Origin: Escherichia phage PSa2
Direction: 5' to 3' (one strand)
DNA: 64,000 nt
Sequence record: OL770310
Shown here: positions 1-64,000 of the stretch, piece by piece
How positions within the stretch are numbered: the stretch's first letter is position 1
Layout of the letters: every line of letters starts with the position of its first letter
The notes under the pieces: model-generated
What the model was told of the DNA's origin: nothing
Seen by the model: the letters and a program-made list of their open reading frames with translations, nothing else
The model's database searches: none
Position numbers and translations under genes: made by a program

Positions 1-209
1 AGAGCTGTCTCTTTAATAGACTCCCACTGTTTGGGGTCTTTCAGAGGAAGTTCCTCTTCTTCAAACAGGTCTGTTCCATTTTCACTAACATCCCAGTTTT
101 CTTCCATGATTTCTTCTAGAAGCTCATGTTTAGAAAGACGAGTGTAGTCTCTAGCAGACTTGTGAGTGCTAGCACGGTTAAAATCATTCTTTGCAACGAA
201 GTTACGCAT
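1..209 (-). CDS. hypothetical protein, partial (N-terminus in window, continues past left edge)
   Basis: Manual reverse translation from ATG (complement of 207..209) gives MRNFVAKNDFNRASTHKSARDYTRLSKHELLEEIMEENWDV... with no stop to position 1; GGAG Shine-Dalgarno (SD) upstream at 213..216. Confidence 0.4.
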   Translation of the reverse strand, partial: MRNFVAKNDFNRASTHKSARDYTRLSKHELLEEIMEENWDVSENGTDLFEEEELPLKDPKQWESIKETA

Positions 210-250
210 AGTTTCTCCAAATAAGAGGGGCTTTCGCCCCCTGATTTAAA

Positions 251-466
251 TTACTTGCCAAGCAGTTTAAGGATATTTTCCTTAATAGTTTGAGCAGATT
301 TTTCACTCTTATTGGTTTCAGCCAGTTTCAGAGCGAGTTCTTCCTGCTGTTTCTGAATATCAGCAGCAGTTTTCTGATCAGCTTCAATACGAGCTTGAAG
401 TTCGTCAGTAATAGTGGTAAAGGAAGCAACGATTTCAGTAACGGAACGTGGTTTCTTAGAGAACAT
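251..466 (-). CDS. hypothetical small protein (ORF track 251..523; likely start at internal Met MFSKKPRS)
   Basis: ORF track; the first 19 codons overlap the hairpin at 505..518, so the internal ATG is preferred. Confidence 0.45.
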   Translation of the reverse strand: MFSKKPRSVTEIVASFTTITDELQARIEADQKTAADIQKQQEELALKLAETNKSEKSAQTIKENILKLLGK

Positions 467-526
467 AAAATATCCTTGATTAGTCAGAGAAAGAGTTAGT
501 ATATGGGGCTTTCGCCCCATCAATCA

Positions 527-1051
527 TTACTTCGCTTTACGCTTACGAGCAGGTTTAGCGGATTTAGCGGATTTACGATCAGAAGCACCAGTAAACTTAA
601 TACCGATACCATAGCACAGAGCGCGAACGTTGTCACGGCTATACTCTACCCCGAAGATATTCGGTTTAATGGAGCCAAACTGTCCACGGGATTCACGCAT
701 TACGTCGGCCATTGGCTTACGCTTCTGATTGACTGCTTTTTCGTAGTCTTTCAGAGCCATACCGTTGCGGGCGAACATCTCAGCACCGCCGTTAAAGCTC
801 AGAGTTACCGGTACAGACTTATGACCTTCACCCTTGATGAACACAACCTGCTTAGCAGTTGCGCGAGTAGAGTTCTTGGCCTTCGGCTTCTGGCGAACCG
901 GAGCCGCAGACTTCAGGGCAGTCTGAGCCTGAGCATCAGTAGGATGCTTACGCAGATGACGTTCCAGACGAGCCTTACGATTGGCTTCGGTCTGAGCGAA
1001 AGTTTTAACTGCCGGAGCTGCCTGAGTTTTTGCGTTTTTCTGCTTAGCCAT
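527..1051 (-). CDS. hypothetical basic Lys/Ala-rich protein
   Basis: 174 aa ORF with lysine-rich tails (KAKNSTRATAK, SAKSAKPARKRKAK); no recognisable catalytic motif. Confidence 0.55.
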   Translation of the reverse strand: MAKQKNAKTQAAPAVKTFAQTEANRKARLERHLRKHPTDAQAQTALKSAAPVRQKPKAKNSTRATAKQVVFIKGEGHKSVPVTLSFNGGAEMFARNGMALKDYEKAVNQKRKPMADVMRESRGQFGSIKPNIFGVEYSRDNVRALCYGIGIKFTGASDRKSAKSAKPARKRKAK

Positions 1052-1134
1052 TATTTGTTTTCCTTTTTGTTGATCAATTTATGAGATATATTATACGAAA
1101 TTTTGAAGCGTTTAGCAAATGAATTTTTTAAAAA

Positions 1135-1413
1135 TTATCTGCCGATCATCTTAGCTTGTTCCTCACTGAAAACGTACTGATAACCACCCTTGTTATATGC
1201 AGGAGCAGTACACAGTTTCTTGCGCTCAATTTCTTCTTGAGCTTTGCGTTCCCTTTCGGCTAATTCTTCATCTAGGTAAACTAGACGTTGCTCCGGAGGT
1301 GGTGGAAGCCTAGTTTCTGGCTCACCAATATTTGCCTTTCTGATCTGACGCGGAGATTGTGCGCGTTTTCTCAAAGGTTTAAATCCTAATGAATTTGAGT
1401 TGTAAATTCGCAT
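1135..1413 (-). CDS. hypothetical protein
   Basis: 92 aa ORF in a co-oriented gene string. Confidence 0.45.
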   Translation of the reverse strand: MRIYNSNSLGFKPLRKRAQSPRQIRKANIGEPETRLPPPPEQRLVYLDEELAERERKAQEEIERKKLCTAPAYNKGGYQYVFSEEQAKMIGR

Positions 1414-1489
1414 AAAGCCCTCCTCACTTTCAATACGAATATTATACTAAATTCGAGGGCTTTAAGCAAGTGAATTTTTAAATTATTTA

Positions 1490-1978
1490 TTACATCTCAG
1501 CAAGTTCTTGCTCAGTAATTACAGTATTGCATAGAGCATCAACTTCTTCATTACCACGAATACCTGAGTGACCTTTAACCTTAACAAAGGTTGGATTGGT
1601 ATCATGGAAGTTAATATACTGTTGAGTTAGTTTAAATGCTTCTTGCCAGAGTTCTAGATTAAGAGGAGTTTCACCATCTCCCTTCTTCCAGCCTTTCTTC
1701 TGCCAAGACCACATCCAGCTTTCCATACCATTTTTGCAGTAAGCAGAATCAGTATAGATAATTACTGGACGATTATCTTTCTTAGTAGACCAACGAAGAA
1801 CTTCTACAATTGCAGTGAGTTCCATTTCGTTATTAGTAGTTTTAGGACTGAAGCCGGATTTAGATCCGATACGATCATCATTATCATTATAGACAACGAA
1901 TCCCCATGCACCTAACCCAGGATTGCCTTTACATGCACCATCTGTATATATGTGGAAAACTGACATTATTTGCTCCAA
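1490..1978 (-). CDS. rnh: ribonuclease H (RNase HI family)
   Basis: HIYTDGACKGNPG...GAWGFVV, ELTAIVEVL, IYTDSAY, KGHSG...EEVDALC: the RNase HI carboxylate/His signature. Confidence 0.85.
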   Translation of the reverse strand: MEQIMSVFHIYTDGACKGNPGLGAWGFVVYNDNDDRIGSKSGFSPKTTNNEMELTAIVEVLRWSTKKDNRPVIIYTDSAYCKNGMESWMWSWQKKGWKKGDGETPLNLELWQEAFKLTQQYINFHDTNPTFVKVKGHSGIRGNEEVDALCNTVITEQELAEM

Positions 1979-2235
1979 TCAATTTCAAGCCAAAAACCTT
2001 CACGCTGCTCATACTTAGCTTCCACAACATAACCTAGTTTACTAAGTTTTTGCATGACGCTATTTCTAGCGTTTTCTGAGTATTCAGTCAGTCCCTGGAT
2101 GTGGCAATTAAATTCTTTATCTTTGATGGCTTTGTCAATCTCTACGGCAATAAGTGACTCTAAGTCAATTACTTCCTTTTTAATACTAGCAATAGTATTT
2201 TGTTTTGCTTCTAAAGCAGATAAAAGAATAGACAT
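1966..2235 (-). CDS. hypothetical protein
   Basis: 89 aa ORF, start/stop coupled to neighbours. Confidence 0.45.
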   Translation of the reverse strand: MSILLSALEAKQNTIASIKKEVIDLESLIAVEIDKAIKDKEFNCHIQGLTEYSENARNSVMQKLSKLGYVVEAKYEQREGFWLEIDWSK

Positions 2236-2237
2236 AT

Positions 2238-2816
2238 TTATTCTCCAATTACTAAAACATCATGTTGGGAAGATACACCACACATATAATCTGCACAATG
2301 CGTAAAAGCCAGATCAATGATTTCAAATATATCATCTACATCTAAATCTGTGGCTCGACAATCCGCAATAGCTAAACCTGTACGAATACTGGAAAGTACA
2401 TCTTCTCCTCCACAGCCTACACCGGCATATTCAACTTCTAGAATAGAAGCATTAGATTGGAAAATAAAGATTCTTCCTTTGTAGAGCATAATAAATTGTC
2501 CCAGATTAGGTTCAGCATATTTTTCATTTTTCTTTTCGCCAAAGTCTTTCTGGTTAAACATATCACGTAATTTAGGTACTATTTCCGTATATAAATATTT
2601 ATCATCGGAAATATCTGCTAAACGTGGTGGTACAGTAAAGCTATGCTCTAGTAATTGTCCCATGTAGAAGGAACTAGTGTATCCGAAGTACAAATCATCA
2701 GAGATTTTGAATACTTTCGGATTTTTAACCAGCAGTTTCGTATAGCCATTAGAACCCATACGATCACCAGCTAAGTATACTTTATCTTTATATTTAAATG
2801 CTACTATGGCTGTCAT
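2238..2816 (-). CDS. HslV/proteasome-like Ntn-hydrolase fold protein
   Basis: N-terminus MTAIVAFKYKDKVYLAGDRMGSNGYT...KVFKISDDLYFGYTSS resembles HslV (TTIVSVRRNG.VVIAGDGQ...KVRRLYNDKVIAGFAGG) with Thr at position 2 as candidate nucleophile. Pattern match only. Confidence 0.45.
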   Translation of the reverse strand: MTAIVAFKYKDKVYLAGDRMGSNGYTKLLVKNPKVFKISDDLYFGYTSSFYMGQLLEHSFTVPPRLADISDDKYLYTEIVPKLRDMFNQKDFGEKKNEKYAEPNLGQFIMLYKGRIFIFQSNASILEVEYAGVGCGGEDVLSSIRTGLAIADCRATDLDVDDIFEIIDLAFTHCADYMCGVSSQHDVLVIGE

Positions 2817-2914
2817 TATTAAATCCTTCTGTCAAATTAGAAGTATATTATATTTGAATTTCACTCAGTAAGCAAATGAAATTTAAATATAATAGCCCCG
2901 AAGGGCTATTTGAA

Positions 2915-3268
2915 TTAGATTATAATCAAGATTATTAGAGCGTATGTCAGATAATGCAGTAACTGATCAAATCCTAAAGCTATCCAAAACTTAGCATCGC
3001 TTATAGCGTATTTACAGCGTTGTGCTTTCCAATAATCTATAATAAAGTGTAGAATTAATTCCATAATAGCTAAAGCTATAGACATTCCTGGTGATGTGAA
3101 TAGGATTAGAATTGCAAATGTTAATCCAGCATGTACTAGCGAATGGGTTAATAATGGAAGTTTCCACCCTATTTTATGCGTCTTTCTTAGCATATATGGT
3201 GTTTGGAGTGGATAATCGGCCATAAAATGTTTTAGAAAGAATATGACAAATAATAGTATAATTAACAT
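2915..3268 (-). CDS. small integral membrane protein
   Basis: 117 aa, strongly hydrophobic with 3-4 predicted transmembrane (TM) helices. Confidence 0.5.
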   Translation of the reverse strand: MLIILLFVIFFLKHFMADYPLQTPYMLRKTHKIGWKLPLLTHSLVHAGLTFAILILFTSPGMSIALAIMELILHFIIDYWKAQRCKYAISDAKFWIALGFDQLLHYLTYALIILIII

Positions 3269-3271
3269 ATG

Positions 3272-4126
3272 CTACACCGTAAATGGATATGCAATAGCAG
3301 GATGGTGTTCATAGCCACGAACAGTAAAATCATCCTTACTTACCCACGTTAATACATCATCCAAAGTTCTAATATTTGGATTGATTTCTAAAGTAGGAGG
3401 TGCAAAAGGTTCACGATCGAATTGCTTGTGCTCCATCAGAACATTATACTGATCTTCATAGATATGAAGATTGATAATCTTTTGACGAGCAATACCTGGC
3501 TTAAGACCTGTAATCTGTGCCATAATAGCTAGAAGTGCATAGCATTGTACCATATTAAATACTTGGCCCAGCAAGAAATCATTAGACCTCTGGAAAGAGT
3601 TTAGGTATAGTGTATCACCTAAAATAGAGAATTGATGGGTATGCATACACGGACGTAGGCATCCTTTACGAAATTCCCCAGGGTTCCAAAAAGTTAAAAT
3701 TTCTCCACGATCGTCAATCCCTCTTTTCAAATTATGATAGACTTTGGCTAACTGATCAAATACCATACCATCAGAATTAGTCCAATGACGTCCTTGAACA
3801 CCATAGACTCGTCCCATATCATCTTCGCCTTTACGGAATGGATTACCTAGCCAGGCAATATTTTCATTTGCATTAGCATTCCATGTATTAACACCAATAG
3901 CGCGGAATTGTGCTGCTGAGTCGTACCCACGGAGATATCCGATCATTTCCATTATTGCTTGTTTAGCAAATGCTTTACGAGTAGTTACTAGCGGCAGTTC
4001 TCCTGCTCCTACGTTAAAGGTAAAGTCTGCATCAATAATGGTTAGGCAACGAACCCCCGTTCTAGGATTCGTTACCCATACACCCTCTTCTAGAATACGT
4101 TTTCCAGTTTCAATATATTGCTTCAT
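3272..4126 (-). CDS. thyA: thymidylate synthase
   Basis: Conserved ThyA motifs including active-site region [10 protein letters not shown] and [20 protein letters not shown]; ATGA overlap with the downstream gene. Confidence 0.9.
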
Positions 4127-4653
4127 TTAAATATCACCAATTCTTGTAAGAAAGAAAGTGTTTTATCTGCATTCTGTCCTGCTACATAGTCCATTCTAGT
4201 TGCCATTGAATTAGTTAAAGTAATGTGATGATGCAGATGTACATCAGCAGATAATGGTGTAGCTGAAGTAATAGTAGAGATATACGCCATATCTAGATGA
4301 TTTTTGACATACATTTCAAGAAGCAGAGTTGCTCCCCCTAATACTACAGTTACTTCTTCCTTGAGGAAATCAGGTAGACTGTATCCAATGTTACTTATGC
4401 GTGTGGCTGATCCTACAGAGTTAGGTAGTGGTCTATTTGCATAAATAAATAGGTCAGAATCTCCTAGTATTCTTTTTTGCAGAGTCTCAGGGAATGCTAA
4501 CCAAGTTCCTGCTCCTACAATAATATTGTCAGGTGCTAGAGAATCCAAAGTAGCATAGAAGATATCTAGTTCTTCTTTGAAAGAACCCCAAGGGAGCTTA
4601 CCATTGAGGCCGAACTCCCCATTCGGCCCAGTTGCATAGATTGCTGCTATCAT
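4123..4653 (-). CDS. frd: dihydrofolate reductase
   Basis: 176 aa between thyA and nrdB; N-terminal [22 protein letters not shown] resembles the DHFR NADPH/folate-binding start. Confidence 0.7.
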
Positions 4654-5798
4654 TAGAACATATCCTCAAATTCGTTGCCAAGATCTTTCAGAGTATCAGC
4701 AGAGGTTTCAGTTACTTGACCTACACGGTACGCTGCACCAATCTGAATCTCTTGCGGAGCAGGTTGTAAAGATGTAGTATCCAACCAGTTCATAATCCAC
4801 GGAATAGGGTTCTTAGTAATTACAGGTAAGTGGCTTGGCCATTCTACACCAATGTGCATAAATGCGTTACGTCCTACAAAGTAAAGGTATTCTTCAAGCA
4901 GTTCTGCATTCAAACCAATCAGACTGCGGCCTTTAAAAATAAAGTGACCCCATTCAATCTCAGTTTTCAGAGTTTTCAGGAGTTGTGCTGGTGCTTTAGC
5001 TAATGCTTCATCTACCAGATCTTTATCAAACTGCTGGAACATAATCTGGATGATAGCTTTAGACATTTGAGTATGCAGAGCTTCATCTTTAGCGATTAAT
5101 TGCAGGTTCTTAGCAATACCTTGCAGAATATCGTTCTCTGCTAGAGCAAAGGTACATGCAAAAGATGCGTAGAACTGCATTGCTTCCAGACCGTAGATTG
5201 CAAAGTAAGCATCTAACAGCTTAGCCTGAGTTTCACGTTTAACTTCAGGGAACTCAGTTTCTGGATAAGTATTATCACCCTGATGATCACGTACTGCAAG
5301 GAAATACTGACCTAACAGATACAATTCATCAAACAGTTCAACAGAATCTGCGATACGTGCAAATGCTTCTTGGTTTTTAGTTACAGAATCAATAAATTCT
5401 GCTGGGTCAGTCAGAACGTTACGAATAATGTTACTATACGCACGGCTATGTAGATCTTCGAAGTAGCTCCACTGCTTGAGCATACCTTCCAATTCAGGAC
5501 GGCTTACAAGTGGCATAATAGCTGCCTCAGGAGCACGACTAATGAAAGAATCTGTTTGAGTTTGCCACGCTAAGTTCAGGAGAGTAATTTCCTGGATATC
5601 ACGCGGAAGGTTTGGCCATTGTTTCTTATCAGCTTCCAGACTGATTTCAGTTTCAGTCCAAAATTGAGAACGTTGCAGAAGTGCTAGACGCTCAAGTTCA
5701 GGATGTGCTACACGAACGTAATCTGCGATACCAAGAGAATCGCCCAGGAAAAGGTCAGCGTTAGTATGATCCCAATTCAGGTTTAGTAAAGTAGTCAT
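4653..5798 (-). CDS. nrdB: ribonucleotide reductase class Ia small subunit
   Basis: 381 aa ferritin-like protein immediately downstream of nrdA; typical NrdB length and helix-rich sequence. Confidence 0.85.
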   Translation of the reverse strand: MTTLLNLNWDHTNADLFLGDSLGIADYVRVAHPELERLALLQRSQFWTETEISLEADKKQWPNLPRDIQEITLLNLAWQTQTDSFISRAPEAAIMPLVSRPELEGMLKQWSYFEDLHSRAYSNIIRNVLTDPAEFIDSVTKNQEAFARIADSVELFDELYLLGQYFLAVRDHQGDNTYPETEFPEVKRETQAKLLDAYFAIYGLEAMQFYASFACTFALAENDILQGIAKNLQLIAKDEALHTQMSKAIIQIMFQQFDKDLVDEALAKAPAQLLKTLKTEIEWGHFIFKGRSLIGLNAELLEEYLYFVGRNAFMHIGVEWPSHLPVITKNPIPWIMNWLDTTSLQPAPQEIQIGAAYRVGQVTETSADTLKDLGNEFEDMF

Positions 5799-5904
5799 TG
5801 ATTTTCCTCTTTCTCACTATTTCAGGAATATTATAGCAAATCTGGTAGCGATTAGCAAGTAAAATTTCAAAGAAAAAGGAGACCCGAAGATCTCCTTGTT
5901 TTTA

Positions 5905-8235
5905 TTACAGGTTACAACCACCTGATGCACAACCTGCTGCTTCTTCACCAGCTCCACCACCATTTTCAGTGTTGAAGTTAGCGTAGTACCAAGTTTTCCA
6001 ACCGTACTTAACAGCAGTCATGAAATCACGAACTACTACTGGACCAGGAATGATTTCATTCTCAAACTTGGTGTAGTCATAGTACATATTTGTACTGATA
6101 GACTGACTGAAAAATTTCTGCATGGTTGCTACCCATTTGATCCACTCGATACGATCTACATCATAAGCCAGTTTATAGCTCATTAATGTATCCCAATTAG
6201 TTGCACCTGGAGCAATTGCAATTACTTTATTCACTGCACTACCCTTGATAGATACGATCTTACGAGGCGGTTCGATAGAGTTAGTAACACCTAGCAGTAC
6301 AGAGGAACTTTCACCTGGCATCTGAGCAGTCAGAACAGAGTTACGCATACCATATTTCAGAATATCTGCACGCAGAGATTCCCAATCCATTTCTAGACCT
6401 ACAGTTACCAGTTCATCAACAGTTTTCTTATACGTGTCGATTACCAGAGTTCCTTGTGAAGGCTTAGTACGATTAAACCAGTCACATGCACCCTGTTCTT
6501 TGGCCAGACGTACAGAGGCTTTGTGCAGGAAGTAGGACAGCTTTTCAGCTTCACGGTGAATCCAGTTACGTGCTTCAACACCTTCGTAAGCCAAACCTTC
6601 TGCTGCCATTGCACCTGCTGCGTTCATCAGACCAATACCAACGTTACGACGTTTCTTAGCCGTGTATTCCATAGTTGGGAATGGATAATCCTGAATCTCA
6701 ATGATTGTATCAACGAATTTCAGAAGGATGTAGCAAGTTTTCTCCCATTCAGCCAGAGATTCCATGCGGCCTAGTACAACACCACCTAAGTTACACAGAG
6801 ATACTTCACCAATATCTTCTGGACGCATATCGTCTAACTGATCTTGGGTTTTATACAGTTCCGTAACGTGATGGAATGGACGGGTTGGCTGAGTAATTTC
6901 AACACAAAGGTTGGTCATACGAATCGGGTCAAGGAAGTTACCATGACGGTTAGATTCACCAATGTGATGAGCATACATACGCCCTGTTTCCATACGGATA
7001 CGTAACCAAGTATCTAGGATTTCTTTTGCAGAGATTCTAGGAGCTGCTGGAATTGTTTTTCCTTCGTGGTCGATCTTTGTAAGAGATGCCACACGTTTCT
7101 CCGCTGCCACGTAGATTTCTTCAAACTTAGCCTCATCTTCACCATAAAACGCTTCATGAACTTCTGGTGCGTAGAAGTAGGACATTAGCGTAATATCTTC
7201 GTTTTTCAGGTAACGTTTTAACAGAAGGTTGTTAAAGCTCAGAGAATAATCCATCTTATCGATTTTATTCTCGTCTGTAGCACGTTGCTGCTTAACCTGC
7301 ATCAACTGAATGATTTCAGGATCGAAGTATGGATAAGACACAGTAGCAGAACCGCCACGGGTTTGCTGAGTGTTAGCTTTTACTGAACGGTCAATGTGTC
7401 GATAATATGGCAGTTTTCCGGAATGCGGGAATGCCCCATTTCGCACCGGATCAGCAATTGATCGGCTTTCAAGATGATACCCGATTCCCGCTCTGGCTGC
7501 GACCATTTTGAAGACGATATGCTCGGCTGTGTCGATTGAATCGAGGGTATCAGTACTATCAACAAGACAACAAGAAGCAAAACCGCGGTCGCTGCTCCTA
7601 AGACCCACGAGAGGTGGAGTCGGCACGTTGATTTTATGGAGTGACATTGCGTTGTAGAGGTCGATTGCATCGAGAATTGTCCAGTTAGGTTGAGATAACA
7701 TCGCCATTGCCATACCCATATAGGCAAACTGCGGGGTTTCATAAATTTCACCAGTTGCAATATTACGACGAGAATACTTGTCGAAGAACTGTTTCAGTCC
7801 ACCACTGGTGAATAAACGATCACGATCATGATCAATAACTTGGTTCAGAGCGTCAAACTGATCATCGCTAATCCATGCACTCATGTCTTCCCAAGCGCCT
7901 GCACGAACCATATGATCGTGGAAGAAACGCAGAGAAGGAGGTTCAAAGGAATCATATAGGCGTTTACGCATCTGCGCAAGACGTAATTCCTTTGCTACAG
8001 TATCATATGCTGGGTTGTCTTTGATAAGACCTTCAGCGGCTTTAATTAACACATCTTGGAGTGTATCGGAGTCTACAACACCTTTGGGTAGATTTTTCAG
8101 GGCAGCCATAACTACGGCAGACCAACTTACGTCAGTATCTTTACATGCCCATGCAGCCCAATCATTGAGTTTTTCAGGAGCAAAGTCCTGAACAGTACCG
8201 TCACGTTTAATTACTTTTTCGATGCGATGGCTCAT
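5905..8235 (-). CDS. nrdA: ribonucleotide reductase class Ia large subunit (ORF track start 8295; SD-supported start 8235)
   Basis: ATP-cone-like N-terminus (VIKRDGTVQDFAPEKLNDW), barrel motifs, C-terminal Cys pair (CASGGCNL). AAGGAAA SD precedes the Met at 8235. Confidence 0.9.
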   Translation of the reverse strand: MSHRIEKVIKRDGTVQDFAPEKLNDWAAWACKDTDVSWSAVVMAALKNLPKGVVDSDTLQDVLIKAAEGLIKDNPAYDTVAKELRLAQMRKRLYDSFEPPSLRFFHDHMVRAGAWEDMSAWISDDQFDALNQVIDHDRDRLFTSGGLKQFFDKYSRRNIATGEIYETPQFAYMGMAMAMLSQPNWTILDAIDLYNAMSLHKINVPTPPLVGLRSSDRGFASCCLVDSTDTLDSIDTAEHIVFKMVAARAGIGYHLESRSIADPVRNGAFPHSGKLPYYRHIDRSVKANTQQTRGGSATVSYPYFDPEIIQLMQVKQQRATDENKIDKMDYSLSFNNLLLKRYLKNEDITLMSYFYAPEVHEAFYGEDEAKFEEIYVAAEKRVASLTKIDHEGKTIPAAPRISAKEILDTWLRIRMETGRMYAHHIGESNRHGNFLDPIRMTNLCVEITQPTRPFHHVTELYKTQDQLDDMRPEDIGEVSLCNLGGVVLGRMESLAEWEKTCYILLKFVDTIIEIQDYPFPTMEYTAKKRRNVGIGLMNAAGAMAAEGLAYEGVEARNWIHREAEKLSYFLHKASVRLAKEQGACDWFNRTKPSQGTLVIDTYKKTVDELVTVGLEMDWESLRADILKYGMRNSVLTAQMPGESSSVLLGVTNSIEPPRKIVSIKGSAVNKVIAIAPGATNWDTLMSYKLAYDVDRIEWIKWVATMQKFFSQSISTNMYYDYTKFENEIIPGPVVVRDFMTAVKYGWKTWYYANFNTENGGGAGEEAAGCASGGCNL

Positions 8236-8358
8236 TTGGCTTTCCTTTTTGTAGTTATCAGGATTTAGGAAATATTCTACTTTGTTTTGGGTCATTTTGC
8301 AAGTACAATTTTACAGATAAAAAGAGCCCGGATATTTTCATACCCAGGCTCGTCTGTC

Positions 8359-8601
8359 TTACCATTTAAGTTTATCGGCTTGATCAAGTAACTGCTGTCG
8401 TATTTCTCGGTTAAAGAGAATATCTACAGAAGTACTTAGTTCATTATAGTTGAAAGGCCGATTTGGATTAGAGGCTACAATTTTCCACGCTAGGGTAGTC
8501 TTAGGACTTTCTTCCCCTTCCTTACGTGTAATCATATTAGCAGCACTCAATGAAGTACGGTGGATCTTAGTTTTGCGGTGCAGATGTACGACGTTTCCCA
8601 T
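8359..8601 (-). CDS. hypothetical protein
   Basis: 80 aa ORF between phoH and nrdA; no CxxC, so not an obvious glutaredoxin. Confidence 0.4.
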   Translation of the reverse strand: MGNVVHLHRKTKIHRTSLSAANMITRKEGEESPKTTLAWKIVASNPNRPFNYNELSTSVDILFNREIRQQLLDQADKLKW

Positions 8602-8602
8602 A

Positions 8603-9355
8603 TTACACCTTCCCCATATCCTTAAAGATATCGTAGAATGCTTTAGACTCTGGTGAGCGAACGTTGTCGATCAGTTCGATCATAGAGAAAGGAGAGTTTT
8701 CGTACTTCTCATAGACTTCCATAAGAAGTGCTAGACCTGAATCACCCTTGATGTCTTTCTGAGCTATATCCCCACAGATAATTAAACGACAATCTTGTCC
8801 TACACGAGTCAGGAGACAGATCATTGCTTCAACGGAGATATTCTGAGCTTCATCGACAATAACATAGGAGTTGTTGAAAGTTCGGCCACGGGCATGTTCG
8901 ATAGCCAGGAATTTGATTTTCTGACGTTCGACATATCCTTTGTAGGCGTGATCACCGATTGCCCATTTCATGCCATCGGCTATTGGTTCCAACCAAGGCT
9001 CTAGCTTTTCTGCTAGATCACCTGGGAGCATACCAAGAGATTTACCTAGAGGTTCGTTCGGACGCACGAGGATCACTTGCTCAATATCTGAGTGAATGTC
9101 TACGAGTTCCTGAGCTGCAATAACGGATGGAATAAAGGTTTTACCAGTACCTGGTTCACCAATACCCACAGTCACTGTGTTGTTCTTGATCATATTGATA
9201 TATGATTTTTGCTCACGGTTTTTACCAACTAGGGATTTAGCAACTGGATTGGCGTAATCACCAGAGAAATCTGCTTGAATTACGTTACTCTCATACTTGT
9301 TGCCACGCTTTCTTGAACCATTGCGGTTCTCTCTTTTTTGACGTGCTTTTCCCAT
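8603..9355 (-). CDS. phoH: PhoH-like ATPase
   Basis: Walker A GEPGTGKT, Walker B IVDEAQN. The ATG at 9355 is preceded by AGGAG; the track start at 9364 is a GTG. Confidence 0.85.
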   Translation of the reverse strand: MGKARQKRENRNGSRKRGNKYESNVIQADFSGDYANPVAKSLVGKNREQKSYINMIKNNTVTVGIGEPGTGKTFIPSVIAAQELVDIHSDIEQVILVRPNEPLGKSLGMLPGDLAEKLEPWLEPIADGMKWAIGDHAYKGYVERQKIKFLAIEHARGRTFNNSYVIVDEAQNISVEAMICLLTRVGQDCRLIICGDIAQKDIKGDSGLALLMEVYEKYENSPFSMIELIDNVRSPESKAFYDIFKDMGKV

Positions 9356-9428
9356 AAATAACACTCCTATAGTGTACTTCGCTAACAGAGGATCAACAAA
9401 AAGATCTTGTTTATCAACTTACAAATAT

Positions 9429-9457
9429 ATTATACCAATATATGCGGGAGAAAGCAA
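9429..9457 (-). promoter_or_regulatory. sigma70-type promoter for phoH operon (TTGCTT-N17-TATAAT)
   Basis: Reverse complement reads TTGCTT, 17 nt spacer, TATAAT, then ATATATTTGTAAGTTGATAAACAAG resembling the plus-strand leader module. Confidence 0.55.
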
Positions 9458-9649
9458 CTACAATTTTAAATAAGCCTATGATATTGCATTTAAATAAAAA
9501 ATTTGCTTGCTTTTATTGGGAGATGTATGGTACTAGATAATCATTTTATATCGCGTACACGGGCGCGTGATTATACTATTTTTAATAGAGGTTGGCAAAT
9601 AAAATTTTTTGACTCAGATCAATTTACAGAATGTTATAGTAAAATATTG

Positions 9650-9678
9650 TTGACATCCGCCTTCGAATGAGTTATAAT
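9650..9678 (+). promoter_or_regulatory. consensus sigma70 promoter upstream of nrdD (TTGACA-N17-TATAAT)
   Basis: Perfect -35 and -10 hexamers with 17 nt spacer; AGGAGGG SD at 9697..9703, ATG at 9708. Confidence 0.65.
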
Positions 9679-9707
9679 AGTAGTCTTAGTTAGAGAAGGA
9701 GGGTATA

Positions 9708-11582
9708 ATGAATCGCAATGAAGAACTAAAGTATAAAGGAATGCAGTCCTTGATTCGAAACTGCAAAGAAATTATCGAAGGTTCAGCAGATGAAGAACTG
9801 CTGTTTAATAATGCCAATAAGCCCTCAGAACGTTTCCCTACACAAAGGGACATGCTTGCAGGGGAATTGAGTAAATATCTGATTCTGGAAGAAATGCCAA
9901 TCCAGATTCGAAATGCTCACATGATTGGTGATATTCACTTCCATGATGCTGATTACGCTGCGTTAGGTATGACTAACTGTTGCCTGGTTGCTTTGGAAGA
10001 TATGTTGAAAAACGGTATGAAGGTTGGTAATGCTGAAATCAGTACGCCAAACTCCATTACTACTGCGGCTGCTATTACAGCTCAGATTATTACTCAGGTT
10101 AGCTCCCATCAATATGGTGGTACTTCTGTAGACCGATTAGATGAAGTACTGGCTCCTTATGTTCGTAAGTCTTATGATAAGAATCATGCGTTTGCAAAGC
10201 GTTGGACTAAGGATGAAGCCAAAGCATCTGTAATGGCTACGGAAATGACTGAGAAAGAAGTTTACGATGCCTGTCAAGGTCTAGAGTATGAAATCAATAC
10301 GATGTTCAACTCTAATGGTCAGAGTCCATTTATTACCTTTGGTTTTGGTCTAGGAACTTCCTGGGAAGCACGTCTTGTACAGAAAGCAATCTTAGAAGTG
10401 CGTATGGATGGTTTGGGTATCAATAAACGTACAGCTATCTTCCCTAAACTGGTATTTGTTTTGCGTGATGGCGTAAACATGAAACCTGGTGATGTTAACT
10501 ATGATATCAAGAAGTTAGCTATGAAATGTACTGCTGAACGTATGTATCCTGACTACATCAGTTATGATAAGGTTGTAGAAGTTACGGGAGACTACAAAGT
10601 CTCTATGGGCTGTCGTTCATTCCTGGCTGCTGCGGAAGATGGTGAAACTTCTGGTCGTAACAACTTAGGCGTTGTTTCCGTAAACCTTCCTCGAATCGCT
10701 ATCGAAGCGGAAGGAAATATTGATCTATTCTTCGATCTGCTTGAGCTGCGTGTGGATACCGCGTTAAAAGCATTGGAGTGGAGGGTTGATCGCTTAAAAT
10801 ACATTCAAGCTAAAGCTGCGCCCATCCTCTATATGTCAGGAGCCTTTGGATTACGTCTGGGACCCGATGAATATGTATTTGATCATTTCTACAAGCGTGC
10901 TTCTGTATCTCTAGGATATATTGGTTGCCACGAAATGTTGCAGCTCATGTTTGGTAAAGATGTAGATACAATGTCTGAGTCTTGTATCAAGTTCGTTCAA
11001 CGTGTGCTACAATATATGCGTGATCGTGCTGATCAGAAGAAGGAAGAGACTCAATTAGGTTATAGTCTGTATGCTACACCATCTGAATCTCTATGTGATC
11101 GCTTTTGTCGCCTAGACCGTGAGTATTTCCCAGAGCATGAAGATATTCTGGCTAAAGGATATTACACTAACTCCCATCACCTTGATGTAGAACGTAAGGT
11201 TGCTCCAAACGTGAAGTTTGATTATGAGTCTAACTTTACCCCTATTGCTTCTGGTGGGTGCATTTCCTATGTGGAACTACCGGATATGAAACGATTCCCA
11301 GATGCGCTGGAATGGGTTATTAACTATGCCGCAAGTAAAGTTCATTACTTCGGTATTAATACTCCAGTAGACTCTTGTGGGGAATGTGGGTTCTTGGGTG
11401 AAACTATAGCTTCTGAGGATGGTTTCAAATGCCCTATTTGTGGCAACCATGATCCTGAGACTCTTGAGGTAACTCGTCGAGTTTGTGGCTATCTTGGAAA
11501 TCCAGGTGCTCGTCCGTTTAACCCAGGTAAACAACATGAGGTTATGGGTCGAGTGAAACATCAGGACATTCGCGCTAAATAA
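9708..11582 (+). CDS. nrdD: anaerobic ribonucleoside-triphosphate reductase (class III)
   Basis: 624 aa; C-terminal glycyl-radical motif (RVCGYLG) and zinc-ribbon cysteines (CGECG...CPICG). Confidence 0.9.
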   Translation: MNRNEELKYKGMQSLIRNCKEIIEGSADEELLFNNANKPSERFPTQRDMLAGELSKYLILEEMPIQIRNAHMIGDIHFHDADYAALGMTNCCLVALEDMLKNGMKVGNAEISTPNSITTAAAITAQIITQVSSHQYGGTSVDRLDEVLAPYVRKSYDKNHAFAKRWTKDEAKASVMATEMTEKEVYDACQGLEYEINTMFNSNGQSPFITFGFGLGTSWEARLVQKAILEVRMDGLGINKRTAIFPKLVFVLRDGVNMKPGDVNYDIKKLAMKCTAERMYPDYISYDKVVEVTGDYKVSMGCRSFLAAAEDGETSGRNNLGVVSVNLPRIAIEAEGNIDLFFDLLELRVDTALKALEWRVDRLKYIQAKAAPILYMSGAFGLRLGPDEYVFDHFYKRASVSLGYIGCHEMLQLMFGKDVDTMSESCIKFVQRVLQYMRDRADQKKEETQLGYSLYATPSESLCDRFCRLDREYFPEHEDILAKGYYTNSHHLDVERKVAPNVKFDYESNFTPIASGGCISYVELPDMKRFPDALEWVINYAASKVHYFGINTPVDSCGECGFLGETIASEDGFKCPICGNHDPETLEVTRRVCGYLGNPGARPFNPGKQHEVMGRVKHQDIRAK

Positions 11583-11589
11583 TGAATCA

Positions 11590-11625
11590 GCCAGGTTGCT
11601 AGTCGACCTGGCTTTTATTTTATTT
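11590..11625 (+). terminator. rho-independent terminator after nrdD
   Basis: Stem GCCAGGT/ACCTGGC with 9 nt loop, followed by TTTTATTTTATTT. Confidence 0.7.
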
Positions 11626-11652
11626 GCTTTCTAGCTAAAACTTATGTATAAT
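11624..11652 (+). promoter_or_regulatory. early promoter module (TTGCTT-N17-TATAAT)
   Basis: -35 TTGCTT 11624..11629, -10 TATAAT 11647..11652, then TGATTTATAAATTTGAGAGGAG leader and ATG at 11681. Confidence 0.65.
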
Positions 11653-11680
11653 TGATTTATAAATTTGAGAGGAGAAAGCT

Positions 11681-11962
11681 ATGAGTGAATTGCTTCCTAA
11701 AGTAGATGTTTCCCATCTTGGAGAGCCTAGTGAAGAACGTAAGGCTCTAGATTGGTTGGGCGGATTTGATTATCGTCGTGTTGTTGCAACATGGAATGAT
11801 AAGAAAGTTAAGAAGTTTCGGGTACATTATGTAGGTAAAGACAAGTGGCTCTGGATTGATTATGAAGAATCGAAGGGGTCTACTAAGGCTGTGAAAATTT
11901 ATCGTATGTATGGGTATTATTATGCTCACTGTGATAAGAATGAATTTACAGTACAGAACTAA
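11681..11962 (+). CDS. hypothetical protein
   Basis: 93 aa ORF directly behind a promoter/leader module. Confidence 0.5.
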   Translation: MSELLPKVDVSHLGEPSEERKALDWLGGFDYRRVVATWNDKKVKKFRVHYVGKDKWLWIDYEESKGSTKAVKIYRMYGYYYAHCDKNEFTVQN

Positions 11963-11971
11963 GGAACAAGA

Positions 11972-12175
11972 ATGAAAAACGTAAAACATCTCAAATATCG
12001 CTTAATTTACAACGGACGTATGGAAACAGAAGATCTAGCTCAGCTAGCGATCAATTCAGATGAAGTTACAGTTCGTGCTTTGTCCATCGAGAAGCTGCGT
12101 GCTTCTTACGAAAATCGTATTATGGAATTGGAGGAAAAACTTTATGGACTTCTTGAATCAGAATCTAAAAAGTAA
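11972..12175 (+). CDS. hypothetical small protein
   Basis: 67 aa ORF with SD-like AAGGAACAAG upstream. Confidence 0.35.
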   Translation: MKNVKHLKYRLIYNGRMETEDLAQLAINSDEVTVRALSIEKLRASYENRIMELEEKLYGLLESESKK

Positions 12176-12338
12176 TTTAGAAAATATGCTCATGGAGCAG
12201 TGGAATGCTGGGTATAATGCTGGAGTAGCTACCTGTATTGCTGGTTTGGATATGCTTATTAAGCAAGAGAAGGTTCGCCCAGAAGAAGCAATTCTGCTCC
12301 AAAATATCATCGAAGGATTCAAGCAAGGAATCGTATAA
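12144..12338 (+). CDS. hypothetical small protein (ORF track 12060..12338; internal Met with GGAGGAAAA SD preferred)
   Basis: ORF track; SD GGAGGAAAA 7 nt upstream of the ATG at 12144. Confidence 0.35.
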   Translation: MDFLNQNLKSNLENMLMEQWNAGYNAGVATCIAGLDMLIKQEKVRPEEAILLQNIIEGFKQGIV

Positions 12339-13152
12339 TGCGTAGACTAATCGTTGTTAGTGGTGCAGGTTTGAGTGTAGATAGTGGTGTTCGTGCTTTC
12401 CGTACTGATACTGCTAGTGGGAAATCCTTGTGGGATGAGTACGATCTAGAGGAAGTATGTAATATTCATGCCTTTCGTGGTAATTTTACCATAAAACTCA
12501 TATGTTTTACAACAAACGTCGTGAAGAGTTACAAACTGTTGAACCTAACCTAGCTCATTTGCGTATTGGTGAATGGTATAAACGGTATCCAAATCAAGTG
12601 GTAAACCTTACTACCAATGTTGATGATCTAATCGAACGTGCTGGAGTGCCGAGAGAAGATATACTCCATATTCATGGATATCTGAAAGAAATTATTGTAG
12701 AGCATGCGTTCGACCAGACACGTGATGTTATTGATATTGGGTATAGTTCTATTGATCCAGATGACTTTGATTGGGTTAAACCTAACGTTATCTTCTTTGG
12801 TGAGGTTGCTCCTGCCTATAAAACAATGTATGAGGTTTTTGATGGTATCACCAGTCATGATATGATCATCATTGTTGGGTGCTCTAACCAAGTAATTAAC
12901 TTCTACTGGGAGCTATTTCCTGTTCTGAATCTTACTGCTGCAAAACTTATGGTAGTTAACTATTACGATAGTGCAGTAGCTATGGAACCAGGCTATCAGG
13001 GCATGACTCGTAGTGAAATGTATCAGTTAGAAGAACGTGGTATTCCTTACTGGAGTAAAGGTGCTGTGGATGCCTTTAGTGATCCCGATTTTATTGCTCG
13101 TGTGGAAGCTCATCTAGAAGGTAAACCCTATGTTCAACAAAAGCATGTGTGA
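12338..13152 (+). CDS. Sir2-family (sirtuin-like) NAD-dependent protein, reading frame interrupted near 12484..12505
   Basis: Frame-2 ORF 12338..12553 carries VVSGAGLSVDSGVRAFR...SLW (sirtuin NAD-binding signature); frame-1 ORF 12502..13152 carries FYNKRRE..PNLAHL, TTNVDDLIERAG, HIHG, VIFFGE, IIVGCS. Halves overlap in different frames. Confidence 0.6.
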
Positions 13153-13312
13153 TCTTTTAGTGTGGCCGGATGGTAGTTGGTGCTACCGTTTCGAATTTGC
13201 TACCGATGATTTCTCATGGAAGAGTGATGATTTCTGTGTTATCTATGAAGATACAGCAGAATGGAAAGAGTTCCTTATTAAGGAGGGAGAATATGGTGAA
13301 GAAGATTTTTAA
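13130..13312 (+). CDS. hypothetical small acidic protein
   Basis: 60 aa ORF ending EYGEEDF; overlaps the Sir2-like stop. Confidence 0.35.
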   Translation: MFNKSMCDLLVWPDGSWCYRFEFATDDFSWKSDDFCVIYEDTAEWKEFLIKEGEYGEEDF

Positions 13313-13478
13313 GGGTATCTGGAAAGGTCTAGTATGGTTTGTCAACCTAATCGGTATGATTACCATTTATTCTCTGTTCCTATCTGTTATGTGGGGTAAA
13401 GGTGAGCTGAAGGTTCCAGTTCCTTTTACTGATGAAGTTAAAGTCTGGACGTGGGATGCTACTGGTGGAAATAAGTAA
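13293..13478 (+). CDS. small membrane protein (track ORF 13170..13478; SD-supported start 13293)
   Basis: AAGGAGGG SD then ATG; MVKKIFKGIWKGLVWFVNLIGMITIYSLFLSVMW has one clear TM helix. Confidence 0.4.
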   Translation: MVKKIFKGIWKGLVWFVNLIGMITIYSLFLSVMWGKGELKVPVPFTDEVKVWTWDATGGNK

Positions 13479-13971
13479 TACTCCTATAATTTTCCTGGAT
13501 ATTGATGGGGTGCTCAATTCGAGCATCTCTCACCATCATGCTCCAGATAGTGAAAAGCTATTCTTTGGTAGTGATTGGGTTTATAAGCCATTACTCCAGG
13601 CTTTTCAGAACTTCCTTAAACCTTCTCCAATAATGATTGTTGGGGTATCTTCATGGTTTTCTGTACGAAACGAGATGGAGAACGTCCAGATTATGACCGG
13701 ACTCGGTTTGATCGATCGTTTCCTTGGTACAACAGATTTTACTGGAGGTGGTTTATCTCGAGGTAATTCTGTCTTACGTTTCGTAGAAAAACATAAGCTC
13801 AAGCATTGGTGCGTCCTAGATGATGCTGGTGCTATGATGTACCAATTTCCTACTGTTATTGTAAATGGCAGGACTGGAATAAACCTTCAAGATTTAAATA
13901 CTATCAGCTATATGCTGGAATTTAGTCCAGATCTTGAAATGTGTAAGGCTCTTCAGAAACTCAAGGTGTAA
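13432..13971 (+). CDS. HAD-superfamily phosphatase (possible nucleotidase)
   Basis: HAD motif I IIFLDIDGVLN near the N-terminus; alternative start at 13456. Confidence 0.6.
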   Translation: MKLKSGRGMLLVEISNTPIIFLDIDGVLNSSISHHHAPDSEKLFFGSDWVYKPLLQAFQNFLKPSPIMIVGVSSWFSVRNEMENVQIMTGLGLIDRFLGTTDFTGGGLSRGNSVLRFVEKHKLKHWCVLDDAGAMMYQFPTVIVNGRTGINLQDLNTISYMLEFSPDLEMCKALQKLKV

Positions 13972-13973
13972 AT

Positions 13974-14402
13974 ATGTTCGATAATCTTTTCATGAAAGAG
14001 GTAAATCCTATGCTCCTCAACTTCTGGCGTTCTCTCCCTAATGGTATGTATAATGAAACCATCAATCTGCTCAAGATTTGGTGTGAGAATAACGATATCT
14101 TCTTATCCTTTAAAGGCCCACTAGAGGAAGCTCCGTGTATTGGAGTTAGCGTGGATTTAGGGGAGGGAGTAGAAGAGATTGTAGACTGGAAAGAACTCGA
14201 TGAAATGGGTCTGGTTTTTGCCTTGAACCATAAGCTGTTTATGCCTGCAAATCACCGTCTTATTGTAAATTATCGCACTGGTGAAGCTCCTGCTTTCCAG
14301 GTAAATGAACGTGAGGGCTGGTCATATTCGCCCGAGGAAGTAAATGAGGGGATTCAGAAACTTCGTCGTTTCGGGTATATGATCCCAGGTTTAACTGCTT
14401 AA
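13974..14402 (+). CDS. hypothetical acidic protein, paralogue A
   Basis: 142 aa; shares W.ELDEMGLVFALN...TGEAP.FQV...GYMIPGL with the next ORF. Confidence 0.6.
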   Translation: MFDNLFMKEVNPMLLNFWRSLPNGMYNETINLLKIWCENNDIFLSFKGPLEEAPCIGVSVDLGEGVEEIVDWKELDEMGLVFALNHKLFMPANHRLIVNYRTGEAPAFQVNEREGWSYSPEEVNEGIQKLRRFGYMIPGLTA

Positions 14403-14411
14403 GGAGGCAGA

Positions 14412-14807
14412 ATGGAACAAGTATTTTGGCGTCAGATAGATCCTAGTTTGGTAGAGCGTGCTGAGGGGCTCCTTGCACGTTGGTTGGGGGTTGACAAGGT
14501 TAGTGTAACATTTCCGTTTACTTCTGTAACAGACCCTAGTGTAGGTGTCTTTGTGGACGAAGATGAAGATGATGGTTGGGAAGCTGACTGGAATGAATTG
14601 TCCAGCATGGGCTTGATTGTTGCCCTCAACTTCTCTATATTCCACCCACGTGGTTTAGCTATTACACGTGATCCCGAAACCGGTGAATCCCCTTATCTTT
14701 TGCAAGTAGAAGATGATATTTGGGAGTACACCGAAGGTATTCTCGAAGAAGCTAAAGGTCAATTAAATCGTATTGGGATCTATGTCCCGGGCCTAAATGA
14801 TGATTGA
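14412..14807 (+). CDS. hypothetical acidic protein, paralogue B
   Basis: 131 aa, net charge about -19 by hand count; WNELSSMGLIVALN...TGESPYLLQV...GIYVPGL. Confidence 0.6.
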   Translation: MEQVFWRQIDPSLVERAEGLLARWLGVDKVSVTFPFTSVTDPSVGVFVDEDEDDGWEADWNELSSMGLIVALNFSIFHPRGLAITRDPETGESPYLLQVEDDIWEYTEGILEEAKGQLNRIGIYVPGLNDD

Positions 14808-14898
14808 TTTTCATTAGCTCAATCCTGATTACCGAGTCATTTTGGCTCGGTTTTCTCTGTGCTCAAAGACACTGATAGCACCTTCGGAAAAATTTTAC

Positions 14899-14927
14899 TT
14901 GCAGGATGCTCAAAATCTTGATATAAT
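14899..14927 (+). promoter_or_regulatory. early promoter module with no ORF behind it (TTGCAG-N17-TATAAT)
   Basis: -35 TTGCAG 14899..14904, -10 TATAAT 14922..14927, leader ATTTATATTGAATTGAGAGACATT; no start codon in the expected position. Confidence 0.5.
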
Positions 14928-15423
14928 ATTTATATTGAATTGAGAGACATTAGTAAAAATTGATTTTGCTAATTTTTCTTGTTTACAATCCGCAATACGG
15001 AACAGTTAGGCTGCCCCATTAAGGGTTGTTTTAACTATTACTAGTGTTTATACTGCATTAGTTAATTATCAATTAAGTGATCTGCGTACCCTGAATTCGG
15101 AAAGGTAAATCCAAACCGTGCATATTTAGCTCGTTATATAGGCAGAGCTTTATATGGGGGTGCGAACGAAAAGAGCAGCGAATGGTGACACGTCCAGTAG
15201 CCACCTACCAATAGGATAGTGAGGGCAATCAGAATCGGCTTAGCGGCCAATGACCTAGGTTCTGATCTGGATAAGAGTTAAGAGAGCGCAGCACTGAGGT
15301 ATGATAACTTATTCATACTGCTTGATGATGATTAATGTTTGTGTAAATGGTAGTAATAGTTGTTCTATTCTTTTGAATAGTCCTAAAGAAAGATATTCGA
15401 ATAACCAACATAGGAGTATTGTT

Positions 15424-18213
15424 GTGTTCTCAATCCTACAAGGCCACGCAGGATTTTCCAGAGATAAAGCTACTGGCATCTGGAAAGAGATCAAAGTGGA
15501 AGATTATACCTTTGCAAAGCGATTCTCTAAAGAGCATCCAGAAGGTAAACCAGCTTCCATGCCCTTCAAATTTGATGTACTTGAAGAACTTGACCCGCAA
15601 AACCTTGCTGAAATGTTACCTATCATGCGTCGTCTTACCAAAGACCCGCATATTGTAGCTATTCGGGGTAAATGTCTAGCTCCAAAAGATAATGTGCGTC
15701 GTACCAGGGGAAACTTTAACGTATCCAATCCTAGTCATATTATTGCTATGGACGTGGATGGTATTGTAGATACTGGTGGCTATGACAAGTTTAATCTTGT
15801 TGGCATGGCACGTCATATTATTAAGATGTTGAATAGTATTAGTGAGGATATGTTTCCTCTTGATGCAGGGTTTATTGCCCATGCATCGTCTTCGGCTGGG
15901 TTAAAACCAGGTATCCGAATGCACTTAATGCTAGAATCTAATGTCAAGGTAACGCAGGGACAGTTAAAGTTCTTATTTACATCTATCAATGATAGTAGTA
16001 AGCAAAAGTACGGCTTTGATATTGCTGACTTAGCTTATTATTCTTCTGTTCAGCTTCACTATTTCGCAGATCCCTTATTTGATGATGGTATAGTCGATCC
16101 GTTTAAAGCGGAGAATAAACCACGTCTTGTGTATGTTAAGGGTTCGAAGGTAAATCTACCTAATAACCTAGTTGACTTTGAAACAACTAGAGGTGAGTTT
16201 AAAGAAGAGTTCTACTCCTTACTTGACCAAATTAAAGGCAAGAAGGCTGCATCTGATAAAGTGGAAGAAACCATCAGCGAACTAGAAGAAGCTGAGGATG
16301 GAGTGTACCTGCGTATTATTCCAAAACTTTATCACAGAGCGTTAGAAGATGGTGTTGACTTTACGTGGTTAGAACGTGAGATTAAACCAGCTTTATCTGA
16401 GTATATTGCGACTAAAGATAATAGTCGTAATATTCAAGATTACTTTAATAACGGTCGTAAGCAGGCTCTCAAAGCCTTTGTAAATAACTCCAAACGTGAG
16501 ATTCCACCAAACTTAAAAGGTGTACCATTAAAACGTCTAGACACAGATTCTCCACCAGAAGTTCCATACCTGAAAATTAACATTGTACCACCAAAAGGAC
16601 ATTTAACATTTGTTAAGGCAAGTCTTGGTACGGGTAAAACTACAGCAGTAACTAAGTGGCTAGATGCAGGTGTTCTTCCAGGGAACTTTATTGCAATCAC
16701 AAATACTAGAGCACTTGTATCTTCTAACGCGAAGAAATTCGGTGCTGGCCAGTATGATAAGTCAGTTGATATGCTGAACTTCAAACGTGGTGCTATTGAT
16801 CGTATGTCTTCAACTATTCACTCTATCCATAAGTTCAAGAGCTTTGTGGGTCAGATTGATACGATCTTTATTGATGAATGTGACGCAGTAATGAATGATC
16901 TGTTATTCGCTCCGGTTGTTAAAAACCGTCGTGAATGTATTCAGGTTCTTCGTGATATCCTTATTACTGCTAAAACTGTTATCTTATCTGATGGTGATAT
17001 CAGTGCAGAAACGATTGAAGCCTATGGTTCTTTGATTGATTTTGATAAACCAGTTGCATTCTATAATCATCACCGTAAAATGCTGGCGAAAGCTCACGCT
17101 TATGAATTCCCTGACGAATCCAGTATTTGGGTTGCACTTCAAACATCTCTAGAGATGGGTGAGAAGTCAATCCTAGTATCTGACTGTGGACCAGATGAAC
17201 TGAATGAAAAGGGAATGGCGTTACGTCGTAATACTGGTGCGTTAGTTAAAGAAATTCACTCAAACTCTACGTCTGATATAGATATCCGACGTATTCTGGA
17301 TTATACAACTAATGAGCTAATTGATCAACAGATTGATTGTTTGTTATGTAGTCCATCTGTAACGAGTGGTGTTGACTTTAACTATTTTGATAACGTATTC
17401 GTAATCACTAGAACCTCAAACCAAGCGCCAAACATGCGTTTTCAAGCAATCAGGCGCGACCGTGGTGCTCAGAACATTTATTATTTTATTGATAAATCTA
17501 CGAGTGGATTCTCTGCGGGTTCCGAGCAATATAATATTGACGAGGGTTGGATTGAGTTAGCTCAGCAACTGTACGCACGCCGTCGTGAGCTGGAATCTAG
17601 AAACTATACTAGTACTTTGCGCTATTATCTGCTTGATCAGGGTGCAACTATCGATATTTTCAGCGAAAGCTGGGGAACTATCGAAGGTGCAGGAAAAGAG
17701 TATACAGAAGAGCGAATCAAAGCTATTTTGCACTCAACTCCTGAATATTGTGCACCACGTCATGCAGATGCCTATGAAGCCAAGTTACTTCTGGTTCGCT
17801 ATTATCATCTGGATTCTATTAAAGATGTAACAGTGGAACACGTTGAACAGTATATCAAGGATAAACCAAACGATAGAGCTGCATTCTTCCATAAGATGCA
17901 CGAGATGTTCTGGGAAGATATTAAGAAGTGTTCAAATGTAACAATCAAACCGTTTATTGAAGCTCTTAAGAATAAGAAGAAGGATTTCTTCCTTAAGACA
18001 GGTCAGAGCGCTAACCCAAAATATGCTCGTATGTATCTTGGCATGATGGGTATCGGTAAAGATCTGGATACGGAAAAGATTGTGGACTGGTACAGAACTT
18101 ACTGTAAGATCGAATGTATGCCGATTCCAGTTAAGTTTATGACAGATGAAGAACGTCAGATGCATGAGGAAGCTCTTGCTGAATTGGGGGCTAGAAATGA
18201 CAGCGAAGAATAA
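15424..18213 (+). CDS. SF2 helicase, replication-origin-binding-protein type (ORF track start 15301; GTG 15424 with TAGGAG SD preferred)
   Basis: Walker A KASLGTGKTTAV, Walker B IFIDECDAV; ~930-970 aa. First ~40 track codons are low complexity. Confidence 0.7.
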   Translation: MFSILQGHAGFSRDKATGIWKEIKVEDYTFAKRFSKEHPEGKPASMPFKFDVLEELDPQNLAEMLPIMRRLTKDPHIVAIRGKCLAPKDNVRRTRGNFNVSNPSHIIAMDVDGIVDTGGYDKFNLVGMARHIIKMLNSISEDMFPLDAGFIAHASSSAGLKPGIRMHLMLESNVKVTQGQLKFLFTSINDSSKQKYGFDIADLAYYSSVQLHYFADPLFDDGIVDPFKAENKPRLVYVKGSKVNLPNNLVDFETTRGEFKEEFYSLLDQIKGKKAASDKVEETISELEEAEDGVYLRIIPKLYHRALEDGVDFTWLEREIKPALSEYIATKDNSRNIQDYFNNGRKQALKAFVNNSKREIPPNLKGVPLKRLDTDSPPEVPYLKINIVPPKGHLTFVKASLGTGKTTAVTKWLDAGVLPGNFIAITNTRALVSSNAKKFGAGQYDKSVDMLNFKRGAIDRMSSTIHSIHKFKSFVGQIDTIFIDECDAVMNDLLFAPVVKNRRECIQVLRDILITAKTVILSDGDISAETIEAYGSLIDFDKPVAFYNHHRKMLAKAHAYEFPDESSIWVALQTSLEMGEKSILVSDCGPDELNEKGMALRRNTGALVKEIHSNSTSDIDIRRILDYTTNELIDQQIDCLLCSPSVTSGVDFNYFDNVFVITRTSNQAPNMRFQAIRRDRGAQNIYYFIDKSTSGFSAGSEQYNIDEGWIELAQQLYARRRELESRNYTSTLRYYLLDQGATIDIFSESWGTIEGAGKEYTEERIKAILHSTPEYCAPRHADAYEAKLLLVRYYHLDSIKDVTVEHVEQYIKDKPNDRAAFFHKMHEMFWEDIKKCSNVTIKPFIEALKNKKKDFFLKTGQSANPKYARMYLGMMGIGKDLDTEKIVDWYRTYCKIECMPIPVKFMTDEERQMHEEALAELGARNDSEE

Positions 18214-18430
18214 AAAGTGGGAAACAAGGAAGTTTCCCGTAAAAGAACGTAAAACTTCTGTTTACGATACTGCGGAGAAACTATGTAGGGTTGTACCACC
18301 TCGTCTCGCTGGCATCCCTAACGTCTCCATATGGTTACTTAAACAACGGAAGACTCGTGTGTCTCTTCGCATTGGCTTTGAGTTAGATAAAGTCTATGCT
18401 GAACTTGCTTCTTTGCTCAAAGAATCATAA
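18197..18430 (+). CDS. hypothetical small basic protein (track ORF 18146..18430)
   Basis: ORF overlapping the helicase stop; MTAKNKKWETRKFPVKERK... Confidence 0.3.
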   Translation: MTAKNKKWETRKFPVKERKTSVYDTAEKLCRVVPPRLAGIPNVSIWLLKQRKTRVSLRIGFELDKVYAELASLLKES

Positions 18431-18439
18431 AAATTTTAT

Positions 18440-18468
18440 TTGCTTTCAGGAAAAATTTTCTGTATAAT
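18440..18468 (+). promoter_or_regulatory. early promoter module (TTGCTT-N17-TATAAT)
   Basis: -35 18440..18445, -10 18463..18468, leader AGATTCATAAATTTGAGAGAGGAG, ATG 18500. Confidence 0.65.
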
Positions 18469-18499
18469 AGATTCATAAATTTGAGAGAGGAGTTTAAAT

Positions 18500-19204
18500 A
18501 TGGCTGGTTCTCGTAGAAAGAAACTTATCCATGAAATCCCTGATGAAACCTTTAAAAAGGTTATTGAACATTTGGAGAATGGTGGTACTAAGAAAGCAGC
18601 ATGTGAAATGCTCGGTGTTTCTTCTAACCCAACTATGGAACGAATGATTGAAGAATGGAGAGATCGTCAGGTTCAGGTTGCGGAAATGAAAAAGAAGAAG
18701 CGTGGAACACTGATTGAAGGTGTTGAGCTTGCAAACGTAATTGAACAGTATCTTTCTGGTGATTCTTTTGAAGAAATCGCAGATCGTAATTATCGTTCTG
18801 TAGCGATGATTAAATCTGTTCTGGAACGTTATGGTGCTCTGCTTCGTTTAAACGATATTGTTGATCCATTGAATCCACCGCTGATTCCTGATGATGCAAT
18901 GGCAGAAGAATTTGAAGTTGGAGAACTTGTTTGGGTTCCTGGCTATCAGTGTATTGGTGAAATCAAGAAAGCAATGACTAATCCAGTTGGCTGCTATCGT
19001 GTTTGGTTGTTATCAGAAGGTAAACAACAGAACGTTCACTATATGCACTACGAATTAGCTTCTGTTAAACATCTGGAAAAGCTGGGTGTTGATGTTAAGG
19101 CTCTGGGCTTTAAGTGGAGTCGTGAAGAAGTTATCACGTTGGTTAATGAAGCTGTTAAAGCTGCCCTGAAACTAGATAAAGAGAAAGGAAAACGTCGTGA
19201 GTAA
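18500..19204 (+). CDS. putative HTH DNA-binding protein
   Basis: 234 aa; N-terminal helix-turn-helix (HTH)-like segment GGTKKAACEMLGVSSNPTMERMIEEW. Confidence 0.55.
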   Translation: MAGSRRKKLIHEIPDETFKKVIEHLENGGTKKAACEMLGVSSNPTMERMIEEWRDRQVQVAEMKKKKRGTLIEGVELANVIEQYLSGDSFEEIADRNYRSVAMIKSVLERYGALLRLNDIVDPLNPPLIPDDAMAEEFEVGELVWVPGYQCIGEIKKAMTNPVGCYRVWLLSEGKQQNVHYMHYELASVKHLEKLGVDVKALGFKWSREEVITLVNEAVKAALKLDKEKGKRRE

Positions 19205-19451
19205 ACTAACTGATCTGTTAAAAGCTGGAGACGTAAAATATCTCCAGCGAGATAGCTGGGAAAATAATGCCTATTCTACCACTATTATCAAAGTAGATGT
19301 TGATAATAATGACATCATAGAATTTACTTGGTGGTGGTCTAAAGATGGGCGTACTAAACTCACGCTAGACGATGCATCGTGGAAAACCACTGAGCTAACT
19401 CTAGACGAAGCTCTGGCCGACGATTGGGAGATCGTTGAACTAGATGTGTAG
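19197..19451 (+). CDS. hypothetical protein
   Basis: 84 aa ORF, start overlapping upstream stop. Confidence 0.45.
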   Translation: MSKLTDLLKAGDVKYLQRDSWENNAYSTTIIKVDVDNNDIIEFTWWWSKDGRTKLTLDDASWKTTELTLDEALADDWEIVELDV

Positions 19452-19471
19452 CAGTTACTGAAAAATTTCAG

Positions 19472-19500
19472 TTGCTTAATCCTGTAATTCTTGATATAAT
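19472..19500 (+). promoter_or_regulatory. early promoter (TTGCTT-N17-TATAAT)
   Basis: -35 19472..19477, -10 19495..19500; ATG at 19559. Confidence 0.6.
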
Positions 19501-19558
19501 ATTCTCATAGTTTGAAAGAACTATTCTGTTTAATTCTTAATTAAGGAAATCGAAAAAT

Positions 19559-19969
19559 ATGACTACTCCAACTCAGTGGACTGATGAACTGTTCGAAAAA
19601 ATGTCTTCCGACTACGTTGCTCGTATGGAGCAATTCCCAGAAGATGAGCGTCCGGGCGTTAGCATGGAAATTGTTAGCGAAATTGCTCAGGAAAATGGTG
19701 TAACTCCGAACGGTTTCCGTATGAAGCTGACCAAAGCAGGTCTGTATATCAAGAAAGCTGCTGGCTCTACTTCTAAATCAAGCGCATCTACTGGAGAAAA
19801 AGCTTCTGGTGGTTCTCGTACTTCCAAAGCTCAGGCTCACTCCGATCTTCGCTCTGCATTCTCTGATGCTGGCTTAGCCCCGGACTTCCTGGACGACGCA
19901 ATCATCGACAAGCTGACCGGTAAAGCAGCTGCTCATCTGGCAGAAGCTATCCGAGCTATCACTAAGTAA
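19559..19969 (+). CDS. hypothetical protein with one HTH-like repeat, host-like codon usage
   Basis: SEIAQENGVTPNGFRMKLTKAG matches the repeat unit of the 22695..23462 protein; CTG/CGT/GGT-rich codons. Confidence 0.55.
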   Translation: MTTPTQWTDELFEKMSSDYVARMEQFPEDERPGVSMEIVSEIAQENGVTPNGFRMKLTKAGLYIKKAAGSTSKSSASTGEKASGGSRTSKAQAHSDLRSAFSDAGLAPDFLDDAIIDKLTGKAAAHLAEAIRAITK

Positions 19970-20005
19970 TTCTTAGATAAATCCACCAACACAAGGAATA
20001 CAGTT

Positions 20006-20302
20006 ATGAATAAAGCTGAAATTATTGCTCAATGCGAAAAATTTGGTGAGTTTTATCTTCATTACGAAAAACTTCGTCAGAAAGGAACCACGTACCTTCA
20101 GGGTACGATGGAATTTGATCCAGCTCAGGATAAATACCTGGCTGAGCGTATTAAACGTGAGCGCATCCGTAAGCCGAAAGAAGATGAAATCCTCGTTTTC
20201 TCTCGTACTAACGATAGCTTCCGTTTCATTCCTGTTGCGAAAGTTCGCCGTGTGACGAGCCTCCAGTCAGAGTTAGATCGTGCTTCTCCAGTAGGCCGAT
20301 AA
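20006..20302 (+). CDS. hypothetical protein
   Basis: 98 aa ORF followed by a terminator hairpin. Confidence 0.5.
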   Translation: MNKAEIIAQCEKFGEFYLHYEKLRQKGTTYLQGTMEFDPAQDKYLAERIKRERIRKPKEDEILVFSRTNDSFRFIPVAKVRRVTSLQSELDRASPVGR

Positions 20303-20312
20303 GAAACCAATT

Positions 20313-20340
20313 AGCCCCTATATGGGGCTTTTTGTGTATT
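20313..20340 (+). terminator. rho-independent terminator
   Basis: AGCCCC-TATAT-GGGGCT hairpin followed by TTTTGTGTATTT. Confidence 0.6.
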
Positions 20341-20352
20341 TGGGATATGTAA

Positions 20353-20661
20353 ATGAGCGATCAGGTAAATCAAAACTATGAAGGACACATTGACGACCAG
20401 TCCATCATGCTTTGGGAGAAGGACGGGGAACAAGTAAGACTAACCGTATCTGAATTTCGTGGGAATCTATACATGGGAATTCGTTACTGGCTCCAAGATA
20501 TTACTGGAGAGTGGTTTCCAACGAAATCCGGCTTCTCTTTTCCTTATACCCTAGAAACTACATCACATCTATTTTACGCTTTTACGCAAATCCTCAGTGA
20601 ATCCGAGGTCTTGCATGAAGTACAGAAACGAGCTAAAGAACTCAAAGCCAAGAATGCCTAG
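20353..20661 (+). CDS. hypothetical protein
   Basis: 102 aa ORF. Confidence 0.5.
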   Translation: MSDQVNQNYEGHIDDQSIMLWEKDGEQVRLTVSEFRGNLYMGIRYWLQDITGEWFPTKSGFSFPYTLETTSHLFYAFTQILSESEVLHEVQKRAKELKAKNA

Positions 20662-20680
20662 TTCTTGGCTTTTTCTTTAT
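20646..20680 (+). terminator. rho-independent terminator overlapping stop codon
   Basis: AGCCAAGAA...TTCTTGGCT stem followed by TTTTTCTTT. Confidence 0.6.
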
Positions 20681-20688
20681 AAATGTAC

Positions 20689-20717
20689 TTGCTTTAGACT
20701 CAGTTTTGTTATATAAT
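20689..20717 (+). promoter_or_regulatory. early promoter module (TTGCTT-N17-TATAAT)
   Basis: -35 20689..20694, -10 20712..20717, leader ATTTATATAAATTGATGAGAGAT, ATG 20749. Confidence 0.65.
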
Positions 20718-20748
20718 ATTTATATAAATTGATGAGAGATATAAATAA

Positions 20749-21720
20749 ATGACTAATGTAAAAGAATTTATTAAACGCTGTCAAGAAGCATATTATCAAG
20801 GTATGTCTTTAATCTCTGACGAAGAATATGATCGTCTGATTAAAAGATTCCCACTAGAGGAAGAAATCGGACCGAAAGGTGATATTCCTCATTTGTATCG
20901 TATGTATTCTTTGCAGAAAGTCTATTACGGTCGCGGTGATAAAGCTCCATTCAATCCATTAGGTCAGGTTGAAACTGATAAGTTAGATGGTTGTGCGATT
21001 TCTCTATTATATATTAATGGTGAATTTGTTCAAGCGTTAACTCGTGGTAACGGTATTCTAGGGAATGATGTAACGCATAATGTTAAAATGCTGAACATCC
21101 CCAAAACTATTTCCCAAAAAGTACCAACTCAAATCACTGGTGAAGTTCTCATTACTAAAGAAGTAGAGAACAAACGTAACTACGCTTCGGGTGCTATTAA
21201 CCTGAAAGACAGCGATGATTTCATCCAACGTATTGGTGAAGGTGGTTTAATCTTCGTTGCATACGGTATCCAGTGTTCAGCGGAAACAGTCGGTATTACA
21301 GAAGCCTATTTAAAAGATATGCTTTGGCTAGAGAATGAGAACTTCTTGACAGTTGTTAATGTTCGTTCCTTTTTTAAATGGATTCCGACGGACGGTAAAG
21401 TTGTTCGTATTAACGACAACAATAAATTCTTCCGTGAAGGTTGGACTAATAAATTTCCTCGTGGTGCATTTGCTATTAAAGAGGATGAAGAAGGCGAAAT
21501 TACCACACTTGTTAAAGTTGAATGGCAAGTAGGGGCTTCTGGTAAAGTAACTCCAGTTGGTTATTTCGAACCGGTGATTATTGATGATGCCACAATCGTT
21601 AAAGCAACTCTTAATAACGTTGATTATATTAACGCTCTCGATTTAGAGATCGGTTGCCAGATTCGAGTGATTCGTGCTGGTGGTGTAATCCCTTGTATAG
21701 TAGAGCGAGTATACGACTAA
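20749..21720 (+). CDS. NAD-dependent DNA ligase, N-terminal adenylation half
   Basis: Adenylation motif ETDKLDGCAISLLY (KxDG) and NAD-ligase Ia-like N-terminus. Confidence 0.8.
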   Translation: MTNVKEFIKRCQEAYYQGMSLISDEEYDRLIKRFPLEEEIGPKGDIPHLYRMYSLQKVYYGRGDKAPFNPLGQVETDKLDGCAISLLYINGEFVQALTRGNGILGNDVTHNVKMLNIPKTISQKVPTQITGEVLITKEVENKRNYASGAINLKDSDDFIQRIGEGGLIFVAYGIQCSAETVGITEAYLKDMLWLENENFLTVVNVRSFFKWIPTDGKVVRINDNNKFFREGWTNKFPRGAFAIKEDEEGEITTLVKVEWQVGASGKVTPVGYFEPVIIDDATIVKATLNNVDYINALDLEIGCQIRVIRAGGVIPCIVERVYD

Positions 21721-21770
21721 TTCGTAACCCTTTGCTACCCGTTTACCATGTCGGAATTATAAAGTGGTTA

Positions 21771-21799
21771 TTGACATTTTCGCCGCTTAGGTATATACT
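21771..21799 (+). promoter_or_regulatory. promoter between ligase halves (TTGACA-N17-TATACT)
   Basis: -35 TTGACA 21771..21776, -10 TATACT 21794..21799; only an 8-codon ORF downstream. Confidence 0.45.
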
Positions 21800-21863
21800 A
21801 TTATCATTCAGTTGAGGGATAGAAAGTTATGGCGAGGGTAAGCAAAGTTAGTTAAAATTGTAG

Positions 21864-21892
21864 TTGCTAAATGCTTAAATACTTGCTATAAT
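21864..21892 (+). promoter_or_regulatory. early promoter module (TTGCTA-N17-TATAAT)
   Basis: -35 21864..21869, -10 21887..21892, leader ATTTATATAAATTGATAAGGAAG, ATG 21920. Confidence 0.6.
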
Positions 21893-21919
21893 ATTTATAT
21901 AAATTGATAAGGAAGAAAT

Positions 21920-22702
21920 TTGATGAAAATCGAAATTCCAACACAATGTCCCTCTTGTGGTTCTAAGCTAGATCTTGTCAACGGGCAATTATTCTGTAGG
22001 AATAAGTCCAACTGTCCAGCGCAATCAAGTAAGTTAATCGAGAACTTCTGCACAAAAATGAAGTTAAAGGGCTTTGGCCCGAAAACTATTGAGAAGCTGG
22101 AGCTGACTAAGATCTCAGAACTGTTTTACCTGACCGAAGAAGATTTGGTAGGAGCTGTGGGTAGCAAGGTTGCCGCTAAATTGATTAGCGAGTTAAATAC
22201 TAAGGTTCGCGGAGACATTGACTTTGGTTCAGTTCTCGGTTCTTTAGGAATTCCTCTTATTGGAGAGGTTGCAGCAAAGAAACTGTCCCAAAATTGCACT
22301 AGCTTCCACGATGTGAAGGCTGACGGCAAGGCTGGAGAAAATTACAAAACCTGGCTAAATTCCCCACAAGGCAAGGATGTTATTGAATTACCGTGGAAAT
22401 TCTCAACTGGTATCCGAGGTGCTAAAGCTGACATCATCATTACAGATGATTTAGTTGCCCAGCCAAATGGAATCACGGTCTGTATTACCGGATCTTTGCA
22501 AGATTTTGCAAATCGAACGGATGCAACAAACTATTTAGAAAGTCTAGGGTATACGGTTAAGAAGTCCGTTACCAAAGACGTCAAATACCTAATCTGTGAG
22601 GATGAATCAAAACGTTCTTCCTCATCTTATAAGAAAGCCGAAACGAATGGGATAGAAATCCTGTCGATTAAAGAACTATTGGAGAAAAATAATAATGTCT
22701 AA
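21920..22702 (+). CDS. NAD-dependent DNA ligase, C-terminal half (Zn finger / HhH / BRCT-like)
   Basis: Cys4 zinc finger CPSCGSKLD...CRNKSNCPAQ typical of LigA, in a separate ORF from the adenylation domain. Confidence 0.8.
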   Translation: MMKIEIPTQCPSCGSKLDLVNGQLFCRNKSNCPAQSSKLIENFCTKMKLKGFGPKTIEKLELTKISELFYLTEEDLVGAVGSKVAAKLISELNTKVRGDIDFGSVLGSLGIPLIGEVAAKKLSQNCTSFHDVKADGKAGENYKTWLNSPQGKDVIELPWKFSTGIRGAKADIIITDDLVAQPNGITVCITGSLQDFANRTDATNYLESLGYTVKKSVTKDVKYLICEDESKRSSSSYKKAETNGIEILSIKELLEKNNNV

Positions 22703-23462
22703 ACTGAACTGGAACGTAGAAGGTGTAACCGAGTCTCTGAAAGCAAAAGCCACTGCTCTGGGTGTTGCTGTAATCTCTCAAGAACAAGTAGCTGCTATCG
22801 CTGCTGAACTGGCTACCGAGACTGGTAAAGACGTTACCGCTCGCTCTGTTGGCTCTAAGCTGCGTAAAGAAGGTTTCGAAGTACAGAAAGCTAACGAAGT
22901 ACAGAAATCCCCGTGGACTCCTGAGCAGGAAGCTGAACTGGTTGATTTCCTGAACGCTCATGCGGGTCAGTATACTTACGCTGAAATCGCTGCTGCTGTA
23001 GCTGGTGGTCAGTTCGGTGCTAAGCAGGTTCAGGGTAAGATCCTGAGTCTGGAAATGACTGCTTCTGTTAAGCCAACCGAAAAAGCTGCTGCTGTTCGTT
23101 CCTTCACTCCTGACGAAGAAACTGATTTCGTTAATCAGGTTGTTGCTGGTGCTACTATTGAAGCTATCGCTGCTCACTTTGGTCGCAATATTAAGCAGAT
23201 CCGTGGTAAAGCTCTGAGTCTGCTTCGTGAAGGTCGTATCGCTGCTATGCCGGTACAGGAAACTTCAAGTGCTAAAACTCGTGAAGATCTGTTAGAAGGT
23301 CTGGATCTGGCTAACATGACTGTTGCTGAGATCGCTGAGAAAACTGGTAAGTCTGAGCGCGGTGTTAAATCTATGCTGTCTCGTCGTGGTCTGGTTGCTA
23401 AGGACTATGATGGTGCCGCTAAGCGTGCTAAACTGGATGCAAAAGCTGCGGCTGCTGAATAA
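22695..23462 (+). CDS. protein with four tandem HTH-like repeats, host-like codon usage
   Basis: Four ~35 aa repeats (AAIAAELATETGKDVTARSVGSKLRKEG / AEIAAAVAGGQFGAKQVQGKILSL / EAIAAHFGRNIKQIRGKALSLLREG / AEIAEKTGKSERGVKSMLSRRG). Confidence 0.6.
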   Translation: MSKLNWNVEGVTESLKAKATALGVAVISQEQVAAIAAELATETGKDVTARSVGSKLRKEGFEVQKANEVQKSPWTPEQEAELVDFLNAHAGQYTYAEIAAAVAGGQFGAKQVQGKILSLEMTASVKPTEKAAAVRSFTPDEETDFVNQVVAGATIEAIAAHFGRNIKQIRGKALSLLREGRIAAMPVQETSSAKTREDLLEGLDLANMTVAEIAEKTGKSERGVKSMLSRRGLVAKDYDGAAKRAKLDAKAAAAE

Positions 23463-23479
23463 TCTGGTAAATTAAACCT

Positions 23480-23511
23480 AAGGGGAGGGGGCTATGCTCC
23501 TTCCCCTTTTT
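23480..23511 (+). terminator. rho-independent terminator (imperfect stem)
   Basis: AAGGGGA...TCCCCTT stem followed by TTTTT; a second GAAA-loop hairpin GCACGAAAGCGTGC at 23521..23534. Confidence 0.5.
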
Positions 23512-23544
23512 GCATTTAGAAGGCACGAAAGCGTGCAAAGGAGA

Positions 23545-25017
23545 ATGACCTTGTTTAACGTGCAAGCTGTAGTGTTGAAGATGCTTCTCGCTTCTGAACA
23601 GAAGCAAATAGCATTGGAAACATTCTCAAAACTGCATAAAGATCATTTTAATGACGCTTTCTCCTCAATTTACCAAGCCGTCCAGAATTATTATAAGAAA
23701 TATAACGCAATGCCGTCCATTGACGCACTGATGCTTGAGGCCAATAGGAACGCCCGCCTTTCTCAAGCTCTTGTCGTCTTAGCTAACACTCAAATTCCAG
23801 AAGTGAGCATGGAACAGGCGCTTGAAGTCCTAGAAGCCGAATATACACAGGATCTATTCCTGAAACTTCTAGAAACAGACGTGCTTCAAGATTTAACAAT
23901 GCTGGATCAGGGAGAAATTCTCAACCGAGTTGCCTCCCTTCACTTAAAATTAGAAGAGAAAGTAACGAATACTGGAAAGGTATTCAACGCAGACACAATG
24001 CGTATTTTCCAGAGAGAAGAAGATACCAAACTGAACTTGATCGCTCTTGGTATTTGTAATGAGTTCGACGCTCAAATTGGTTTAGCTCGCACAGAAACGT
24101 TACTGCTTGGTGGTTGGCGTGGTACTGGTAAATCCATTATCTGTTCAAACATACAGGTTCAGCAATATTTGAATGGAGACATTGCTCCATATTTCTCAAT
24201 TGAGATGAAGGAGCACGAAGTGTTTAGACGTAATCTGGCTATGTTAGCTGGAGTATCTGCATTAGCAATGCGTAATAACACTCTTGAAGGTGCTGCTCTG
24301 TTGAGATTAGCCAGAACTAGGGCTAGAATGTTTAATGGTGGTGAAGAGCTTTTCGATAACTTCGTTAAGCAATACACTATGGCTAAAATGAGTGACTTCT
24401 ATGATATGGAAAGTAAACTCCTTGAAGGCTATGAGCTTCACACTCCTATGATCATCATTTACGATCCTGAACTGTCTATTACGACGGTTGACGTAGAATT
24501 AAATAAACTAGTTGCTAAATATGGTGATAAGGTTACTGTAGCTCTTCTAGACTATATTAACCAAACAAGACTTCCAGATTCAAAGACCATTGACATGTAT
24601 GACTGGAAAGAACAGATGGTTGTTAGTTCATCTTTCAAATCTATCTGCCAGAAACATAACGTGGCTGGTGTTGCCCCTTACCAGATTGACCAAGATGGTA
24701 GAACGCGTATGTCTAAAGGGATTCTTGATTCCGCAGATATGGCTGCTAATCTTAACGCTGCAAAAGCTGATAATGGTCAAGGTGCTATTATGTTTGATTT
24801 CGTTAAGACTCGTTCCTCTGATAGTGTGAAGTTTATGCCTAAGATGAACTGGGAAACTCTACGAATGGATAACACTACCAACCTAGCAATGGAAGATATT
24901 GCGCAAATGGAAGCTGAGTTCGTTATTCCTATTGAAAAGGATAAACCAGCTCAACCTAAACGTGCTAAGAAAGACAAAGCTGAAAATTCAACAGGTGAAC
25001 AGGCCAGCGATATATGA
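23545..25017 (+). CDS. DnaB-like replicative helicase (track start 23494; AAGGAG-supported start 23545)
   Basis: RecA-fold P-loop GGWRGTGKS; track N-terminus overlaps terminator hairpins. Confidence 0.75.
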   Translation: MTLFNVQAVVLKMLLASEQKQIALETFSKLHKDHFNDAFSSIYQAVQNYYKKYNAMPSIDALMLEANRNARLSQALVVLANTQIPEVSMEQALEVLEAEYTQDLFLKLLETDVLQDLTMLDQGEILNRVASLHLKLEEKVTNTGKVFNADTMRIFQREEDTKLNLIALGICNEFDAQIGLARTETLLLGGWRGTGKSIICSNIQVQQYLNGDIAPYFSIEMKEHEVFRRNLAMLAGVSALAMRNNTLEGAALLRLARTRARMFNGGEELFDNFVKQYTMAKMSDFYDMESKLLEGYELHTPMIIIYDPELSITTVDVELNKLVAKYGDKVTVALLDYINQTRLPDSKTIDMYDWKEQMVVSSSFKSICQKHNVAGVAPYQIDQDGRTRMSKGILDSADMAANLNAAKADNGQGAIMFDFVKTRSSDSVKFMPKMNWETLRMDNTTNLAMEDIAQMEAEFVIPIEKDKPAQPKRAKKDKAENSTGEQASDI

Positions 25018-25904
25018 GTAGAATAACAGAACTACTTGATCTGAAAGGCATTGAATACAAAGACACAGGTGGGGATATCCTCATCTGTTGTCTCAATCCA
25101 GATCATGATGATAAACACCCAAGCTTGCGTATTGACCCTGAATCAGGTATTATGCATTGCTTGAGCTGTGGCTTCGGTAGAGGAATACCGAGCATTTACC
25201 ATTATTTTAATGAGACTCAGTACAGACAGTCACCAAGATTGTCTCAAGTACGTAAAAAGATTTCAGAGATTAGGAATGGATCTACGAATCTTGCAATTCC
25301 TGAATCTGCTTACCTTTTCGAAGGTGATTTCCGAGGTATCAGTTCTAAGACCTTGAAGAAATATTTTGCTTTCCAACATCAAGCAGACTGGGAAGGCAGA
25401 ATTGTATTCCCAATAACAGATGCTGTTGGACGCAATATCCTATTCTTGGGACGTTCTATAAACAGTTCTGCCCCTCCTAAATACTTAGTAAAACCAAAAC
25501 AAGTTTCACCACCGATTTTCCCTGTACGATATAATACACCAGTTCTTATTCTAGTTGAAGGTATCTTTGATATGTTAAATCTAGAAGATAACGGTGTAGA
25601 TTATGCTTCTTGCTGCTTTGGTACACATCAGTTTACATCTGATAACATTGCCGATAAGTTCAGTCCTTACATTATTGCTGGAGTAAGAGTAGTAGTTATC
25701 CTATTAGATAATGATGCCTCTGGTAATAAAGCTGCGCAAGCATTGGCGAAGCTAATTCGTACAAAAACACGTTTAACACCTGTAATTGGTAACTTCCTTC
25801 TTCCAGAAGGCAAAGACCCAGGTGATTTAAATAAAGAAGAGATCGATATGTTGGCTCAACGTATTGAAATTTTAGTTGCCGAATCGCTCAAAGATTTGGT
25901 ATAA
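25014..25904 (+). CDS. DNA primase (zinc-finger/TOPRIM type)
   Basis: Zn-binding CCLNPDHDDKHPS...HCLSCG, TOPRIM-like LILVEGIFDM and VVILLDNDASG; ATGA overlap with the helicase. Confidence 0.8.
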   Translation: MSRITELLDLKGIEYKDTGGDILICCLNPDHDDKHPSLRIDPESGIMHCLSCGFGRGIPSIYHYFNETQYRQSPRLSQVRKKISEIRNGSTNLAIPESAYLFEGDFRGISSKTLKKYFAFQHQADWEGRIVFPITDAVGRNILFLGRSINSSAPPKYLVKPKQVSPPIFPVRYNTPVLILVEGIFDMLNLEDNGVDYASCCFGTHQFTSDNIADKFSPYIIAGVRVVVILLDNDASGNKAAQALAKLIRTKTRLTPVIGNFLLPEGKDPGDLNKEEIDMLAQRIEILVAESLKDLV

Positions 25905-25966
25905 TATATTGGTAAGTTAGAGAAGAAACACTGAAGTTATACTTACTTACCAAAAGGAGACTAAAT

Positions 25967-28534
25967 TTGAAAATTGCAGTAGTTGATAAAGCTCTAAATA
26001 ACACTCGTTATGATAAACACTTCCAGCTTTATGGTGAGGAAGTTGATGTATTCCATATGTGTAACGAGAAGTTATCTGGCCGTTTGCTGAAAAAGCATAT
26101 TACAATCGGAACTCCAGATAACCCGTTCGATCCGAACGATTACGATTTTGTTGTACTAGTTGGTGCTGAACCTTTCCTGTATTTCGCAGGTAAGAAAGGT
26201 ATCGGTGATTATACTGGTAAACGTGTAGAGCATGGCGGCTATGCCAATTGGATTGCAAGTATTAGTCCAGCTCAGTTACACTTTAAACCTGAAATGAAAC
26301 CAGTTTTCGATGCAACTGTAGGAAGTATTCACGATATTATTAATGGTCGTGAGAAGATTGCAAAAGCTGGTGATTATCGTCCTATTACTGATCCAGATGA
26401 AGCTGAAGAATACATCAAGATGGTATATAACATGGTTATCGGTCCTATCGCATTCGACTCCGAAACCTCAGCTTTGTACGCTCGTGATGGTTATCTGCTT
26501 GGTGTTTCTATGTCTCACCAAGAGTACCAGGGTGTTTATATTGACTCTGACAGCATCACCGAAGTAGCTGTACATTATCTCCAGAAAATTCTGGATAGCA
26601 AGAATCATCAGATCGTTTTTCATAACTTGAAGTTTGATATGCACTTTTATTCCTATCATCTAGGACTTTCCTTTGAGAAAGCACATAAAGAGCGTAGACT
26701 TCACGATACCATGTTACAACACTATGTTCTTGATGAACGTCGTGGTACTCACGGCCTGAAATCTCTGGCTATGAAGTATACTGACATGGGTGATTATGAC
26801 TTTGAACTGGATAAGTTCAAGGAGGATTATTGCAAAGCACATAAGATCAAGAAAGAAGATTTCAGCTATGATCTGATTCCATTTGATATTATGTGGCCTT
26901 ATGCTGCAAAAGATACCGATGCTACTCTGCGTCTGCATAACTTCTTCTTACCGAAAATTGAGAAGAATGAAAAGCTTTGCAGTCTATACTATGACGTTCT
27001 GATGCCTGGTTGTGTATTCTTGCAACGTGTTGAAGATCGTGGTGTACCAATTTCTGTTGATCGCTTGAAAGAAGCTCAGTATCAGTTAACTCACAACCTG
27101 AACAAGGCTCGTGAAAAGCTGTATACTTATCCAGAAGTCGTTCAGCTAGAGAAAGACCAGAACGAAGCATTTAACCCTAACTCTGTTAAGCAGCTCCGTG
27201 TTCTTTTATTTGATTATGTTGGTCTGACTCCAACTGGTAAGCTGACAGATACAGGTGCAGATTCTACAAACGCAGAAGCTCTGAACGAACTGGCTACTCA
27301 GCATCCAATTGCTAAGACTCTGCTAGAGATTCGTAAGCTGACTAAGCTGATCTCTACTTATGTTGAGAAGATTCTTCTGAGCATTGATGCAGATGGTTGC
27401 ATTCGTACTGGTTTCCATGAACACATGACTACTTCTGGTCGTCTGAGTTCTTCTGGTAAGCTGAACCTGCAACAGTTACCACGTGATGAATCTATTATCA
27501 AGGGTTGTGTAGTAGCTCCCCCTGGATATCGTGTAATCGCATGGGACTTAACAACTGCGGAAGTTTATTACGCTGCTGTACTGTCTGGTGACAGAAACAT
27601 GCAACAAGTATTTATCAACATGAAGAATGAGCCAGATAAATATCCTGACTTCCACTCAAACATCGCACACATGGTATTTAAACTGACCTGTGAACCGCGT
27701 GATGTTAAGAAGTTGTTCCCAGCTCTGCGTCAGGCTGCTAAGGCAATTACCTTCGGTATTCTGTACGGTTCTGGCCCAGCTAAAGTAGCTCATTCTGTTA
27801 ACGAAGCTCTTCTGGAACAGGCCGCTAAGACAGGCGAACCGTTTGTTGAATGTACCGTTGCAGATGCGAAGGACTATATCGAAACTTACTTCGGTCAATT
27901 CCCTCAGCTTAAGCGTTGGATTGATAAGTGCCACGATCAGATCAAGAACTTTGGATTCATCTACAGTCACTTTGGTCGTAAGCGTCGTCTGCACAATATC
28001 CATTCTGAAGATCGTGGTGTTCAGGGTGAGGAAATCCGTTCTGGATTTAACGCAATCATTCAGTCTGCATCTTCGGATAGCCTGTTATTAGGTGCTATTG
28101 ATGCTGATGAAGAAATCCTGTCCCTGGGTCTAGGAAAAGAGATGAAGATCGTCATGTTGGTTCACGACTCCGTGGTTGCCATTGTACGTGAAGATCTGAT
28201 TGATCAGTATAATGAGATTCTGATTCGTAACATCCAGAAGGATCGTGGTATTAGTATCCCTGGCTGCCCAATCGGTATTGATTCTGATTCTGAGAAAGGG
28301 GGTTCTCGTGACTACTCTTGTGGTAAGATGAAGAAACAGCACCCATCAATCGCTTGTATTGATGATGATGAGTATACTCGTTATGTTAAAGGTGTATTAC
28401 TCGATGCAGATTTCGAGTATAAGAAGTTAGCTGCAATGGATAAAGAGCATCCAGACCACAGCAAATACAAGGATGATAAGTTTATTGCTGTATGTAAAGA
28501 TCTGGATAATGTGAAAAGGATTTTAGGTGCTTGA
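25967..28534 (+). CDS. DNA polymerase, family A, with 3'-5' exonuclease domain
   Basis: Exo I IAFDSETSALY, Pol A motif B RQAAKAITFGILYGSG, motif C LVHDSVV; 855 aa. Confidence 0.9.
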   Translation: MKIAVVDKALNNTRYDKHFQLYGEEVDVFHMCNEKLSGRLLKKHITIGTPDNPFDPNDYDFVVLVGAEPFLYFAGKKGIGDYTGKRVEHGGYANWIASISPAQLHFKPEMKPVFDATVGSIHDIINGREKIAKAGDYRPITDPDEAEEYIKMVYNMVIGPIAFDSETSALYARDGYLLGVSMSHQEYQGVYIDSDSITEVAVHYLQKILDSKNHQIVFHNLKFDMHFYSYHLGLSFEKAHKERRLHDTMLQHYVLDERRGTHGLKSLAMKYTDMGDYDFELDKFKEDYCKAHKIKKEDFSYDLIPFDIMWPYAAKDTDATLRLHNFFLPKIEKNEKLCSLYYDVLMPGCVFLQRVEDRGVPISVDRLKEAQYQLTHNLNKAREKLYTYPEVVQLEKDQNEAFNPNSVKQLRVLLFDYVGLTPTGKLTDTGADSTNAEALNELATQHPIAKTLLEIRKLTKLISTYVEKILLSIDADGCIRTGFHEHMTTSGRLSSSGKLNLQQLPRDESIIKGCVVAPPGYRVIAWDLTTAEVYYAAVLSGDRNMQQVFINMKNEPDKYPDFHSNIAHMVFKLTCEPRDVKKLFPALRQAAKAITFGILYGSGPAKVAHSVNEALLEQAAKTGEPFVECTVADAKDYIETYFGQFPQLKRWIDKCHDQIKNFGFIYSHFGRKRRLHNIHSEDRGVQGEEIRSGFNAIIQSASSDSLLLGAIDADEEILSLGLGKEMKIVMLVHDSVVAIVREDLIDQYNEILIRNIQKDRGISIPGCPIGIDSDSEKGGSRDYSCGKMKKQHPSIACIDDDEYTRYVKGVLLDADFEYKKLAAMDKEHPDHSKYKDDKFIAVCKDLDNVKRILGA

Positions 28535-29024
28535 TTTCAAATTGCCCGTATATGCTTTACGGGCATTTGTATCAATTGAGCAGGAAGGTGATTATTCCGT
28601 AATTACAACAAAATATAATAAATATGTGCTAGATAACAGGAAGTTGCCCGGCACATTCTCCCAACGTAGGTTAGCCCTATTTGAGAAGCGGAAAGAATTA
28701 CCGTATAAGCTCTATCCTATTCGTGGTAGAATATCAATGTTGTCCCAATTAGTAGGGTCAAAGCGTAGCCAGTTTATAGATTCTGATGGAAATCTTATTA
28801 ACTGGAAGAAAACTACGTTCTATGATGTTATCACATCTAAAGTTCTGCATTCTGCAAGAATTTATAATGGAAAGTATCAATGTTATGTGGCTAAAGTCCC
28901 ATATCCATTCGTGCTATCCTATGTTCCAGCTTATATAAGCTATATTCTGGTAAATAATAGCCCTGTTATTTATCAAGTCCATCAAGAGGAGCCTGAAATT
29001 CCTAGACTTAGAATAAAATTATGA
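28527..29024 (+). CDS. hypothetical protein
   Basis: 165 aa ORF coupled to flanking replication genes. Confidence 0.5.
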   Translation: MLDFKLPVYALRAFVSIEQEGDYSVITTKYNKYVLDNRKLPGTFSQRRLALFEKRKELPYKLYPIRGRISMLSQLVGSKRSQFIDSDGNLINWKKTTFYDVITSKVLHSARIYNGKYQCYVAKVPYPFVLSYVPAYISYILVNNSPVIYQVHQEEPEIPRLRIKL

Positions 29025-30373
29025 AGGTTGTTATATCTAATAAAGCCTATTTCAAGCCCGATGATGAACTCTGGGATTACTGTAGTAAGCAAACCACTTA
29101 TCACATCGAGACAATGACTAGTAAATACCCTATTATGTATAAGAATAGTGGTGTTGTTGCTAAAGAGATTAAGTGGATTCCTATTACGCGTCTGGATTTA
29201 CTAGATGCTAAGGGAGTAAAGTACGAATTAGTTGATAAACGTACGTTAGCTCCGGTAGAAATACCAGAACCTCAGTTCAAACTGCGTGAAGAAGATCAGC
29301 TTCCTATATATGAAGAGTGTGATGATACTTGTATTATCAATGGTAAGCCTGGGTTTGGTAAAACTATCCTAGCTCTTGCTCTTGCATATAAGTTTGGCCA
29401 GAAAACTCTGGTAATCTGCACCAACACATCCATTCGTGAAATGTGGGCTGCAGAAGTTCGTAAATGGTTTGGGTTTGAACCTGGTATTATTGGCTCTGGG
29501 AAGTATAATATTGATCCACCAATCGTGGTCAGTAATATACAAACAGTGAATAAACATGCGAATAATCTTTCTAAAGTGTTCGGTACTGTTATAGTTGATG
29601 AAGTACACCACTGTGTGGCTACAACTTTCACTAATTTCCTAGAGATCTCATGTGCTCGCTATAAGATTGGTCTATCTGGTACGTTAAAGCGTAAGGATGG
29701 CCTGCAAGTTATGTTCAAAGACTTCTTCGGATATAAGATCTTTAGTCCACCCGTTAATAATACTGTTCCACCTACAATCCATAGGTACTCCGTGCCTGTT
29801 GAGTTATCAGGTAACCAAAACGTACCCTGGGCATTACGTGCTAACGATGTGTATAATCATCCTGAATATCGAGAAACTATTATAAACCTAGCGCATTTAT
29901 ATGTGTCTATGGGACATAAGGTTCTCTTTGTAAGTGATAGGACGGAACTAATCCAAACAATACTAGAAGCTCTCGCACAACGTGGTGTTACAACCTATGA
30001 GATTATAGGTGCAACTCCTTTGGATGATCGATTGAGAATCCAGAAAGATGTAGCGGAGGGCGGACCTTGTGTACTTGCAGCAGCTCAGAGTATCTTCTCA
30101 GAAGGTATTTCTCTTAACGAGCTGTCTTGTTTAATAATGGGAAGTCTCATTAATAATGAATCTCTCATAGAACAGTTAGCAGGCCGCGTTCAACGTATTG
30201 TTGACGGAAAGCTAGATCCGATTGTTGTAGATTTAATTATGAAAGGAGGTACTGGTTTAAGACAGGCTTCTGGACGTATGGCCGTGTATCGCAATAATGC
30301 ATGGAAAACTATTACTATGACTCCGGAGAAAGCAGTACAATTAGCTAAAATTGCATTTGGCAACTGCTCATAA
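29021..30373 (+). CDS. SF2 DEAD/DEAH-box helicase
   Basis: Walker A NGKPGFGKT, DEAH-like box VIVDEVHH, motif III-like SGT. Confidence 0.8.
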   Translation: MKVVISNKAYFKPDDELWDYCSKQTTYHIETMTSKYPIMYKNSGVVAKEIKWIPITRLDLLDAKGVKYELVDKRTLAPVEIPEPQFKLREEDQLPIYEECDDTCIINGKPGFGKTILALALAYKFGQKTLVICTNTSIREMWAAEVRKWFGFEPGIIGSGKYNIDPPIVVSNIQTVNKHANNLSKVFGTVIVDEVHHCVATTFTNFLEISCARYKIGLSGTLKRKDGLQVMFKDFFGYKIFSPPVNNTVPPTIHRYSVPVELSGNQNVPWALRANDVYNHPEYRETIINLAHLYVSMGHKVLFVSDRTELIQTILEALAQRGVTTYEIIGATPLDDRLRIQKDVAEGGPCVLAAAQSIFSEGISLNELSCLIMGSLINNESLIEQLAGRVQRIVDGKLDPIVVDLIMKGGTGLRQASGRMAVYRNNAWKTITMTPEKAVQLAKIAFGNCS

Positions 30374-30456
30374 TTATTGTATAATATACACATAAATTTG
30401 AGAGAGAAAGTTTCGGATTGATAAGAAAGTCCGAAGCAGAAAAATAAAAATTGTAC

Positions 30457-30486
30457 TTGTCAAATCCTCCCGATTTAATGTATAAT
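30457..30486 (+). promoter_or_regulatory. early promoter module (TTGTCA-N18-TATAAT); a -10/leader copy without -35 sits at 30380..30410
   Basis: -10 TATAAT 30481..30486, leader ATATATACATAAATTGATGAGAGAC, ATG 30516. Confidence 0.55.
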
Positions 30487-30515
30487 ATATATACATAAAT
30501 TGATGAGAGACAAAA

Positions 30516-30878
30516 ATGAAATTCTTTGATTACGAGAGAATTTACCTCTTAGCTAGAGGAAACTCCGACCTGATTGTCAAGCTATTTAATAGAATGCTTG
30601 CAGAGCCTGATGCTCACCAGTTACTGGTCGGTTCTTCATTCATCTTGAATGAATCAACTATTGTTGATAACCCTTACAAATTGTCTAATAGACAACTGGC
30701 AGAATATCTAGGAATTCTAAGTCTACGAAATTATGCCGAATATAAGTTTACAAACGATCCGAGTTTGGACATGCAATATGTTCCCATATGGATACCACGT
30801 TCTGTAATCGACACTAACCCACTAATTGCAATCAATAAATCGAAGATAATCTTTAAAGAGGAAATAAAATATGGCTAA
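30516..30878 (+). CDS. hypothetical protein
   Basis: 120 aa ORF behind a promoter/leader module. Confidence 0.5.
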   Translation: MKFFDYERIYLLARGNSDLIVKLFNRMLAEPDAHQLLVGSSFILNESTIVDNPYKLSNRQLAEYLGILSLRNYAEYKFTNDPSLDMQYVPIWIPRSVIDTNPLIAINKSKIIFKEEIKYG

Positions 30879-31644
30879 GTCTTGGGGCGAAACTACTGGC
30901 GGTTCTAACGATAAAATCGACTTCCTGAAATTCAACAACGGTGTAACTCGTGTTCGTATCGTTTCTGGTGTTCTTCCACGTTATGTCTACTGGCTGACTA
31001 ACAAAGATGGTAATGCAGCTCCGTTTGAGTGCCTGCGTTTCAACCGTACTAAAGAGAGCTTCGTTCGCGGTAAAGCTGACCCGATTCACGAAATGGGCTT
31101 CTTCGAGAAAGAGCTGGACAAAGATGGTAATCGTGTTCCGCTGAAACCGAAGAAAAACTACATCGCTTTCGTTATCGACCGTTCTGATAACAAACTGAAA
31201 GTTATGGAAGTTAAAGCTACTATCCTGAAAGGCATCCAGTCTATCATGAAGCAGCTTGAATTGGCAGATCCATTCGATATCGATATTTCTATCGAGAAGA
31301 AAGGTAAAGGCTTCGATACTGAGTACGATGTACAGCAGATCGCAGCAATGCAGTTCCAGATGAAACTGAAAGATCCTACCAGTGCTGAATCAAAACTGCA
31401 CGCCGCAGATACTGATATTCTCGGTGAAGCACTGAGTGATGAAAATGGCGATTTCCTGAAGTTCGAAAAAGTTCCTTCTCTGGAAGAAACCTATCCGGTT
31501 CCGTCCTACGAAGAGCAGAAAGAAGCTATTCTCGCCTTCATGGAAGGTCGTGAGAAGCAAGACGGCGGTGACGCTAAGTCTGGTGGTGATGCTGGTTCTC
31601 AGAAAGGCATCGACGCTGAAGCTGCTAGCGATCTGGACGACTAA
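30871..31644 (+). CDS. hypothetical protein with acidic C-terminal tail (possible ssDNA-binding protein), host-like codon usage
   Basis: 257 aa; acidic terminus ...IDAEAASDLDD as in many SSBs. Weak inference. Confidence 0.45.
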   Translation: MAKSWGETTGGSNDKIDFLKFNNGVTRVRIVSGVLPRYVYWLTNKDGNAAPFECLRFNRTKESFVRGKADPIHEMGFFEKELDKDGNRVPLKPKKNYIAFVIDRSDNKLKVMEVKATILKGIQSIMKQLELADPFDIDISIEKKGKGFDTEYDVQQIAAMQFQMKLKDPTSAESKLHAADTDILGEALSDENGDFLKFEKVPSLEETYPVPSYEEQKEAILAFMEGREKQDGGDAKSGGDAGSQKGIDAEAASDLDD

Positions 31645-31652
31645 TAAACCAA

Positions 31653-31679
31653 GGGGAGCTACGGCTCCCTTTCTTTTTA
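31653..31679 (+). terminator. rho-independent terminator
   Basis: GGGAGC-TACG-GCTCCC hairpin followed by TTTCTTTTT. Confidence 0.65.
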
Positions 31680-31683
31680 ACTT

Positions 31684-32661
31684 ATGAGAATACTATTTAG
31701 TGCTGATCATCATATCAAACTAGGACAAGATAAAGTTCCAAAGGAATGGCAGAAGCGTCGCTTCCTGATGCTAGGAGAACGGTTAAATGACATATTCCAT
31801 AATCATAACTGTGATCTGCATATTGCTGGTGGTGATATTCTTGATGTTGCCGACCCATCGTCGGAAGAAATAGAACTTCTTGAGCAGTTCATGTCAATAC
31901 TTGATCATCCAGGCAAGATCTTCACTGGGAACCATGAAATGTTAACTAAAACTATTTCATGCCTGTATCATTATGCAGGGGTTATTAACAAAGTAACAAA
32001 CGGAAATTGGGAAGTCATTACTAAACCATATCGTTCTCCTGAATTTGATATTATCCCTTACGATGAAATTCACAAACCAAAGTGGAAACCCTCTGAATCA
32101 AAATTATGTTTCACGCATGTTCGTGGTGAAATCCCTCCACATGTAAAACCAGAGATTGATCTAACGAGGTATAACTGTTACGACACTGTAATTGCTGGCG
32201 ATTTACATTCTTATACTAATAGTCAAACTGTTGGTTCTACTAGACTTCTTTATCCAGGATCTCCATTAACTACATCGTTCCATAGAGAACGCACAAAAGG
32301 TACAAATGGTTGTTTTATCATTGATACCGACACATTAAAAGTAGAATGGATTGAACTTGGTGACTTACCACAACTGATTCGTAAAACAATAGGAGTCGGT
32401 GAGGAAATGGAGCCTAGTGACTATGACCGTGTAATTTATGAAGTCACTGGTGACGTCGTTCAGTTAAAGTCTATTAAAGATTCCGATCTCCTAGATAAAA
32501 AGATTAACCATCGAGTTACTAAAGATGCTAAGTTAAATCTTGTCGATCTTGATATGTTAGGCGAGCTTGAGCTTTACTTCCGTGAAGTTGAAAAGCTGTC
32601 TCAAGGCGACATTGATAGAATCTTAGCTAGAGCTGCTAAATATGTCAAAGATTACAATTAA
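31684..32661 (+). CDS. SbcD/Mre11-like nuclease (calcineurin-like phosphoesterase)
   Basis: N-terminal MRILFSADHH and downstream GNHE phosphoesterase motifs; followed by an SbcC-like ATPase. Confidence 0.8.
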   Translation: MRILFSADHHIKLGQDKVPKEWQKRRFLMLGERLNDIFHNHNCDLHIAGGDILDVADPSSEEIELLEQFMSILDHPGKIFTGNHEMLTKTISCLYHYAGVINKVTNGNWEVITKPYRSPEFDIIPYDEIHKPKWKPSESKLCFTHVRGEIPPHVKPEIDLTRYNCYDTVIAGDLHSYTNSQTVGSTRLLYPGSPLTTSFHRERTKGTNGCFIIDTDTLKVEWIELGDLPQLIRKTIGVGEEMEPSDYDRVIYEVTGDVVQLKSIKDSDLLDKKINHRVTKDAKLNLVDLDMLGELELYFREVEKLSQGDIDRILARAAKYVKDYN

Positions 32662-34480
32662 GACACTAAAATTCAGCAACGTTATGTCTTACGGTAAGGA
32701 TATCGTAATTCATTTCGATAAGAATCCAGTTACTCAGTTAATTGGAGGAAATGGTCTAGGGAAGTCCACTATTGCTACTGTTATTGAGGAATTGTTTTAT
32801 AACAAGAACTCACGTGGTATCAAGAAGGACGCCCTATTCTCTTGGGGTTCTCCGAAGAAAGAGTATGATATGCACGCTTACTTCTCGAAAGATGAAGATG
32901 AGTATGAATTGCATAAAGTAGTTAAATCAACTGCTAAGGTTACGCTGATTAAGAACGGGGAAGATATCAGTGGGCACACAGCAACTCAAACGTACAAGAT
33001 GATTGAAGAGATTATGGGTGGTGACTTCCAAACATTCACTAAACTGATCTATCAATCTGTTGGTTCCAATCTAGACTTCCTCAAAGCAACTGATGCAACA
33101 CGTAAAGCTTTTCTTGTTAATCTGTTCAATCAGGAACAGTATAAAGAGATGTCAGAAACTATTAAGGCTGATCGTAAAGAAGTGGCAAGTACGTTAAGTA
33201 ACTTGCAAGGCCAGATGGCCGTAATTACGAAGATCCTCAATGGAAAAGGTAATCTCGGAAGTTTACAAGAACCAGTTGAAGTTCCAGAGTTTGATGAAGA
33301 ACCGTTAGCACAAGAACTTACTGAATCGAAAATTAAGGCGGCATTAGCCAAGTCACAAGAGGCTAATATTACTAAACTCCGTAATTTGGACAAAGCTGTA
33401 CAAGTTGCCGAACAATCTTTCGAGCCTTTCAAAAATTTCCCTGCGCCCACTGACCAATCTGAAGAGATCTCAAGTGTTACGCGTGACCTAACGATCGTTA
33501 CCTCACGTGCGGGAGAAGTCAAGAAACGTTATCAGAAGTTCAAGCAAGAGGCTTCAAATACTGAATGTCCTACTTGTGGCACTCACCTTGATACAACTGC
33601 TGCTCAAAAAGCCATGGATATGGCTAGAACAGAATATGATCCTCTGTTTAAAGAGAAACAATCTCTTGAAGCTACATTGGAGCAGTTGAAGAAAGAACAA
33701 GTCGAGTACACTGCGTATACTAGAGCTAAGGATGCTTTGGATAAGGCAGTAGCAGCTAGAGACGAATTCAAAAATTCAATGAGTGATGCTTCTTTTGAAG
33801 AACTCAATGTGCAAATCCTACAGGTGCAAATCCGACAATTAGAACAGGAAATCGCAGATGGACGTTCTAAAGTTGCAATTGCCAAAGAACATAATGCAAA
33901 TGTCGAATTAGCCAATGCAAAGTATAAAGCGAAACTAGAACAGATTGAGAAAGCTGAGGCAGAAATGTCTGAGATAACGTCCAAACTGGAAGGAGTATCA
34001 GAAGCTGTTGCTGATCTTGATATTCTGATCGCTGCATTGAAAAATCTGGTAGGATATAAACTAGAGCATAGTGTGAAAGTATTTGAGGAATTAATTAATA
34101 AATATCTTTCTATTATGACTGGTGGTAAGTTCGCACTTGGATTTGAACTTGATGAAACTAAATTACAAGTAGTAATCTTCAATGATGGAAATCGTACTAG
34201 TATGGAGAACTGCTCCACTGGTCAGCAAAGTAGAATTAATTTAGCAACTCTGTTAGCTATTCGAATGCTGTTAACATCTATCAGCAAAGTTAATATTAAT
34301 CTTCTGTTCCTTGACGAAGTTATTAGCTTTATTGATACGAAAGGACTTGATACTCTCGTTGAATTATTAAATGAGGAAGATAGTCTAAACTCTATCATTG
34401 TTTCTCATGGGCATACGCATCCATTAGCCCATAAGATTACTGTCAAAAAAGATGCAGAAGGATTTTCCTACTTAGAATAA
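32642..34480 (+). CDS. SbcC/Rad50-like ATPase
   Basis: Walker A GGNGLGKST, central coiled coil with CPTCG zinc hook, signature STGQQSRINL, Walker B LLFLDEV. Confidence 0.8.
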   Translation: MSKITIKTLKFSNVMSYGKDIVIHFDKNPVTQLIGGNGLGKSTIATVIEELFYNKNSRGIKKDALFSWGSPKKEYDMHAYFSKDEDEYELHKVVKSTAKVTLIKNGEDISGHTATQTYKMIEEIMGGDFQTFTKLIYQSVGSNLDFLKATDATRKAFLVNLFNQEQYKEMSETIKADRKEVASTLSNLQGQMAVITKILNGKGNLGSLQEPVEVPEFDEEPLAQELTESKIKAALAKSQEANITKLRNLDKAVQVAEQSFEPFKNFPAPTDQSEEISSVTRDLTIVTSRAGEVKKRYQKFKQEASNTECPTCGTHLDTTAAQKAMDMARTEYDPLFKEKQSLEATLEQLKKEQVEYTAYTRAKDALDKAVAARDEFKNSMSDASFEELNVQILQVQIRQLEQEIADGRSKVAIAKEHNANVELANAKYKAKLEQIEKAEAEMSEITSKLEGVSEAVADLDILIAALKNLVGYKLEHSVKVFEELINKYLSIMTGGKFALGFELDETKLQVVIFNDGNRTSMENCSTGQQSRINLATLLAIRMLLTSISKVNINLLFLDEVISFIDTKGLDTLVELLNEEDSLNSIIVSHGHTHPLAHKITVKKDAEGFSYLE

Positions 34481-34483
34481 AAC

Positions 34484-34966
34484 ATGGCCGTAGATAGTAG
34501 AGAGAAAGGTAAACGTGGTGAATATCAGGTAAGAGATATACTGCGTGAACGTACAGGTCTTGAGTGGGAACGTGTTCCAGGCTCTGGTGCTTTTGGCCAG
34601 AGCCATGGACTGAAGGGTGACATCTACCTCCCACCACAAAGCGGACACATTAGTAAATACTGCTTCGAAGTTAAGTGGTATAAAGATGATAACATATCAA
34701 GTAATTTATTTAACGTTGGTGAATCCACTCTAGAGAAGTGGTGGCAGCAGTGTTCCCGTGAAGGTGAACAGATGAACTCCAAACCAGCCTTAATATTCAA
34801 GAAAGACAGAGGACAGTGGTTAATTGCTTTGGATAGCTCAGACCCGATGGTTGACAACTTAATGAGTCGTACCCATATGGTGTTAAATAAGAAAGACATG
34901 GAAATCGTAATAGGGTTATTCGAACCGTGGTTACATCACGCATCTGTTGAGGACTTAATTAAATAA
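34484..34966 (+). CDS. putative PD-(D/E)xK nuclease (Holliday-junction-resolvase-like)
   Basis: KGKRGEYQVRDIL...GSGAFG...GDIYL...FEVK resembles the Hjc-type G-E...D...E-x-K motif order. Confidence 0.45.
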   Translation: MAVDSREKGKRGEYQVRDILRERTGLEWERVPGSGAFGQSHGLKGDIYLPPQSGHISKYCFEVKWYKDDNISSNLFNVGESTLEKWWQQCSREGEQMNSKPALIFKKDRGQWLIALDSSDPMVDNLMSRTHMVLNKKDMEIVIGLFEPWLHHASVEDLIK

Positions 34967-35841
34967 TGAGTAAATCCTGGGGAAAATTTATTGAAGAGGA
35001 AGAAGCTGAGCTGGCTTCTCGTCGCAACCTAATGATTGTTGACGGAACTAACTTAGGCTTCCGCTTTAAGCATAATAACAGTAAGAAACCTTTTGCTTCT
35101 AGTTATGTATCAACGATTCAATCTTTAGCGAAATCTTACTCTGCTAGAACTACGATCGTCCTTGGTGATAAAGGGAAGTCTGTGTTCCGTCTTGAACATC
35201 TTCCTGATTATAAAGGCAATCGTGATGAAAAGTATGCACAACGTACAGAAGAAGAGAAAGCTCTAGATGAGCAGTTCTTTGAGTATCTTCGTGACGCTTT
35301 CGAGTTGTGTGAAACTACATTTCCAACCTTCACTATTCGCGGTGTAGAAGCAGATGATATGGCAGCTTATATTGTTAAGCTCATTGGTCACTTATATGAT
35401 CACGTTTGGCTGATCTCTACTGATGGTGACTGGGATACTTTATTAACTGATCGAGTTTCTCGCTTCTCCTTTACCACACGTCGTGAATACCATCTTCGTG
35501 ATATGTATGAATACCATAACGTTGATGATGTTGACCAGTTTATCTCTCTGAAAGCAATCATGGGAGATCTTGGTGATAACATTCGTGGTGTTGAGGGCAT
35601 TGGTGCAAAACGTGGTTATAATATTATACGTGAATTTGGTAATGTTCTGGATATTATTGATCAACTCCCGTTGCCTGGGAAACAGAAATATATACAGAAT
35701 CTGAACGCATCGGAGGAGTTGCTTTTCCGAAACTTGATTCTGGTTGATTTACCGACCTATTGTGTAGATGCTATTGCTGCTGTAGGTCAAGACGTATTAG
35801 ATAAGTTTACGAAAGATATTTTGGAGATCGCAGGACAATGA
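34966..35841 (+). CDS. D15: flap endonuclease / 5'-3' exonuclease
   Basis: N-terminus MSKSWGKFIEEEEAE...NLMIVDGTNLGFRF matches the T5 D15 exonuclease as recalled; carboxylate clusters and H3TH region AIMGDLGDNIRGVEGIG. Confidence 0.9.
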   Translation: MSKSWGKFIEEEEAELASRRNLMIVDGTNLGFRFKHNNSKKPFASSYVSTIQSLAKSYSARTTIVLGDKGKSVFRLEHLPDYKGNRDEKYAQRTEEEKALDEQFFEYLRDAFELCETTFPTFTIRGVEADDMAAYIVKLIGHLYDHVWLISTDGDWDTLLTDRVSRFSFTTRREYHLRDMYEYHNVDDVDQFISLKAIMGDLGDNIRGVEGIGAKRGYNIIREFGNVLDIIDQLPLPGKQKYIQNLNASEELLFRNLILVDLPTYCVDAIAAVGQDVLDKFTKDILEIAGQ

Positions 35842-36284
35842 TTAAAATTAAACTAACTCATCCAGATTGCATGCCGAAGATTGGTTCTGATGATGCCGCA
35901 GGTATGGATCTGCGTGCATTCTTCGGTACTAACCTTGCAGCAGATTTACGTGCTATTGCACCAGGCAAATCCCTTATGATTGACACCGGTGTCGCGGTGG
36001 AAATTCCGCGAGGTTGGTTTGGTTTGGTAGTTCCTCGCAGCTCTTTAGGTAAGCGTAAACTGATGATCGCAAATACCGCAGGAGTAATCGACTCAGACTA
36101 CCGTGGTACTATTAAGATGAACCTGTTTAACTACGGTTCTGAAATGCAAACTCTGGAGAATTTCGAGAGACTTTGTCAGCTAGTGGTACTACCACACTAT
36201 TCAACCCATCATTTTGAAATCGTTGACGAACTAGAGGAGACTGATCGTGGAGAAGGCGGCTTTGGAAGCTCAGGAAGTAAGTAA
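35838..36284 (+). CDS. dut: dUTP diphosphatase
   Basis: dUTPase motifs GMDLRA, IDSDYRG, RGEGGFGSSG. Confidence 0.85.
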   Translation: MIKIKLTHPDCMPKIGSDDAAGMDLRAFFGTNLAADLRAIAPGKSLMIDTGVAVEIPRGWFGLVVPRSSLGKRKLMIANTAGVIDSDYRGTIKMNLFNYGSEMQTLENFERLCQLVVLPHYSTHHFEIVDELEETDRGEGGFGSSGSK

Positions 36285-36513
36285 TTTTGCAGATCCTAAT
36301 ATGATAGGAGTAGATGTAGATCAATCTAATTTTTACAAGATTGATGTTAAATACGTTGAACCTGAGAAAATAGTATTGAGAGTTGATGTATCTGGTGTAG
36401 TAGAACAGTGGGATGAAGAAGGGTTTATCGCACTTTGCACTGAATCTCAAGATCCTATGCTTAAAGCCATGCTAGCAGTATATAATTTAGGTATTATTGC
36501 AGGTAGTAGATAA
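36247..36513 (+). CDS. hypothetical protein
   Basis: 88 aa ORF overlapping the dut 3' end, followed by a strong terminator. Confidence 0.4.
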   Translation: MEKAALEAQEVSNFADPNMIGVDVDQSNFYKIDVKYVEPEKIVLRVDVSGVVEQWDEEGFIALCTESQDPMLKAMLAVYNLGIIAGSR

Positions 36514-36520
36514 CAATAAA

Positions 36521-36555
36521 CCCCAGTGGACAATCCACTGGGGTTTTCTTTTATT
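36521..36555. terminator. bidirectional rho-independent terminator at the early/late convergence point
   Basis: CCCCAGTGG-ACAAT-CCACTGGGG hairpin flanked by an A-run and TTTTCTTTTATTT. Confidence 0.75.
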
Positions 36556-36596
36556 TAGTAAGGAGTTGTTTTACTAATTCCTTTATTTTATTAATC

Positions 36597-36611
36597 TTTT
36601 TTTTTTTTTTT
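36597..36611. repeat. T15 homopolymer followed by TGCATTTTGCATTTTGCGTTTT repeat
   Basis: Direct count of 15 consecutive T at 36597..36611. Confidence 0.8.
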
Positions 36612-36792
36612 GAGAGGGTGCAAAACGAACCTCTTGCATTTTGCATTTTGCGTTTTCATATTGTACATAAGAACAGCCTAAGAATCAGTGAACTGTTAAC
36701 ATAGCAGAACACGCGTTGCGTTGCTAGGATAATCAATGTTCAGGCTTGTTTCGCAGCAATATTTTTCAGTGACAGATTGCACTCCACTTATA

Positions 36793-39744
36793 TTACGGTA
36801 GTTCTGTAATTGTTGGAGCATTTCCGTTAAGCATTGATTTTACAAGGTTTTTCAGTTCATATAACTCATTGCGTAATACGTTAATTTCCTCCTGTTGATT
36901 ATCAATCTTTGCTTTTTGCTCTTTGAATGCGTTAACAAGAAGTGCGACAACACCATTATAGTTAATGCCTTTGATTGCCTCGCCTTTTGGGTCTAGCTGA
37001 CCATCGTTATTCAAAGAATGAACCGCTTCCGGCAAAACCCTTTCAACATCTTGTGCGATCAATCCAGCCTCAATACTATAAACGCTGTTTTCATCTTCAA
37101 TTAGATTGTTGCGCTTGTAGTAAGTATAACCAGTTAGATAATCAATTTTGTCGGATGCCGTTTCGATCTCTTTTAGATGTGCTTTTAATCTAATGTCAGA
37201 CCTGCTAACCCAATTTGATGCGCTACCATTTCCAGCACTATCAAAAACAAATTCAGCGCCATTAACATAAAGATGTGTTTCAGCGCCGCCAGAAGTCCAC
37301 GGAACAACATCCATGCCAGCTATCCAATCTTTCCCCCAATAAACAGATTTAAATATGGCAACCGCAGAATCAAATCCAGTGTGCTCAACAAGCAATCCAG
37401 ACGCACGACTACGCCAGTCGGCAAATAAACCACCCTCAACTTGACCAGCAATAAGAGCGTTTGGATAACCGCGCCTAACTCCATTTACATACATACCCCT
37501 TGCGTTATCATCAACATAAGATGATATGACCCTGTAAGTGTTTATTCCTGATGGAGTCCATGCAAATATTCTCGCTGAATCAGCAAACGCGCTTATGTGA
37601 CCATCACGATCCCATTTAAGACCTGAATCATGATCCCCAATTGCTATAGAGTAATCACCAAGAGCCGATTGAGCATCCGGACTTAATAACATCAATTGCC
37701 TATCAGATCTTGCTATCCTGTACCATCCACCCCAAGAGCCAGCACTACAAATGATACCCCATTTATTACCGTTCATTGCGGTTGCAACAATATTTCCATA
37801 CTCAACATGACCGTTTGCATTTTTACCGTGAACATGCAATTCATACATCCACCAACCAGAGGCTTCAGGTGGTTGATATGTAACAAGTTCTCCGCTTGAG
37901 TAATAACCGCTTTCTGCGTATGTTGACATAAACCCAAGAATGTTTGAATTATTAGGAATAATAATTGCTTGACCACCAACAGGAGTATTTAAGTTCTTTC
38001 TTGCTCCAACTTCAGTATTAGATCCAGTGCCGCCAGCATCAATTGAAAGAGGAATCCATCTTTCAGTTTCATCAGTCCAAACACCCCACGCCGCATCAGG
38101 TCTAATTGTGATTCGATAAGGTGAGTTACTCCCTGGTGCATACATCATAGTTTCTGTTTCTGTTTGCTTTAAACGATCAATGCCAAAGTTTATTTTTGCG
38201 CCCTCAACGTTTTCAGCACCAGTACCGCCAGCACCAATAGAAAGCGCAGATGTGCTGTTATTGTCATTACGCGCAACGCGCCATTCCCCATTGTTAGCGA
38301 TCCGTAATTCATAAGTCCATGCAGGATTACGAAAAGAATTATAAGCGCCAGCATATTGATCTTTTACAGAATTAACAGCCTCAACTTTTAGCGCCTCCCT
38401 TGCAAGGTCTTTGTTTGCAAGATCATTAAGATTCTGATCCTTCTTTAACGACGCTTGCATAACCTGTTCTGCTGATGCAGCCGCTGTCTCCGCTCTATCT
38501 GCTGCACTGGTGGCATTAGTAGCTTTCTCTCCTGCTATTGTAGCGCTACCAGCGGCCTCCAGGGCCTTGTCTGTTGCTGTCGTTGCAGCAGTAGTGGCGG
38601 TATTTTTAAATACCTCTGCTTCGTCTCTGTAGCCTTTGGTTGTGGTCATCGCTTGCGTAGCTGTATTCGCACTACCTGATGCACTTTGCTGAGCTAGCTT
38701 AGCAGCGTCTTCACTAGCTTTTGAGTTAATTTCACTAGTCTTTGTATTAGTTTCTGAGTTTTTTGCTGCTAATGCTGATGTGGAGGCTTGTGCAGCGAAT
38801 GCTTCTGCTTCATCCCTGAATCCTTTGGAGTCAGAAGCAGAGGCAGCGGAATCAGCAGCATTAGTCTCACTAGTTTTTGCTGCTGCTGCATATGCTGCTG
38901 CATTAGTCTCACTAGTTTTTGCATTAGTCTCACTAGTTTTTGCATTAATCTCACTAGTTTTTGCTGCAGCTGATGATTCTATAGCAGTAGTTTCACTAAT
39001 TTTTGCTGCAGCTGATGATTCTGCAGCTTTAGTAGCGGATGCAGCAGATTGAGAAGCAGAAATAGCAGACTGAGAAGCAGAAGCTTCAGAAGCTTCAGCA
39101 GAAATAGCAGATTCATTCTCAGAATTCTTAGCATTAAGTTCTGAAGTCTTAGCAGCTATCTCGGAGTCTTTTGCAGTAGTAGCGTATTCTCCCGCCTCTG
39201 TAGCAGAACCAGCAGCAGCAATAGCCTGATTGGTAGATTCAGTAGCAGATGTAGCAGCATTTTGCTCAGAAGTAGCAGCAGCAGTCTTAGCAGCCTCAGC
39301 GTCCTTCTTAGCTTGTTCAGCTAATAGACGACTCTGTTCAGCATTTTGTGCAGCAAGTTCAGCAGAATCACGGAATCCTTTGGATTCCTCAGCTGACGTA
39401 GCAGAGGCATCAGCACTATCTTTAGATAAACCAGCTTGTCTCTCCGCTTCAGTAGCAGAAGCAGCAGATTGAGTTGCAGAAGTTTCTGAAGAGTTAGCGT
39501 AAATTGCAGCTAGGTTCTCCGAGTCCTTAGCATTTGTTTCAGATTCTTTTGCTGCAATTTCAGAATCTTTTGCTGCTGCGGCAGAAGCAGCAGAGGCCTC
39601 AACAGCCCCTGTTAGTTCACTAGCAGTAATAGAACTAATAGAAGTACCTAAAACTACCGTATACTTAGGATATTTACTAGCAGTAGTTGTAGTGTCATCT
39701 ATGTTCAGAATCTGCTGTACAATAATTTTAGTTTTAAGTGCCAT
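36793..39744 (-). CDS. side (L-shaped-type) tail fibre with C-terminal intramolecular chaperone domain
   Basis: 983 aa; Ala/Ser/Thr-rich repeats (SETNAKTSETNAK), then SRSDIRLKAHL...chaperone-like C-terminus (S74-type SDxRxK motif). Confidence 0.75.
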   Translation of the reverse strand: MALKTKIIVQQILNIDDTTTTASKYPKYTVVLGTSISSITASELTGAVEASAASAAAAKDSEIAAKESETNAKDSENLAAIYANSSETSATQSAASATEAERQAGLSKDSADASATSAEESKGFRDSAELAAQNAEQSRLLAEQAKKDAEAAKTAAATSEQNAATSATESTNQAIAAAGSATEAGEYATTAKDSEIAAKTSELNAKNSENESAISAEASEASASQSAISASQSAASATKAAESSAAAKISETTAIESSAAAKTSEINAKTSETNAKTSETNAAAYAAAAKTSETNAADSAASASDSKGFRDEAEAFAAQASTSALAAKNSETNTKTSEINSKASEDAAKLAQQSASGSANTATQAMTTTKGYRDEAEVFKNTATTAATTATDKALEAAGSATIAGEKATNATSAADRAETAAASAEQVMQASLKKDQNLNDLANKDLAREALKVEAVNSVKDQYAGAYNSFRNPAWTYELRIANNGEWRVARNDNNSTSALSIGAGGTGAENVEGAKINFGIDRLKQTETETMMYAPGSNSPYRITIRPDAAWGVWTDETERWIPLSIDAGGTGSNTEVGARKNLNTPVGGQAIIIPNNSNILGFMSTYAESGYYSSGELVTYQPPEASGWWMYELHVHGKNANGHVEYGNIVATAMNGNKWGIICSAGSWGGWYRIARSDRQLMLLSPDAQSALGDYSIAIGDHDSGLKWDRDGHISAFADSARIFAWTPSGINTYRVISSYVDDNARGMYVNGVRRGYPNALIAGQVEGGLFADWRSRASGLLVEHTGFDSAVAIFKSVYWGKDWIAGMDVVPWTSGGAETHLYVNGAEFVFDSAGNGSASNWVSRSDIRLKAHLKEIETASDKIDYLTGYTYYKRNNLIEDENSVYSIEAGLIAQDVERVLPEAVHSLNNDGQLDPKGEAIKGINYNGVVALLVNAFKEQKAKIDNQQEEINVLRNELYELKNLVKSMLNGNAPTITELP
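38858..39027. repeat. tandem 21-bp coding repeats inside tail-fibre gene
   Basis: GCATTAGTCTCACTAGTTTTT at 38858, 38900, 38921, variant 38942; adjacent duplicated TTTTGCTGCAGCTGATGATTCT. Confidence 0.8.
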
Positions 39745-40166
39745 TATTGAGTTACTCCATCGCTGATGTATACTTTACCTTCCATAATACGGAAAGAATT
39801 GACTTCAGAGCCAATTACATCACGAGTCATTAGGATATCATAATAACCAGCAAAACGTTGTCTTGGGTTATACTTATCACGTTCTTTAGATGCTTTTTCA
39901 CCAATATTAGTAGTGTCTGCAATGGAAAGACTAATTGCAGCAGCACCTTGAGCAGCATCAATAACATGAGTTTTAAAATTAGCTAGAACCTCGGCGTTCT
40001 CATCTAAACTAGATTTAATAGTTCCTCTGAGTGAATACCCTGTCAAGTTAACAGGAAATTCTGTTGGCGGATATACGCTATCATCAACATCCATAAATTG
40101 CATGATAAGACTATAAGGCACTTTCTCATCAACAACAATATCAATAACTCGGTTTTCTGTACTCAT
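39744..40166 (-). CDS. small tail structural protein (collar-type by position)
   Basis: 140 aa ORF between the fibre and baseplate genes. Confidence 0.45.
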
Positions 40167-40171
40167 TATAA

Positions 40172-42229
40172 TTACCTTATATGGATATAGCCACTATTTA
40201 GGTCTATCTTCATCTTGTAGTATGCTTCAGGGTTTCCTGATAACGCAGCATTTCTATCGTAGATTATATTAACACCTATTTGTGATAAGAAGGCATTTCC
40301 TGCCACAATCTTATCAGCAGTTACAGTTCCATTAACAATCATGTTGCCATGAAGAACCATTGCAGGGTTAATCCATCCAGCCCCGTTCCATTGACGGGTA
40401 AATGCTGTTTGTGGAGCATTACTGTTAAATTGTGTTAGAACATCGTATTTAACCGGAGGTTTTCCAAAGTTATTTTGAAAGAATGCGTTAGCTTGTCCAT
40501 CATCCCAACCGCCTAATCCAGGAATACCCATGGAGTACATCCCAGGACCACGCTGTCCATCATGTCCTATAGTACCTTCAGTACCACTCCATTGAACTAC
40601 ATCAGACCAGCTAGTACCTTCAAGAAGTTTGTTAGTAACTGGATCAAGTGTACCTGTAGTCGCATAGATATTTTGTGTCATATCTGTACGATTAGGTGGA
40701 GTTTTTGACCAACCAGGAGGTGGATAATCTTGTTCTAACGGTTTGGCCGGTAAAGATGTTGCTAACTTATAAACAAATACTGTTTGCTTACCTTGTAAAC
40801 CAGTTCCAATATCTACGTCACCATTTGGTGTTCCAATTACTACACCACTAGAAATACGCAGAGTAGTACCATCATAACGTATCCATTGTGTAGCATTACC
40901 AATATCTAACTTAGCTTTGGCAGAGGTATTATCCATACCCATCCAAATACCAGAGTTATTATCTCCCCAAGATTTACCTTGAGTATAAATTGCTGGATTA
41001 TCTTTACCAGATAAGTTAGTCATGATAAAGTTCGCAGCATTAATATCTCTAGTAATTACTTTACCATCGACGTTAACAACACGATTTATAGGGTCGAAAG
41101 AAATAGGTGCTTTTCCTTCTTCATCTAGCAGACCAATGTTAATAGCACCAGTAGCTGCATCAATTAAGAATGTCTGTCTCCAGATTTCTCCATCTTTCAT
41201 ACTACCCTTAATAAAGGCATAGTTAACATCAATACCAGTCTCATTGACAAAACTATTATCTAGAGGAGTATCTTCATTCAATATAAATGTTACAGGAGCT
41301 GATTCTGTTATATCTTGCTTATTTGGTCCCCAGGCAATTGATGAAACCTTAAAGGTATGTTCAACTTTCCATGGGAATGATATAATCGTTGCAGCTCTAG
41401 CAGCACCCACGTTTATCTTTTGAGCTTTAGCCCATCCGGTTTTAGCGTATTCCTCGGAGTTTATATAAGTAACCAAGAACTCACGAACGTTAGCACCAGC
41501 ACCACGTTCCCAGTCCCACTCAATTCTAACATCATATCGTTCTTTACCATCAGCAATTCGTGCAGCTTTAAAAACAATATCGATAGGTGCAGTAGGAGGA
41601 ACAAAATTATAAGCTACAGTTAGAATATTAGGGAACTCATAGTACCCAGAAGAATCAACTGTAACACCATCAGGCATAGTTACTTGACCAGATATTCTGA
41701 TCTTATAGTCTCCGATAGGAACTCCACCAAATTTAATAGTAGAACCTAAAGCCCCAATATAATATTTAGTCCAAGGACTGTCTTCAGTGGCTGTACTTTT
41801 TAACTCAATAGTACAGTAACTTGCTTCACCAGTTGTTTCCACAACAACTATCGGTGCGCCCACCCCAACATCCACAGGTTCTGACTCAGATCTTGCTGCA
41901 ACAATTATTGGCTTCTCTTTTGTTTTAAAGTTAGTTTCATTAGAGAGGTTAATACCAATTTTTGCATTTAAAAGTTCTGAGTCAATAATTGAGTCATAAA
42001 AAGCTCCCTGAACCTGATAGGTAGTTGAGGGAGCTAAATTATTGATCATAACAAAGAAAGTGTCGATTCCAGTGAAATCTCTTCTATCCACTTCTTCGCC
42101 AAGTTTAAGCCAGAATGATCTACCGATAACATCGTAGTCGGTATAGATAGAATGCTGGATATACGCCATCGTATACCCAGTCATAATACTATTTAAGACC
42201 ATCTTGGCTGGTGCATTATTCGAAATCAT
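40172..42229 (-). CDS. baseplate/central fibre protein (pb4-like by size and position)
   Basis: 685 aa, Gly/Thr/Asn-rich, downstream of the hub gene. Confidence 0.55.
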
Positions 42230-45079
42230 TTAAATAGATGCCCAATCCACAGATTGCTCGCCATTATCACCTTCTGCTCTTATACGGAAGCGTAACTTCC
42301 TATTAATACCTAGAGCATCCTCATTATGAAGAGCATAGTCTGCCTTATTGTATATCAGTAGATAATCGTAGACATACTGATCTTCAATTCGTACACTTCT
42401 TAATAAACGATCTAGGTTATCGTAGATTTCGAGAGTGTAGAAGATTCCATCAATGATATCTTCTTCTGGAATTCTATCCCAGGCCAACTTAACGTCTGGT
42501 CCTACAAACTCCGAAGCATCTCCTGAAGCTGTATTAGTAACCCTGAAGTTACTAACGACGCTTAAGTTTTTAGCAGAGTTAAGTTCTACTGATAATGTTA
42601 CAGGGGAACTTCGTCTACCATTAATATCTACAGCTCTAATCTCAAAGACTGCTAAACCAGCAGGTTCTCCAATAATTTCTTGGATCATTCGTAGATTTGG
42701 ATTAGTTTCTAGTTGCTGTACGATATAAGGATCAGCATGTCCAGAATGAACGATGGAGTAATAAACAACGTTATTAGTTAAGCTAGGAAGCCAAGATAGC
42801 TCACCATTCTTACCAATAGACCCTACTTGTCCACCTGGTGTTGGTGTATACATAAAGTCTCTGGGAGGCAGTACGTTATTACTAACATCAGGGATATCGT
42901 TACCACTATTATCAACCTGCTCGGAGTTAATGAACACATCCTCACCATACTCTTGCAGTGTAATATTAATCTTACCTTCTCTAGAGTTTTCAACTTCATC
43001 AACTAGGAAGTATTTCTTGTCCCAACCATAACGACCATATGTAAAAGCAATCGGATCGTTAGGCTCAATGCCTATGAAATGATATGGTAATGAGAATGTG
43101 AGAGTTCGTGAGTAACGAGACTTTTTCAGTTCTCTATCTGCAAAGCTACGCGCAGTATAGTAGTTAGTGATGTTTGCAAAAGAAAGCTGAAGTTTTTTAT
43201 CTAACCCTTTATCTTGCTCCTTAAATATAGAGTTAAAGAATGTAATGGAGTTAGTTTTCCAGCTTAATGCGGGATCTAGTATAGAGGCCTGTACTGAGTT
43301 AAACTTATTTCTACCAGTAGTATCTGATAGCTCCAGATCACCATAGGTATCTAAGAAGTCAATCTCCAGTGGAGTATTCGAGAACTTCTCAACAGTTATT
43401 CTATACTGACCAGATAAGTTGTTGATAGCACCTCCATAAGACTCTATTAATCCCTGCACGTTTTTAAATACTGACTCAGAGGTATCGAGAATAGTGTTCA
43501 TTTGAACTATTTGTCTATTCTCCACTACAGCATCAGTCCATCCAACGTATCTCCAATAGGGTTGCCAAGAAACCTGATAGGATTCATCAATAATATCTAG
43601 AATAGCTGCTTCTTGTATAAGTTGCTGGAGAGGGAACTGGTCAATAGTGATATTAGCACCATAGCGATCAGAGGTTAGGTAGTCCAGAGTTTGCCAGATA
43701 CCATTTAAGCTAGTCTTATCAGCAGTTACCCTACCATCTGAATGATAGATCTTAATCTTCTTGCCTTGAACTTCAGCACTAACTTCTGGAATTTCTGTTC
43801 TGTTTTCATTAATAGTAAAGCGAACGATAGCATAAGCAGTATCTAATAGCTTATAACGAGAGTCCCAGTATTCCGGTCCATTCTCGTTTAGGTTCTGTAG
43901 GTAGAAACCTTTCTCTTTTGCAATGTTAACTAGAACATCCGCAGCAGATTGATCTGCTTTACCATGATAAGTCCAGATACGGATATCGCCATTACCATCA
44001 TTATACTTATATTCCTGTCCATGAACAGAAGGTTCAGAGCTTGGTTGACCAGAAGCAATACGTTGCATGGTATCGCCAGCTACTTTCTTAGTACCAAAGC
44101 AAGTTCGAGACTTACTATCATTAGGATCAATACAGATCATTGGTACATCACCAAAGTAGAAATCTAGGAATCCATCAATCTCACCCTCACAGAAAGCGTA
44201 TACTACATATACTATATTAGGGTTATGTAGTTCAGTATCTGCAAATACTGGGATTCCAGGAATTTTCTGAACTCCGTACACTACTGGAAGGAATTTAGCT
44301 GCTAAGTTAAAATCAAGATCGACTTCCTTAGTTACAGTCTCATAGTATTTCTTTAGGCTATAGCTTCTAGAAAGACCAAATAACTTTTTCTTAGATTGTA
44401 ACTTATAACGTTCTTCCTGAACCTGATACTTAGCAAGGATAGAAATACTCTTGTTAGCGTGGAAGAATCCGTAGTCCTCTTGGTATTCAGGTCGCTTAGC
44501 ACCATTAGATGGAACTAATTGTCCGGCAACAATCTCAAGCCCTCTATGGTCAGCATCATCTGTGAAACGTCCATTTACTCTATCAAAGTCATAGAATTGG
44601 TTTGAACAGTTCCATGTAATAACGGATGTACTAACTCCCGAAGTACCAATGTTATCCTTAATACCACCACCAGTGATTTTACCACGGAAGTAAAGTAAAG
44701 GACCATTAGTGTCTGGATCTACAGGAAGAATGTTACCTTCTTCATCAATAACCGCTTGATGGATTGAGATAGATCTATCCAGGAAGGATACACCATTTTG
44801 GACTAGTTTTAATACTTCATCCTCAGCAGTACCTGTGATAGTAAAAGAAAGGCTACCAATGGAAAGTTTTCTATTTTGTTTATGTGTTGTTATAGACTTA
44901 ACTTTACCGGATGTGTAAAGAATACCATTGTAAATTACATCCCTAAAATAGTCTGTAAGATAAATGTATGCAGAACTTGATCCGGTAGAGCTTGGCAATT
45001 CAAGAGTAATAAGGCGTGCAGTTTTTATTTTATTATTAGTTCTTAAATACTCTCTTGCACTGTCAAGAATTTTCTTCAT
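42230..45079 (-). CDS. baseplate hub / tail tip protein (pb3-like)
   Basis: 949 aa protein immediately after the distal tail protein and tape measure. Confidence 0.6.
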   Translation of the reverse strand: MKKILDSAREYLRTNNKIKTARLITLELPSSTGSSSAYIYLTDYFRDVIYNGILYTSGKVKSITTHKQNRKLSIGSLSFTITGTAEDEVLKLVQNGVSFLDRSISIHQAVIDEEGNILPVDPDTNGPLLYFRGKITGGGIKDNIGTSGVSTSVITWNCSNQFYDFDRVNGRFTDDADHRGLEIVAGQLVPSNGAKRPEYQEDYGFFHANKSISILAKYQVQEERYKLQSKKKLFGLSRSYSLKKYYETVTKEVDLDFNLAAKFLPVVYGVQKIPGIPVFADTELHNPNIVYVVYAFCEGEIDGFLDFYFGDVPMICIDPNDSKSRTCFGTKKVAGDTMQRIASGQPSSEPSVHGQEYKYNDGNGDIRIWTYHGKADQSAADVLVNIAKEKGFYLQNLNENGPEYWDSRYKLLDTAYAIVRFTINENRTEIPEVSAEVQGKKIKIYHSDGRVTADKTSLNGIWQTLDYLTSDRYGANITIDQFPLQQLIQEAAILDIIDESYQVSWQPYWRYVGWTDAVVENRQIVQMNTILDTSESVFKNVQGLIESYGGAINNLSGQYRITVEKFSNTPLEIDFLDTYGDLELSDTTGRNKFNSVQASILDPALSWKTNSITFFNSIFKEQDKGLDKKLQLSFANITNYYTARSFADRELKKSRYSRTLTFSLPYHFIGIEPNDPIAFTYGRYGWDKKYFLVDEVENSREGKINITLQEYGEDVFINSEQVDNSGNDIPDVSNNVLPPRDFMYTPTPGGQVGSIGKNGELSWLPSLTNNVVYYSIVHSGHADPYIVQQLETNPNLRMIQEIIGEPAGLAVFEIRAVDINGRRSSPVTLSVELNSAKNLSVVSNFRVTNTASGDASEFVGPDVKLAWDRIPEEDIIDGIFYTLEIYDNLDRLLRSVRIEDQYVYDYLLIYNKADYALHNEDALGINRKLRFRIRAEGDNGEQSVDWASI

Positions 45080-45690
45080 AGACTTTCCCTCAAGGAAAGT
45101 GAAATACCAGTATATGTACCATTACTATTTAACGTAGAGCCGAAGCTGTCTCCGTTCATTAATTTAGTTCTAAATAGAATACCATTAAATACCGGTTTCT
45201 CACTACCCGTAGTAGTAATGAATAGATCAGGGTAAACACTTATATTCCAAGTATTTCCTACTGTGTTGATAGAAGTGATTTTGTACACTTTTGGGTGGTT
45301 GGACAATTTAAATAAATCGCCTGGTTTAGGCAGTCCACGAAGTGTACCTTTAGTGTCCATAATAACTGTTGAACCTTTTTGTCCAGCAGGAATATTTACA
45401 GCACTAGTATCACCACGAACTCGGAAAGCTTCATATTGCGGTAATAACACATCAATATAGCTACCTGTTCTTTTGTAATCTAGAATGAATGAATCTAATT
45501 TAGCAAATTCATCTGGGAATAATTCTGGATAAGAGATATTAATACCCCAATATTGAGCAGACACCTTAACCTCCCTAACTTTACCATTAGGTAATTCATC
45601 ACGAATCATAGGGTCATTGTCTACTAAGTTAACGCTTTCAAAACCTAACCCTGATAGCTCTGGGTTCGTGTATGGGTCTGGTAGTCTCAT
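45076..45690 (-). CDS. distal tail protein (pb9-like)
   Basis: 204 aa ORF directly downstream of the tape measure gene; ATGA overlap with the hub gene. Confidence 0.55.
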   Translation of the reverse strand: MRLPDPYTNPELSGLGFESVNLVDNDPMIRDELPNGKVREVKVSAQYWGINISYPELFPDEFAKLDSFILDYKRTGSYIDVLLPQYEAFRVRGDTSAVNIPAGQKGSTVIMDTKGTLRGLPKPGDLFKLSNHPKVYKITSINTVGNTWNISVYPDLFITTTGSEKPVFNGILFRTKLMNGDSFGSTLNSNGTYTGISLSLRESL

Positions 45691-45716
45691 AGTTAATTTC
45701 TCCTCTTAATAACAAT

Positions 45717-45745
45717 ATTATAATAGGATTGGAAAATTTTATCAA
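45717..45745 (-). promoter_or_regulatory. sigma70-like promoter inside late region (TTGATA-N17-TATAAT)
   Basis: Reverse complement: TTGATA, 17 nt spacer, TATAAT, then AAGAGGAG SD and ATG at 45690. Confidence 0.45.
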
Positions 45746-45759
45746 GAAATTTTTATTTT

Positions 45760-45792
45760 TCCATAAAGAAAAGGAGGACATAAAGTCCTCCT
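45760..45792 (-). terminator. rho-independent terminator after tape measure gene
   Basis: AGGAGGAC/GTCCTCCT hairpin followed on the minus strand by TTTCTTTATGG. Confidence 0.6.
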
Positions 45793-45798
45793 CCAGTA

Positions 45799-48700
45799 TT
45801 AAGAATTACCAAGTGATTTCAGGGTGGTTCCATTCTCATTAAGAGCCTGTTCCACGGCATCCCTGAAAGCAGCACTATTGCTCGAAGCAAAATCTCGGAA
45901 GCTAGCCGCATCCATCGTACTAATGTTCAGCACAATAGGTCTACCCGATGTACCTTTTGAAGATCCTTTGAGTTCATCAGTAGGAGTAGCCTTCATTGGA
46001 ACCATAGGAGTGATTACTTCGGTACCGTGCTCACCCATCTGGTAACTAACTCCAGGATACATATTACCACCTTCTGCACGAGGTACGAAAGAGTTCGCAT
46101 TACCAATCCCTTGATCTCCTCGAATATAAGAAAGTTCACCTGCGTTAGCCGACATAGAAACGTCTACGTTCTTCTGGCGCTCTCCAAGAGTTAAGTAACC
46201 AGCCGTCTCAGCACCCGAGTCCCCAATAGAAGACATACCAGATGCAGAGGATGCTTGAGCAAGAGCCATAGCACCTGCTAAACCAGCTGCAACCATCAGA
46301 GGAATAGAGAATGGATATGGAACAGCTGTTGCTGCTTGCATCACCGCTACTGCCGTCTGGATAATGATTTGCTTCTTAGCTGCATCTTGCTGGATCTTGA
46401 GCTTTTCAGCCTCTAACTTCTTGATCTTAGCTTTGGATTGCTCAGATTTACCATCACGTTTCTGTTCTGCTGCAATAGCTGCATCAATAGCACTTACCTG
46501 TTGACCAACACTATACTGAATCATTGAAGATACAGTTTGCATACCAGCCGCTACTAGAGAGGTAGTATCCAGAGACCCTTGAGAGAACTGGATCATAGAG
46601 TTAGTTAAATTACCCATGCTTTGAGCTACAGCAGTTGCTTCGGAATTTAACTCAGATAGTTTAGAAATTGCTTGGTCATACGAAGACATCCTATTCTGCA
46701 TATCAGCAAAATCTTTATCTGCTCCAGATAGGCCAGTTGTAGGAGTATAAGTAGCTCCAACAGAAGAACCTACCTGTTGCTGCATCTGAGCATTACGTTG
46801 TGCTGTTAAAGCTGACATCTGAGCCCTTGTCTTAGCTATTTCAGCATTCCAGCGCATTTGCTCGTTAGCATTACCTTTGGTAAGTTCTTTCATCTGAGTA
46901 TAAAAATCTAACTGCATTTCCATTTTCTGCATTTCCCCTGCCAGAGGGAACAGGGAAGTTAGAGTATTTTCAAAGGCTTCTTGCCTTTTACTGGTCATTT
47001 CAGCTTGCTGGTCCTGACGGAATTTCCATATTTCACGTTCAATTTGGGCTTGAGAACGTCTAGACTGTTCAGCCTCTTTCTGTTTATCAGCTTGTTTTGT
47101 ATACCATTCGTACTTCTCTTTTTCAATGGTCAATTCAAGATTTAACTGTGCTAAACGATATTGAGTATCTGTCATAGTACGGTTATTCAGGAGAGCAATT
47201 TCACGATCAACACCAAGAATCTTATCGGTATAGTCCTTAACCTTCTTCTGAGCTTCCATACCCTGGTTAGTGATCTTAATACGTTCTAGCTGAATCTTAG
47301 CTATTTCACCTTCGATTGCTTTGTTACCTTTGTTAGTTTCTAGGACACGCTTAAGAGCTGCTTCCTGTTCTTCTAACTGTTGGATTTCCAGACGTCTACC
47401 AGCTTCCTGTGCTTTCTCTTTATCCTTAGTCTGGTTATACACTTCGGCAATCTTCTGCTGAACTTCTAACTGATTCTTAGTCTCATTACCAGTTAATTTT
47501 ACATAACCAGCAAGAGCTTGAGAAGCAGTCTTCATCTCACTAAGAGTATTATATCCTAAGTTCAGGCTCTTAACATACTCATCAGCATTTTTACCAGTAC
47601 CAGCAGAAAGAGACTCAATAGTCTTAATCGTATCTGATAGGGATGCACTAGTTTTAGCCGCAGTATTAGTATTCTGAGCGATGTTCTGGATATCGTTAGC
47701 TAAATCACTAGCAGTTTTCTTAGCCTGATCATATGCTTTCTGCTGTTCTGTCAGTCCTTTCAGAGTTGCAGAGTTGAAGTCATAAACCGCATCAGGGTCA
47801 TTTGCATCTTTCTGTAGGTTAATTTGCTTCTGGAATTCTGGATTAGCCTTAGCAGCTGCAGCACCAGCAGCTTGGTATGCCGATTTCCATGCATTAAGAT
47901 TGCCAGTTGAATCCTCTACTTCCTTATCAAGACGCTCTACCTGGAGAGCTAATGCAGCAGTATCTGCAATAAATTTCTGGTTTTCTTCAGAAGATCCTAT
48001 GCGAACTCCTCCTACTTCAAAACCTCCTGCAGCTAACCCTACCGGTGCACCTTGAGCAACTAAACGAATAGCCCCTGCTGTAGATGCATCTGCTTGCTGC
48101 ATACGCTTATCTAGATCAGCTTTTAACTTATTACGCTTTTCTAGAGATTCTTTGTACATATCAAGAGCTTTATTATATCCTTCCTCAGAAGCGGAAAGAC
48201 TTAAAGCTACAGCACCAACGTTAGTTGGATCAATCTGGCGGTTAGTTTCTTCCTGTGCTCTAGCAGCAGAAGCCGAGATAGACGCTTGAGAAGTATAGAA
48301 TACTGCGTTGATAGAATCAATTACCGGCCCTAAATACTTAGCAGCAGCCTGTTGAACTTTTCTCAGTGCAGCATCAGCGTTAGCAGCAAACTGTTCCCAC
48401 GGAGTTGCACGAAGTACGTCATCCAGATAGCCGAAACGTTTAGTAGATTCAGCGATTACTGCGTTAGCATATGCTTGTTGCTTTTGGAAAGTAGAAAGAC
48501 TATTGACGTTATACGTAATACCTGTGTTAGCAGCATTTAACTGTTTAACGTAGTCAGCATATGCATCGTTAAGACGAATAGTAACACCAAGTTCATCTAG
48601 AAGTTCGATTTCTTGCTTAGATACACCCTTGATTACACGGTTAAGTGCATCAGTCATATCAACACCAAGAACAGCAGCAGCACGACGAGCTACTAGACCA

Positions 48701-49509
48701 AATTTATTAAGTTGTTCAGCATCGAATCCATATGCAGAAGCAGAGGATGCCTGTCTCATTGCTTCTTCGAAGGAGATTGCATAACCAGCGGCCTCTTGTA
48801 GAGATCTAGCTAGGGTTTGTACAGGAGTACCTGTTTGAGTACCAACAATAGTACCAAACTTCTCAAGACGGTTTAACTGGTCACCCATCTTAAGTTGTTC
48901 GAATGCAGATTGTAGAACGAACACGTTAGATGCGATAGCAGCATACATAAGAGGTAAACTACCCCCCACTTTAGCCATTGCTGCGAAGTCACGAGTAGCA
49001 CCACGTGCTGAACCAGAAGTATTACCAATTGCACGACTAGCACGCCCTGCAGCGGTAGTTGTATCATTAAAGCCTCTAGCAGTATTACCTAGTGCTCGGT
49101 TAGTATCATATAATCTATCTTGAACTTTTTCAGTTGCAGCAGCTACATCATTACCAATCGCCTTAACAGATTTACCAACGTGTGTAAATCCAGATTCTAG
49201 CTTATCGGATACCTCGATCATAGCAATAGCAAGGTCATCTAACTTAGCACCAATACTATCCATAGATTTGGTGATGCCCATCATACCTCTGCTAGCCTGC
49301 ATTTTAGTTAGACTTTTAGCTGCTCTATCCGCCGCCCTCTCAATGGAGTAAAGAGTTTTGGGCATTTTTCCTAACTGTTCATTAGTCAGTTCGGAAGCGG
49401 CAGCAGCATTTTCTAACGCATCGGAAACGTTCTCAATAGATTTTGCAGTACGGGTTGCCCCTTTCTGCTTTACATCTATAAGTAGTTCTCGTATTAGCTT
49501 ATCAGTCAT
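45799..49509 (-). CDS. tail tape measure protein
   Basis: 1236 aa, coiled-coil Ala/Gln/Lys-rich; size and position typical of a tape measure protein. Confidence 0.85.
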   Translation of the reverse strand: MTDKLIRELLIDVKQKGATRTAKSIENVSDALENAAAASELTNEQLGKMPKTLYSIERAADRAAKSLTKMQASRGMMGITKSMDSIGAKLDDLAIAMIEVSDKLESGFTHVGKSVKAIGNDVAAATEKVQDRLYDTNRALGNTARGFNDTTTAAGRASRAIGNTSGSARGATRDFAAMAKVGGSLPLMYAAIASNVFVLQSAFEQLKMGDQLNRLEKFGTIVGTQTGTPVQTLARSLQEAAGYAISFEEAMRQASSASAYGFDAEQLNKFGLVARRAAAVLGVDMTDALNRVIKGVSKQEIELLDELGVTIRLNDAYADYVKQLNAANTGITYNVNSLSTFQKQQAYANAVIAESTKRFGYLDDVLRATPWEQFAANADAALRKVQQAAAKYLGPVIDSINAVFYTSQASISASAARAQEETNRQIDPTNVGAVALSLSASEEGYNKALDMYKESLEKRNKLKADLDKRMQQADASTAGAIRLVAQGAPVGLAAGGFEVGGVRIGSSEENQKFIADTAALALQVERLDKEVEDSTGNLNAWKSAYQAAGAAAAKANPEFQKQINLQKDANDPDAVYDFNSATLKGLTEQQKAYDQAKKTASDLANDIQNIAQNTNTAAKTSASLSDTIKTIESLSAGTGKNADEYVKSLNLGYNTLSEMKTASQALAGYVKLTGNETKNQLEVQQKIAEVYNQTKDKEKAQEAGRRLEIQQLEEQEAALKRVLETNKGNKAIEGEIAKIQLERIKITNQGMEAQKKVKDYTDKILGVDREIALLNNRTMTDTQYRLAQLNLELTIEKEKYEWYTKQADKQKEAEQSRRSQAQIEREIWKFRQDQQAEMTSKRQEAFENTLTSLFPLAGEMQKMEMQLDFYTQMKELTKGNANEQMRWNAEIAKTRAQMSALTAQRNAQMQQQVGSSVGATYTPTTGLSGADKDFADMQNRMSSYDQAISKLSELNSEATAVAQSMGNLTNSMIQFSQGSLDTTSLVAAGMQTVSSMIQYSVGQQVSAIDAAIAAEQKRDGKSEQSKAKIKKLEAEKLKIQQDAAKKQIIIQTAVAVMQAATAVPYPFSIPLMVAAGLAGAMALAQASSASGMSSIGDSGAETAGYLTLGERQKNVDVSMSANAGELSYIRGDQGIGNANSFVPRAEGGNMYPGVSYQMGEHGTEVITPMVPMKATPTDELKGSSKGTSGRPIVLNISTMDAASFRDFASSNSAAFRDAVEQALNENGTTLKSLGNS

Positions 49510-49520
49510 TTATTTTTCCC

Positions 49521-49554
49521 AATAAAAAAGGCTCTGGGCAAATCACCCAGAGCC
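49521..49554 (-). terminator. terminator plus conserved leader upstream of tape measure gene
   Basis: GGCTCTGGG/CCCAGAGCC hairpin then TTTTTTATTGGGAAAAATAA-ATG; the 25-mer is identical to the one at 54527..54551. Confidence 0.6.
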
Positions 49555-49589
49555 AAGCCTCATCGTGGAACGCCCATTGGAGGAAACTT

Positions 49590-49958
49590 TTACTGAGCTC
49601 GAGATCTAGCATGCGGTTTAATGTTCGGAGTACGACCATTAGGTTTACTATGCTTCTCGGCTCTCTTACGAGCTGCATCTACAGCTTTCGAATCAAATAT
49701 ATTGATGATGTGTAGAACAAACTCTTTTTCTATAGGATCAGTAATCCCATAGATATCAAATAAAACACCTAGTGCACTTTTATCTTTTCCTATAAAGATA
49801 GGAAAGTCACCTGGTATGAAACAGTCAATAAGGCTGTTATAAATATTCATACTAGTAGATACAATAGGTGGAAAATCTTCGAGTTCAACAGGCATTGCCT
49901 TAGGATCAGGTTCAATACCTAGTGAATCACAAAGCATTAAATATTGTTGTTTTGTCAT
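49590..49958 (-). CDS. hypothetical protein (possible tail assembly chaperone by position)
   Basis: 122 aa ORF between tail tube and tape measure genes. Confidence 0.4.
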   Translation of the reverse strand: MTKQQYLMLCDSLGIEPDPKAMPVELEDFPPIVSTSMNIYNSLIDCFIPGDFPIFIGKDKSALGVLFDIYGITDPIEKEFVLHIINIFDSKAVDAARKRAEKHSKPNGRTPNIKPHARSRAQ

Positions 49959-50019
49959 TTTAGATGCTGAGGATTTAATACATTTATCTGCAAAATCGGC
50001 AACAGCATCTAGTAACTGC

Positions 50020-50424
50020 TTACGCTTTTGAGCTACGAAAAGTATCTAAGTGGAACACTGTCTGGTTGATCCAAGAATCAAACGCAGCAGAGTTCTGCAT
50101 AAGCATGATAGCGTTATCGCGACTAAATGGAACTTCAGTAGTAGGATCAGCTTCAGTTTCGATAAGCATCAGCTTCTCAACATCTCCAATCGTCAAGCCA
50201 GTCCAGCCAGCAATTGCAGTGTCAACGAAAGCTTCAATAAACTTATCATCGTCCTGAACTTGAATCATAGTACCGTTAACCCACTCATCACGCTTAGCGG
50301 AAGAGATAACACGCTTAGATGCAGCACGAGACATGTAGTTTAGTTGCAGCTTGAAGTTAGGCATACCTGGGTAAGCCAGCTCAATAGTACGAGTTTCAAG
50401 GGTAATATCTTTTAAATTGATCAT
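50020..50424 (-). CDS. hypothetical protein (possible tail assembly chaperone by position)
   Basis: 134 aa ORF. Confidence 0.4.
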   Translation of the reverse strand: MINLKDITLETRTIELAYPGMPNFKLQLNYMSRAASKRVISSAKRDEWVNGTMIQVQDDDKFIEAFVDTAIAGWTGLTIGDVEKLMLIETEADPTTEVPFSRDNAIMLMQNSAAFDSWINQTVFHLDTFRSSKA

Positions 50425-51320
50425 TTCTTTATTTCTCCAAAGAAGTCGATTCTTACCGGATCAGAGTCTGCAGTAGGGATTACATCCCATTCAACTCTGT
50501 ATATATCCGAGAATTGTAGGCGTTTTGTTATACGTGCTGAAGGAAAATCAATAGAAATATGTTCATTTCGGATGGTTAATGGGATGTCAGTTTCGGGTTC
50601 AATATTATAAAACGTATCACCAGCAAATCGCTTGGTATAGTAAAATGCAATTGTTGCCGAAGCATTCATTTCATTAACATAAGCTCTCTTATTATTATAT
50701 ATTTTGTTTATGTCAAATACGCTTTTATCTTCTCTCCAAGAACATTGTTGCTGGAAGGACATAGAAGCAGATAAAAGAGCTGGTAAAACATTACTGTTGG
50801 TAGATACTCTAGGAGGACTATATGATATAACTTCACCCTGAACAATAGAACCAGCAGGAGTAAAAGTAGACACCTCAGAGAATTTACCGGATTCAATCCC
50901 TACGTTTAGGATAGGGACACTTTTATCTAGAGAAAAATCTACATTAGATACGTAGCAATTCTCGAAGTATACACAGTTATTATCTTTATTAACTATGTAT
51001 ATATTAAACATTGTTGGCTCAATATTTGTACTATAAAGTGGTAGTAAGAATGTGTTACCCTCTCTATCAAAGCCCATCCATTCAAAGAAGTTAGCTTCAG
51101 TAAGGGTATTACTAAAATTTATAGCCAGCGATATTGAAGATGGAGTTTGTGCATTAATAATAGAGTCAGCATAGTTGGTTCTACGATGGATAGTCCTACG
51201 AAGAGTTTTAAATTCCTCGTAGGAGGTATTAATATCATAATTTGACAGAGCGTCAAAGTGATACGCTCTGCCATCATACTCAACTATAATTTTTGACTCT
51301 CGCATTAGAGAGTAATACAT
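50421..51320 (-). CDS. tail structural protein, unassigned
   Basis: 299 aa ORF directly downstream of the tail tube gene. Confidence 0.4.
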   Translation of the reverse strand: MYYSLMRESKIIVEYDGRAYHFDALSNYDINTSYEEFKTLRRTIHRRTNYADSIINAQTPSSISLAINFSNTLTEANFFEWMGFDREGNTFLLPLYSTNIEPTMFNIYIVNKDNNCVYFENCYVSNVDFSLDKSVPILNVGIESGKFSEVSTFTPAGSIVQGEVISYSPPRVSTNSNVLPALLSASMSFQQQCSWREDKSVFDINKIYNNKRAYVNEMNASATIAFYYTKRFAGDTFYNIEPETDIPLTIRNEHISIDFPSARITKRLQFSDIYRVEWDVIPTADSDPVRIDFFGEIKK

Positions 51321-51324
51321 TTAA

Positions 51325-52734
51325 TTAGCCACCAGAAGCAGTAACTGTAATGCTCTTAGTACCTTCTACACCAGAACCGTCTTTAGCTACAGCTTTAACA
51401 GTAACTGCACCTACTTTGGTAACATCAGCAGTTAGCAGACCGGAATCAGCATCAATAGTAGCTGCTGTACCAGAAGAGATAGACCAAGTTACAGCCTTAT
51501 TAGTAGCTTCTGCAGGCAGAACATCTACTGTCATCTGGAGAGTTGCACTATTTTCAACTGTAGTTGCATCCCCAGCAGACTTAACAGTAATGCCAGTAAC
51601 TGGGACCGGAGCAGCTTGACCACCATCACCTGTAGCAATCAGGTTAGCAATAGTAGTTTTAGTATACTTATTAGAGAAACCAAGATAACCTTCATCACCA
51701 GTATCCAGATCAGTAGGAATTGCTTTGAACTCTACAGAAGTACCAAGTACATCGTCAGTCTCAATAGTTGGGATGTTTACGTGAGCTTGCTTAGCAACCA
51801 GAACAGCAGCAGGGCGCTCATCATCATATTCACCACCAAGTACTAGAGCGATTTCGAAACGGTTAACTACTTTCAGGGTCTTAATTAGATCTTTGTACAG
51901 ATCCATAGAACCTAGAGCTTTATCGTTAAGATAAGCAGTTAGAGAACCAGTTAATTCGAATGCACCAGTAAATGAACCGATTGGAATGTTTACACGAGAC
52001 ATAATATTCGGAGTCAGATAGGTGATGTTGTTGTTGATTGTGAAGCTACCACCAGTGATCGGAATATCGTATGCCTTACCACTATCCATATCCTTAATCT
52101 TCAGAATAGTCAGTTTGTTCTTGATGTAAGAACTTTGGATAGTCATGTAAGTTTCATCATCGATACCTACAATATCAGGATCAAATGGTTGTGAATCCAA
52201 TGGGATCAGCTGGTTACCATTACCTGACCAAGTTACACGACCGATATCTTCGATATCAACGTTTACTTCAGCTTGGTTGATCTGACAGGAATCAATATAG
52301 CTCCATGCTTTATCCGTAAGGATATAGATGTGCAGCATATCCAGTTCGTGGTATGCATTATCTTTAAAGTTAACCATGAAGTTAGTTTCGTTGGTATGAG
52401 CCCCAGTATCACCATCAAGATTGATACGCTTACCACTAGATAGCGCATGCCATAACATATAGTCTGGAACGATCTGCTTACTAGTAGTCTTATCTAAGTA
52501 AGGCAGGATGTAAGTAGAGAAACTCCACTCAGCTGCGTTCAGGGAGTCGTTGAAACGTTTTGAACCACGAGTTGGACGCGGACCAGCTTCGTTAACAGTA
52601 ATATCGGTTGAGTTACTGTCCTGACCCCAAGAAATATCATCTTGAACTAGAATCTCTTGCGTGTTGGTCTTATCGTGACCAGTCTTAACCGTAGACACGA
52701 AGATTCGAGTATTACGTAATAGTTGTAAAGACAT
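51325..52734 (-). CDS. major tail tube protein with C-terminal Ig-like domain
   Basis: 469 aa; C-terminal Ig-like segment (TGITVKSAGDATTVENSATLQMTVDVLPAEATNKAVTWSISSGTAATIDADSGLLTADV). Confidence 0.7.
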   Translation of the reverse strand: MSLQLLRNTRIFVSTVKTGHDKTNTQEILVQDDISWGQDSNSTDITVNEAGPRPTRGSKRFNDSLNAAEWSFSTYILPYLDKTTSKQIVPDYMLWHALSSGKRINLDGDTGAHTNETNFMVNFKDNAYHELDMLHIYILTDKAWSYIDSCQINQAEVNVDIEDIGRVTWSGNGNQLIPLDSQPFDPDIVGIDDETYMTIQSSYIKNKLTILKIKDMDSGKAYDIPITGGSFTINNNITYLTPNIMSRVNIPIGSFTGAFELTGSLTAYLNDKALGSMDLYKDLIKTLKVVNRFEIALVLGGEYDDERPAAVLVAKQAHVNIPTIETDDVLGTSVEFKAIPTDLDTGDEGYLGFSNKYTKTTIANLIATGDGGQAAPVPVTGITVKSAGDATTVENSATLQMTVDVLPAEATNKAVTWSISSGTAATIDADSGLLTADVTKVGAVTVKAVAKDGSGVEGTKSITVTASGG

Positions 52735-52760
52735 TTATTTATATTCTCCTAATCTGTAAC

Positions 52761-53246
52761 TTATCTGCGAAGTGCCCTACGAGGTGGCTGATACCTCACT
52801 GTTACATTTATTTCCGCTAAACCATATGGGGCCAGTAGACCTTCATCTGTAGCTACTGAGGTAATGCTCATATCAGTTGCCTCACATGGGAAGGTCGATC
52901 CATTAGGTTTACTAACAGTATATTCTAAATTTCCACCTGTGTCAATGACGGTTTTTATGTCAGCTACGAGTTTTTCAAGTTGCTCTTGAATATCTGTTTT
53001 CTCTTTGTCATACACGAAGATTGGAAGTTCTAAAAACATCCACTGTTGGCCTGAAGGAAGATACTGCCCAGTTTCAGTTCCGATATGGACTGCCACATAA
53101 GGAAATTCTCGGATTTCCTCAAATTTATAAGTTTGACGAGAAACGTTTCCATAAAGGTTATTGAAATACTCGTCAGGTTGTGAACCATCCATTTGTGTGG
53201 CGATTCGGTCAACCACTGCTTGTGCAATACTTGTTCTGTGATCCAT
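52761..53246 (-). CDS. tail terminator / neck protein (by position)
   Basis: 161 aa ORF between capsid-proximal genes and the tail tube. Confidence 0.4.
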   Translation of the reverse strand: MDHRTSIAQAVVDRIATQMDGSQPDEYFNNLYGNVSRQTYKFEEIREFPYVAVHIGTETGQYLPSGQQWMFLELPIFVYDKEKTDIQEQLEKLVADIKTVIDTGGNLEYTVSKPNGSTFPCEATDMSITSVATDEGLLAPYGLAEINVTVRYQPPRRALRR

Positions 53247-53249
53247 TTA

Positions 53250-54017
53250 TTAGGTTCCTTGATTAACCTTGATTTTATATCTAGAGTGAATCAGGTCTCT
53301 TGCAGCTTTTGCGATTGCTTCCCCAATAAGTTTTTGAGGGTTTCGAGCGCCAGGGTAAGGTCGTAGAGAAAGTCTTCGATATGTAGAAACTGCGGGGTTG
53401 AACACAGAATAAGGACGAACCATATAATTATACGTCACATTCAGCTCTGGAGCACCTTTACTAGTTTCTGCATCACGTAGCATAACGTCTTTAATCTTTA
53501 AGGAGTTAGCAAAGCGACCAGTTCTGAACTTCAATGGTGCTCCTGCTTTTTTCATATCCTTGATTAAGTATTCCTTAGCTACTATCTCAAGAATAGCACG
53601 CATGTTACTATTTGATACGAAACGACCGGAAGCACCTGTTACTGCACCAGAATAGCCATCTTCAGTATCTCTAGGATCTCCAAAGTTTACCTGAACTCTA
53701 CCGGTAGAACGTTTTTTACCAACAGCAGAACGTTTACCCGCGGTTGCTTGAATTAGATTCTCTAGAGCACCTAAATCACCAGAAAGATCTAAGTTAGAAG
53801 AGACGGCCTTCAATATAGATGCTGTCCTAACATTTAATAAGTCTTGAGATACTGGTTTTGAGAATTTGAAAGATACCTGTGCAACTGTACCATCTCTTGT
53901 AGGGTCTTTCAAACCTGTCTCAACTGTATACACAACAGTATTCTTATTATTCTCAGATCGTCCTGCAGTATCTAGCTGCTCTTTAATAATTTGTCTAGCT
54001 AGATCAGAAAGAGCCAT
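53250..54017 (-). CDS. neck / tail completion protein (by position)
   Basis: 255 aa ORF. Confidence 0.4.
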   Translation of the reverse strand: MALSDLARQIIKEQLDTAGRSENNKNTVVYTVETGLKDPTRDGTVAQVSFKFSKPVSQDLLNVRTASILKAVSSNLDLSGDLGALENLIQATAGKRSAVGKKRSTGRVQVNFGDPRDTEDGYSGAVTGASGRFVSNSNMRAILEIVAKEYLIKDMKKAGAPLKFRTGRFANSLKIKDVMLRDAETSKGAPELNVTYNYMVRPYSVFNPAVSTYRRLSLRPYPGARNPQKLIGEAIAKAARDLIHSRYKIKVNQGT

Positions 54018-54529
54018 TACACTCTCCTATAGACTTCGATGATTGTACGAATATGCTCTGGAATACCAGACTTAGTATTGTTAAACGTAACTGTCTCACC
54101 ACCAATAGTCTTGGCTTGACGATAATCTTGCTTATGCCAGTGATCTACTAACAGACATGCTGCCAGTTTAAGATCTTCAGGCATTGGATTGAAACCACCT
54201 TGAGTATACTCTACATCCATGTACCCTTCAGGAGGATTAAACTTAAGGAGAATAACACCATCAGGGTACAATTTAAACTGTTCCGGGTCTATTTCATTCT
54301 CGTTAATAGTCATCTTTGTAATAGATGTGGCTGAGGGAGAACTCAGAAAATATTTCCTACGGCTAGGTTTTGTAGTGATTAATTGATCTACCGCATCTGC
54401 ATCATCCATACCTAGAAGGCTCGTAATCAGCGTATTGGCAGCTTTAATCATCATCTCAACCTGAGTTTCCATATCAGGTCGCTTTGCGTTAGCATATAGT
54501 CTGTAGTCTTCAACAGTGATGATTTGCAT
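54017..54529 (-). CDS. head completion / head-tail adaptor protein (by position)
   Basis: 170 aa ORF immediately downstream of the major capsid gene. Confidence 0.4.
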   Translation of the reverse strand: MQIITVEDYRLYANAKRPDMETQVEMMIKAANTLITSLLGMDDADAVDQLITTKPSRRKYFLSSPSATSITKMTINENEIDPEQFKLYPDGVILLKFNPPEGYMDVEYTQGGFNPMPEDLKLAACLLVDHWHKQDYRQAKTIGGETVTFNNTKSGIPEHIRTIIEVYRRV

Positions 54530-54540
54530 TTATTTTTCCC

Positions 54541-54567
54541 AATAAAAAAGGAGAGCCGAAGCTCTCC
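54541..54567 (-). terminator. terminator after major capsid gene with UUCG-loop hairpin
   Basis: Minus strand GGAGAGC-TTCG-GCTCTCC then TTTTTTATTGGGAAAAATAA-ATG. Confidence 0.65.
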
Positions 54568-54588
54568 TTATCGGCTGAAAAGCCTGTA

Positions 54589-55965
54589 TTAAGATGCAGC
54601 GTAAGCACCAGATACAACGCCGTTTTCGAAGTAACGTTGCAGGTTAACACGCTGAGTAACGTAGTATGCGTCACGCTGTTTGCCAGCTTGGCGCTCACGT
54701 TCAACAGTAACAGCACGCTGACGCGGCATTACGAAGTTATCTTTGTAAACAATAACTGCGAATTCTGCAGAAGCAGCTTTAGCTGGGAAATACTCAGAAA
54801 CTACAACCGGCAGACCGTAAATACGACCAACCTGACCTTGCAGTTTAACAGCATCGTTACCAACCTGGGCAACATCCTGCCATTCTTCATCTTCCAGCAG
54901 ATCGTAGTAAGCATCCATAGATACGATCAGTACCAGTTTGCTCAGTTTCAGACCATGACGGCCCAGTTTACGACGCAGCTTGGAGATAGTCTTAGCAGTT
55001 ACCAGAACAGAACCGTCAGCTTTAGCTTCGGTAACAACCTTAGCACCATCATCAGCAGCCAGTTTCAGCAGACCCTTAGGCTGACCAGTACCATTACCAG
55101 ACATGAAAGCTTCTTCGATAGAAACAGCGTGTGCTTCGATCAGACGCTTACGCAGCAGAGGCAGCAGGGAGAAGATTGCATCTTCTTCAGTTTCATCAGT
55201 GATGAAGGATTTAGCAGCCAGCTTGTAAGTTTTGAAGCTGATTTCAGTCAGTTGACCTTTAACTTCGTCACCAACAGTTTCGTCAGTACCGAATTTGGAA
55301 GCATCTACCCAAGTAGCGCGACCAGCTTCTGGTTCAACGAGCATAGTAAGGATTTTGCTGGACATTGGCAGTTCATCGAACAGTGCACCAACTACCAGTT
55401 CCTTCTGCAGGTCACGAATAATACGGGTAGAGAAGATAGTTTCGTATGCTTCGCTAGACATGGAAACGGAAGAAGAACCGTTAACAGCTTTAATGTGAGC
55501 CTTACCATGTTCAGTTTCGAATACGTCTTTCTCCATCATATAAGACAGAAGAACCAGTTTCTCAACTTCATCTTCGAAAGCATCCTGAGTGCCATAAAGA
55601 GCTTTAGCTACGCTATCACCAACGAAGGAACGACCTTCACGAGCTGCCAACAGAGACTTGATTTCGTCCTGAAGACCAACGATGGTTTCCTGTTGCTTTT
55701 CTACAGTCTGTGCAAACAGTTCTGCGCTCTTCTTAGACTTCTCATCCAGGTTCTTAACCAGATCCAGAGCTTCTTCCAGACGCTTACGGTCTTCACCAAC
55801 AGCTTTAGATACTAGGTCGTTCATACGAGCCAGTTCTTTTTCTTCCTGCTCTTCACGCAGACGCTTAGCTTCCGCAGCTTTCTGAGCAGCGGTCAGACCT
55901 TCCAGAGATTTAGCCAGATCACCCAGACCAAGTTCTTCCTTCAGCTTATTAATATCAATAGTCAT
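54589..55965 (-). CDS. major capsid protein (HK97-fold type)
   Basis: 458 aa; N-terminal scaffold-like coiled coil; strongly host-like codon usage; followed by a strong terminator. Confidence 0.85.
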   Translation of the reverse strand: MTIDINKLKEELGLGDLAKSLEGLTAAQKAAEAKRLREEQEEKELARMNDLVSKAVGEDRKRLEEALDLVKNLDEKSKKSAELFAQTVEKQQETIVGLQDEIKSLLAAREGRSFVGDSVAKALYGTQDAFEDEVEKLVLLSYMMEKDVFETEHGKAHIKAVNGSSSVSMSSEAYETIFSTRIIRDLQKELVVGALFDELPMSSKILTMLVEPEAGRATWVDASKFGTDETVGDEVKGQLTEISFKTYKLAAKSFITDETEEDAIFSLLPLLRKRLIEAHAVSIEEAFMSGNGTGQPKGLLKLAADDGAKVVTEAKADGSVLVTAKTISKLRRKLGRHGLKLSKLVLIVSMDAYYDLLEDEEWQDVAQVGNDAVKLQGQVGRIYGLPVVVSEYFPAKAASAEFAVIVYKDNFVMPRQRAVTVERERQAGKQRDAYYVTQRVNLQRYFENGVVSGAYAAS

Positions 55966-55982
55966 TTTTAAATAATTCTCCG

Positions 55983-56615
55983 TTATTCTTTAACGTAGCC
56001 TAAAGCTATCGCAAGTTTTTCTAGTTCAGAAAGATTACGTTCTTGAGCTGGGACAGCCTTAGAACTTGTTGCAGTAAAAGATTTGCGCCATTCAGTGTAA
56101 TCGTGGCCATTCATACTCTTAGCGAGGTTGAACGTTGAGTCCTGATTACAAGGTACAGAAACTACCGAAACTTCATATAGTTCTAAATCTTTAATAATAA
56201 ATATGTCAGTAGCTTCATCCCATTCTGCGTCTAGGCAGCGGAATCCGATACTGAAGGTTTTCAGTACACCGTTTTTAATTAGTGAGAAGATAGCCGGATC
56301 AGAACTTTCATAAATCTCGCATTCAATTTCGAGACCCATTTCAGTAGGGTTAAGATCAATACACTTGCCGATTGGACGACGATGGTCGTGGCCGAAAAGA
56401 ATAATCGGGTTTTTCATGTAGTTAGCAAGTGCATTAGACGTTTTCCATGCCGAAGCAGGAATTACGTCACCAGCGCGATCTTTACTAATTGTATTAGCGA
56501 ATCCACGGATTTTTACAACACCCTCTTTGGATTCGCTATCAATAGACTTAATGTAAGCGTCTAAATGAACCGGTGCTGATTTTAACTTGTTATAGTCAAT
56601 AGCAGCATTTGTCAT
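55983..56615 (-). CDS. prohead maturation protease
   Basis: 210 aa ORF between portal/decoration and capsid genes. Confidence 0.6.
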   Translation of the reverse strand: MTNAAIDYNKLKSAPVHLDAYIKSIDSESKEGVVKIRGFANTISKDRAGDVIPASAWKTSNALANYMKNPIILFGHDHRRPIGKCIDLNPTEMGLEIECEIYESSDPAIFSLIKNGVLKTFSIGFRCLDAEWDEATDIFIIKDLELYEVSVVSVPCNQDSTFNLAKSMNGHDYTEWRKSFTATSSKAVPAQERNLSELEKLAIALGYVKE

Positions 56616-56618
56616 TTA

Positions 56619-57101
56619 TTAAGCCTCCGGCGCAGGGTTGATAGTTGTTACGCACTCATTAGAAGTAATGGAAGTAGATTTACTATCCGTTACAACAACT
56701 TTGTAAGTACCAGCATCTTCTGCAGCAGCTGTAGCTTTGTTGAAATTAGAGCCAGTAACACCACTAAGTGGAGAACCGTCTTTAGTCCAAGCATAAGTAT
56801 ATGGTGCAGTACCACCAGTAACTGTTACGCCCAGATTAATTGCTGCACCAGTATCAACAGCTAGAGTTTTAGCCAGATTCTTCGTGAAAGCTATAGCCGG
56901 AACAACCGGAGCAGTAACTTCGTATGCTTCTTTGAACTTATTCCAAACCTTGCGGTTGGTATGTGCAGTGGTCATTCCAAACTCTTTACGTAGAGTAGCA
57001 TAGTTTGGAACGAACTTGTGTGCTGCAACCGTAGCAAAGAAGATATGAGATTCTGGCAGCTTTTCACCAAAAATGGCCTTTAGACCATCATAATCAATCA
57101 T
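56619..57101 (-). CDS. capsid decoration protein with Ig-like domain
   Basis: C-terminal Ig-like segment TVTGGTAPYTYAWTKDGSPLSGV...GTYKVVVTD. Confidence 0.55.
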   Translation of the reverse strand: MIDYDGLKAIFGEKLPESHIFFATVAAHKFVPNYATLRKEFGMTTAHTNRKVWNKFKEAYEVTAPVVPAIAFTKNLAKTLAVDTGAAINLGVTVTGGTAPYTYAWTKDGSPLSGVTGSNFNKATAAAEDAGTYKVVVTDSKSTSITSNECVTTINPAPEA

Positions 57102-58315
57102 TCTTTATCCCCATCGGCAGTGCCTTGCGGTCTACCACCTTCTTGACCAGATACACCTGTTGCAGAACCAGCAACGTTAGCAGGAATACGAATCTTATTC
57201 ATCTGCTCATCATCTAAAGGTTCAAGGTTAAGCTCTTCACGAGCCTCGTTACCAGTCATGATACCGTTATTAACCAAAGAGGTTAAATGTTTAGCCTCAG
57301 CTTCTTTATCTGGCGTCAGTGCAGCTACTTCCTTAGTATTAGGAGTAACCTTGTAGCCAAAGAAGAAAGTAAGAGAACTAGTCAGCTTGTTCAGCATAGG
57401 AATGATAGTCATGTAATAGAACAATTCGATGTTTGGTCGAATGTTAGCATTATTACCACCATCAAGTAACACTTGCGGAACACCAAAGGCAAGACAGATG
57501 GATTTATTAAATCCTTCGATATCTTCCTTGAAGTCTAGATCTTTAAAAGAGGATATTTGGGAGTACGGTTTTGCTTTCATACCACCATCTAGAATCAGGA
57601 CAGTAGACTGACCCGTACTAGGATTATAATCGAGTTGTAATTCTTCTTGTTTACGCTCACGCAATTTCTTGTTCAGGATTTCATCCGTCTCAAGAATAAG
57701 ACCAATCACTGTGCCGTTATCGAGGAACTTCTCTTTAAAGTTAAGCATTTTAGAACGCTTCTCAAGAGAGTCAATAACTGTAGCAACACGAGATTGTCCA
57801 GAAATTTGGGAGTTTGTGCCACACACGTAACTGTTATCCTTTATAAAGATAATCTCATCTACGCGATAGTCTATCTGGTTATTAAATATAAATTTTTTGA
57901 TAAACTTATTGGCATCTGCCTCTACTTGCATTAGTGCAGCAGGGACATGGTAAAGTGCTGTGCCATCCCAATAGATGTATGCACAACCCTCAAAAAGTAG
58001 GTCAGTGACTACAAGTCTACGGAATGTGCTTATATCCATGAATGGATTAGGTCGTACATTTAAGAGAGTGTCTAGAGTCTTTGCCTTGACGCCGTTAGCG
58101 TACGTGACAATATTATATTTATCTCCGACAGTATAAGAACACTCCGCCGCACTATCTATAACCATGTTAGCAGTTCGGTTGAGAATCTCAATCTTACTGT
58201 AGGCTTGTCCAGTGGTAAATGGCTTACGGTTAGTGCGATGACTAACTGGTTCCATGTCTCTTATAATACGTTGACCCGGATTTAGCTTTTCAGTAATCCA
58301 GCTTTTTAAACCCAT
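57098..58315 (-). CDS. portal protein
   Basis: 405 aa ORF between terminase/HNH and protease. Confidence 0.7.
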   Translation of the reverse strand: MGLKSWITEKLNPGQRIIRDMEPVSHRTNRKPFTTGQAYSKIEILNRTANMVIDSAAECSYTVGDKYNIVTYANGVKAKTLDTLLNVRPNPFMDISTFRRLVVTDLLFEGCAYIYWDGTALYHVPAALMQVEADANKFIKKFIFNNQIDYRVDEIIFIKDNSYVCGTNSQISGQSRVATVIDSLEKRSKMLNFKEKFLDNGTVIGLILETDEILNKKLRERKQEELQLDYNPSTGQSTVLILDGGMKAKPYSQISSFKDLDFKEDIEGFNKSICLAFGVPQVLLDGGNNANIRPNIELFYYMTIIPMLNKLTSSLTFFFGYKVTPNTKEVAALTPDKEAEAKHLTSLVNNGIMTGNEAREELNLEPLDDEQMNKIRIPANVAGSATGVSGQEGGRPQGTADGDKE

Positions 58316-58839
58316 TATAAGAACCTTGCGAATCCTGATTTAGTTTCAGTCTTGACTTGTGTCTTTTCTTGAGGATTCTGTAGCTTTTCCTTTTGTTTAA
58401 GAACCCATGCCTTCTGCTTATTAGCAGAGAAAAGGGGAGGTTCTTTAGTGTACACCTTATGTAATAGTTGGTGATGGTGGACACAAAGGGTAACAGTGTC
58501 GTCTACTAGCTCATGCCTATATCTTTCATAGAATGCCGTCCTATTTGAGAGGACTGTTTCTTCGTTAGTGAAATCCAACTGGAGTTCTTTAGCAAATTTT
58601 TTAACTAGTAGAGACACTGTATGGTAATGATGAAGCTCTAATTCTTCACCACAACCACAGATTTCGCAGCGATCGGCTTTTTTATATTGACTTTTTATAC
58701 CGTCTCGCATGAGTGATATAGCATCACGTTTATATTTTACATTTCCTGCCACAGTATTCTCCTCAACTGTATGAATATAGTATACATAATCATGTCGAAT
58801 TTGTAAAGGGGATTTTAAAATGCAGGAATGGGATACCAA
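58315..58839 (-). CDS. HNH endonuclease-like protein
   Basis: CEICGCGEELELHHYH...N...LCVHHHQLLH: Cys/His pattern of the HNH motif. Confidence 0.6.
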   Translation of the reverse strand: MVSHSCILKSPLQIRHDYVYYIHTVEENTVAGNVKYKRDAISLMRDGIKSQYKKADRCEICGCGEELELHHYHTVSLLVKKFAKELQLDFTNEETVLSNRTAFYERYRHELVDDTVTLCVHHHQLLHKVYTKEPPLFSANKQKAWVLKQKEKLQNPQEKTQVKTETKSGFARFL

Positions 58840-58866
58840 CTGAGTAGTATCCCATCCTATACTTAT

Positions 58867-60183
58867 TTATTTCCCACGGGAAATTGAGTAAATTCCATAA
58901 CGCAGTGCGTCACAAAGGTGAGAGTTCGCATCATGACGTGGTTTTTCACGTGATAATTTCTCTTCGCCTTCCTGGAAGTCCCACTTGTAGTTCGCTAGGG
59001 CGTGGATCAATGAGGTACATGAAGCATCTACGATGATCTTGCCTTGCTGGAACAGTGCTTGCAGACATGCCAAACCATCTAGGACAGATTTCTTAGCAGG
59101 TGCAGAAGCGATTTCATGTTCATATGCTAAGTCCTGACGGAACTGAGCAGCAGCGGAGTCTACAAATATACGATCAACATTATAACGATCTATGCAGTGT
59201 TGGATATAAGCAGCGTGTTGAGCTGTAGTCTTTTCAGCTTGCTGATATTCTTCCAGTACGTAATAAACATCTTCATCGTAGTGATACTTAATAGTAAGAA
59301 CTGCTGTAGGATCACGATAACCAACGTCGATACCAAGTAATGTTTCGAATGCCTCATCATCTTTAAAGAAGTGACGCATACCTTTAAGGTCTTTAACATG
59401 CTCGATAGCATTGAAGGTATCAAAGATCTGACCTTCGAATACAGAGAAGTCAGCCTCATATTCTTGACGGAAGTAGTTTTTACTAACAGTACGACGAGCT
59501 TCCTCGATATCGTTTAGGTCAGCACGTGGGTTATCACGATACGTACCATGAATAGATACCCAGTTAGGTAACGTTTCATTAAATCCTTTTTCGTAGAACT
59601 CTTTGAACCAGTTACCACCACGAGGTGTAGAAATAAATAGAGCTTTAGAGTTTGGTTTATCTAGGGTAGGACGTAACTGAATATCGAAAGCTGCACCACC
59701 AACATCGGAAATAGCTGCTTCGTCAAAAATGATGAAGTCATAGGAACGACCAACCGCGGAGTCAGCCTGGGCCGCAGAAGCTAGTTTAAAGAGAGAACCA
59801 TTTGCTAGTTCAATCTCTTTATCTTTTGCGTTCTCACGTTCAGTCTGTAATCCATACTTCTTAATAAGACCACGAATCTGTGACCAACCTATGTTAGCCA
59901 GTGAGTAGTTAGGTGCAACTACTAGCACCTTCACATTGGGTTCCAGAAGTTTTAAGAACCCAAGAGTATATGCGATGAACGACTTACCTACACGACGTGA
60001 TACACATGCGGTCACGAAACGGTGTCTTGGGTCTTCCAATGCATTAATAATTGCAATTTGAGGGGCATTAGGTGTAATTCCCTCTTGTGCTAGGATGCTA
60101 GAGACTGGTAGACGAAAGAATCGTTTGTCAATACCAAAGTCAATAACATCTGTGGTGTTAATATAGTCTCTAGAGACTTTCAT
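58867..60183 (-). CDS. terminase large subunit
   Basis: ATPase Walker A-like ACVSRRVGKS and Walker B DFIIFDEAA; C-terminal nuclease-size region; 438 aa. Confidence 0.85.
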   Translation of the reverse strand: MKVSRDYINTTDVIDFGIDKRFFRLPVSSILAQEGITPNAPQIAIINALEDPRHRFVTACVSRRVGKSFIAYTLGFLKLLEPNVKVLVVAPNYSLANIGWSQIRGLIKKYGLQTERENAKDKEIELANGSLFKLASAAQADSAVGRSYDFIIFDEAAISDVGGAAFDIQLRPTLDKPNSKALFISTPRGGNWFKEFYEKGFNETLPNWVSIHGTYRDNPRADLNDIEEARRTVSKNYFRQEYEADFSVFEGQIFDTFNAIEHVKDLKGMRHFFKDDEAFETLLGIDVGYRDPTAVLTIKYHYDEDVYYVLEEYQQAEKTTAQHAAYIQHCIDRYNVDRIFVDSAAAQFRQDLAYEHEIASAPAKKSVLDGLACLQALFQQGKIIVDASCTSLIHALANYKWDFQEGEEKLSREKPRHDANSHLCDALRYGIYSISRGK

Positions 60184-60665
60184 TATCTCTTACCTCCTCC
60201 TGCTAGAGCAGTAATAAGATTCATATAGTTTTCGTCACCACTTCCAGCAATAATATTATTCTGAATGTTAGTCTGGTTAGCCGGAGTACGGGCTGCTGCC
60301 TTCACTTTCTCCAGTTCTACCATCATTTTCATTTCTTCCATTTTCATCTTGTGCGCCTTCCAGAGAATATCCATGATATCCTGGTCAGAGCCCATGCCAG
60401 TTTCTTCGAGTTCTTCCAACTTGCGCTTGATAACTTCATCAAGAACCCCAAACAAACGGTCGCGATTACGGAAGCCACTTTCCATAAAGATATCGTTAAG
60501 ATAGTTTTTAACTTCCCCACGATTCATTATATCACGAAATGCAATCTCGGACATCCCAAGACTACGAGCAGCGGCAGGAACATCACTACCACACTGTAAA
60601 TAGGCTTCAATAACATCCATGCCTTCGGGAGACATGAGATCAGGAACTAATACATCATTTGCCAT
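60183..60665 (-). CDS. putative terminase small subunit / DNA-binding protein
   Basis: 160 aa with HTH-like [17 protein letters not shown]; ATGA-coupled to the large subunit. Confidence 0.5.
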
Positions 60666-60675
60666 ATATCCTCCT

Positions 60676-62457
60676 TTAGGTTAGGCGTTGAACTGTTACA
60701 CGTAGTCTTGGTAAGAAGATAGCAGCTGCTTCGGCAGCATGGATAATAACGCCTAACTCAACGTTACCATTACCAAGGTTTTTTACTGTATAAATATACC
60801 CATTTCTACGAAAAGCCATCTCATCAGGTCTACTAGCCCACGTTTGGGTATAGCTATATGAAGTTGTACTGTGATATGGTACTAGATAGCCAGGTGGCAG
60901 AGTAAGAATCTGATGAAATACACCATCACCAGCTGTATAACTTTGTTGACGTCTACCTTGTACCTGCCAAGCACTACCCCCATAAGTACGCACAGGCATT
61001 CCAGCAGTATTAAGATTACCCATAATAACTTCAGTAGTTAATATAACAGTAGAGTGAGCATTTGGTAATCCCAACCAAACTGTGGCCAAAGGTGTGTAGA
61101 AGTCACCAGCACCAGGGTAGGATGGAGTTATATCATCCCCAACATAAGTACTCGCAACGTTGCCTGGGAATAATCTAAGTGGTACGGTACTAGGACTCCA
61201 TACAGGGCCATGCTCATTACCTATAGAGTTGGTATTAGTATCTACATACCACTGTTTACCAACACCAAATTTATAAAGGCTAATTTGAGAAGCAGCACCC
61301 CCATAGTTAACAGGAGACCACAAACCCCCATTACTAGAGCCGATAAATTCACATCGTGCAGTATTATCACCAAAAACTCCGGTATACGCGGTATTATTAC
61401 CAACATACTCCATATCAGGGCGATAACCTAAGTTTCCAAAAGCATTCTGGTTAATAAATTTATAGCCTGAGTTGGGTAAGCTAACACCTTTAATAGTAAA
61501 GTTAGATGGAGATATCAGGATATCTGAACCAGTAAATGGATTACCAGAAATCCCCATACTACCATTAGAATAGCGTAGATTTAGCACATACCAAATAACT
61601 TTAGTAGGTGTAACATTATACCAGTCTTGCACATATACCTTTCTAGCTGACTGAGCAGCCATATTAGAAGTAGAACCTCTACAAACATATATTTTTTCTG
61701 GATATGCAGGAGATTGGTAAAGAACGTTTACGTTATCTGGTAGTACACCTTTTTTACCGGCAAAGCCACGAATATTGGAACTACAAACGTAAAACCAATC
61801 ATGACCTCTACCAGCAGACCCGATAGGCGCTTGCCAGTTAGGCTCCCAATAGTCTGCATTACCACCATCTATAGGAACTGTAGATACACCCGTTGGAAAG
61901 CCCATTAATCTCCAGGCTCTGGAAATAGCTTCACCAGCAGAAACACCACCAGGTCTAAAGATCTGGAAACCGGAAGATTGTAGCAAAGTACCGCCAGTTC
62001 CTTGTCTAGCAATAGATTCCTCATGACCTAGGCTACCATTATAAATATAGGTACCATGAGCTAAACTATCCCCGATTGCAAAGGCAGATGTTATTGCCAA
62101 TTCAGCACCCGCACGTGGTTGGTCTTCAAAGAATGTTAAAAACTGGCCAACCTGAGATTGTGTACCATTAAGGAAACCCCTATGAGTACCATTTATCTCA
62201 ATAGCAGTTAATATAACTCTACCAGGATCATTGGATTTAATGTTTATAATATCCCAAGGCATCTGAGTAACAAAGTACCCATTACCTGCATCACCTAGGG
62301 CAGCCTCATAAGTCCCATCAACTAGGACGAAGGGCATATCTGAGTGGAAGATACTATTAGTATTTGGAGAGTAGTGCTGATTTATATCACCACCATTAGC
62401 AGCGTTTAGAGATAATACAGTTTTACCATCACTAAATTTTCCTGCGAAAAAACTCAT
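60676..62457 (-). CDS. receptor-binding protein (pb5-like), receptor unknown
   Basis: 593 aa Gly/Asn/Tyr-rich protein heading the late operon, divergent from a lipoprotein gene as for oad/llp in T5-like phages (recalled). Confidence 0.55.
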
Positions 62458-62482
62458 ACAATCTCCTTCTTTAAAAATGTAT

Positions 62483-62511
62483 TTGCTTAGATCCCTCTAT
62501 TTTGCTATAAT
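62483..62511 (+). promoter_or_regulatory. early promoter module for lipoprotein gene (TTGCTT-N17-TATAAT)
   Basis: -35 62483..62488, -10 62506..62511, leader ATATTTATAAATTAAACAGAGGAAC, ATG 62541. Confidence 0.65.
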
Positions 62512-62540
62512 ATATTTATAAATTAAACAGAGGAACAATT

Positions 62541-62807
62541 ATGAAAAAGTTACTAGCCATCGTAGTTGCAGCAGTAGTGTTGACGGGTTGTGTACCGGCT
62601 CCCGAGCCATTCTGTAAGGCATACGTGAAGTCTTATGGTCATGTTGGTGAAGAACACTATGCTTTAGATATTCGAGAAGCACGTACTGTAGGCTACCGAT
62701 TCCCTAAAACTCAGTTACGCACTAAGTTTGGGTGGTGGGATTTGTCACAGTTTGATCTCAAATATGGCGATTGCAAATTTAAACTAGAACAATCTGGTCA
62801 CTTGTAA
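62541..62807 (+). CDS. llp: lipoprotein, Llp-like (candidate receptor-blocking superinfection-exclusion protein)
   Basis: Signal peptide with lipobox MKKLLAIVVAAVVLTGC; divergent from the RBP gene. Confidence 0.6.
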   Translation: MKKLLAIVVAAVVLTGCVPAPEPFCKAYVKSYGHVGEEHYALDIREARTVGYRFPKTQLRTKFGWWDLSQFDLKYGDCKFKLEQSGHL

Positions 62808-62881
62808 TTAGTATAAAGTAAAAAGATCTCGAAGTAAACAAAAATTTTTATTTCTGGGATGAGGTACAGGTAGCAAACACA

Positions 62882-63196
62882 ATGCAAGATGTAGAAAAGT
62901 CCTTTCAGGAACCTGTTAACTTTGAAATAGATCCCAGAACTAAAGCAATACATAATGCGATTAACGAAATCATTCAAGACGTCATAGAAGATACAATAGA
63001 ATACGTGATGGGAACATCCTTCTTACTAGAAGAGTCCGGCTTCGATGAAGTAATGGATCTTATCGGGACAGTCATAATGGTTCGTGCAATTGCTAGGATA
63101 TTCCAAATACCAGGACTACAGGAGAAGCAAAGAGATGTCAGACGACAACAGAAGAAAGAACAGACGCGGGGAAGTGTACGAAAGTTGGATAAATAG
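62882..63196 (+). CDS. hypothetical protein
   Basis: 104 aa ORF; partly overlapped in another frame by ORF 63084..63269. Confidence 0.35.
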   Translation: MQDVEKSFQEPVNFEIDPRTKAIHNAINEIIQDVIEDTIEYVMGTSFLLEESGFDEVMDLIGTVIMVRAIARIFQIPGLQEKQRDVRRQQKKEQTRGSVRKLDK

Positions 63197-63269
63197 TTTC
63201 GGATTCGGAACTGTATTATTCTTTATCTTTGTACTCTTTTGGTTAGCAGCTATGGCGGGGTGGTTATAA
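63084..63269 (+). CDS. small membrane protein (alternative start 63135)
   Basis: C-terminal TM helix FGTVLFFIFVLFWLAAMAGWL. Confidence 0.3.
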   Translation: MQLLGYSKYQDYRRSKEMSDDNRRKNRRGEVYESWINSFGFGTVLFFIFVLFWLAAMAGWL

Positions 63270-63372
63270 TGGAAGTAGTAATTATTGCTTTACTAGTTGT
63301 GGTAATTATCGGGCAGTGCATTTTAGATAACCACCTAGCTCGTATCGAACGTAAGCTGCTGGGAGATAAATA

Positions 63373-63567
63373 ATGGATTGGTTAGGACTTATTACACTTG
63401 TAGTATGGATTGTCTGGATTGTTGGATACATGACGTCACATCGTAATCGTATACAGAAGCTAGAGGATAAAGTCACCCAACTAAACATTAATATGGATAA
63501 GTTACTGGACTCCCAACGTAATGATCGGGCACGTATTCACCAACTTGAGAGGGAATTAGATGTTTAG
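63373..63567 (+). CDS. small single-pass membrane protein
   Basis: N-terminal TM LGLITLVVWIVWIVGYM then coiled-coil-like charged tail. Confidence 0.45.
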   Translation: MDWLGLITLVVWIVWIVGYMTSHRNRIQKLEDKVTQLNINMDKLLDSQRNDRARIHQLERELDV

Positions 63568-63805
63568 CTTTGTAGCTATCTTCATTATCGGAGTGCTTGC
63601 TGGGATCTTCGGAACACTCGGGGCGATTAATAAGCATCGTGAATATATTGCGGGAGTATCGCGGGAGCTTTCGGAAAGGGAGCGGAAGTTTGCGGAGAAA
63701 CGTGCGGAGTTTGAGCGAGAGTGGTCGGAGGGATCTCGGGCGTCGCGGCGGAGATTTCGTATGTCAGAATCGGGAGATAAGCCAGTAGATAGGAGAAGTT
63801 CATGA
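63560..63805 (+). CDS. small single-pass membrane protein with Arg/Glu-rich tail
   Basis: TM FSFVAIFIIGVLAGIFGTLGAI then ERERKFAEKRAEFEREW..RRRF, encoded by a purine/GC-rich GCGGAG-like repeat. Confidence 0.45.
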   Translation: MFSFVAIFIIGVLAGIFGTLGAINKHREYIAGVSRELSERERKFAEKRAEFEREWSEGSRASRRRFRMSESGDKPVDRRSS

Positions 63806-64000
63806 TATTTAAGAAAATCCCTGATGAAATAGCTGGTAGTTTTTCATATGATCCAGATACGGGGCGATTCCTGCCTATTATAGGGTATACTAAGGAAAGT
63901 GAAGGTTATCTCATATATCGTCACCCACAGTTCGGAGAGTTTAGAGTGCATCGCCTAGCTTGGTGGTGCATCTACGGAGAAGATCCCGGAGAATCTCTCC
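63802..64000 (+). CDS. HNH-family homing-endonuclease-like protein, partial (runs off right edge)
   Basis: Manual translation MIFKKIPDEIAGSFSYDPDTGRFLPIIGYTKESEGYLIYRH...FRVHRLAWWCIYGEDPG resembles the HNH_3 N-terminal pattern (GYL..., VHRL...). Confidence 0.45.
   Translation, partial: MIFKKIPDEIAGSFSYDPDTGRFLPIIGYTKESEGYLIYRHPQFGEFRVHRLAWWCIYGEDPGESL

What the first reader, a model, noticed from the sequence alone, without database searches (positions are those of the whole stretch)
19559..23462. HTH-repeat protein family with ribosomal-protein-like codon usage
ORF 22695..23462 contains four tandem ~35 aa repeats with the pattern (A/T)EIA...G.....(V/I)..K.LS....G; ORF 19559..19969 contains one matching unit (SEIAQENGVTPNGFRMKLTKAGL). 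Both genes, and 30871..31644, use strongly host-preferred codons (CTG, CGT, GGT, AAA, GAA) unlike their AT3-rich neighbours, implying very high expression. Multi-HTH early proteins could be transcription-switch factors or nucleoid/RNAP-binding proteins.
Basis: seen in the sequence. Interest (0 to 1): 0.55.

Follow-up and report, generated by a model that had tools for sequence, protein, structure and literature searches.

The report
T5 D5/D3 abundant DNA-binding proteins

Summary
The window is an EPS7/T5-like phage (Demerecviridae), 99.7% identical to phages SE24 and EPS7. ORF 22695-23462 is the D5 protein (252/255 residues identical to T5 D5). ORF 19559-19969 is D3. ORF 30871-31644 is D11, labelled a single-strand DNA-binding protein.

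Both parts of the observation hold.
- **Codon bias.** D5, D11 and D3 have E. coli CAI values of 0.71, 0.65 and 0.64. They rank 1, 3 and 4 of 68 ORFs; the major capsid gene is second at 0.71 and the median is 0.27. Synonymous resampling gives z = 8.5 to 14.4. The same ranking recurs in a distant Vibrio phage.
- **Repeats.** D5 is four three-helix HTH units (AlphaFold2 pLDDT 90.9). The period is about 60-65 aa, not 35. Units 2 and 3 are clear duplicates (hhalign E = 3e-9); the other pairs are weaker. The D3 N-domain matches D5 unit 1 (E = 3e-5).

New here: the 234-aa ORF 18500-19204 (T5.111, labelled "D2/helicase") carries two HTH units collinear with D5 units 3 and 4 (E = 1.5e-6) and shows no helicase features.

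The genes sit behind the classic strong T5 promoters PN25, PN26, P28a/b and P31A/B. D5 is already documented as a DNA-binding protein needed for replication, late transcription and early shutoff. A 2026 preprint already describes its HTH fold. Verdict: real, correctly interpreted, already known; the refinements are modest.

The parts
18440..18468 (+). PN25-equivalent early promoter (TTGCTT-17-TATAAT) driving the 234-aa ORF
   Evidence: The window sequence is almost identical to the T5 region annotated 'promoter P-N 25'.
18500..19204 (+). 234-aa protein (T5.111; labelled 'D2 protein' or 'helicase'). It has two HTH units (about aa 6-117) followed by a C-terminal domain of unknown fold. It is a third member of the HTH-module set.
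   Evidence: Profile-profile match to D5 units 3+4: probability 90%, E = 1.5e-6, collinear; the single sequence gives E = 2.1e-5. Pfam gives only weak HTH hits (HTH_28, HTH_58) and no NTPase family. CAI 0.415, rank 12.
19473..19501 (+). PN26-equivalent early promoter (TTGCTT-17-TATAAT) directly upstream of D3
   Evidence: Read. It matches the T5 region annotated 'promoter P-N 26'.
19559..19969 (+). D3 protein (T5.113, 136 aa). N-terminal three-helix HTH unit (aa 9-59), disordered Ser/Gly linker (aa 71-86), and a C-terminal three-helix domain with an invariant DKLTGKAA motif.
   Evidence: PHROG 1725, E = 1.3e-49. 133/136 residues identical to T5 D3. AlphaFold2 pLDDT 77.6. N-domain vs D5 unit 1 E = 3.3e-5 and vs unit 4 E = 6e-6. 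CAI 0.639, z = 8.5.
21771..21892 (+). P28b/P28a-equivalent promoters (21771-21799 and 21864-21892) upstream of ligB-D5
   Evidence: Consensus scan gives 11/12 and 10/12 matches. The positions map onto the T5 features 'P-K 28b' and 'P-K 28a'.
22695..22898 (+). D5 HTH unit 1 (aa 1-68; helices 11-22, 29-43, 49-58)
   Evidence: AlphaFold2 model. Helix 3 (ARSVGSKLRK) has a mean column identity of 0.89.
22899..23084 (+). D5 HTH unit 2 (aa 69-130; Myb/SANT-like start WTPEQEAEL; helices 76-88, 95-101, 109-118)
   Evidence: Weak Pfam Myb hit (E = 0.0037); 9 of 32 family members hit Myb.
23085..23264 (+). D5 HTH unit 3 (aa 131-190; helices 139-150, 155-162, 166-178), a duplicate of unit 2
   Evidence: hhalign u2 vs u3: probability 96%, E = 3.3e-9. 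Pfam HTH_23 E = 1.2e-4.
23265..23462 (+). D5 HTH unit 4 (aa 191-255; sigma-70 region-4-like; helices 210-217, 221-231) plus a conserved C-terminal helix 240-254
   Evidence: Pfam Sigma70_r4_2 scores 29.1 bits, above the 25.7 cut-off, and 27 of 32 family members hit it. AlphaFold2 model.
23480..23508 (+). Strong intrinsic-terminator-like hairpin immediately after D5
   Evidence: 13-bp stem with 8 GC pairs, followed by a T run.
30357..30486 (+). P31A/P31B-equivalent promoters (30357-30385 and 30457-30486) upstream of ORF 30516-30878 and D11
   Evidence: Both match 11/12 consensus positions. They map onto T5 'P31A' and 'P31B'.
30871..31644 (+). D11 (T5.126, 257 aa), labelled single-strand DNA-binding protein. 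It shares the codon bias but not the HTH module.
   Evidence: PHROG 1607, E = 5e-103. Named D11 in T5 RefSeq. CAI 0.650, z = 12.8. Unrelated to D5, E = 0.64.
31651..31672 (+). Intrinsic-terminator-like hairpin immediately after D11
   Evidence: T5 annotates a terminator at the equivalent place.

Best explanation
The finding covers the orthologues of bacteriophage T5 early genes D3 (T5.113), D5 (T5.118) and D11 (T5.126) in an EPS7-like phage.

Shown by prediction and profile comparison:
- D5 is a 27-kDa, all-helical string of four three-helix helix-turn-helix (HTH) units. pTM is 0.46, so the relative arrangement of the units is not defined by the model.
- Units 2 and 3 are a clear Myb/SANT-like duplication. 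Unit 4 is sigma-70-region-4-like.
- D3 carries one such unit, and the neighbouring 234-aa T5.111 protein carries two.

Inferred mechanism:
- D5 is made in bulk and coats the phage's double-stranded DNA.
- It uses all four recognition helices, which are the most conserved parts of the protein.
- It acts as a phage-encoded chromatin-like protein. This would explain why it is needed for replication, for shutting off early promoters and for late transcription.
- D11 coats single-stranded DNA in the same stoichiometric way.
- Such proteins are needed in structural rather than catalytic amounts. That would explain why all three genes sit behind the strongest T5 early promoters and have been selected to capsid-gene levels of host-optimal codon use.
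For: Identity:
- 99.7% nucleotide identity to EPS7 and SE24, with D3, D5 and SSB annotated there.
- 252/255 (D5) and 133/136 (D3) residues identical to T5.
- PHROG 323 'transcriptional regulator, D5-like' E = 1.5e-71, PHROG 1725 and PHROG 1607.
- Gene order conserved in T5 and in Vibrio phage PG07.

Architecture:
- AlphaFold2 pLDDT 90.9, four three-helix units.
- Unit-to-unit hhalign values; Pfam HTH hits on each unit.
- Helix 3 of the four units holds 21 of 44 columns that are >=90% conserved, against 29 of 211 elsewhere (Fisher p = 2e-6).

Expression:
- CAI, Nc and resampling.
- The same ranking in a phage whose D5 is only 55% identical.
- Promoters PN25, PN26, P28 and P31, and terminators straight after D5 and D11.
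- D5 was abundant enough to appear as a major protein in phiR2-01 virion mass spectrometry.

Function:
- T5 RefSeq note and the McCorquodale 1979 citation.
- D5 is monomeric at 26 kDa, toxic when expressed, and binds retron msDNA (shown by mass photometry); an AlphaFold3 model places the contact at an HTH (bioRxiv 10.64898/2026.07.11.737809).
- From my memory, not verifiable here: Rice et al. 1979 JBC and Fujimura & Roop 1983 J Virol reported cooperative, non-specific double-stranded DNA binding and high abundance.
Against: - No DNA-binding, occupancy or abundance measurement could be made here.
- Engagement of all four HTH units and sequence-independent coating are inferred from conservation and codon bias only.
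- D5 is not basic (pI 6.8, net charge about 0), which is unusual for a non-specific DNA coater.
- Apart from u2-u3, the inter-unit similarities (E = 1e-3 to 1e-5) are no stronger than generic HTH resemblance.
- The E. coli codon weights were entered from memory, although the two reference-free measures agree.
Confidence: 0.7

Rival explanations
1. D5 is a sequence-specific transcription factor or sigma-appropriating factor. In this reading its sigma-70-region-4-like unit, possibly with the other units, binds particular promoter elements or RNAP (for example the beta-flap or sigma-70). That would redirect the host sigma-70 holoenzyme from early to late T5 promoters, in the way T4 MotA/AsiA or Caulobacter GcrA act.
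For: - Pfam Sigma70_r4_2 is above its gathering cut-off on unit 4 (29.1 vs 25.7 bits) and hits 27 of 32 family members.
- T5 early and late promoters are both sigma-70 type and differ mainly in the discriminator. The switch mechanism is stated to be unknown (PMC7472727).
- D5 mutants lack late transcription.
Against: - Capsid-level codon optimisation, conserved across hosts, points to stoichiometric rather than regulatory amounts.
- There is no sigma region 2 or other RNAP-core-binding region (TIGR02937 scores 15 bits against a 42.9 cut-off).
- The RNAP-associated T5 proteins listed in PMC7472727 (11, 15, 60 and 90 kDa, and gpT5.026) do not include a ~27-29 kDa species.
- D5 is also required for DNA replication.
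Confidence: 0.2
2. The host-like codon usage reflects recent horizontal acquisition from an enterobacterial genome, or a local compositional artefact, rather than selection for expression.
For: The three genes are slightly more GC-rich overall (0.46-0.48 against about 0.40 for the window).
Against: - GC3 is low (0.34-0.46) and overlaps the neighbours.
- The preference is for the specific T-ending and CTG codons typical of highly expressed E. coli genes.
- The late capsid gene shows the same pattern.
- The same three orthologues are the most biased genes after the capsid gene in Vibrio phage PG07, scored against that phage's own capsid gene.
- In the phage collection, D5 homologues were found in 902 records, mostly named for hosts of T5-like phages (Vibrio, Salmonella, Escherichia, Klebsiella). 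A bacterial genome collection was not searched.
- ligB, which overlaps D5 and appears to share its transcript, has CAI 0.25.
Confidence: 0.02
3. The 'repeats' are a chance or low-complexity effect of an alanine-rich sequence, and the D3 match is coincidental.
For: - D5 is 17.6% alanine.
- The single-sequence internal alignment is only moderately significant (z = 3.7; 1 of 200 shuffles reaches it).
- Several unit pairs have weak E-values (1e-2 to 1e-3).
Against: - Profile-level u2-u3 E = 3e-9, with controls at 0.25-0.57.
- A confident AlphaFold2 model shows four equivalent three-helix units.
- Independent Pfam HTH hits fall on each unit.
- Unit HMMs reciprocally pick out D5, D3 and the 234-aa ORF as the best non-self hits among 68 window ORFs.
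- The equivalent helix 3 is conserved in every unit.
Confidence: 0.03

Closest known systems
Bacteriophage T5 D5 protein (T5.118; PHROG 323 'transcriptional regulator, D5-like')
   Same: It is the orthologue. 252/255 residues are identical, the length is the same, and it sits at the same position between ligB and the DnaB-like helicase D6. The T5 protein is documented as a DNA-binding protein required for replication, late transcription and early shutoff. It was recently described as an HTH-fold trigger of retron-Kva2.
   Different: Nothing substantive. This work adds an explicit four-unit dissection, the u2/u3 duplication, recognition-helix conservation, and capsid-level codon bias conserved across genera.
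Bacteriophage T5 D3 (T5.113) and T5.111 ('D2' of the AY543070/RefSeq annotation)
   Same: Both are orthologues: 133/136 and 220/234 residues identical, behind the same PN26 and PN25 promoters. In T5, retron-Kva2 escape mutants carry changes in D2, D3 and D5 at residues that are conserved here.
   Different: T5.111 is labelled 'helicase' in RefSeq and PHROG 3611. I find only two HTH units and no NTPase family or motif. The biochemically characterised 'D2 helicase' of Wong et al. 2013 is a different, ~929-aa ORF (PMC3632103), which corresponds to window ORF 15301-18213.
Phage-encoded abundant histone-like proteins: phi29 p6 and SPO1 TF1 (comparison from my own knowledge)
   Same: A functional analogy. 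These are very abundant early proteins that coat phage double-stranded DNA and are needed both for replication and for the early-to-late transcription switch.
   Different: They are not homologous. TF1 has an HU fold and p6 is a small unrelated protein, whereas D5 is a monomeric array of four HTH domains. No sequence or fold relationship was seen or expected.
Multi-HTH DNA-binding arrays: Myb R2R3, Tc3/mariner bipartite domains, Cbp1 CRISPR-repeat-binding protein, SelB winged-helix array
Sigma-70 region 4.2 / LuxR-type HTH
   Different: No other sigma region is present. TIGR02937 scores 15 bits against a 42.9 cut-off.

Membership tests
T5 D5 protein family (T5.118 / PHROG 323) | Full-length sequence similarity to T5 D5 | tested here: met
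   252/255 identical, ungapped. PHROG 323 E = 1.5e-71 over residues 1-253.
T5 D5 protein family (T5.118 / PHROG 323) | Conserved position: overlapping the end of ligB, upstream of the DnaB-like helicase D6 | tested here: met
   Annotated regions of EPS7, SE24, T5 and Vibrio phage PG07.
T5 D5 protein family (T5.118 / PHROG 323) | Double-stranded DNA binding; required for replication, late transcription and early shutoff | not testable with these tools
   Known for T5 from the literature and the RefSeq note. Assumed for a 98.8%-identical orthologue.
T5 D3 family (T5.113 / PHROG 1725) | Full-length similarity and position behind the PN26 promoter | tested here: met
   133/136 identical. PHROG 1725 E = 1.3e-49. 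Promoter read.
Tri-helical helix-turn-helix DNA-binding domain (Pfam HTH clan) | Three-helix bundle with a helix2-turn-helix3 motif, present in each repeat | tested here: met
Tri-helical helix-turn-helix DNA-binding domain (Pfam HTH clan) | Profile match above a curated threshold | tested here: inconclusive
   Only unit 4 passes (Sigma70_r4_2, 29.1 vs 25.7 bits). Units 1-3 give sub-threshold HTH_33, Myb and HTH_23 hits. Across 32 homologues, 27 hit Sigma70_r4_2, 19 HTH_23 and 9 Myb.
Internal tandem-repeat protein (four homologous units) | Units significantly similar to one another in a formal repeat test | tested here: met
   u2-u3 E = 3.3e-9, u3-u4 7.7e-5, u1-u4 3.1e-4; weaker for u1-u2, u1-u3 and u2-u4 (1.8e-3 to 1e-2); controls 0.25-0.57. 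Single-sequence z = 3.7.
Sigma-70 family sigma factor | Presence of region 2 (core binding and -10 recognition) in addition to region 4 | tested here: not met
   Only region-4-like (and weak region-3) hits on unit 4. TIGR02937 scores 15 bits against a 42.9 cut-off.
Myb/SANT repeat proteins | Pfam PF00249 match above threshold | tested here: not met
   17.8 bits against a 24.4 cut-off on residues 71-100. The motif resemblance W/F-T-P-E-E-E is real, and some homologues score better (best E = 4.2e-6).
Helicase (label attached to the 234-aa ORF 18500-19204) | P-loop NTPase or helicase domain | tested here: not met
   No NTPase family appears in Pfam or NCBIfam, only HTH hits. No GxxxxGK[ST] motif on reading the sequence. 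The N-terminal half aligns to D5 HTH units 3+4.
Single-strand DNA-binding protein (label on ORF 30871-31644, D11) | Family profile match; OB-fold | tested here: inconclusive
   PHROG 1607 'SSB' E = 5e-103 and PHROG 1192 'SSB' E = 1.4e-9. There is no Pfam, NCBIfam or PDB sequence hit.
Highly expressed gene class (codon-usage criterion) | CAI in the range of highly expressed host genes and well above the genome background | tested here: met
   CAI 0.64-0.71 against a median of 0.27. z = 8.5-14.4. Equal to the major capsid gene. Reproduced with a capsid-referenced index for all three and with Nc for D5 and D11 (D3 ranks 6th here, 7th in PG07), in this window and in a distant relative.

The most novel reading that the evidence does not exclude
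T5.111 ('D2'), D3 and D5 may be a paralogous set carrying 2, 1 and 4 copies of one HTH module. They are expressed from the strongest T5 early promoters, and D3 and D5 have capsid-level codon optimisation.

Together with D11 they would form a phage-built chromatin on the only DNA left in the cell after host DNA destruction. Graded occupancy of that chromatin, rather than a dedicated sigma or anti-sigma factor, would then cause the unexplained early-to-late switch at sigma-70 promoters.

The shared module would also explain why type IX retron escape mutations fall in all three genes.
Probability: 0.25. Interest if true: 0.55.

Novelty: already known. Interest (0 to 1): 0.3.

Why it matters
How T5 switches from early to late genes, when both classes have strong sigma-70 promoters, is still stated to be unknown (PMC7472727). 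D5 is the classical gene required for that switch.

Three results here give a concrete, testable picture of D5 as a stoichiometric DNA-coating protein rather than a catalytic regulator:
- D5 is four HTH modules.
- All four recognition helices are the most conserved elements of the protein.
- Its gene is codon-optimised to capsid level, and this holds across genera.

Two practical points follow. The 'helicase' label on T5.111 and PHROG 3611 appears to be a naming error. And the three genes hit in retron-Kva2 escape mutants share one DNA-binding module.

For genome scanning, this is a good positive control: reading the sequence alone recovered a known abundant DNA-binding protein.

Tried and rejected
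- **Profile search of PDB sequences.** The only hit was a 52-residue chain named 'engrailed homeodomain' (1y66), at E = 0.0056.
- **D3 C-terminal domain.** It is unrelated to the HTH units (E = 0.25-0.57). I considered a helix-hairpin-helix reading of DKLTGKAA but have no test for it.
- **ORF 30871-31644 as an HTH family member.** Rejected (E = 0.64).
- **PF26822.** It is listed in the precomputed tables for some D3 and some D5 homologues. It is not in the local Pfam copy, so its identity could not be checked.
- **Literature.** The primary D5 paper (PMC353123) is not held. Phrase searches for the 1979 and 1983 biochemical papers found nothing relevant. No per-gene codon analysis of T5-like phages was found; there is only a genome-wide CAI in PMC12630848.
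- **tRNA genes.** ARAGORN found none in the window, so phage tRNAs could not be related to the bias here.
- **DRT4 trigger paper.** It concerns T5 ORF55, not D5.

Full report
**What the window is.** A megablast of 19400-23600 finds 526 phage records. The best are Salmonella phage SE24 and Escherichia phage EPS7 at 99.7% identity over the whole query. These are T5-like phages (Demerecviridae, Epseptimavirus).
- In those records, ORF 22695-23462 is 'D5 protein' and ORF 19559-19969 is 'D3 protein' or 'DNA binding protein'.
- ORF 30871-31644 is 'single strand DNA binding protein' in the EPS7 RefSeq record; SE24 calls it hypothetical.
- In the T5 RefSeq record the same three genes are D5 (T5.118), D3 (T5.113) and D11 (T5.126).
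- Against T5, the window proteins are 252/255, 133/136 and 219/257 identical, without gaps.
- PHROG profiles agree: PHROG 323 'transcriptional regulator, D5-like' 1.5e-71; PHROG 1725 'DNA binding protein' 1.3e-49; PHROG 1607 'single strand DNA binding protein' 5e-103.

**Codon usage: confirmed.** I called 68 non-overlapping ORFs of at least 60 aa and computed CAI with the Sharp & Li E. coli weights. I had to type these from memory because the Biopython table was absent.
- D5 scores 0.712 (rank 1), the major capsid gene 54589-55965 scores 0.709, the 30871 ORF 0.650 and D3 0.639. Everything else is at or below 0.46, and the median is 0.27.
- Redrawing each gene's synonymous codons from the rest-of-window usage gives expected CAI of about 0.32-0.34 and z-scores of 14.4, 12.8 and 8.5. 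The capsid gene gives 22.
- Per codon, D5 uses CTG for 17 of 19 Leu, CGT for 9 of 12 Arg with no AGA or AGG, GGT for 18 of 19 Gly and GCT for 39 of 45 Ala.
- Two measures that do not depend on my weights agree. An index referenced to the phage's own capsid gene ranks MCP > D5 > D11 > D3. By Wright's Nc, MCP, D11 and D5 are the three most biased ORFs (32.4, 32.6, 33.5); D3 (35.9) ranks 6th of the 66 ORFs scored; the median is 44.8.
D5 GC3 is 0.34, within the neighbours' range of 0.28-0.42. What differs is which codons are used.
- ligB overlaps D5 by 8 nt and lies behind the same promoters, so it appears to be co-transcribed. It has CAI 0.25, so the bias is gene-specific.

**The bias is conserved, so it is selected.** In Vibrio phage vB_VpS_PG07, D5 is only 55% identical and the gene order is the same.
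- Scored against that phage's own capsid gene, the orthologues of D5, D11 and D3 rank 2, 3 and 4 of 39 genes, directly after the capsid gene.
- D5 and D11 rank 2 and 3 by Nc.
- This rules out recent acquisition from a host.
- Between this phage and T5, D5 differs at only 20 third-codon positions in 255 codons. The 234-aa ORF differs at 79 of 234 and D11 at 71 of 257.

**Expression signals.**
- The window carries near-exact copies of the classical T5 early promoters. PN25 (18440-18468) lies before ORF 18500. PN26 (19473-19501) lies before D3. P28b and P28a (21771-21799, 21864-21892) lie before ligB-D5. P31A and P31B (30357-30385, 30457-30486) lie before ORF 30516 and D11.
- Strong terminator-like hairpins follow D5 (23480-23508) and D11 (31651-31672) immediately.
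- D5 and D11 have good Shine-Dalgarno sequences: GGAG and AGAGGA.
- In Yersinia phage phiR2-01, D5 was among the major proteins in mass spectrometry of virion preparations although it is not a T5 virion component (PMC8624392). This fits great abundance.

**Repeats in D5: confirmed, with a different period.**
- The EIA-type motif occurs at residues 33, 96, 156 and 211.
- The best internal local alignment pairs residues 73-135 with 136-194. It scores 56 against a shuffle mean of 35 (sd 5.6); 1 of 200 shuffles reaches it.
- I aligned 32 homologues down to about 50% identity and compared the four sub-alignments with hhalign. u2-u3 gives probability 96% and E = 3.3e-9. u3-u4 gives 7.7e-5, u1-u4 3.1e-4, u1-u2 1.8e-3, u1-u3 3.3e-3 and u2-u4 1e-2. 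The unrelated D3 C-terminal domain gives 0.25-0.57 against everything.
- AlphaFold2 on the alignment gives mean pLDDT 90.9 and pTM 0.46. It shows four three-helix units: helices 11-22/29-43/49-58, 76-88/95-101/109-118, 139-150/155-162/166-178 and 205-207/210-217/221-231. A C-terminal helix spans 240-254.
- The true period is therefore about 60-65 aa.
- Pfam places a different HTH family on each unit. Sigma70_r4_2 on unit 4 is above its cut-off (29.1 vs 25.7 bits). HTH_23 on unit 3, Myb on unit 2 and HTH_33 on unit 1 are below theirs.
- Across the 32 homologues, 27 hit Sigma70_r4_2, 19 HTH_23 and 9 Myb.
- An honest limit: only u2/u3 are demonstrably duplicates. They share W/F-T-P-E-E-E...EIA...GK.LSL. 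The other units are related at a level that generic HTH similarity could also give.

**All four recognition helices are under selection.** In the 32-sequence alignment, the third helix of the four units has a mean column identity of 0.80, against 0.58 elsewhere. It holds 21 of 44 columns conserved at >=90%, against 29 of 211 elsewhere (Fisher p = 2e-6). Invariant residues include R50, K55, R57, Q113, G114, K115, G171, K172, R230 and R231.

**D3 and a third member.**
- The D3 profile aligns residues 4-71 with D5 1-68 (E = 3.3e-5, probability 72%). The D3 N-domain against unit 4 gives 6e-6.
- The D3 model (pLDDT 77.6) has an N-terminal three-helix unit (9-23, 28-45, 50-59) whose helix boundaries nearly match those of D5 unit 1. 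A disordered Ser/Gly linker (71-86) follows. A separate C-terminal helical domain carries an invariant DKLTGKAA motif.
Probability is 90% and E = 1.5e-6 profile to profile; the single sequence gives 2.1e-5.
- HMMs of single units, searched against the 68 window ORFs, reciprocally recover D5, D3 and this ORF as the best non-self hits.
- This ORF is labelled 'helicase' in RefSeq and PHROG 3611. It shows no NTPase family or motif.
- The biochemically studied 'D2 helicase' is the ~929-aa origin-binding-like ORF (PMC3632103), here 15301-18213. The label is probably a name collision.
- ORF 30871-31644 is not related to D5 (E = 0.64).

**What is already known.**
- The T5 RefSeq note calls D5 a DNA-binding protein required for DNA replication and late transcription and involved in shutoff. 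The source is McCorquodale et al. 1979, cited.
- A July 2026 preprint (10.64898/2026.07.11.737809) identifies T5 D5 as the trigger of a type IX retron. It describes an HTH motif from an AlphaFold3 model, measures a 26-kDa monomer, and reports escape mutations D5 G53D, W74*, V149I and G232D, D3 E30Q and G85D, and D2 E76Q.
- All of these residues are present at the same positions here. All except V149 lie in invariant or near-invariant columns of my alignments.
- From memory only, Rice et al. 1979 (JBC) and Fujimura & Roop 1983 (J Virol) described cooperative, non-specific duplex binding and high abundance. I could not retrieve these papers.
- The mechanism of the T5 early-to-late switch is still described as unknown (PMC7472727).

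**Most likely mechanism.**
- Shown: orthology to D5, D3 and D11; the four-unit HTH architecture (by prediction and profile comparison); extreme and conserved codon optimisation; strong promoters and terminators.
- Known from the literature: DNA binding, and the replication, late-transcription and shutoff phenotypes.
- Inferred: D5 acts in bulk as a DNA-coating, chromatin-like protein that uses all four recognition helices. D11 does the same on single strands. That stoichiometric demand would explain the capsid-like codon usage.
- The main rival is a specific sigma-region-4-like or GcrA-like promoter or RNAP factor. It keeps about 0.2 probability because unit 4 passes the sigma-70 region 4 threshold and D5 is not basic (pI 6.8).

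**Verdict.** However, it describes a protein known since the 1970s whose HTH nature is already in databases and a recent preprint. The increments here are:
- the explicit four-unit dissection;
- the u2/u3 duplication;
- the two-unit T5.111 relative, with its doubtful 'helicase' label;
- the cross-genus conservation of capsid-level codon bias.

Interest is 0.3.

Noticed in passing
window 18500-19204 (+): The 234-aa ORF is labelled 'helicase' in RefSeq and PHROG 3611 and 'D2 protein' in GenBank. It has two HTH units and no NTPase motif. The characterised T5 'D2 helicase' (Wong et al. 2013) is a different, ~929-aa ORF (window 15301-18213). This looks like a propagated naming error.
   Followed up: yes
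window 18440-18468 (+): This is a near-exact copy of PN25, annotated in T5 RefSeq and, from my memory, the T5 promoter used in expression vectors. It lies directly upstream of the 234-aa ORF.
   Followed up: partly
window 20353-20661 (+): A 102-aa ORF matches Pfam PC4 (transcriptional coactivator p15) at E = 1.6e-8, above its cut-off. It is the T5 PC4-like ssDNA-binding protein homologue. RefSeq labels it only 'transcriptional regulator'. A terminator-like hairpin at 20644-20672 overlaps its 3' end and stop codon.
   Followed up: partly
window 22695-23462 vs T5 (L004 8311-9078): Synonymous divergence from T5 is much lower in D5 (20 third-position differences in 255 codons) than in the 234-aa ORF (79/234) or D11 (71/257). 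Either codon selection is strong or there was a recent exchange of this gene.
   Followed up: no
window 19823-19966 (+), D3 residues 89-136: The D3 C-terminal helical domain has an invariant DKLTGKAA motif. It is unrelated to the HTH units. It is possibly helix-hairpin-helix-like, but its function is unknown.
   Followed up: no
window 23412-23459 (+), D5 residues 240-255: D5 has a conserved C-terminal helix (DYDGAAKRAKLDAK...) after the fourth HTH unit. D237 and G240 are invariant. It could be a protein-protein or cooperativity element.
   Followed up: no
window 20749-21720 and 21920-22702 (+): The NAD-dependent DNA ligase is split into two ORFs (ligA, ligB) about 200 bp apart. The P28a/b promoters lie in the gap.
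   Followed up: no
window 1966-2235 (-): An 89-aa ORF of unknown function (PHROG 13270) gives a weak hit to the D5 unit-1 HMM over the recognition-helix region (E = 0.004 among 68 ORFs). It may be another small HTH protein or a chance match.
   Followed up: partly
D3 and D5 homologues P0165, P0167, P0171, P0046, P0050, P0063: The precomputed Pfam column lists PF26822.1 for some D3 homologues and some D5 homologues. The family is absent from the local Pfam copy, so its name and extent could not be checked. If it is a real shared family, it would support D3/D5 paralogy independently.
   Followed up: partly
window ~36500-36800: Coding strand and GC skew flip here. Plus-strand early replication genes meet minus-strand late structural genes. 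No tRNA genes occur anywhere in the window.
   Followed up: no

What the first reader, a model, noticed from the sequence alone, without database searches (positions are those of the whole stretch)
20749..22702. NAD-dependent DNA ligase encoded as two separately initiated ORFs
The adenylation half (KLDG motif) ends at 21720 and the Zn-finger/HhH/BRCT half starts at 21920. The 199 bp gap contains two promoters (TTGACA-N17-TATACT at 21771; module at 21864) and a new SD/ATG, so the halves are expressed as separate polypeptides rather than through an intron or frameshift. A two-subunit LigA is unusual for this enzyme class. The ligase shares NAD+ as substrate with the nearby Sir2-like gene.
Basis: partly seen in the sequence, partly recalled or inferred. 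Interest (0 to 1): 0.5.

Follow-up and report, generated by a model that had tools for sequence, protein, structure and literature searches.

The report
Known split DNA ligase of T5-like phages
The window comes from a T5-like Salmonella/E. coli phage, and the two adjacent genes are the long-known "subunit A / subunit B" split of its NAD-dependent DNA ligase, so the reading is correct but the feature is ordinary for this phage family.

Summary
Observation confirmed.

- **Source:** the window is about 99.8% identical to Epseptimavirus phages SE24 and EPS7.
- **ligA (20749-21720, 323 aa):** carries domain Ia, the adenylation domain (K78-L-D-G) and the OB fold.
- **ligB (conserved ATG at 21923, not TTG at 21920; ends 22702; 259 aa):** carries the four-cysteine Zn finger, HhH and BRCT.
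- **Gap (202 nt):** has stops in all three frames and no Rfam match. It holds two promoter-like sites conserved across at least six genera, plus an SD.
- **Split point:** the variable OB-to-Zn linker, about E. coli LigA residues 391-401.
- **Selection:** both genes are under strong purifying selection and diverge in lockstep.
- **Prior knowledge:** about 930 phage records carry the pair, usually annotated as subunits A and B. [quoted passage not shown] PDB 9HU3/9I5I hold both chains of a Providencia-phage orthologue.

New side results:
- Uncultured T5-like contigs carry an unsplit 555-586 aa orthologue at the syntenic position.
- The same linker is split in at least two other LigA lineages.
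- The gap hosts a GIY-YIG homing endonuclease in two relatives.

No functional link to the Sir2-like gene was found.

The parts
20644..20672 (+). Terminator-like hairpin at the end of the upstream PC4-like gene. It marks the 5' boundary of the ligA-ligB-D5 unit.
   Evidence: 12-bp stem followed by a T run; PC4 domain in ORF 20353-20661.
20689..20733 (+). ligA promoter-like module: -35 TTGCTT (20689-20694), 17-nt spacer, -10 TATAAT (20712-20717). The 22-nt block TATAATATTTATATAAATTGAT is shared exactly with the ligB promoter P2.
   Evidence: The 22-mer occurs exactly twice in the 64 kb window, with 0 expected. Alignment of the two upstream regions. Ten looser copies of this promoter class in the window against 0.7 expected.
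20749..21720 (+). ligA, ligase subunit A (323 aa): short domain Ia, nucleotidyltransferase domain (K78xDG, E132, D215-G216, K244) and OB fold.
   Evidence: [quoted passage not shown] E=2e-106 to PDB 9hu3_A.
21721..21922 (.). Intergenic gap of 202 nt. It is non-coding, has stops in all three frames and 32% GC.
   Evidence: no Rfam match. The gap length (192-202 nt) is kept in Epseptimavirus, Tequintavirus, Sugarlandvirus and Priunavirus.
21771..21799 (+). Promoter-like site P1, TTGACA-N17-TATACT. Its downstream TTGAGGGA resembles the SD-like tail of the same promoter class.
   Evidence: TTGAC and TATA.T are invariant in eight phages of at least six genera.
21864..21908 (+). Promoter-like site P2, TTGCTA-N17-TATAAT with TG upstream, plus the shared 22-nt module.
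   Evidence: The -10 TATAAT is invariant in all eight phages; the -35 keeps TTGC in seven of them.
21909..21915 (+). Shine-Dalgarno sequence AAGGAAG for ligB, 7 nt before the ATG.
   Evidence: Read directly from the sequence; purine-rich block conserved.
21923..22702 (+). ligB, ligase subunit B (259 aa): Zn finger (C9, C12, C25, C31), HhH region and BRCT.
   Evidence: Annotated at these coordinates in SE24. E=1e-79 to PDB 9hu3_B.
22695..23462 (+). D5 gene (DNA-binding or transcription protein with HTH/sigma-70 region-4-like motifs). It overlaps the ligB stop by 8 nt, so it is probably co-transcribed and translationally coupled.
   Evidence: The ligase-D5 adjacency also holds in contigs with the unsplit ligase.
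23480..23508 (+). Strong terminator-like hairpin after D5. It marks the 3' boundary of the unit.
   Evidence: 13-bp stem, 8 GC pairs, T run.

Best explanation
This is the ligA/ligB gene pair of a T5-like phage (Epseptimavirus, Demerecviridae): an NAD+-dependent DNA ligase made as two polypeptides.

Subunit A (Ia, NTase, OB) is the catalytic core. It reacts with NAD+ to form the lysyl-AMP intermediate at K78 and carries out nick adenylation and sealing. Subunit B (Zn finger, HhH, BRCT) is the DNA-binding half. In single-chain LigA this half completes the protein clamp around nicked DNA. The cut falls exactly in the short variable linker between the OB fold and the Zn finger, so each half is a set of intact domains that can reassemble non-covalently into the functional enzyme.

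The genes sit in a terminator-bounded early unit, ligA-ligB-D5. ligA has its own promoter. ligB, and with it the overlapping D5 gene, has two further conserved promoters, so B and D5 can be made independently of A and probably in excess.

Shown here: gene structure, domain content, split point, conservation, purifying selection, and the existence of a solved two-chain orthologue.

Inferred: that A and B assemble on DNA, that the promoters fire, and the stoichiometry.

The ancestral state was most likely a single chain, because unsplit orthologues occupy the same syntenic slot in uncultured T5-like phages.
For: - **Identity:** 99.8% nucleotide identity to SE24/EPS7 with A/B annotation. T5 ligA and ligB are cited in PMC3632103.
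- **Domains:**
- **Split point:** A ends at about E. coli residue 393 and B starts at about 400. Concatenated A+B aligns colinearly at 34-41% identity with 555-586 aa single-chain relatives, and the junction falls in the only length-variable linker.
- **Solved orthologue:** PDB 9HU3/9I5I hold both chains; chain B is 100% Providencia phage PR1/PSTCR5 LigB.
- **Selection and co-evolution:** dN/dS is 0.04 and 0.07. A and B are 96/96, 73/73 and 56/56% identical across three genus comparisons.
- **No way to join the halves:** stops in all frames and no intron model match.
- **Own expression signals:** conserved SD, ATG and tandem promoters ahead of ligB, even where other genes have been inserted.
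- **Precedent for A alone:** a LigA truncated to Ia-NTase-OB still self-adenylates (LigN-deltaC, PMC1684257), which fits A as an autonomous catalytic core.
- **Unsplit syntenic orthologues:** ligase-D5-DnaB-DnaG-PolA in contigs L014-L017.
Against: - No experiment on this phage's proteins was available here. I found no paper describing activity of the reconstituted A+B enzyme or the 9HU3/9I5I structures.
- Promoter activity is inferred from consensus and conservation only, and the scan found no excess of promoter-like sites over shuffles.
- No terminator separates ligA from ligB, so a bicistronic transcript also exists in all likelihood and the two are not strictly separate transcription units.
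- Motif IV has Arg (R220) where E. coli LigA has the essential Lys290. This is invariant in the whole clade, unsplit members included. It is a clade peculiarity whose catalytic effect is untested.
Confidence: 0.9

Rival explanations
1. The halves are joined into one chain after transcription or translation, by a group I/II intron, a split intein, or programmed frameshifting or readthrough.
For: Phage replication genes are often interrupted by introns and inteins. The halves are adjacent, on the same strand and in the right order.
Against: - The gap is only 202 nt and has no Rfam hit at E<=1.
- There are 5-7 stops in each frame and the ORFs are in different frames.
- LigA homology runs to the ends of both ORFs, so there is no intein sequence.
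- ligB has a conserved SD and ATG.
- The PDB entries carry two separate chains, with B starting at that Met.
- In relatives the gap holds whole genes in the same orientation, such as a DprA-like gene and a homing endonuclease. That is hard to reconcile with an intron.
Confidence: 0.02
2. The split is a sequencing or assembly artefact, or a decaying pseudogene, and the phage relies on host LigA.
For: One database record (EPS7, CP000917) does carry a 1-nt deletion that truncates its annotated ligB. This shows that errors or lesions occur at this locus.
Against: The same split, with intact ORFs, is found in about 930 independent phage records from many genera. dN/dS is 0.04-0.07. All catalytic and Zn-binding residues are conserved.
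Confidence: 0.01
3. A and B are functionally uncoupled. A works alone as a minimal ligase, and B (Zn-HhH-BRCT), made from its own strong promoters together with D5, has a separate role such as a nick- or DNA-binding factor or a recruitment scaffold.
For: - ligB has two dedicated conserved promoters and is coupled to D5 rather than to ligA.
- In Vibrio phages up to three genes separate A from B.
- Ia-NTase-OB fragments self-adenylate without the C-terminal half.
Against: - A and B always co-occur and diverge at identical rates.
- Unsplit orthologues exist at the same locus.
- Both chains are deposited together in 9HU3/9I5I.
- From established LigA biochemistry (E. coli LigA domain-deletion studies and the 2OWO clamp structure; my recollection, not checked here), the Zn-HhH module is needed for nick sealing.
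Confidence: 0.07
4. An origin hypothesis, compatible with the best explanation. The split was created when a free-standing homing endonuclease gene inserted into the OB-Zn linker, producing 'genes in pieces'. The endonuclease was later lost from most lineages, leaving the promoter-bearing gap.
For: - GIY-YIG endonuclease genes sit directly after the ligA stop in Klebsiella phage AmPh_EK80 and Serratia phage Kamaji.
- In AmPh_EK80 the last ~28 nt of ligA are synonymously recoded next to the insertion, a typical target-immunity footprint.
- An unrelated LigA lineage is split at the same linker with a LAGLIDADG endonuclease between the halves.
Against: - The AmPh_EK80 insertion is recent. Its flanks are 99-100% identical to endonuclease-free IME260, so it invaded a gap that already existed.
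- Only 2 phage records carry this endonuclease.
- Another split LigA (L019) has a 37-nt gap and no endonuclease.
- The gap's promoters are conserved and functional-looking, not decaying remnants.
Confidence: 0.3

Closest known systems
Bacteriophage T5 LigA/LigB (NAD-dependent DNA ligase subunits A and B; AAU05253/AAU05254; Wang et al. 2005 Virology 332:45, as cited in PMC1684257 and PMC3632103)
   Same: Same gene pair, order and neighbours (D2, D3, ligA, ligB, D5, helicase, primase, polymerase). Subunit A is about 95% identical at the protein level to T5-type phages (T5_ev219). The ~202-nt gap with both promoters is the same.
   Different: Only species- or genus-level sequence differences (Epseptimavirus against Tequintavirus). 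Some relatives carry extra small ORFs between the ligA promoter and ligA, which this window lacks.
Providencia phage vB_PreS_PR1 / PSTCR5 ligase, PDB 9HU3 and 9I5I (chains 'DNA ligase (NAD(+))' and 'DNA ligase subunit B')
   Same: Orthologous two-chain enzyme with full-length matches (A E=2e-106, B E=1e-79; 56% identity for each). The split point is the same, and so is the promoter pair in a 192-nt gap.
   Different: Different genus (Priunavirus). I could not read the entries or find an associated paper, so I do not know what state they capture (apo, NAD+ or DNA-bound).
Single-chain bacterial LigA (E. coli LigA, PDB 2OWO; T. filiformis 1V9P/1DGS)
   Same: Same domain order (Ia, NTase, OB, Zn, HhH, BRCT), the same catalytic motifs and four Zn cysteines. 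The chemistry is presumably the same NAD+-dependent three-step reaction.
   Different: - Two polypeptides instead of one.
- A is about 70 residues shorter than the equivalent E. coli segment 1-393, with a compact Ia and NTase.
- Motif IV has Arg where E. coli has Lys290.
- Only about 25-30% identity.
Unsplit 555-586 aa ligases of uncultured T5-like phages (P0036, P0040 and others; contigs L014-L017)
   Same: Same compact LigA clade (38-46% identity to A, 36% to B) and the same synteny: PC4-like gene, ligase, D5, DnaB, DnaG, PolA.
   Different: One continuous ORF, with an 8-25 residue linker where this phage has a stop, 202 nt and a new start.
'Genes in pieces' made by free-standing homing endonucleases in T4-like phages. 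Examples are nrdA split by mobE in Aeromonas phage Aeh1 and split gp43 DNA polymerases. This is my recollection of the literature and was not checked here.
   Same: An essential replication enzyme cut at a domain boundary into two adjacent genes that reassemble non-covalently. Endonuclease genes are found at the junction in some relatives.
   Different: In this window and most Demerecviridae the gap holds promoters, not an endonuclease. A causal role for an endonuclease in the original split is not shown.

Membership tests
NAD+-dependent DNA ligase (LigA family) | Nucleotidyltransferase domain with motif I KxDG (the lysine that is adenylated) and motifs III, IIIa, IV and V | tested here: met
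   Pfam PF01653 at 3e-23. K78-L-D80-G81, G131-E132, F169/Y172, D215-G216 and K244 are invariant in alignment A4. One deviation: motif IV ends in R220, where T. filiformis and E. coli have Lys (alignment).
NAD+-dependent DNA ligase (LigA family) | N-terminal domain Ia that binds the NMN moiety and confers NAD+ specificity (the YY...SDxEYDxL signature) | tested here: inconclusive
   The signature A-Y15-Y16-Q-G...S-D24-E-E-Y27-D28-R-L is present and aligns weakly to T. filiformis domain Ia (domain 1, 2 bits). Y15, G18, D24 and D28 are invariant in the clade. The Pfam Nlig-Ia model did not hit this protein. Cofactor use was not measured.
NAD+-dependent DNA ligase (LigA family) | OB-fold domain directly after the NTase domain | tested here: met
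   PF03120 at 9e-22, residues 252-321. Aligns to E. coli LigA residues 284-390.
NAD+-dependent DNA ligase (LigA family) | Four-cysteine Zn finger, HhH DNA-binding domain and C-terminal BRCT | tested here: met
   All three are on subunit B. C9, C12, C25 and C31 align with E. coli C408, C411, C426 and C432, and the HhH region aligns to residues 432-529. BRCT PF00533 at 1e-8. HHH_2 scores only 21.6 bits, below its cutoff of 27.
NAD+-dependent DNA ligase (LigA family) | All domains on one polypeptide (the canonical cellular architecture) | tested here: not met
   Two ORFs in different frames separated by 202 nt with stops in all frames. This is a deviation in architecture, not in homology.
Split LigA/LigB ligase of T5-like phages (Demerecviridae) | An A gene of about 320 aa (Ia-NTase-OB) followed on the same strand by a B gene of about 250-260 aa (Zn-HhH-BRCT), cut at the OB-Zn linker | tested here: met
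   Coordinates are identical to the SE24 annotation.
Split LigA/LigB ligase of T5-like phages (Demerecviridae) | Location in the early replication module, immediately upstream of D5, the replicative helicase, primase and DNA polymerase | tested here: met
   The same order is seen in Sugarlandvirus, Priunavirus, Novosibvirus, Vibrio phages and Serratia phage Kamaji.
Split LigA/LigB ligase of T5-like phages (Demerecviridae) | High sequence identity to T5-type ligA and ligB | tested here: met
   Subunit A is 95-100% identical at the protein level to hundreds of Markadamsvirinae records, including T5_ev219. Against Tequintavirus HdH2, A is 96% and B is 96% identical.
Split LigA/LigB ligase of T5-like phages (Demerecviridae) | A and B form an active heteromeric ligase | not testable with these tools
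   The only indirect support is that both chains of the PR1 orthologue are deposited together in PDB 9HU3/9I5I. I found no biochemical paper.

The most novel reading that the evidence does not exclude
The OB-to-Zn linker of LigA is a recurrent breakpoint in phages. It may be opened, or at least exploited, by homing endonucleases. In T5-like phages the break was then fixed because it let a strong tandem promoter pair sit in front of ligB-D5. That would make the DNA-binding subunit B, together with D5, separately and more abundantly than the catalytic subunit A. If so, B could occupy nicks without sealing them, which might matter for a phage whose virion DNA carries programmed single-strand nicks. 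None of this is excluded by the data, but only the recurrence of the breakpoint and the conservation of the promoters are shown.
Probability: 0.15. Interest if true: 0.45.

Novelty: already known. Interest (0 to 1): 0.12.

Why it matters
As stated, the finding re-discovers a textbook-level annotation of T5-like phages, so it does not change what is known.

Its residual value is comparative. Split and unsplit orthologues coexist at the same syntenic position. The same linker is broken independently in other phage LigA lineages. Homing endonucleases with a recoded target sit at the junction in some relatives. Together these make the locus a clean natural case for studying how an essential multi-domain enzyme tolerates being cut, and how mobile genes and promoters colonise the cut.

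It is also a natural design template for engineered split LigA enzymes.

Tried and rejected
1. **Structured leader RNA.** The P1-initiated leader (21806-21940) folds unusually well in this window (-32 kcal/mol, z = -4.67). RNAalifold on six genera found no shared structure at all, so I do not propose an RNA element.

2. **Rfam.** A scan of 21500-22100 at E<=1 gave nothing.

3. **Mini-ORF after P1.** ATG 21829, MARVSKVS*. It is not conserved in frame or length in relatives (read from the alignment), so I rejected it as a gene.

4. **Length differences among close relatives.** Matches are 191-458 bp longer in some. I suspected variable gap content, but the extra DNA is small ORFs upstream of ligA, and the A-B gap stays at 202 nt.

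5. **AlphaFold2 of subunit B from a single sequence.** It gave pLDDT 33.8. That is unusable, so I ran no fold search.

6. **Literature.** Searches for the 9HU3/9I5I paper, or any biochemical study of a T5-type two-subunit ligase, found nothing in the held library.

7. **Neighbour-joining tree** of 82 A-type sequences. Most unsplit forms are basal, but P0036 and P0040 nest among split forms. Internal branches are very short and unsupported, so the number of split or fusion events is unresolved.

8. **Sir2 link.** The SIR2-family ORF exists, but it is 7.6 kb away, outside the transcription unit, and I found no evidence of coupling.
Full report
**What is in the sequence**

The region holds two same-strand ORFs. 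ORF A is 20749-21720 (323 aa). ORF B is 21920/21923-22702 (260 or 259 aa).

Pfam places the NAD-ligase adenylation domain (3e-23) and the NAD-ligase OB fold (9e-22) on A. It places BRCT (1e-8) and a sub-threshold HhH on B. Against solved structures:
- A residues 214-320 align to E. coli LigA (2OWO) residues 284-390.
- B residues 3-122 align to 2OWO residues 402-529, including the four Zn cysteines.
- The BRCT of B aligns to 2OWO residues 585-666.

So the cut lies in the few residues that link the OB fold to the Zn finger.

The gap is 202 nt counted to the ATG at 21923. The two ORFs are in different frames, and the gap carries 5-7 stops in every frame. No Rfam family matches it.

**Where the window comes from, and what is already annotated**

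The 2.2 kb region is 99.8% identical to Salmonella phage SE24 and Escherichia phage EPS7 (Epseptimavirus, Demerecviridae). It matches 456 phage records by megablast. [quoted passage not shown]

T5's ligA and ligB (AAU05253, AAU05254) are listed in PMC3632103. [quoted passage not shown] The Stitch genome note mentions the A and B subunits and links them to sealing the nicked T5-type genome.

The Protein Data Bank holds two entries, 9HU3 and 9I5I, with a 339-aa "DNA ligase (NAD(+))" chain (E=2e-106 to A) and a 248-aa "DNA ligase subunit B" chain (E=1e-79 to B). Chain B is 100% identical to LigB of Providencia phages PR1 and PSTCR5.

The phenomenon is therefore known, widely annotated and structurally studied.

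**Is it real and functional?**

Yes, on three counts.
- About 930 phage records encode a full-length B-type protein. A-type proteins at 48% identity or more occur in Salmonella, Escherichia, Klebsiella, Proteus, Providencia, Serratia, Aeromonas and Vibrio phages.
- Against Tequintavirus HdH2, dN/dS is 0.04 for ligA and 0.07 for ligB.
- A and B diverge in lockstep: 96/96, 73/73 and 56/56% protein identity to three other genera. This is what is expected of two parts of one enzyme.

One record (EPS7) has a 1-nt deletion at window position 22201 that truncates its annotated ligB. The window does not have it.

**Expression signals**

The unit is bracketed by terminator-like hairpins at 20644-20672 and 23480-23508. 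There is none between ligA and ligB.

ligA is preceded by TTGCTT-17-TATAAT. ligB is preceded by two sites:
- P1: TTGACA-17-TATACT, at 21771-21799.
- P2: TTGCTA-17-TATAAT, at 21864-21892.

The simple scan finds no more promoter-like sites here than in shuffled sequence (6 against 6.7), so the scan alone proves nothing. Two other results carry the weight.
- The 22-nt block from the -10 hexamer onward (TATAATATTTATATAAATTGAT) is identical upstream of ligA and ligB and occurs nowhere else in the window. It belongs to a promoter class with ten looser copies in the window against 0.7 expected. From memory, this resembles the classic strong T5 early promoters.
- The -35 and -10 hexamers of P1 and P2 stay largely invariant in eight phages of at least six genera (only the P2 -35 differs, in Vibrio phage Kronos), while the sequence around them diverges.

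The ATG at 21923 and a purine-rich SD are conserved. The TTG at 21920 is not.

ligB overlaps the D5 start by 8 nt. P1 and P2 therefore probably serve ligB and D5 together. This step is inference.

**What fills the gap in relatives**

The gap is 192-202 nt in Epseptimavirus, Tequintavirus, Sugarlandvirus IME260 and Priunavirus. Elsewhere it is occupied:
- a 55-aa ORF in Proteus phage 1;
- two small ORFs in Vibrio phage D117;
- three ORFs, including a DprA-like gene, in Vibrio phage Kronos;
- a GIY-YIG homing endonuclease in Klebsiella phage AmPh_EK80 and, at 58% identity, in Serratia phage Kamaji.

In every case the insertion lies between the ligA stop and P1, and the P1-P2-ligB block stays intact.

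Comparing AmPh_EK80 with endonuclease-free IME260 is informative. The flanks are 99-100% identical, and the 651-bp insertion begins right after the ligA stop. The last ~28 nt of ligA are densely but synonymously recoded (IPRIVERVYE* against IPKIVERVYE*). This is the usual footprint of a homing endonuclease that has immunised its own target. It also shows that this insertion is recent, and so secondary to the split.

**Unsplit and independently split relatives**

An exhaustive HMMER search of 1.84 billion representatives with subunit A gave 35 top hits of 304-339 aa. From rank 36 onward it also gave 555-586 aa proteins at 38-46% identity.

Concatenated A+B aligns colinearly with these at 34-41% identity. 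The junction falls in a linker of variable length, and B alone matches the C-terminal half of P0036 at 36%. The contigs that encode P0036 and P0040 show the order ligase, D5 homologue (37-44% identical), DnaB, DnaG, PolA. That is the order in the window.

So unsplit orthologues persist in uncultured T5-like phages, and the split is a derived state. This direction is inferred from the fact that cellular LigA is single-chain. A crude neighbour-joining tree could not resolve how many times splitting occurred.

Two more distant LigA lineages are cut at the same linker:
- L018 has a 402-aa A half, a LAGLIDADG endonuclease ORF, then a B half starting MQNIEMPEICPSCG.
- L019 has a 388-aa A half, a 37-nt gap, then a 278-aa B half starting MSYMLPTKCPSCG.

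The OB-Zn linker is thus a recurrent, tolerated breakpoint.

**Mechanism**

Shown here: the domain split, the conservation, the purifying selection, and the fact that the orthologue's two chains were solved together.

Drawn from established LigA biochemistry: the Ia-NTase-OB part performs NAD+-dependent self-adenylation. The LigN-deltaC experiment in PMC1684257 confirms this for such a fragment. From my recollection of the E. coli LigA work, not checked here, the Zn-HhH part is required to clamp nicked DNA for sealing.

Inferred: A and B associate non-covalently, probably on DNA, to rebuild the LigA clamp, and B and D5 are expressed partly independently of A.

**Rivals**

Intron, intein or frameshift joining, artefact or pseudogene, and functionally independent A and B are each argued against above and in the dedicated fields. 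Origin through a homing endonuclease is plausible but unproven.

**Sir2 remark**

A SIR2-family ORF is present at 12502-13152. It lies 7.6 kb upstream, about ten genes away and outside the terminator-bounded unit. The shared cofactor is the only connection I found.

**Verdict**

The novelty is nil, since this is an already-known hallmark of T5-like phages. The comparative side results have modest interest.

Noticed in passing
window 22201, compared with L001 (EPS7, CP000917.1) around locus position 9602: The EPS7 GenBank record lacks one base here relative to the window. This frameshifts its ligB, and the record annotates only a 130-aa C-terminal 'subunit B'. It is probably a sequencing error in that 2008 record rather than biology.
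   Followed up: yes
L007 (Klebsiella phage AmPh_EK80) 1527-2209, against L006 (IME260) 1527-1558: A 651-bp GIY-YIG homing endonuclease insertion sits right after the ligA stop. Its flanks are 99-100% identical to the endonuclease-free relative, and the last ~28 nt of ligA are synonymously recoded. This looks like a textbook homing and target-immunity footprint. A 58%-identical endonuclease sits at the same place in Serratia phage Kamaji (L013 2100-2714).
   Followed up: yes
L018 26-2259; L019 4001-6041: Two other metagenomic LigA lineages are split at exactly the same OB-Zn linker. One has a LAGLIDADG endonuclease ORF between the halves. The other has only a 37-nt gap and sits on a phage-like contig that also has a baseplate Phage_base_V gene.
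   Followed up: partly
L014 6001-7674; L015 5790-7490; L016; L017: Uncultured T5-like contigs carry an unsplit 557-566 aa ligase in the same slot (PC4-like, ligase, D5, DnaB, DnaG, PolA). In L015 the ligase overlaps the D5 start by 8 nt, as ligB does in the window.
   Followed up: yes
window ligA residue R220 (codon about 21406-21408): Motif IV reads D-G-K-V-V-R. The position of the essential Lys290 of E. coli LigA is Arg here, and the Arg is invariant across this compact ligase clade, split and unsplit members alike. The NTase and Ia domains are also about 70 residues shorter than in E. coli.
   Followed up: partly
window 20689-20748, compared with L002 448-648, L003 448-915, L004 449-721 and L005 448-636: In many close relatives one or two small hypothetical ORFs (62-90 aa; some assigned to VOG7040) sit between the ligA promoter and ligA, overlapping the ligA start. 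The window has none. This accounts for the 180-460 bp length differences among near-identical phages.
   Followed up: partly
window 21806-21940: The RNA that would start at P1 folds into a long hairpin pairing 21826-21836 with the P2 -10 region (z = -4.67). The structure is not conserved in other genera.
   Followed up: yes
window 12502-13152: SIR2-family ORF (Pfam 1.8e-14), 216 aa, matching only profile positions 48-178 of 180. SE24 annotates a longer, 283-aa Sir2-like protein. [quoted passage not shown] I did not look for these genes in the window.
   Followed up: partly
L012 (SE24) 4637-5155 and 8892-9035, minus strand; roughly window 4.6-5.9 kb and 8.9-9.4 kb, where coordinates are shifted by indels: SE24 annotates a homing endonuclease between the ribonucleotide reductase small and large subunit genes, and a short HNH endonuclease fragment nearby. 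These are further signs of mobile endonuclease traffic in the replication and nucleotide-metabolism region.
   Followed up: no
window 20353-20661 and 22695-23462: The gene just upstream of ligA has a PC4 (ssDNA-binding transcriptional coactivator) domain at 1.6e-8. D5, downstream of ligB, shows sigma-70 region-4-like and HTH matches. Both neighbours are kept next to the ligase in distant and unsplit relatives.
   Followed up: partly
window 23494 compared with 23809: The longest helicase ORF starts at 23494, inside the D5 terminator hairpin. SE24 and EPS7 annotate later starts, which seem more plausible.
   Followed up: no

What the first reader, a model, noticed from the sequence alone, without database searches (positions are those of the whole stretch)
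21771..21919. Promoter between the ligase halves with no ORF behind it
TTGACA-N17-TATACT at 21771..21799 is followed by about 60 nt containing only an 8-codon ORF (MARVSKVS) before the next promoter module. Together with the leader-only copies at 14922 and 30380 this suggests short non-coding transcripts or tandem promoters.
Basis: inference. Interest (0 to 1): 0.35.

Follow-up and report, generated by a model that had tools for sequence, protein, structure and literature searches.

The report
Known tandem T5 promoters before ligB
The "orphan" promoter between the two DNA-ligase genes is the counterpart of phage T5's named promoter P-K28b, the upstream member of a known tandem pair (P-K28b/P-K28a) in front of ligB and the replication genes, so it is ordinary and already annotated, not a small-RNA gene.

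Summary
The window is a T5-like phage (Epseptimavirus, 99.9% identical to SE24/Eps7). TTGACA-N17-TATACT lies at 21771-21799, the 8-codon ORF MARVSKVS at 21829-21855, and a second promoter, TTGCTA-N17-(TG)TATAAT, at 21864-21892. ligB starts at 21923.

The two sites match the features that the T5 reference records call "promoter P-K 28b" and "promoter P-K 28a". The window is base-for-base identical to AY543070 over both features and differs from AY587007 at one base.

No terminator separates the two promoters: the longest T run is 3. The mini-ORF start codon is lost outside the subfamily, and no Rfam family reaches its threshold. A P-K28b transcript is therefore most simply a longer-leader (117 nt) ligB mRNA, not a short non-coding RNA.

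New but incremental points:
- The pair is kept upstream of ligB in every Demerecviridae lineage sampled. The upstream promoter has a consensus -35; the downstream one has TTGC-type -35 plus an extended -10. Start-to-start spacing is 86-97 bp.
- More distant relatives have one consensus promoter in the same ligase split.
- The whole 162-bp block is 10-40 times less variable than synonymous sites.
- A sense-strand RNA hairpin (z about -3.5 to -4.5) is predicted but is not conserved in register.

Verdict: real and functional, already known.

The parts
20749..21720 (+). ligA: NAD-dependent DNA ligase subunit A (adenylation and OB-fold domains). Its stop codon opens the 202-bp gap before the ligB ATG.
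   Evidence: ORF. Pfam DNA_ligase_aden (E 3e-23) and DNA_ligase_OB (E 9e-22). Annotated as ligA in relatives.
21751..21825 (+). Homologue of T5 promoter P-K28b, the promoter in the finding. -35 TTGACA is at 21771-21776 and -10 TATACT at 21794-21799. The inferred start site is A at 21806. It has no TG extension and no A-tract upstream.
   Evidence: Scan. Base-for-base identical to the 75-bp feature 'promoter P-K 28b' of AY543070 (66366-66440), mapped by the constant offset 19884. Also annotated in AY692264, AY587007 as T5P36 and S114. The start site is inferred from the -55..+20 layout of these 75-bp features, checked on P-J5.
21829..21855 (+). 8-codon mini-ORF MARVSKVS. Its ATG sits 23 nt after the inferred start site, within the 20-25 nt distance at which real genes start behind T5 promoter modules. 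It is probably an unselected by-product.
   Evidence: Translation. Start distances of 20-25 nt for real genes. The ATG is replaced in Sugarland (TTG, 4 codons), in L047 (ACG) and is absent in the Vibrio phages.
21844..21918 (+). Homologue of T5 promoter P-K28a. It has an A/T-rich upstream block, -35 TTGCTA at 21864-21869, TG at 21884-21885, and -10 TATAAT at 21887-21892. The inferred start site is A at 21899, followed by the leader ATAAATTGATAAGGAAG.
   Evidence: Feature 'promoter P-K 28a' in AY543070 and AY692264. T5P37 plus 'repeat b copy 5' in AY587007. Fits the published T5-like consensus TTGCTw / TATAATA with AAAAATT near -43 and TAAATT near +1 (PMC3326045).
21808..21907 (+). Predicted long imperfect hairpin in the P-K28b-initiated RNA only. 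Its 3' arm is the P-K28a -35, spacer and -10 sequence, and it ends just before the ligB Shine-Dalgarno. Its status is uncertain.
   Evidence: Sense RNA: MFE -26.1 to -29.4 kcal/mol, z -3.5 to -4.5. Antisense RNA: z -0.7. DNA: z -0.7. No Watson-Crick inverted repeat of 8 nt or more. Not conserved in register.
21909..22702 (+). ligB: Shine-Dalgarno AAGGAAG at 21909-21915, ATG at 21923, stop codon ending at 22702. It encodes the Zn-finger, HhH and BRCT half of the ligase and is the first gene served by both promoters. D5 (22695-23462) overlaps its end.
   Evidence: Pfam BRCT. Annotations.
30357..30486 (+). A second tandem pair of the same design: TTGGCA-17-TATAAT at 30357-30385, a leader with no ORF, then TTGTCA-18-TATAAT at 30457-30486 before the gene at 30516.
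   Evidence: T5 annotates the first leader as 'repeat c copy 7' and the second site as promoter T5P38.
14899..14989 (+). T5-type promoter TTGCAG-17-TATAAT (14899-14927) with its leader, followed by a weaker promoter-like site at 14960-14989. No ORF follows for about 367 nt.
   Evidence: Annotated as a promoter in T5 (58999-59073) and as 'putative promoter' in S114.

Best explanation
The site at 21771-21799 is the Epseptimavirus copy of phage T5 promoter P-K28b. It is the upstream member of a tandem pair of host sigma-70 promoters (P-K28b, then P-K28a 93 bp downstream). The pair lies in the gap that splits the NAD-dependent ligase gene and drives ligB, D5 and probably the replication genes beyond.

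RNA polymerase starting at P-K28b (about 21806) meets no terminator. It reads through the P-K28a sequence into ligB and gives an mRNA with a 117-nt leader. Polymerase starting at P-K28a (about 21899) gives the same mRNA with a 24-nt leader.

The two 75-bp promoter features (21751-21825 and 21844-21918) almost tile the intergenic block. This would explain why the apparently empty 60 nt are as conserved as the hexamers. It would also explain why the spacing stays near 93 bp, which is far enough for two polymerases to sit side by side.

The conserved sequence after the -10 element is probably part of the promoter module, not a gene. The 8-codon ORF is probably incidental.

Shown here: the sequence elements, their homology to the annotated T5 promoters, the absence of a terminator, and the conservation. 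Inferred: the start sites, read-through, and simultaneous occupancy by two polymerases.
For: Identity of the window: 99.9% to Salmonella phage SE24 and Eps7 over 20700-22750; 455 phage records match.

Named features in T5 records:
- AY543070 has 'promoter P-K 28b' at 66366-66440 and 'promoter P-K 28a' at 66459-66533, between ligA and ligB.
- AY692264 has the same names, while other promoters in that record are labelled 'putative'.
- AY587007 calls them T5P36 and T5P37.
- S114 calls them 'P-K 28b-like' and 'P-K 28a-like'.
- The window is identical to AY543070 over both 75-bp features. It differs from AY587007 at one base from the -35 of P-K28b to the ligB ATG.

No terminator: none is predicted between 21800 and 21920, and the longest T run in 21806-21922 is 3.

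Conservation across the family: 14 representatives each have exactly two strong sites. They include Sugarlandvirus, Novosibvirus, Thalassavirus, other Vibrio phages and Shenzhenvirus, with ligB only 42-72% identical. The downstream -35 lies 52-60 nt before the ligB start and the upstream -35 lies 145-155 nt before it. Start-to-start distance is 86-97 bp, mean 93.5.

Purifying selection: among 29 Markadamsvirinae, diversity in 21761-21922 is 0.003-0.010. It is 0.10-0.14 at third codon positions of ligA and ligB, and 0.057 in the 40 bp after the ligA stop.

Recurrence: the same tandem design occurs at 30357/30457, at 14899/14960 and, on the minus strand, at 9598/9457.
Against: No transcript data for this phage or for T5 at this locus could be read. 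The 1985 paper that named the promoters (Gentz and Bujard, PMC214212) is not held. Activity of P-K28b therefore rests on the GenBank feature names and on my recollection of that work.

P-K28b departs from the published T5 early-promoter consensus. It lacks TTGCTw, the A-tract near -43, the ATATT discriminator and TAAATT at +1 (PMC3326045; PMC7472727). The AKFV33 record annotates only the downstream promoter.

A strongly non-random sense-strand RNA fold (z -3.5 to -4.5) is not explained by a plain tandem-promoter reading.
Confidence: 0.85

Rival explanations
1. The two promoters are not redundant. P-K28b is a different regulatory class from P-K28a, so the pair extends or shifts expression of ligB, D5 and the replication genes through the infection. 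One possibility is that a phage factor affecting -35 recognition switches one promoter off while the extended -10 promoter stays on. Another is that P-K28b works at late times.
For: In all sampled genera the upstream promoter has TTGAC[A/G/C] and no TG extension. The downstream one has TTGC[T/C]x plus TG before the -10. P-K28b has the same hexamers and spacer length (TTGACA-17-TATACT) as T5 promoter P-J5, which PMC7472727 classes as late. That paper reports that early promoters identified so far carry ATATT in the discriminator region; P-K28a has it and P-K28b does not. D5, encoded just downstream, matches Pfam Sigma-70 region 4.
Against: This is purely sequence-based. AY587007 labels both sites 'putative early'. 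P-G25, also classed as late, contains ATATT, so the discriminator rule is not clean. No expression data are available.
Confidence: 0.25
2. The 117-nt leader of the P-K28b transcript is a regulatory or stabilising RNA element. It would be a long hairpin (21808-21907) that distinguishes this isoform from the P-K28a isoform in stability, processing (for example by RNase III) or translation. The mini-ORF might act as an upstream ORF that opens the hairpin.
For: The sense RNA folds far better than shuffles, at z -3.5 to -4.5 with 0-1 of 200 shuffles as good. The antisense RNA and the DNA do not, at z -0.7, so the fold depends on G-U pairs. All 11 genus-level leaders have negative z. The 30392-30519 leader of another tandem pair has z -5.1. 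The mini-ORF has a Shine-Dalgarno-like GAGGGA and an ATG at the distance seen for real genes.
Against: RNAalifold finds no consensus pair among 11 divergent leaders. Z-scores in other genera are weak, from -0.4 to -2.9. Control 120-nt stretches upstream of single-promoter genes average z -1.75, so promoter regions are generally 'structured'. Of four substitutions inside predicted pairs within the subfamily, three break a pair and none is compensated. The mini-ORF start is not conserved.
Confidence: 0.15
3. P-K28b makes a discrete short non-coding RNA of about 60-90 nt. The RNA would end before or at P-K28a, for instance because polymerase bound at P-K28a blocks elongation.
For: An open complex at the downstream promoter, about 93 bp away, could in principle block elongation (inference only). 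The stretch 21806-21863 is highly conserved.
Against: There is no intrinsic terminator and no T run. The 65-nt RNA 21806-21870 is unstructured, at z +1.4. No Rfam family reaches its threshold. The sequence between the two promoter cores is not conserved between genera. Conservation within the subfamily is explained by the two adjoining promoter features.
Confidence: 0.05
4. P-K28b is a decaying relic. It would be the original single promoter, leader and start codon of ligB, stranded when the P-K28a module was inserted, and now without function.
For: More distant metagenomic relatives (ligB 36-44% identical) have a single TTGACA/T-17-TATAAT promoter between ligA and ligB. The P-K28b leader keeps a Shine-Dalgarno-like sequence and an ATG at the module's usual distance.
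Against: The hexamers are invariant. Diversity is 0.003, against 0.10-0.14 at synonymous sites. The promoter is retained at the same position in every sampled Demerecviridae genus. The origin story may be right, but loss of function is not supported.
Confidence: 0.03

Closest known systems
Bacteriophage T5 promoters P-K28b and P-K28a (named features in GenBank AY543070 and AY692264; T5P36/T5P37 in AY587007)
   Same: Same position between ligA and ligB. Same hexamers, spacers and leaders. The window is base-for-base identical to AY543070 over both 75-bp features and differs from AY587007 at one base.
   Different: Nothing of substance. The host phage is an Epseptimavirus (SE24/Eps7-like) rather than T5 itself, and activity has not been measured in this phage.
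General T5-type early promoter module (TTGCTw, 17-18 bp, TATAATA, A/T block near -43, TAAATT near +1; Niu et al. 2012, PMC3326045)
   Same: P-K28a fits the module fully. About 15 further copies are present in the window, including the P-N25 and P-N26 homologues at 18440 and 19472.
   Different: P-K28b does not fit. It has a consensus -35 TTGACA, a -10 TATACT, no upstream A-tract and no TAAATT at +1. Its hexamers equal those of the late promoter P-J5.
Tandem promoters of other phages, such as T7 promoters 1.1A/1.1B, and T4-type 'promoter-early stem-loop' cassettes (PeSLs; Arbiol et al. 2010). Both are cited from my own knowledge.
   Same: Closely spaced co-directional strong promoters in front of replication genes. 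Small repeated promoter cassettes sit in intergenic gaps and may move or recombine as modules.
   Different: T7 1.1A/1.1B use the phage polymerase and lie at the primary origin of replication. PeSLs combine a terminator stem-loop with a promoter. Here there is no terminator between the promoters, and no evidence of mobility or origin function.
Split NAD-dependent DNA ligase of T5-like phages (ligA and ligB)
   Same: The break lies after the OB fold and before the Zn finger in all relatives examined, including distant metagenomic ones.
   Different: The content of the gap varies: one promoter in distant relatives, two in Demerecviridae, and extra genes between ligA and the promoter pair in Vibrio and Proteus phages.

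Membership tests
T5 promoter P-K28b (orthologue) | Lies between ligA and ligB, upstream of P-K28a, on the coding strand | tested here: met
   Window layout. The same layout, with the named features, is in AY543070, AY692264 and S114.
T5 promoter P-K28b (orthologue) | Sequence identity with the annotated T5 feature | tested here: met
   The 75-bp feature L012:1867-1941 equals window 21751-21825 base for base. The alignment agrees.
T5 promoter P-K28b (orthologue) | Recognised and used by E. coli sigma-70 RNA polymerase | not testable with these tools
   This rests on the unqualified 'promoter P-K 28b' label in the T5 records and on the 1985 work, which could not be read.
Sigma-70 promoter | -35 and -10 hexamers close to consensus with a 17 +/- 1 bp spacer | tested here: met
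   TTGACA-17-TATACT, 11 of 12 matches. There are 7 such sites in the window against 2.3 expected.
T5 early-promoter consensus | TTGCTw -35, TATAATA -10, A/T block near -43, ATATT discriminator, TAAATT near +1 | tested here: not met
   P-K28b has TTGACA, TATACTA, the upstream sequence GGAATTATAAAGTGGTTA and the downstream sequence TTATCATTCAG. P-K28a meets all five features. The consensus comes from PMC3326045 and PMC7472727.
Tandem promoters for one operon | Two co-directional promoters with no terminator and no conserved gene between them, and a shared downstream gene | tested here: met
   no terminator; no ORF of 30 aa or more; mini-ORF not conserved.
Small non-coding RNA gene | Own terminator or defined 3' end | tested here: not met
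   No hairpin followed by a T run. The longest T run in 21806-21922 is 3.
Small non-coding RNA gene | Conserved sequence or structure of the transcribed part across relatives, or a match to a known family | tested here: not met
   Rfam gathering search gave 0 hits. The best permissive match had E 0.93 at 14 bits. RNAalifold found 0 consensus pairs.
Leader peptide / upstream ORF | Start codon, frame and peptide conserved in relatives | tested here: not met
   The ATG is present only in Markadamsvirinae, and also in Providencia phage PR1 with an unrelated 9-codon peptide. It is TTG in Sugarland, ACG in L047 and absent in the Vibrio phages.

The most novel reading that the evidence does not exclude
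The two-promoter unit in front of ligB is a selected regulatory device kept across the whole family Demerecviridae, not a simple doubling of promoter strength. The unit is a consensus -35 promoter about 93 bp upstream of a TTGC-type, extended -10 promoter, placed at the break of the ligase gene. The two promoters would respond differently to phage-induced changes of host RNA polymerase. The longer transcript would carry a structured leader that changes its fate. Under this reading the ligase split itself would be maintained because it houses this internal control point for the replication operon.
Probability: 0.2. Interest if true: 0.4.

Novelty: already known. Interest (0 to 1): 0.12.

Why it matters
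The finding itself matters little, because these promoters are already named features of the T5 reference genomes. The useful outcome is negative: there is no reason to chase small RNAs here.

Three by-products may interest phage transcription specialists:
- The pair is conserved in position, architecture and spacing across genera whose ligB proteins are only 42-57% identical.
- Even distant relatives keep a promoter exactly at the ligase split.
- The whole 162-bp block is 10-40 times less variable than synonymous sites.

Together these suggest that the internal promoter unit, rather than chance, may help keep the ligase gene in two pieces. They also give a natural pair of contrasting sigma-70 promoter designs for testing how T5 reprograms host RNA polymerase.

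Tried and rejected
- **Known RNA families.** The Rfam gathering search of the whole window found nothing. Permissive searches of 21650-21980 and 14780-15330 gave only chance-level matches. No tRNA or tmRNA was found.
- **Conserved RNA structure.** RNAalifold on 11 divergent leaders returned 0 pairs.
- **DNA palindrome or operator.** There is no inverted repeat of 8 nt or more apart from the trivial ATTTATATAAAT. Folding as DNA gives z -0.7.
- **Hairpins specific to tandem leaders.** Control regions upstream of single-promoter genes are about as structured, at mean z -1.75. The minus-strand pair 9598/9457 gives z +0.6. I therefore do not claim this.
- **Mini-ORF as a gene.** It is not conserved.
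- **Literature.** The names PK28a/PK28b occur in no searchable paper. The 1985 source is not held. No T5 transcriptome or start-site map was found. The one text-held supplementary file of PMC7472727 contains none of the searched promoter names.
- **Replication-origin idea.** I considered it by analogy with T7 promoters 1.1A/1.1B, but could not test it and have no evidence for it.
- **A memory error caught.** I first recalled the TTGACA...TATACT sequence at minus-strand 52945 as P-D/E20. The T5 record labels it P-J5.

Full report
**What the window is.** The stretch 20700-22750 is 99.9% identical to Salmonella phage SE24 and Escherichia phage Eps7 (genus Epseptimavirus, family Demerecviridae). 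It matches 455 phage records, 430 of them over at least 80% of the query.

The genes around the finding are:
- ligA, 20749-21720, with the adenylation and OB-fold domains;
- ligB, ATG at 21923 and stop codon ending at 22702, with a BRCT domain and a weak HhH match;
- D5, 22695-23462.

The finding lies in the 202-bp gap between the ligA stop and the ligB ATG.

**Checking the observation.** Every element is present at the stated coordinates:
- TTGACA at 21771-21776, a 17-nt spacer, and TATACT at 21794-21799;
- the ORF MARVSKVS* at 21829-21855;
- a second promoter, TTGCTA at 21864-21869 and TATAAT at 21887-21892, with TG at 21884-21885;
- the Shine-Dalgarno sequence AAGGAAG at 21909-21915.

An 11-of-12 match alone is weak evidence. 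The window has 7 such sites on both strands, against 2.3 +/- 1.6 in simulated sequence. Its position in a short intergenic gap and its invariance in relatives are what make it convincing.

**What it is.** Two T5 reference records annotate exactly these two sites, between ligA and ligB, as 'promoter P-K 28b' and 'promoter P-K 28a'. They are AY543070 and AY692264, and in AY692264 several other promoters are only 'putative'. AY587007 calls them 'putative early promoter T5P36' and 'T5P37', and marks 'repeat b copy 5' on the leader of T5P37. Salmonella phage S114 labels them 'P-K 28b-like' and 'P-K 28a-like'.

Offset mapping puts the two 75-bp T5 features at window 21751-21825 and 21844-21918. The offset of 19884 is the same at the ligA stop and at the ligB start. 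The window sequence is identical to AY543070 over both features.

The 75-bp features run from -55 to +20. I checked this on P-J5, where the -35 occupies feature positions 21-26 and the -10 positions 44-49. That layout places the start sites at A21806 and A21899, each seven bases after its -10 element. These start sites are inferred, not measured.

The names come from the promoter-cloning work of Gentz and Bujard (1985). PMC7472727 cites that work as the source of 19 T5 promoters identified by in vitro transcription. The paper itself is not held, so activity rests on the annotation.

**Is there a separate short transcript?** I find no support for one:
- No terminator is predicted between 21800 and 21920, and the longest T run in 21806-21922 is three.
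- The first 65 nt of the transcript are unstructured, at z +1.4.
- Rfam gives nothing at gathering thresholds and only chance-level matches at E up to 10.

The mini-ORF has a Shine-Dalgarno-like GAGGGA. Its ATG lies 23 nt after the inferred start, within the 20-25 nt at which real genes begin behind T5 promoter modules in this window. The start codon is not kept, however. It is TTG followed by four codons in Klebsiella phage Sugarland, ACG in L047 and absent in the Vibrio phages. Providencia phage PR1 has an unrelated nine-codon ORF at that place (L043 is identified as PR1 by its contig length of 118,537 bp).

The simplest reading is that a P-K28b transcript is a ligB mRNA with a 117-nt leader, and that the mini-ORF is incidental.

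- At 30357-30385 a promoter overlaps the end of the D10 helicase gene. It is followed by a leader that T5 annotates as 'repeat c copy 7', and then by the promoter T5P38 (30457-30486) before the gene at 30516.
- At 14899-14927 a promoter annotated in T5 and S114 is followed by about 367 nt without an ORF, before the gene for the putative replication-origin-binding protein.
- A fourth pair lies on the minus strand at 9598/9457.

The AT-rich +1 region TAAATT has been described as part of the T5-like promoter consensus (PMC3326045). A leader without an ORF is therefore not evidence of a gene.

**Conservation beyond T5.** I collected the ligB upstream region from named phages of other genera and from 80 IMG/VR loci. 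Fourteen representatives were analysed, with ligB proteins 42-72% identical to the window outside Markadamsvirinae. Under a strict criterion (TTG at the -35, at least 5 of 6 matches in the -10), each shows exactly two sites. The downstream -35 lies 52-60 nt before the ligB start and the upstream -35 lies 145-155 nt before it. Start-to-start distances are 86-97 bp, mean 93.5.

The upstream promoter always has TTGAC[A/G/C] and no TG. The downstream one always has TTGC[T/C]x with TG before the -10.

In Vibrio and Proteus phages, extra genes sit between ligA and the pair. The pair therefore belongs to ligB, not to ligA.

More distant metagenomic relatives (ligB 36-44% identical) have the ligase split at the same point. 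In several of them ligA is visibly just upstream, and a single near-perfect TTGACA/T-17-TATAAT promoter sits before ligB. A promoter inside the ligase split is therefore old, and the second module is probably an addition in the T5-like lineage. That last step is inference.

**Selection.** Among 29 Markadamsvirinae genomes, nucleotide diversity is as follows:

| Region | Diversity |
|---|---|
| Third codon positions, ligA | 0.144 |
| Third codon positions, ligB | 0.102 |
| 40 bp after the ligA stop | 0.057 |
| 21761-21922, by sub-region | 0.000-0.010 |

The low-diversity block includes the 'empty' stretch 21829-21863. The two 75-bp promoter features leave only 18 nt uncovered, so two adjoining polymerase-binding sites could account for most of this constraint. 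They could also account for the conserved spacing. This is inference.

**An unexplained extra.** RNA from 21806 to the ligB start folds into one long imperfect hairpin (21808-21907). Its 3' arm is the P-K28a promoter sequence.

| Molecule folded | MFE (kcal/mol) | z-score |
|---|---|---|
| Sense RNA | -26 to -29 | -3.5 to -4.5 |
| Antisense RNA | -7.2 | -0.7 |
| DNA (+ strand) | -6.6 | -0.7 |

There is no Watson-Crick inverted repeat, so the fold depends on G-U pairs on the sense strand.

Several results argue against a function:
- Leaders from other genera give only z -0.4 to -2.9.
- RNAalifold finds no shared pair.
- Three of four subfamily substitutions inside predicted pairs break them, with no compensation.
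- Control regions upstream of single-promoter genes average z -1.75.

I treat the hairpin as possible but unproven, at a probability of about 0.15.

**A second lead.** P-K28b has the same hexamers and spacer length as P-J5 (TTGACA-17-TATACT). PMC7472727 lists P-J5 as a late promoter, and reports that the early promoters identified so far carry ATATT after the -10. P-K28a has ATATT and P-K28b does not. The two promoters may therefore belong to different regulatory classes. I give this a probability of about 0.25. There are no expression data, and P-G25, also late, contains ATATT.

**Verdict.** The 'tandem promoters' reading is right and the 'short non-coding transcript' reading is unsupported. 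The feature is already known and annotated in T5 and relatives, so interest is low. The family-wide conservation of the two-design promoter pair at the ligase split is an incremental comparative result.

Noticed in passing
window 14808-15300: About 490 bp has no ORF of 40 aa or more. It lies between a terminator (14831-14851) and the 970-aa gene homologous to T5.108, the 'putative replication origin binding protein'. A strong T5-type promoter at 14899-14927 is followed by an AU-rich hairpin plus a T-run (about 14948-14985). The region is about 95% identical in T5 and S114, but in 187 other records only the first 190-210 nt are shared. The RNA fold gives z -2.0 and there is no Rfam match. It could be a long structured leader, a non-coding RNA or origin DNA.
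   Followed up: partly
window 30392-30519: RNA from the upstream promoter of this tandem pair folds with z -5.1. A 10-bp hairpin lies at 30410-30437. A second helix pairs the -35 region of the downstream promoter with the Shine-Dalgarno region of the gene at 30516. That would hide the ribosome site only in the longer transcript.
   Followed up: partly
window 9429-9680: A minus-strand tandem pair (TTGCCA-17-TATAAT at 9598, TTGCTT-17-TATAAT at 9457) lies upstream of one 253-aa ORF. It sits back to back with the only perfect 12-of-12 consensus promoter in the window (+ strand, 9650-9678).
   Followed up: no
window 22695-23462 (D5): D5 is annotated in T5 as a DNA-binding protein required for DNA replication and late transcription. 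It passes the Pfam threshold for Sigma-70 region 4 (PF08281, 29.1 bits, E 8e-07). It is encoded directly downstream of the promoter pair.
   Followed up: no
L006 (Salmonella phage S132) 2311-2500: This relative carries a 160-bp insertion, containing a small ORF, between the ligA stop and the P-K28b homologue. The promoter pair itself is unchanged.
   Followed up: no
L051-L091 (IMG/VR metagenomic phage contigs): These distant relatives (ligB 36-44% identical) have the ligase split at the same residue. A single near-perfect TTGACA/T-17-TATAAT promoter, preceded by an A-tract, lies between the halves, in a gap much shorter than the 202 bp seen here.
   Followed up: partly
L009 (Vibrio phage Gary) 386-1344; L010 (Vibrio phage D254) 773-1537; L008 (Proteus phage PL1) 1149-1316: In these genera one to three extra genes lie between ligA and the promoter pair, including one annotated as DprA-like. 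The two ligase halves are therefore not always adjacent. In PL1 ligA itself appears to be annotated as 'DprA-like'.
   Followed up: no
window 52917-52945 (minus strand): This is the homologue of the T5 late promoter P-J5. It has the same hexamers and spacing (TTGACA-17-TATACT) as P-K28b and lies inside the tail-gene region.
   Followed up: partly
window 15301 versus T5 AY543070 59545: The 970-aa ORF is called from an ATG at 15301 here and in S114. In T5 the equivalent ATG is followed by an in-frame stop, and the CDS is annotated about 125 nt further downstream. The true start in this phage may also be downstream.
   Followed up: no
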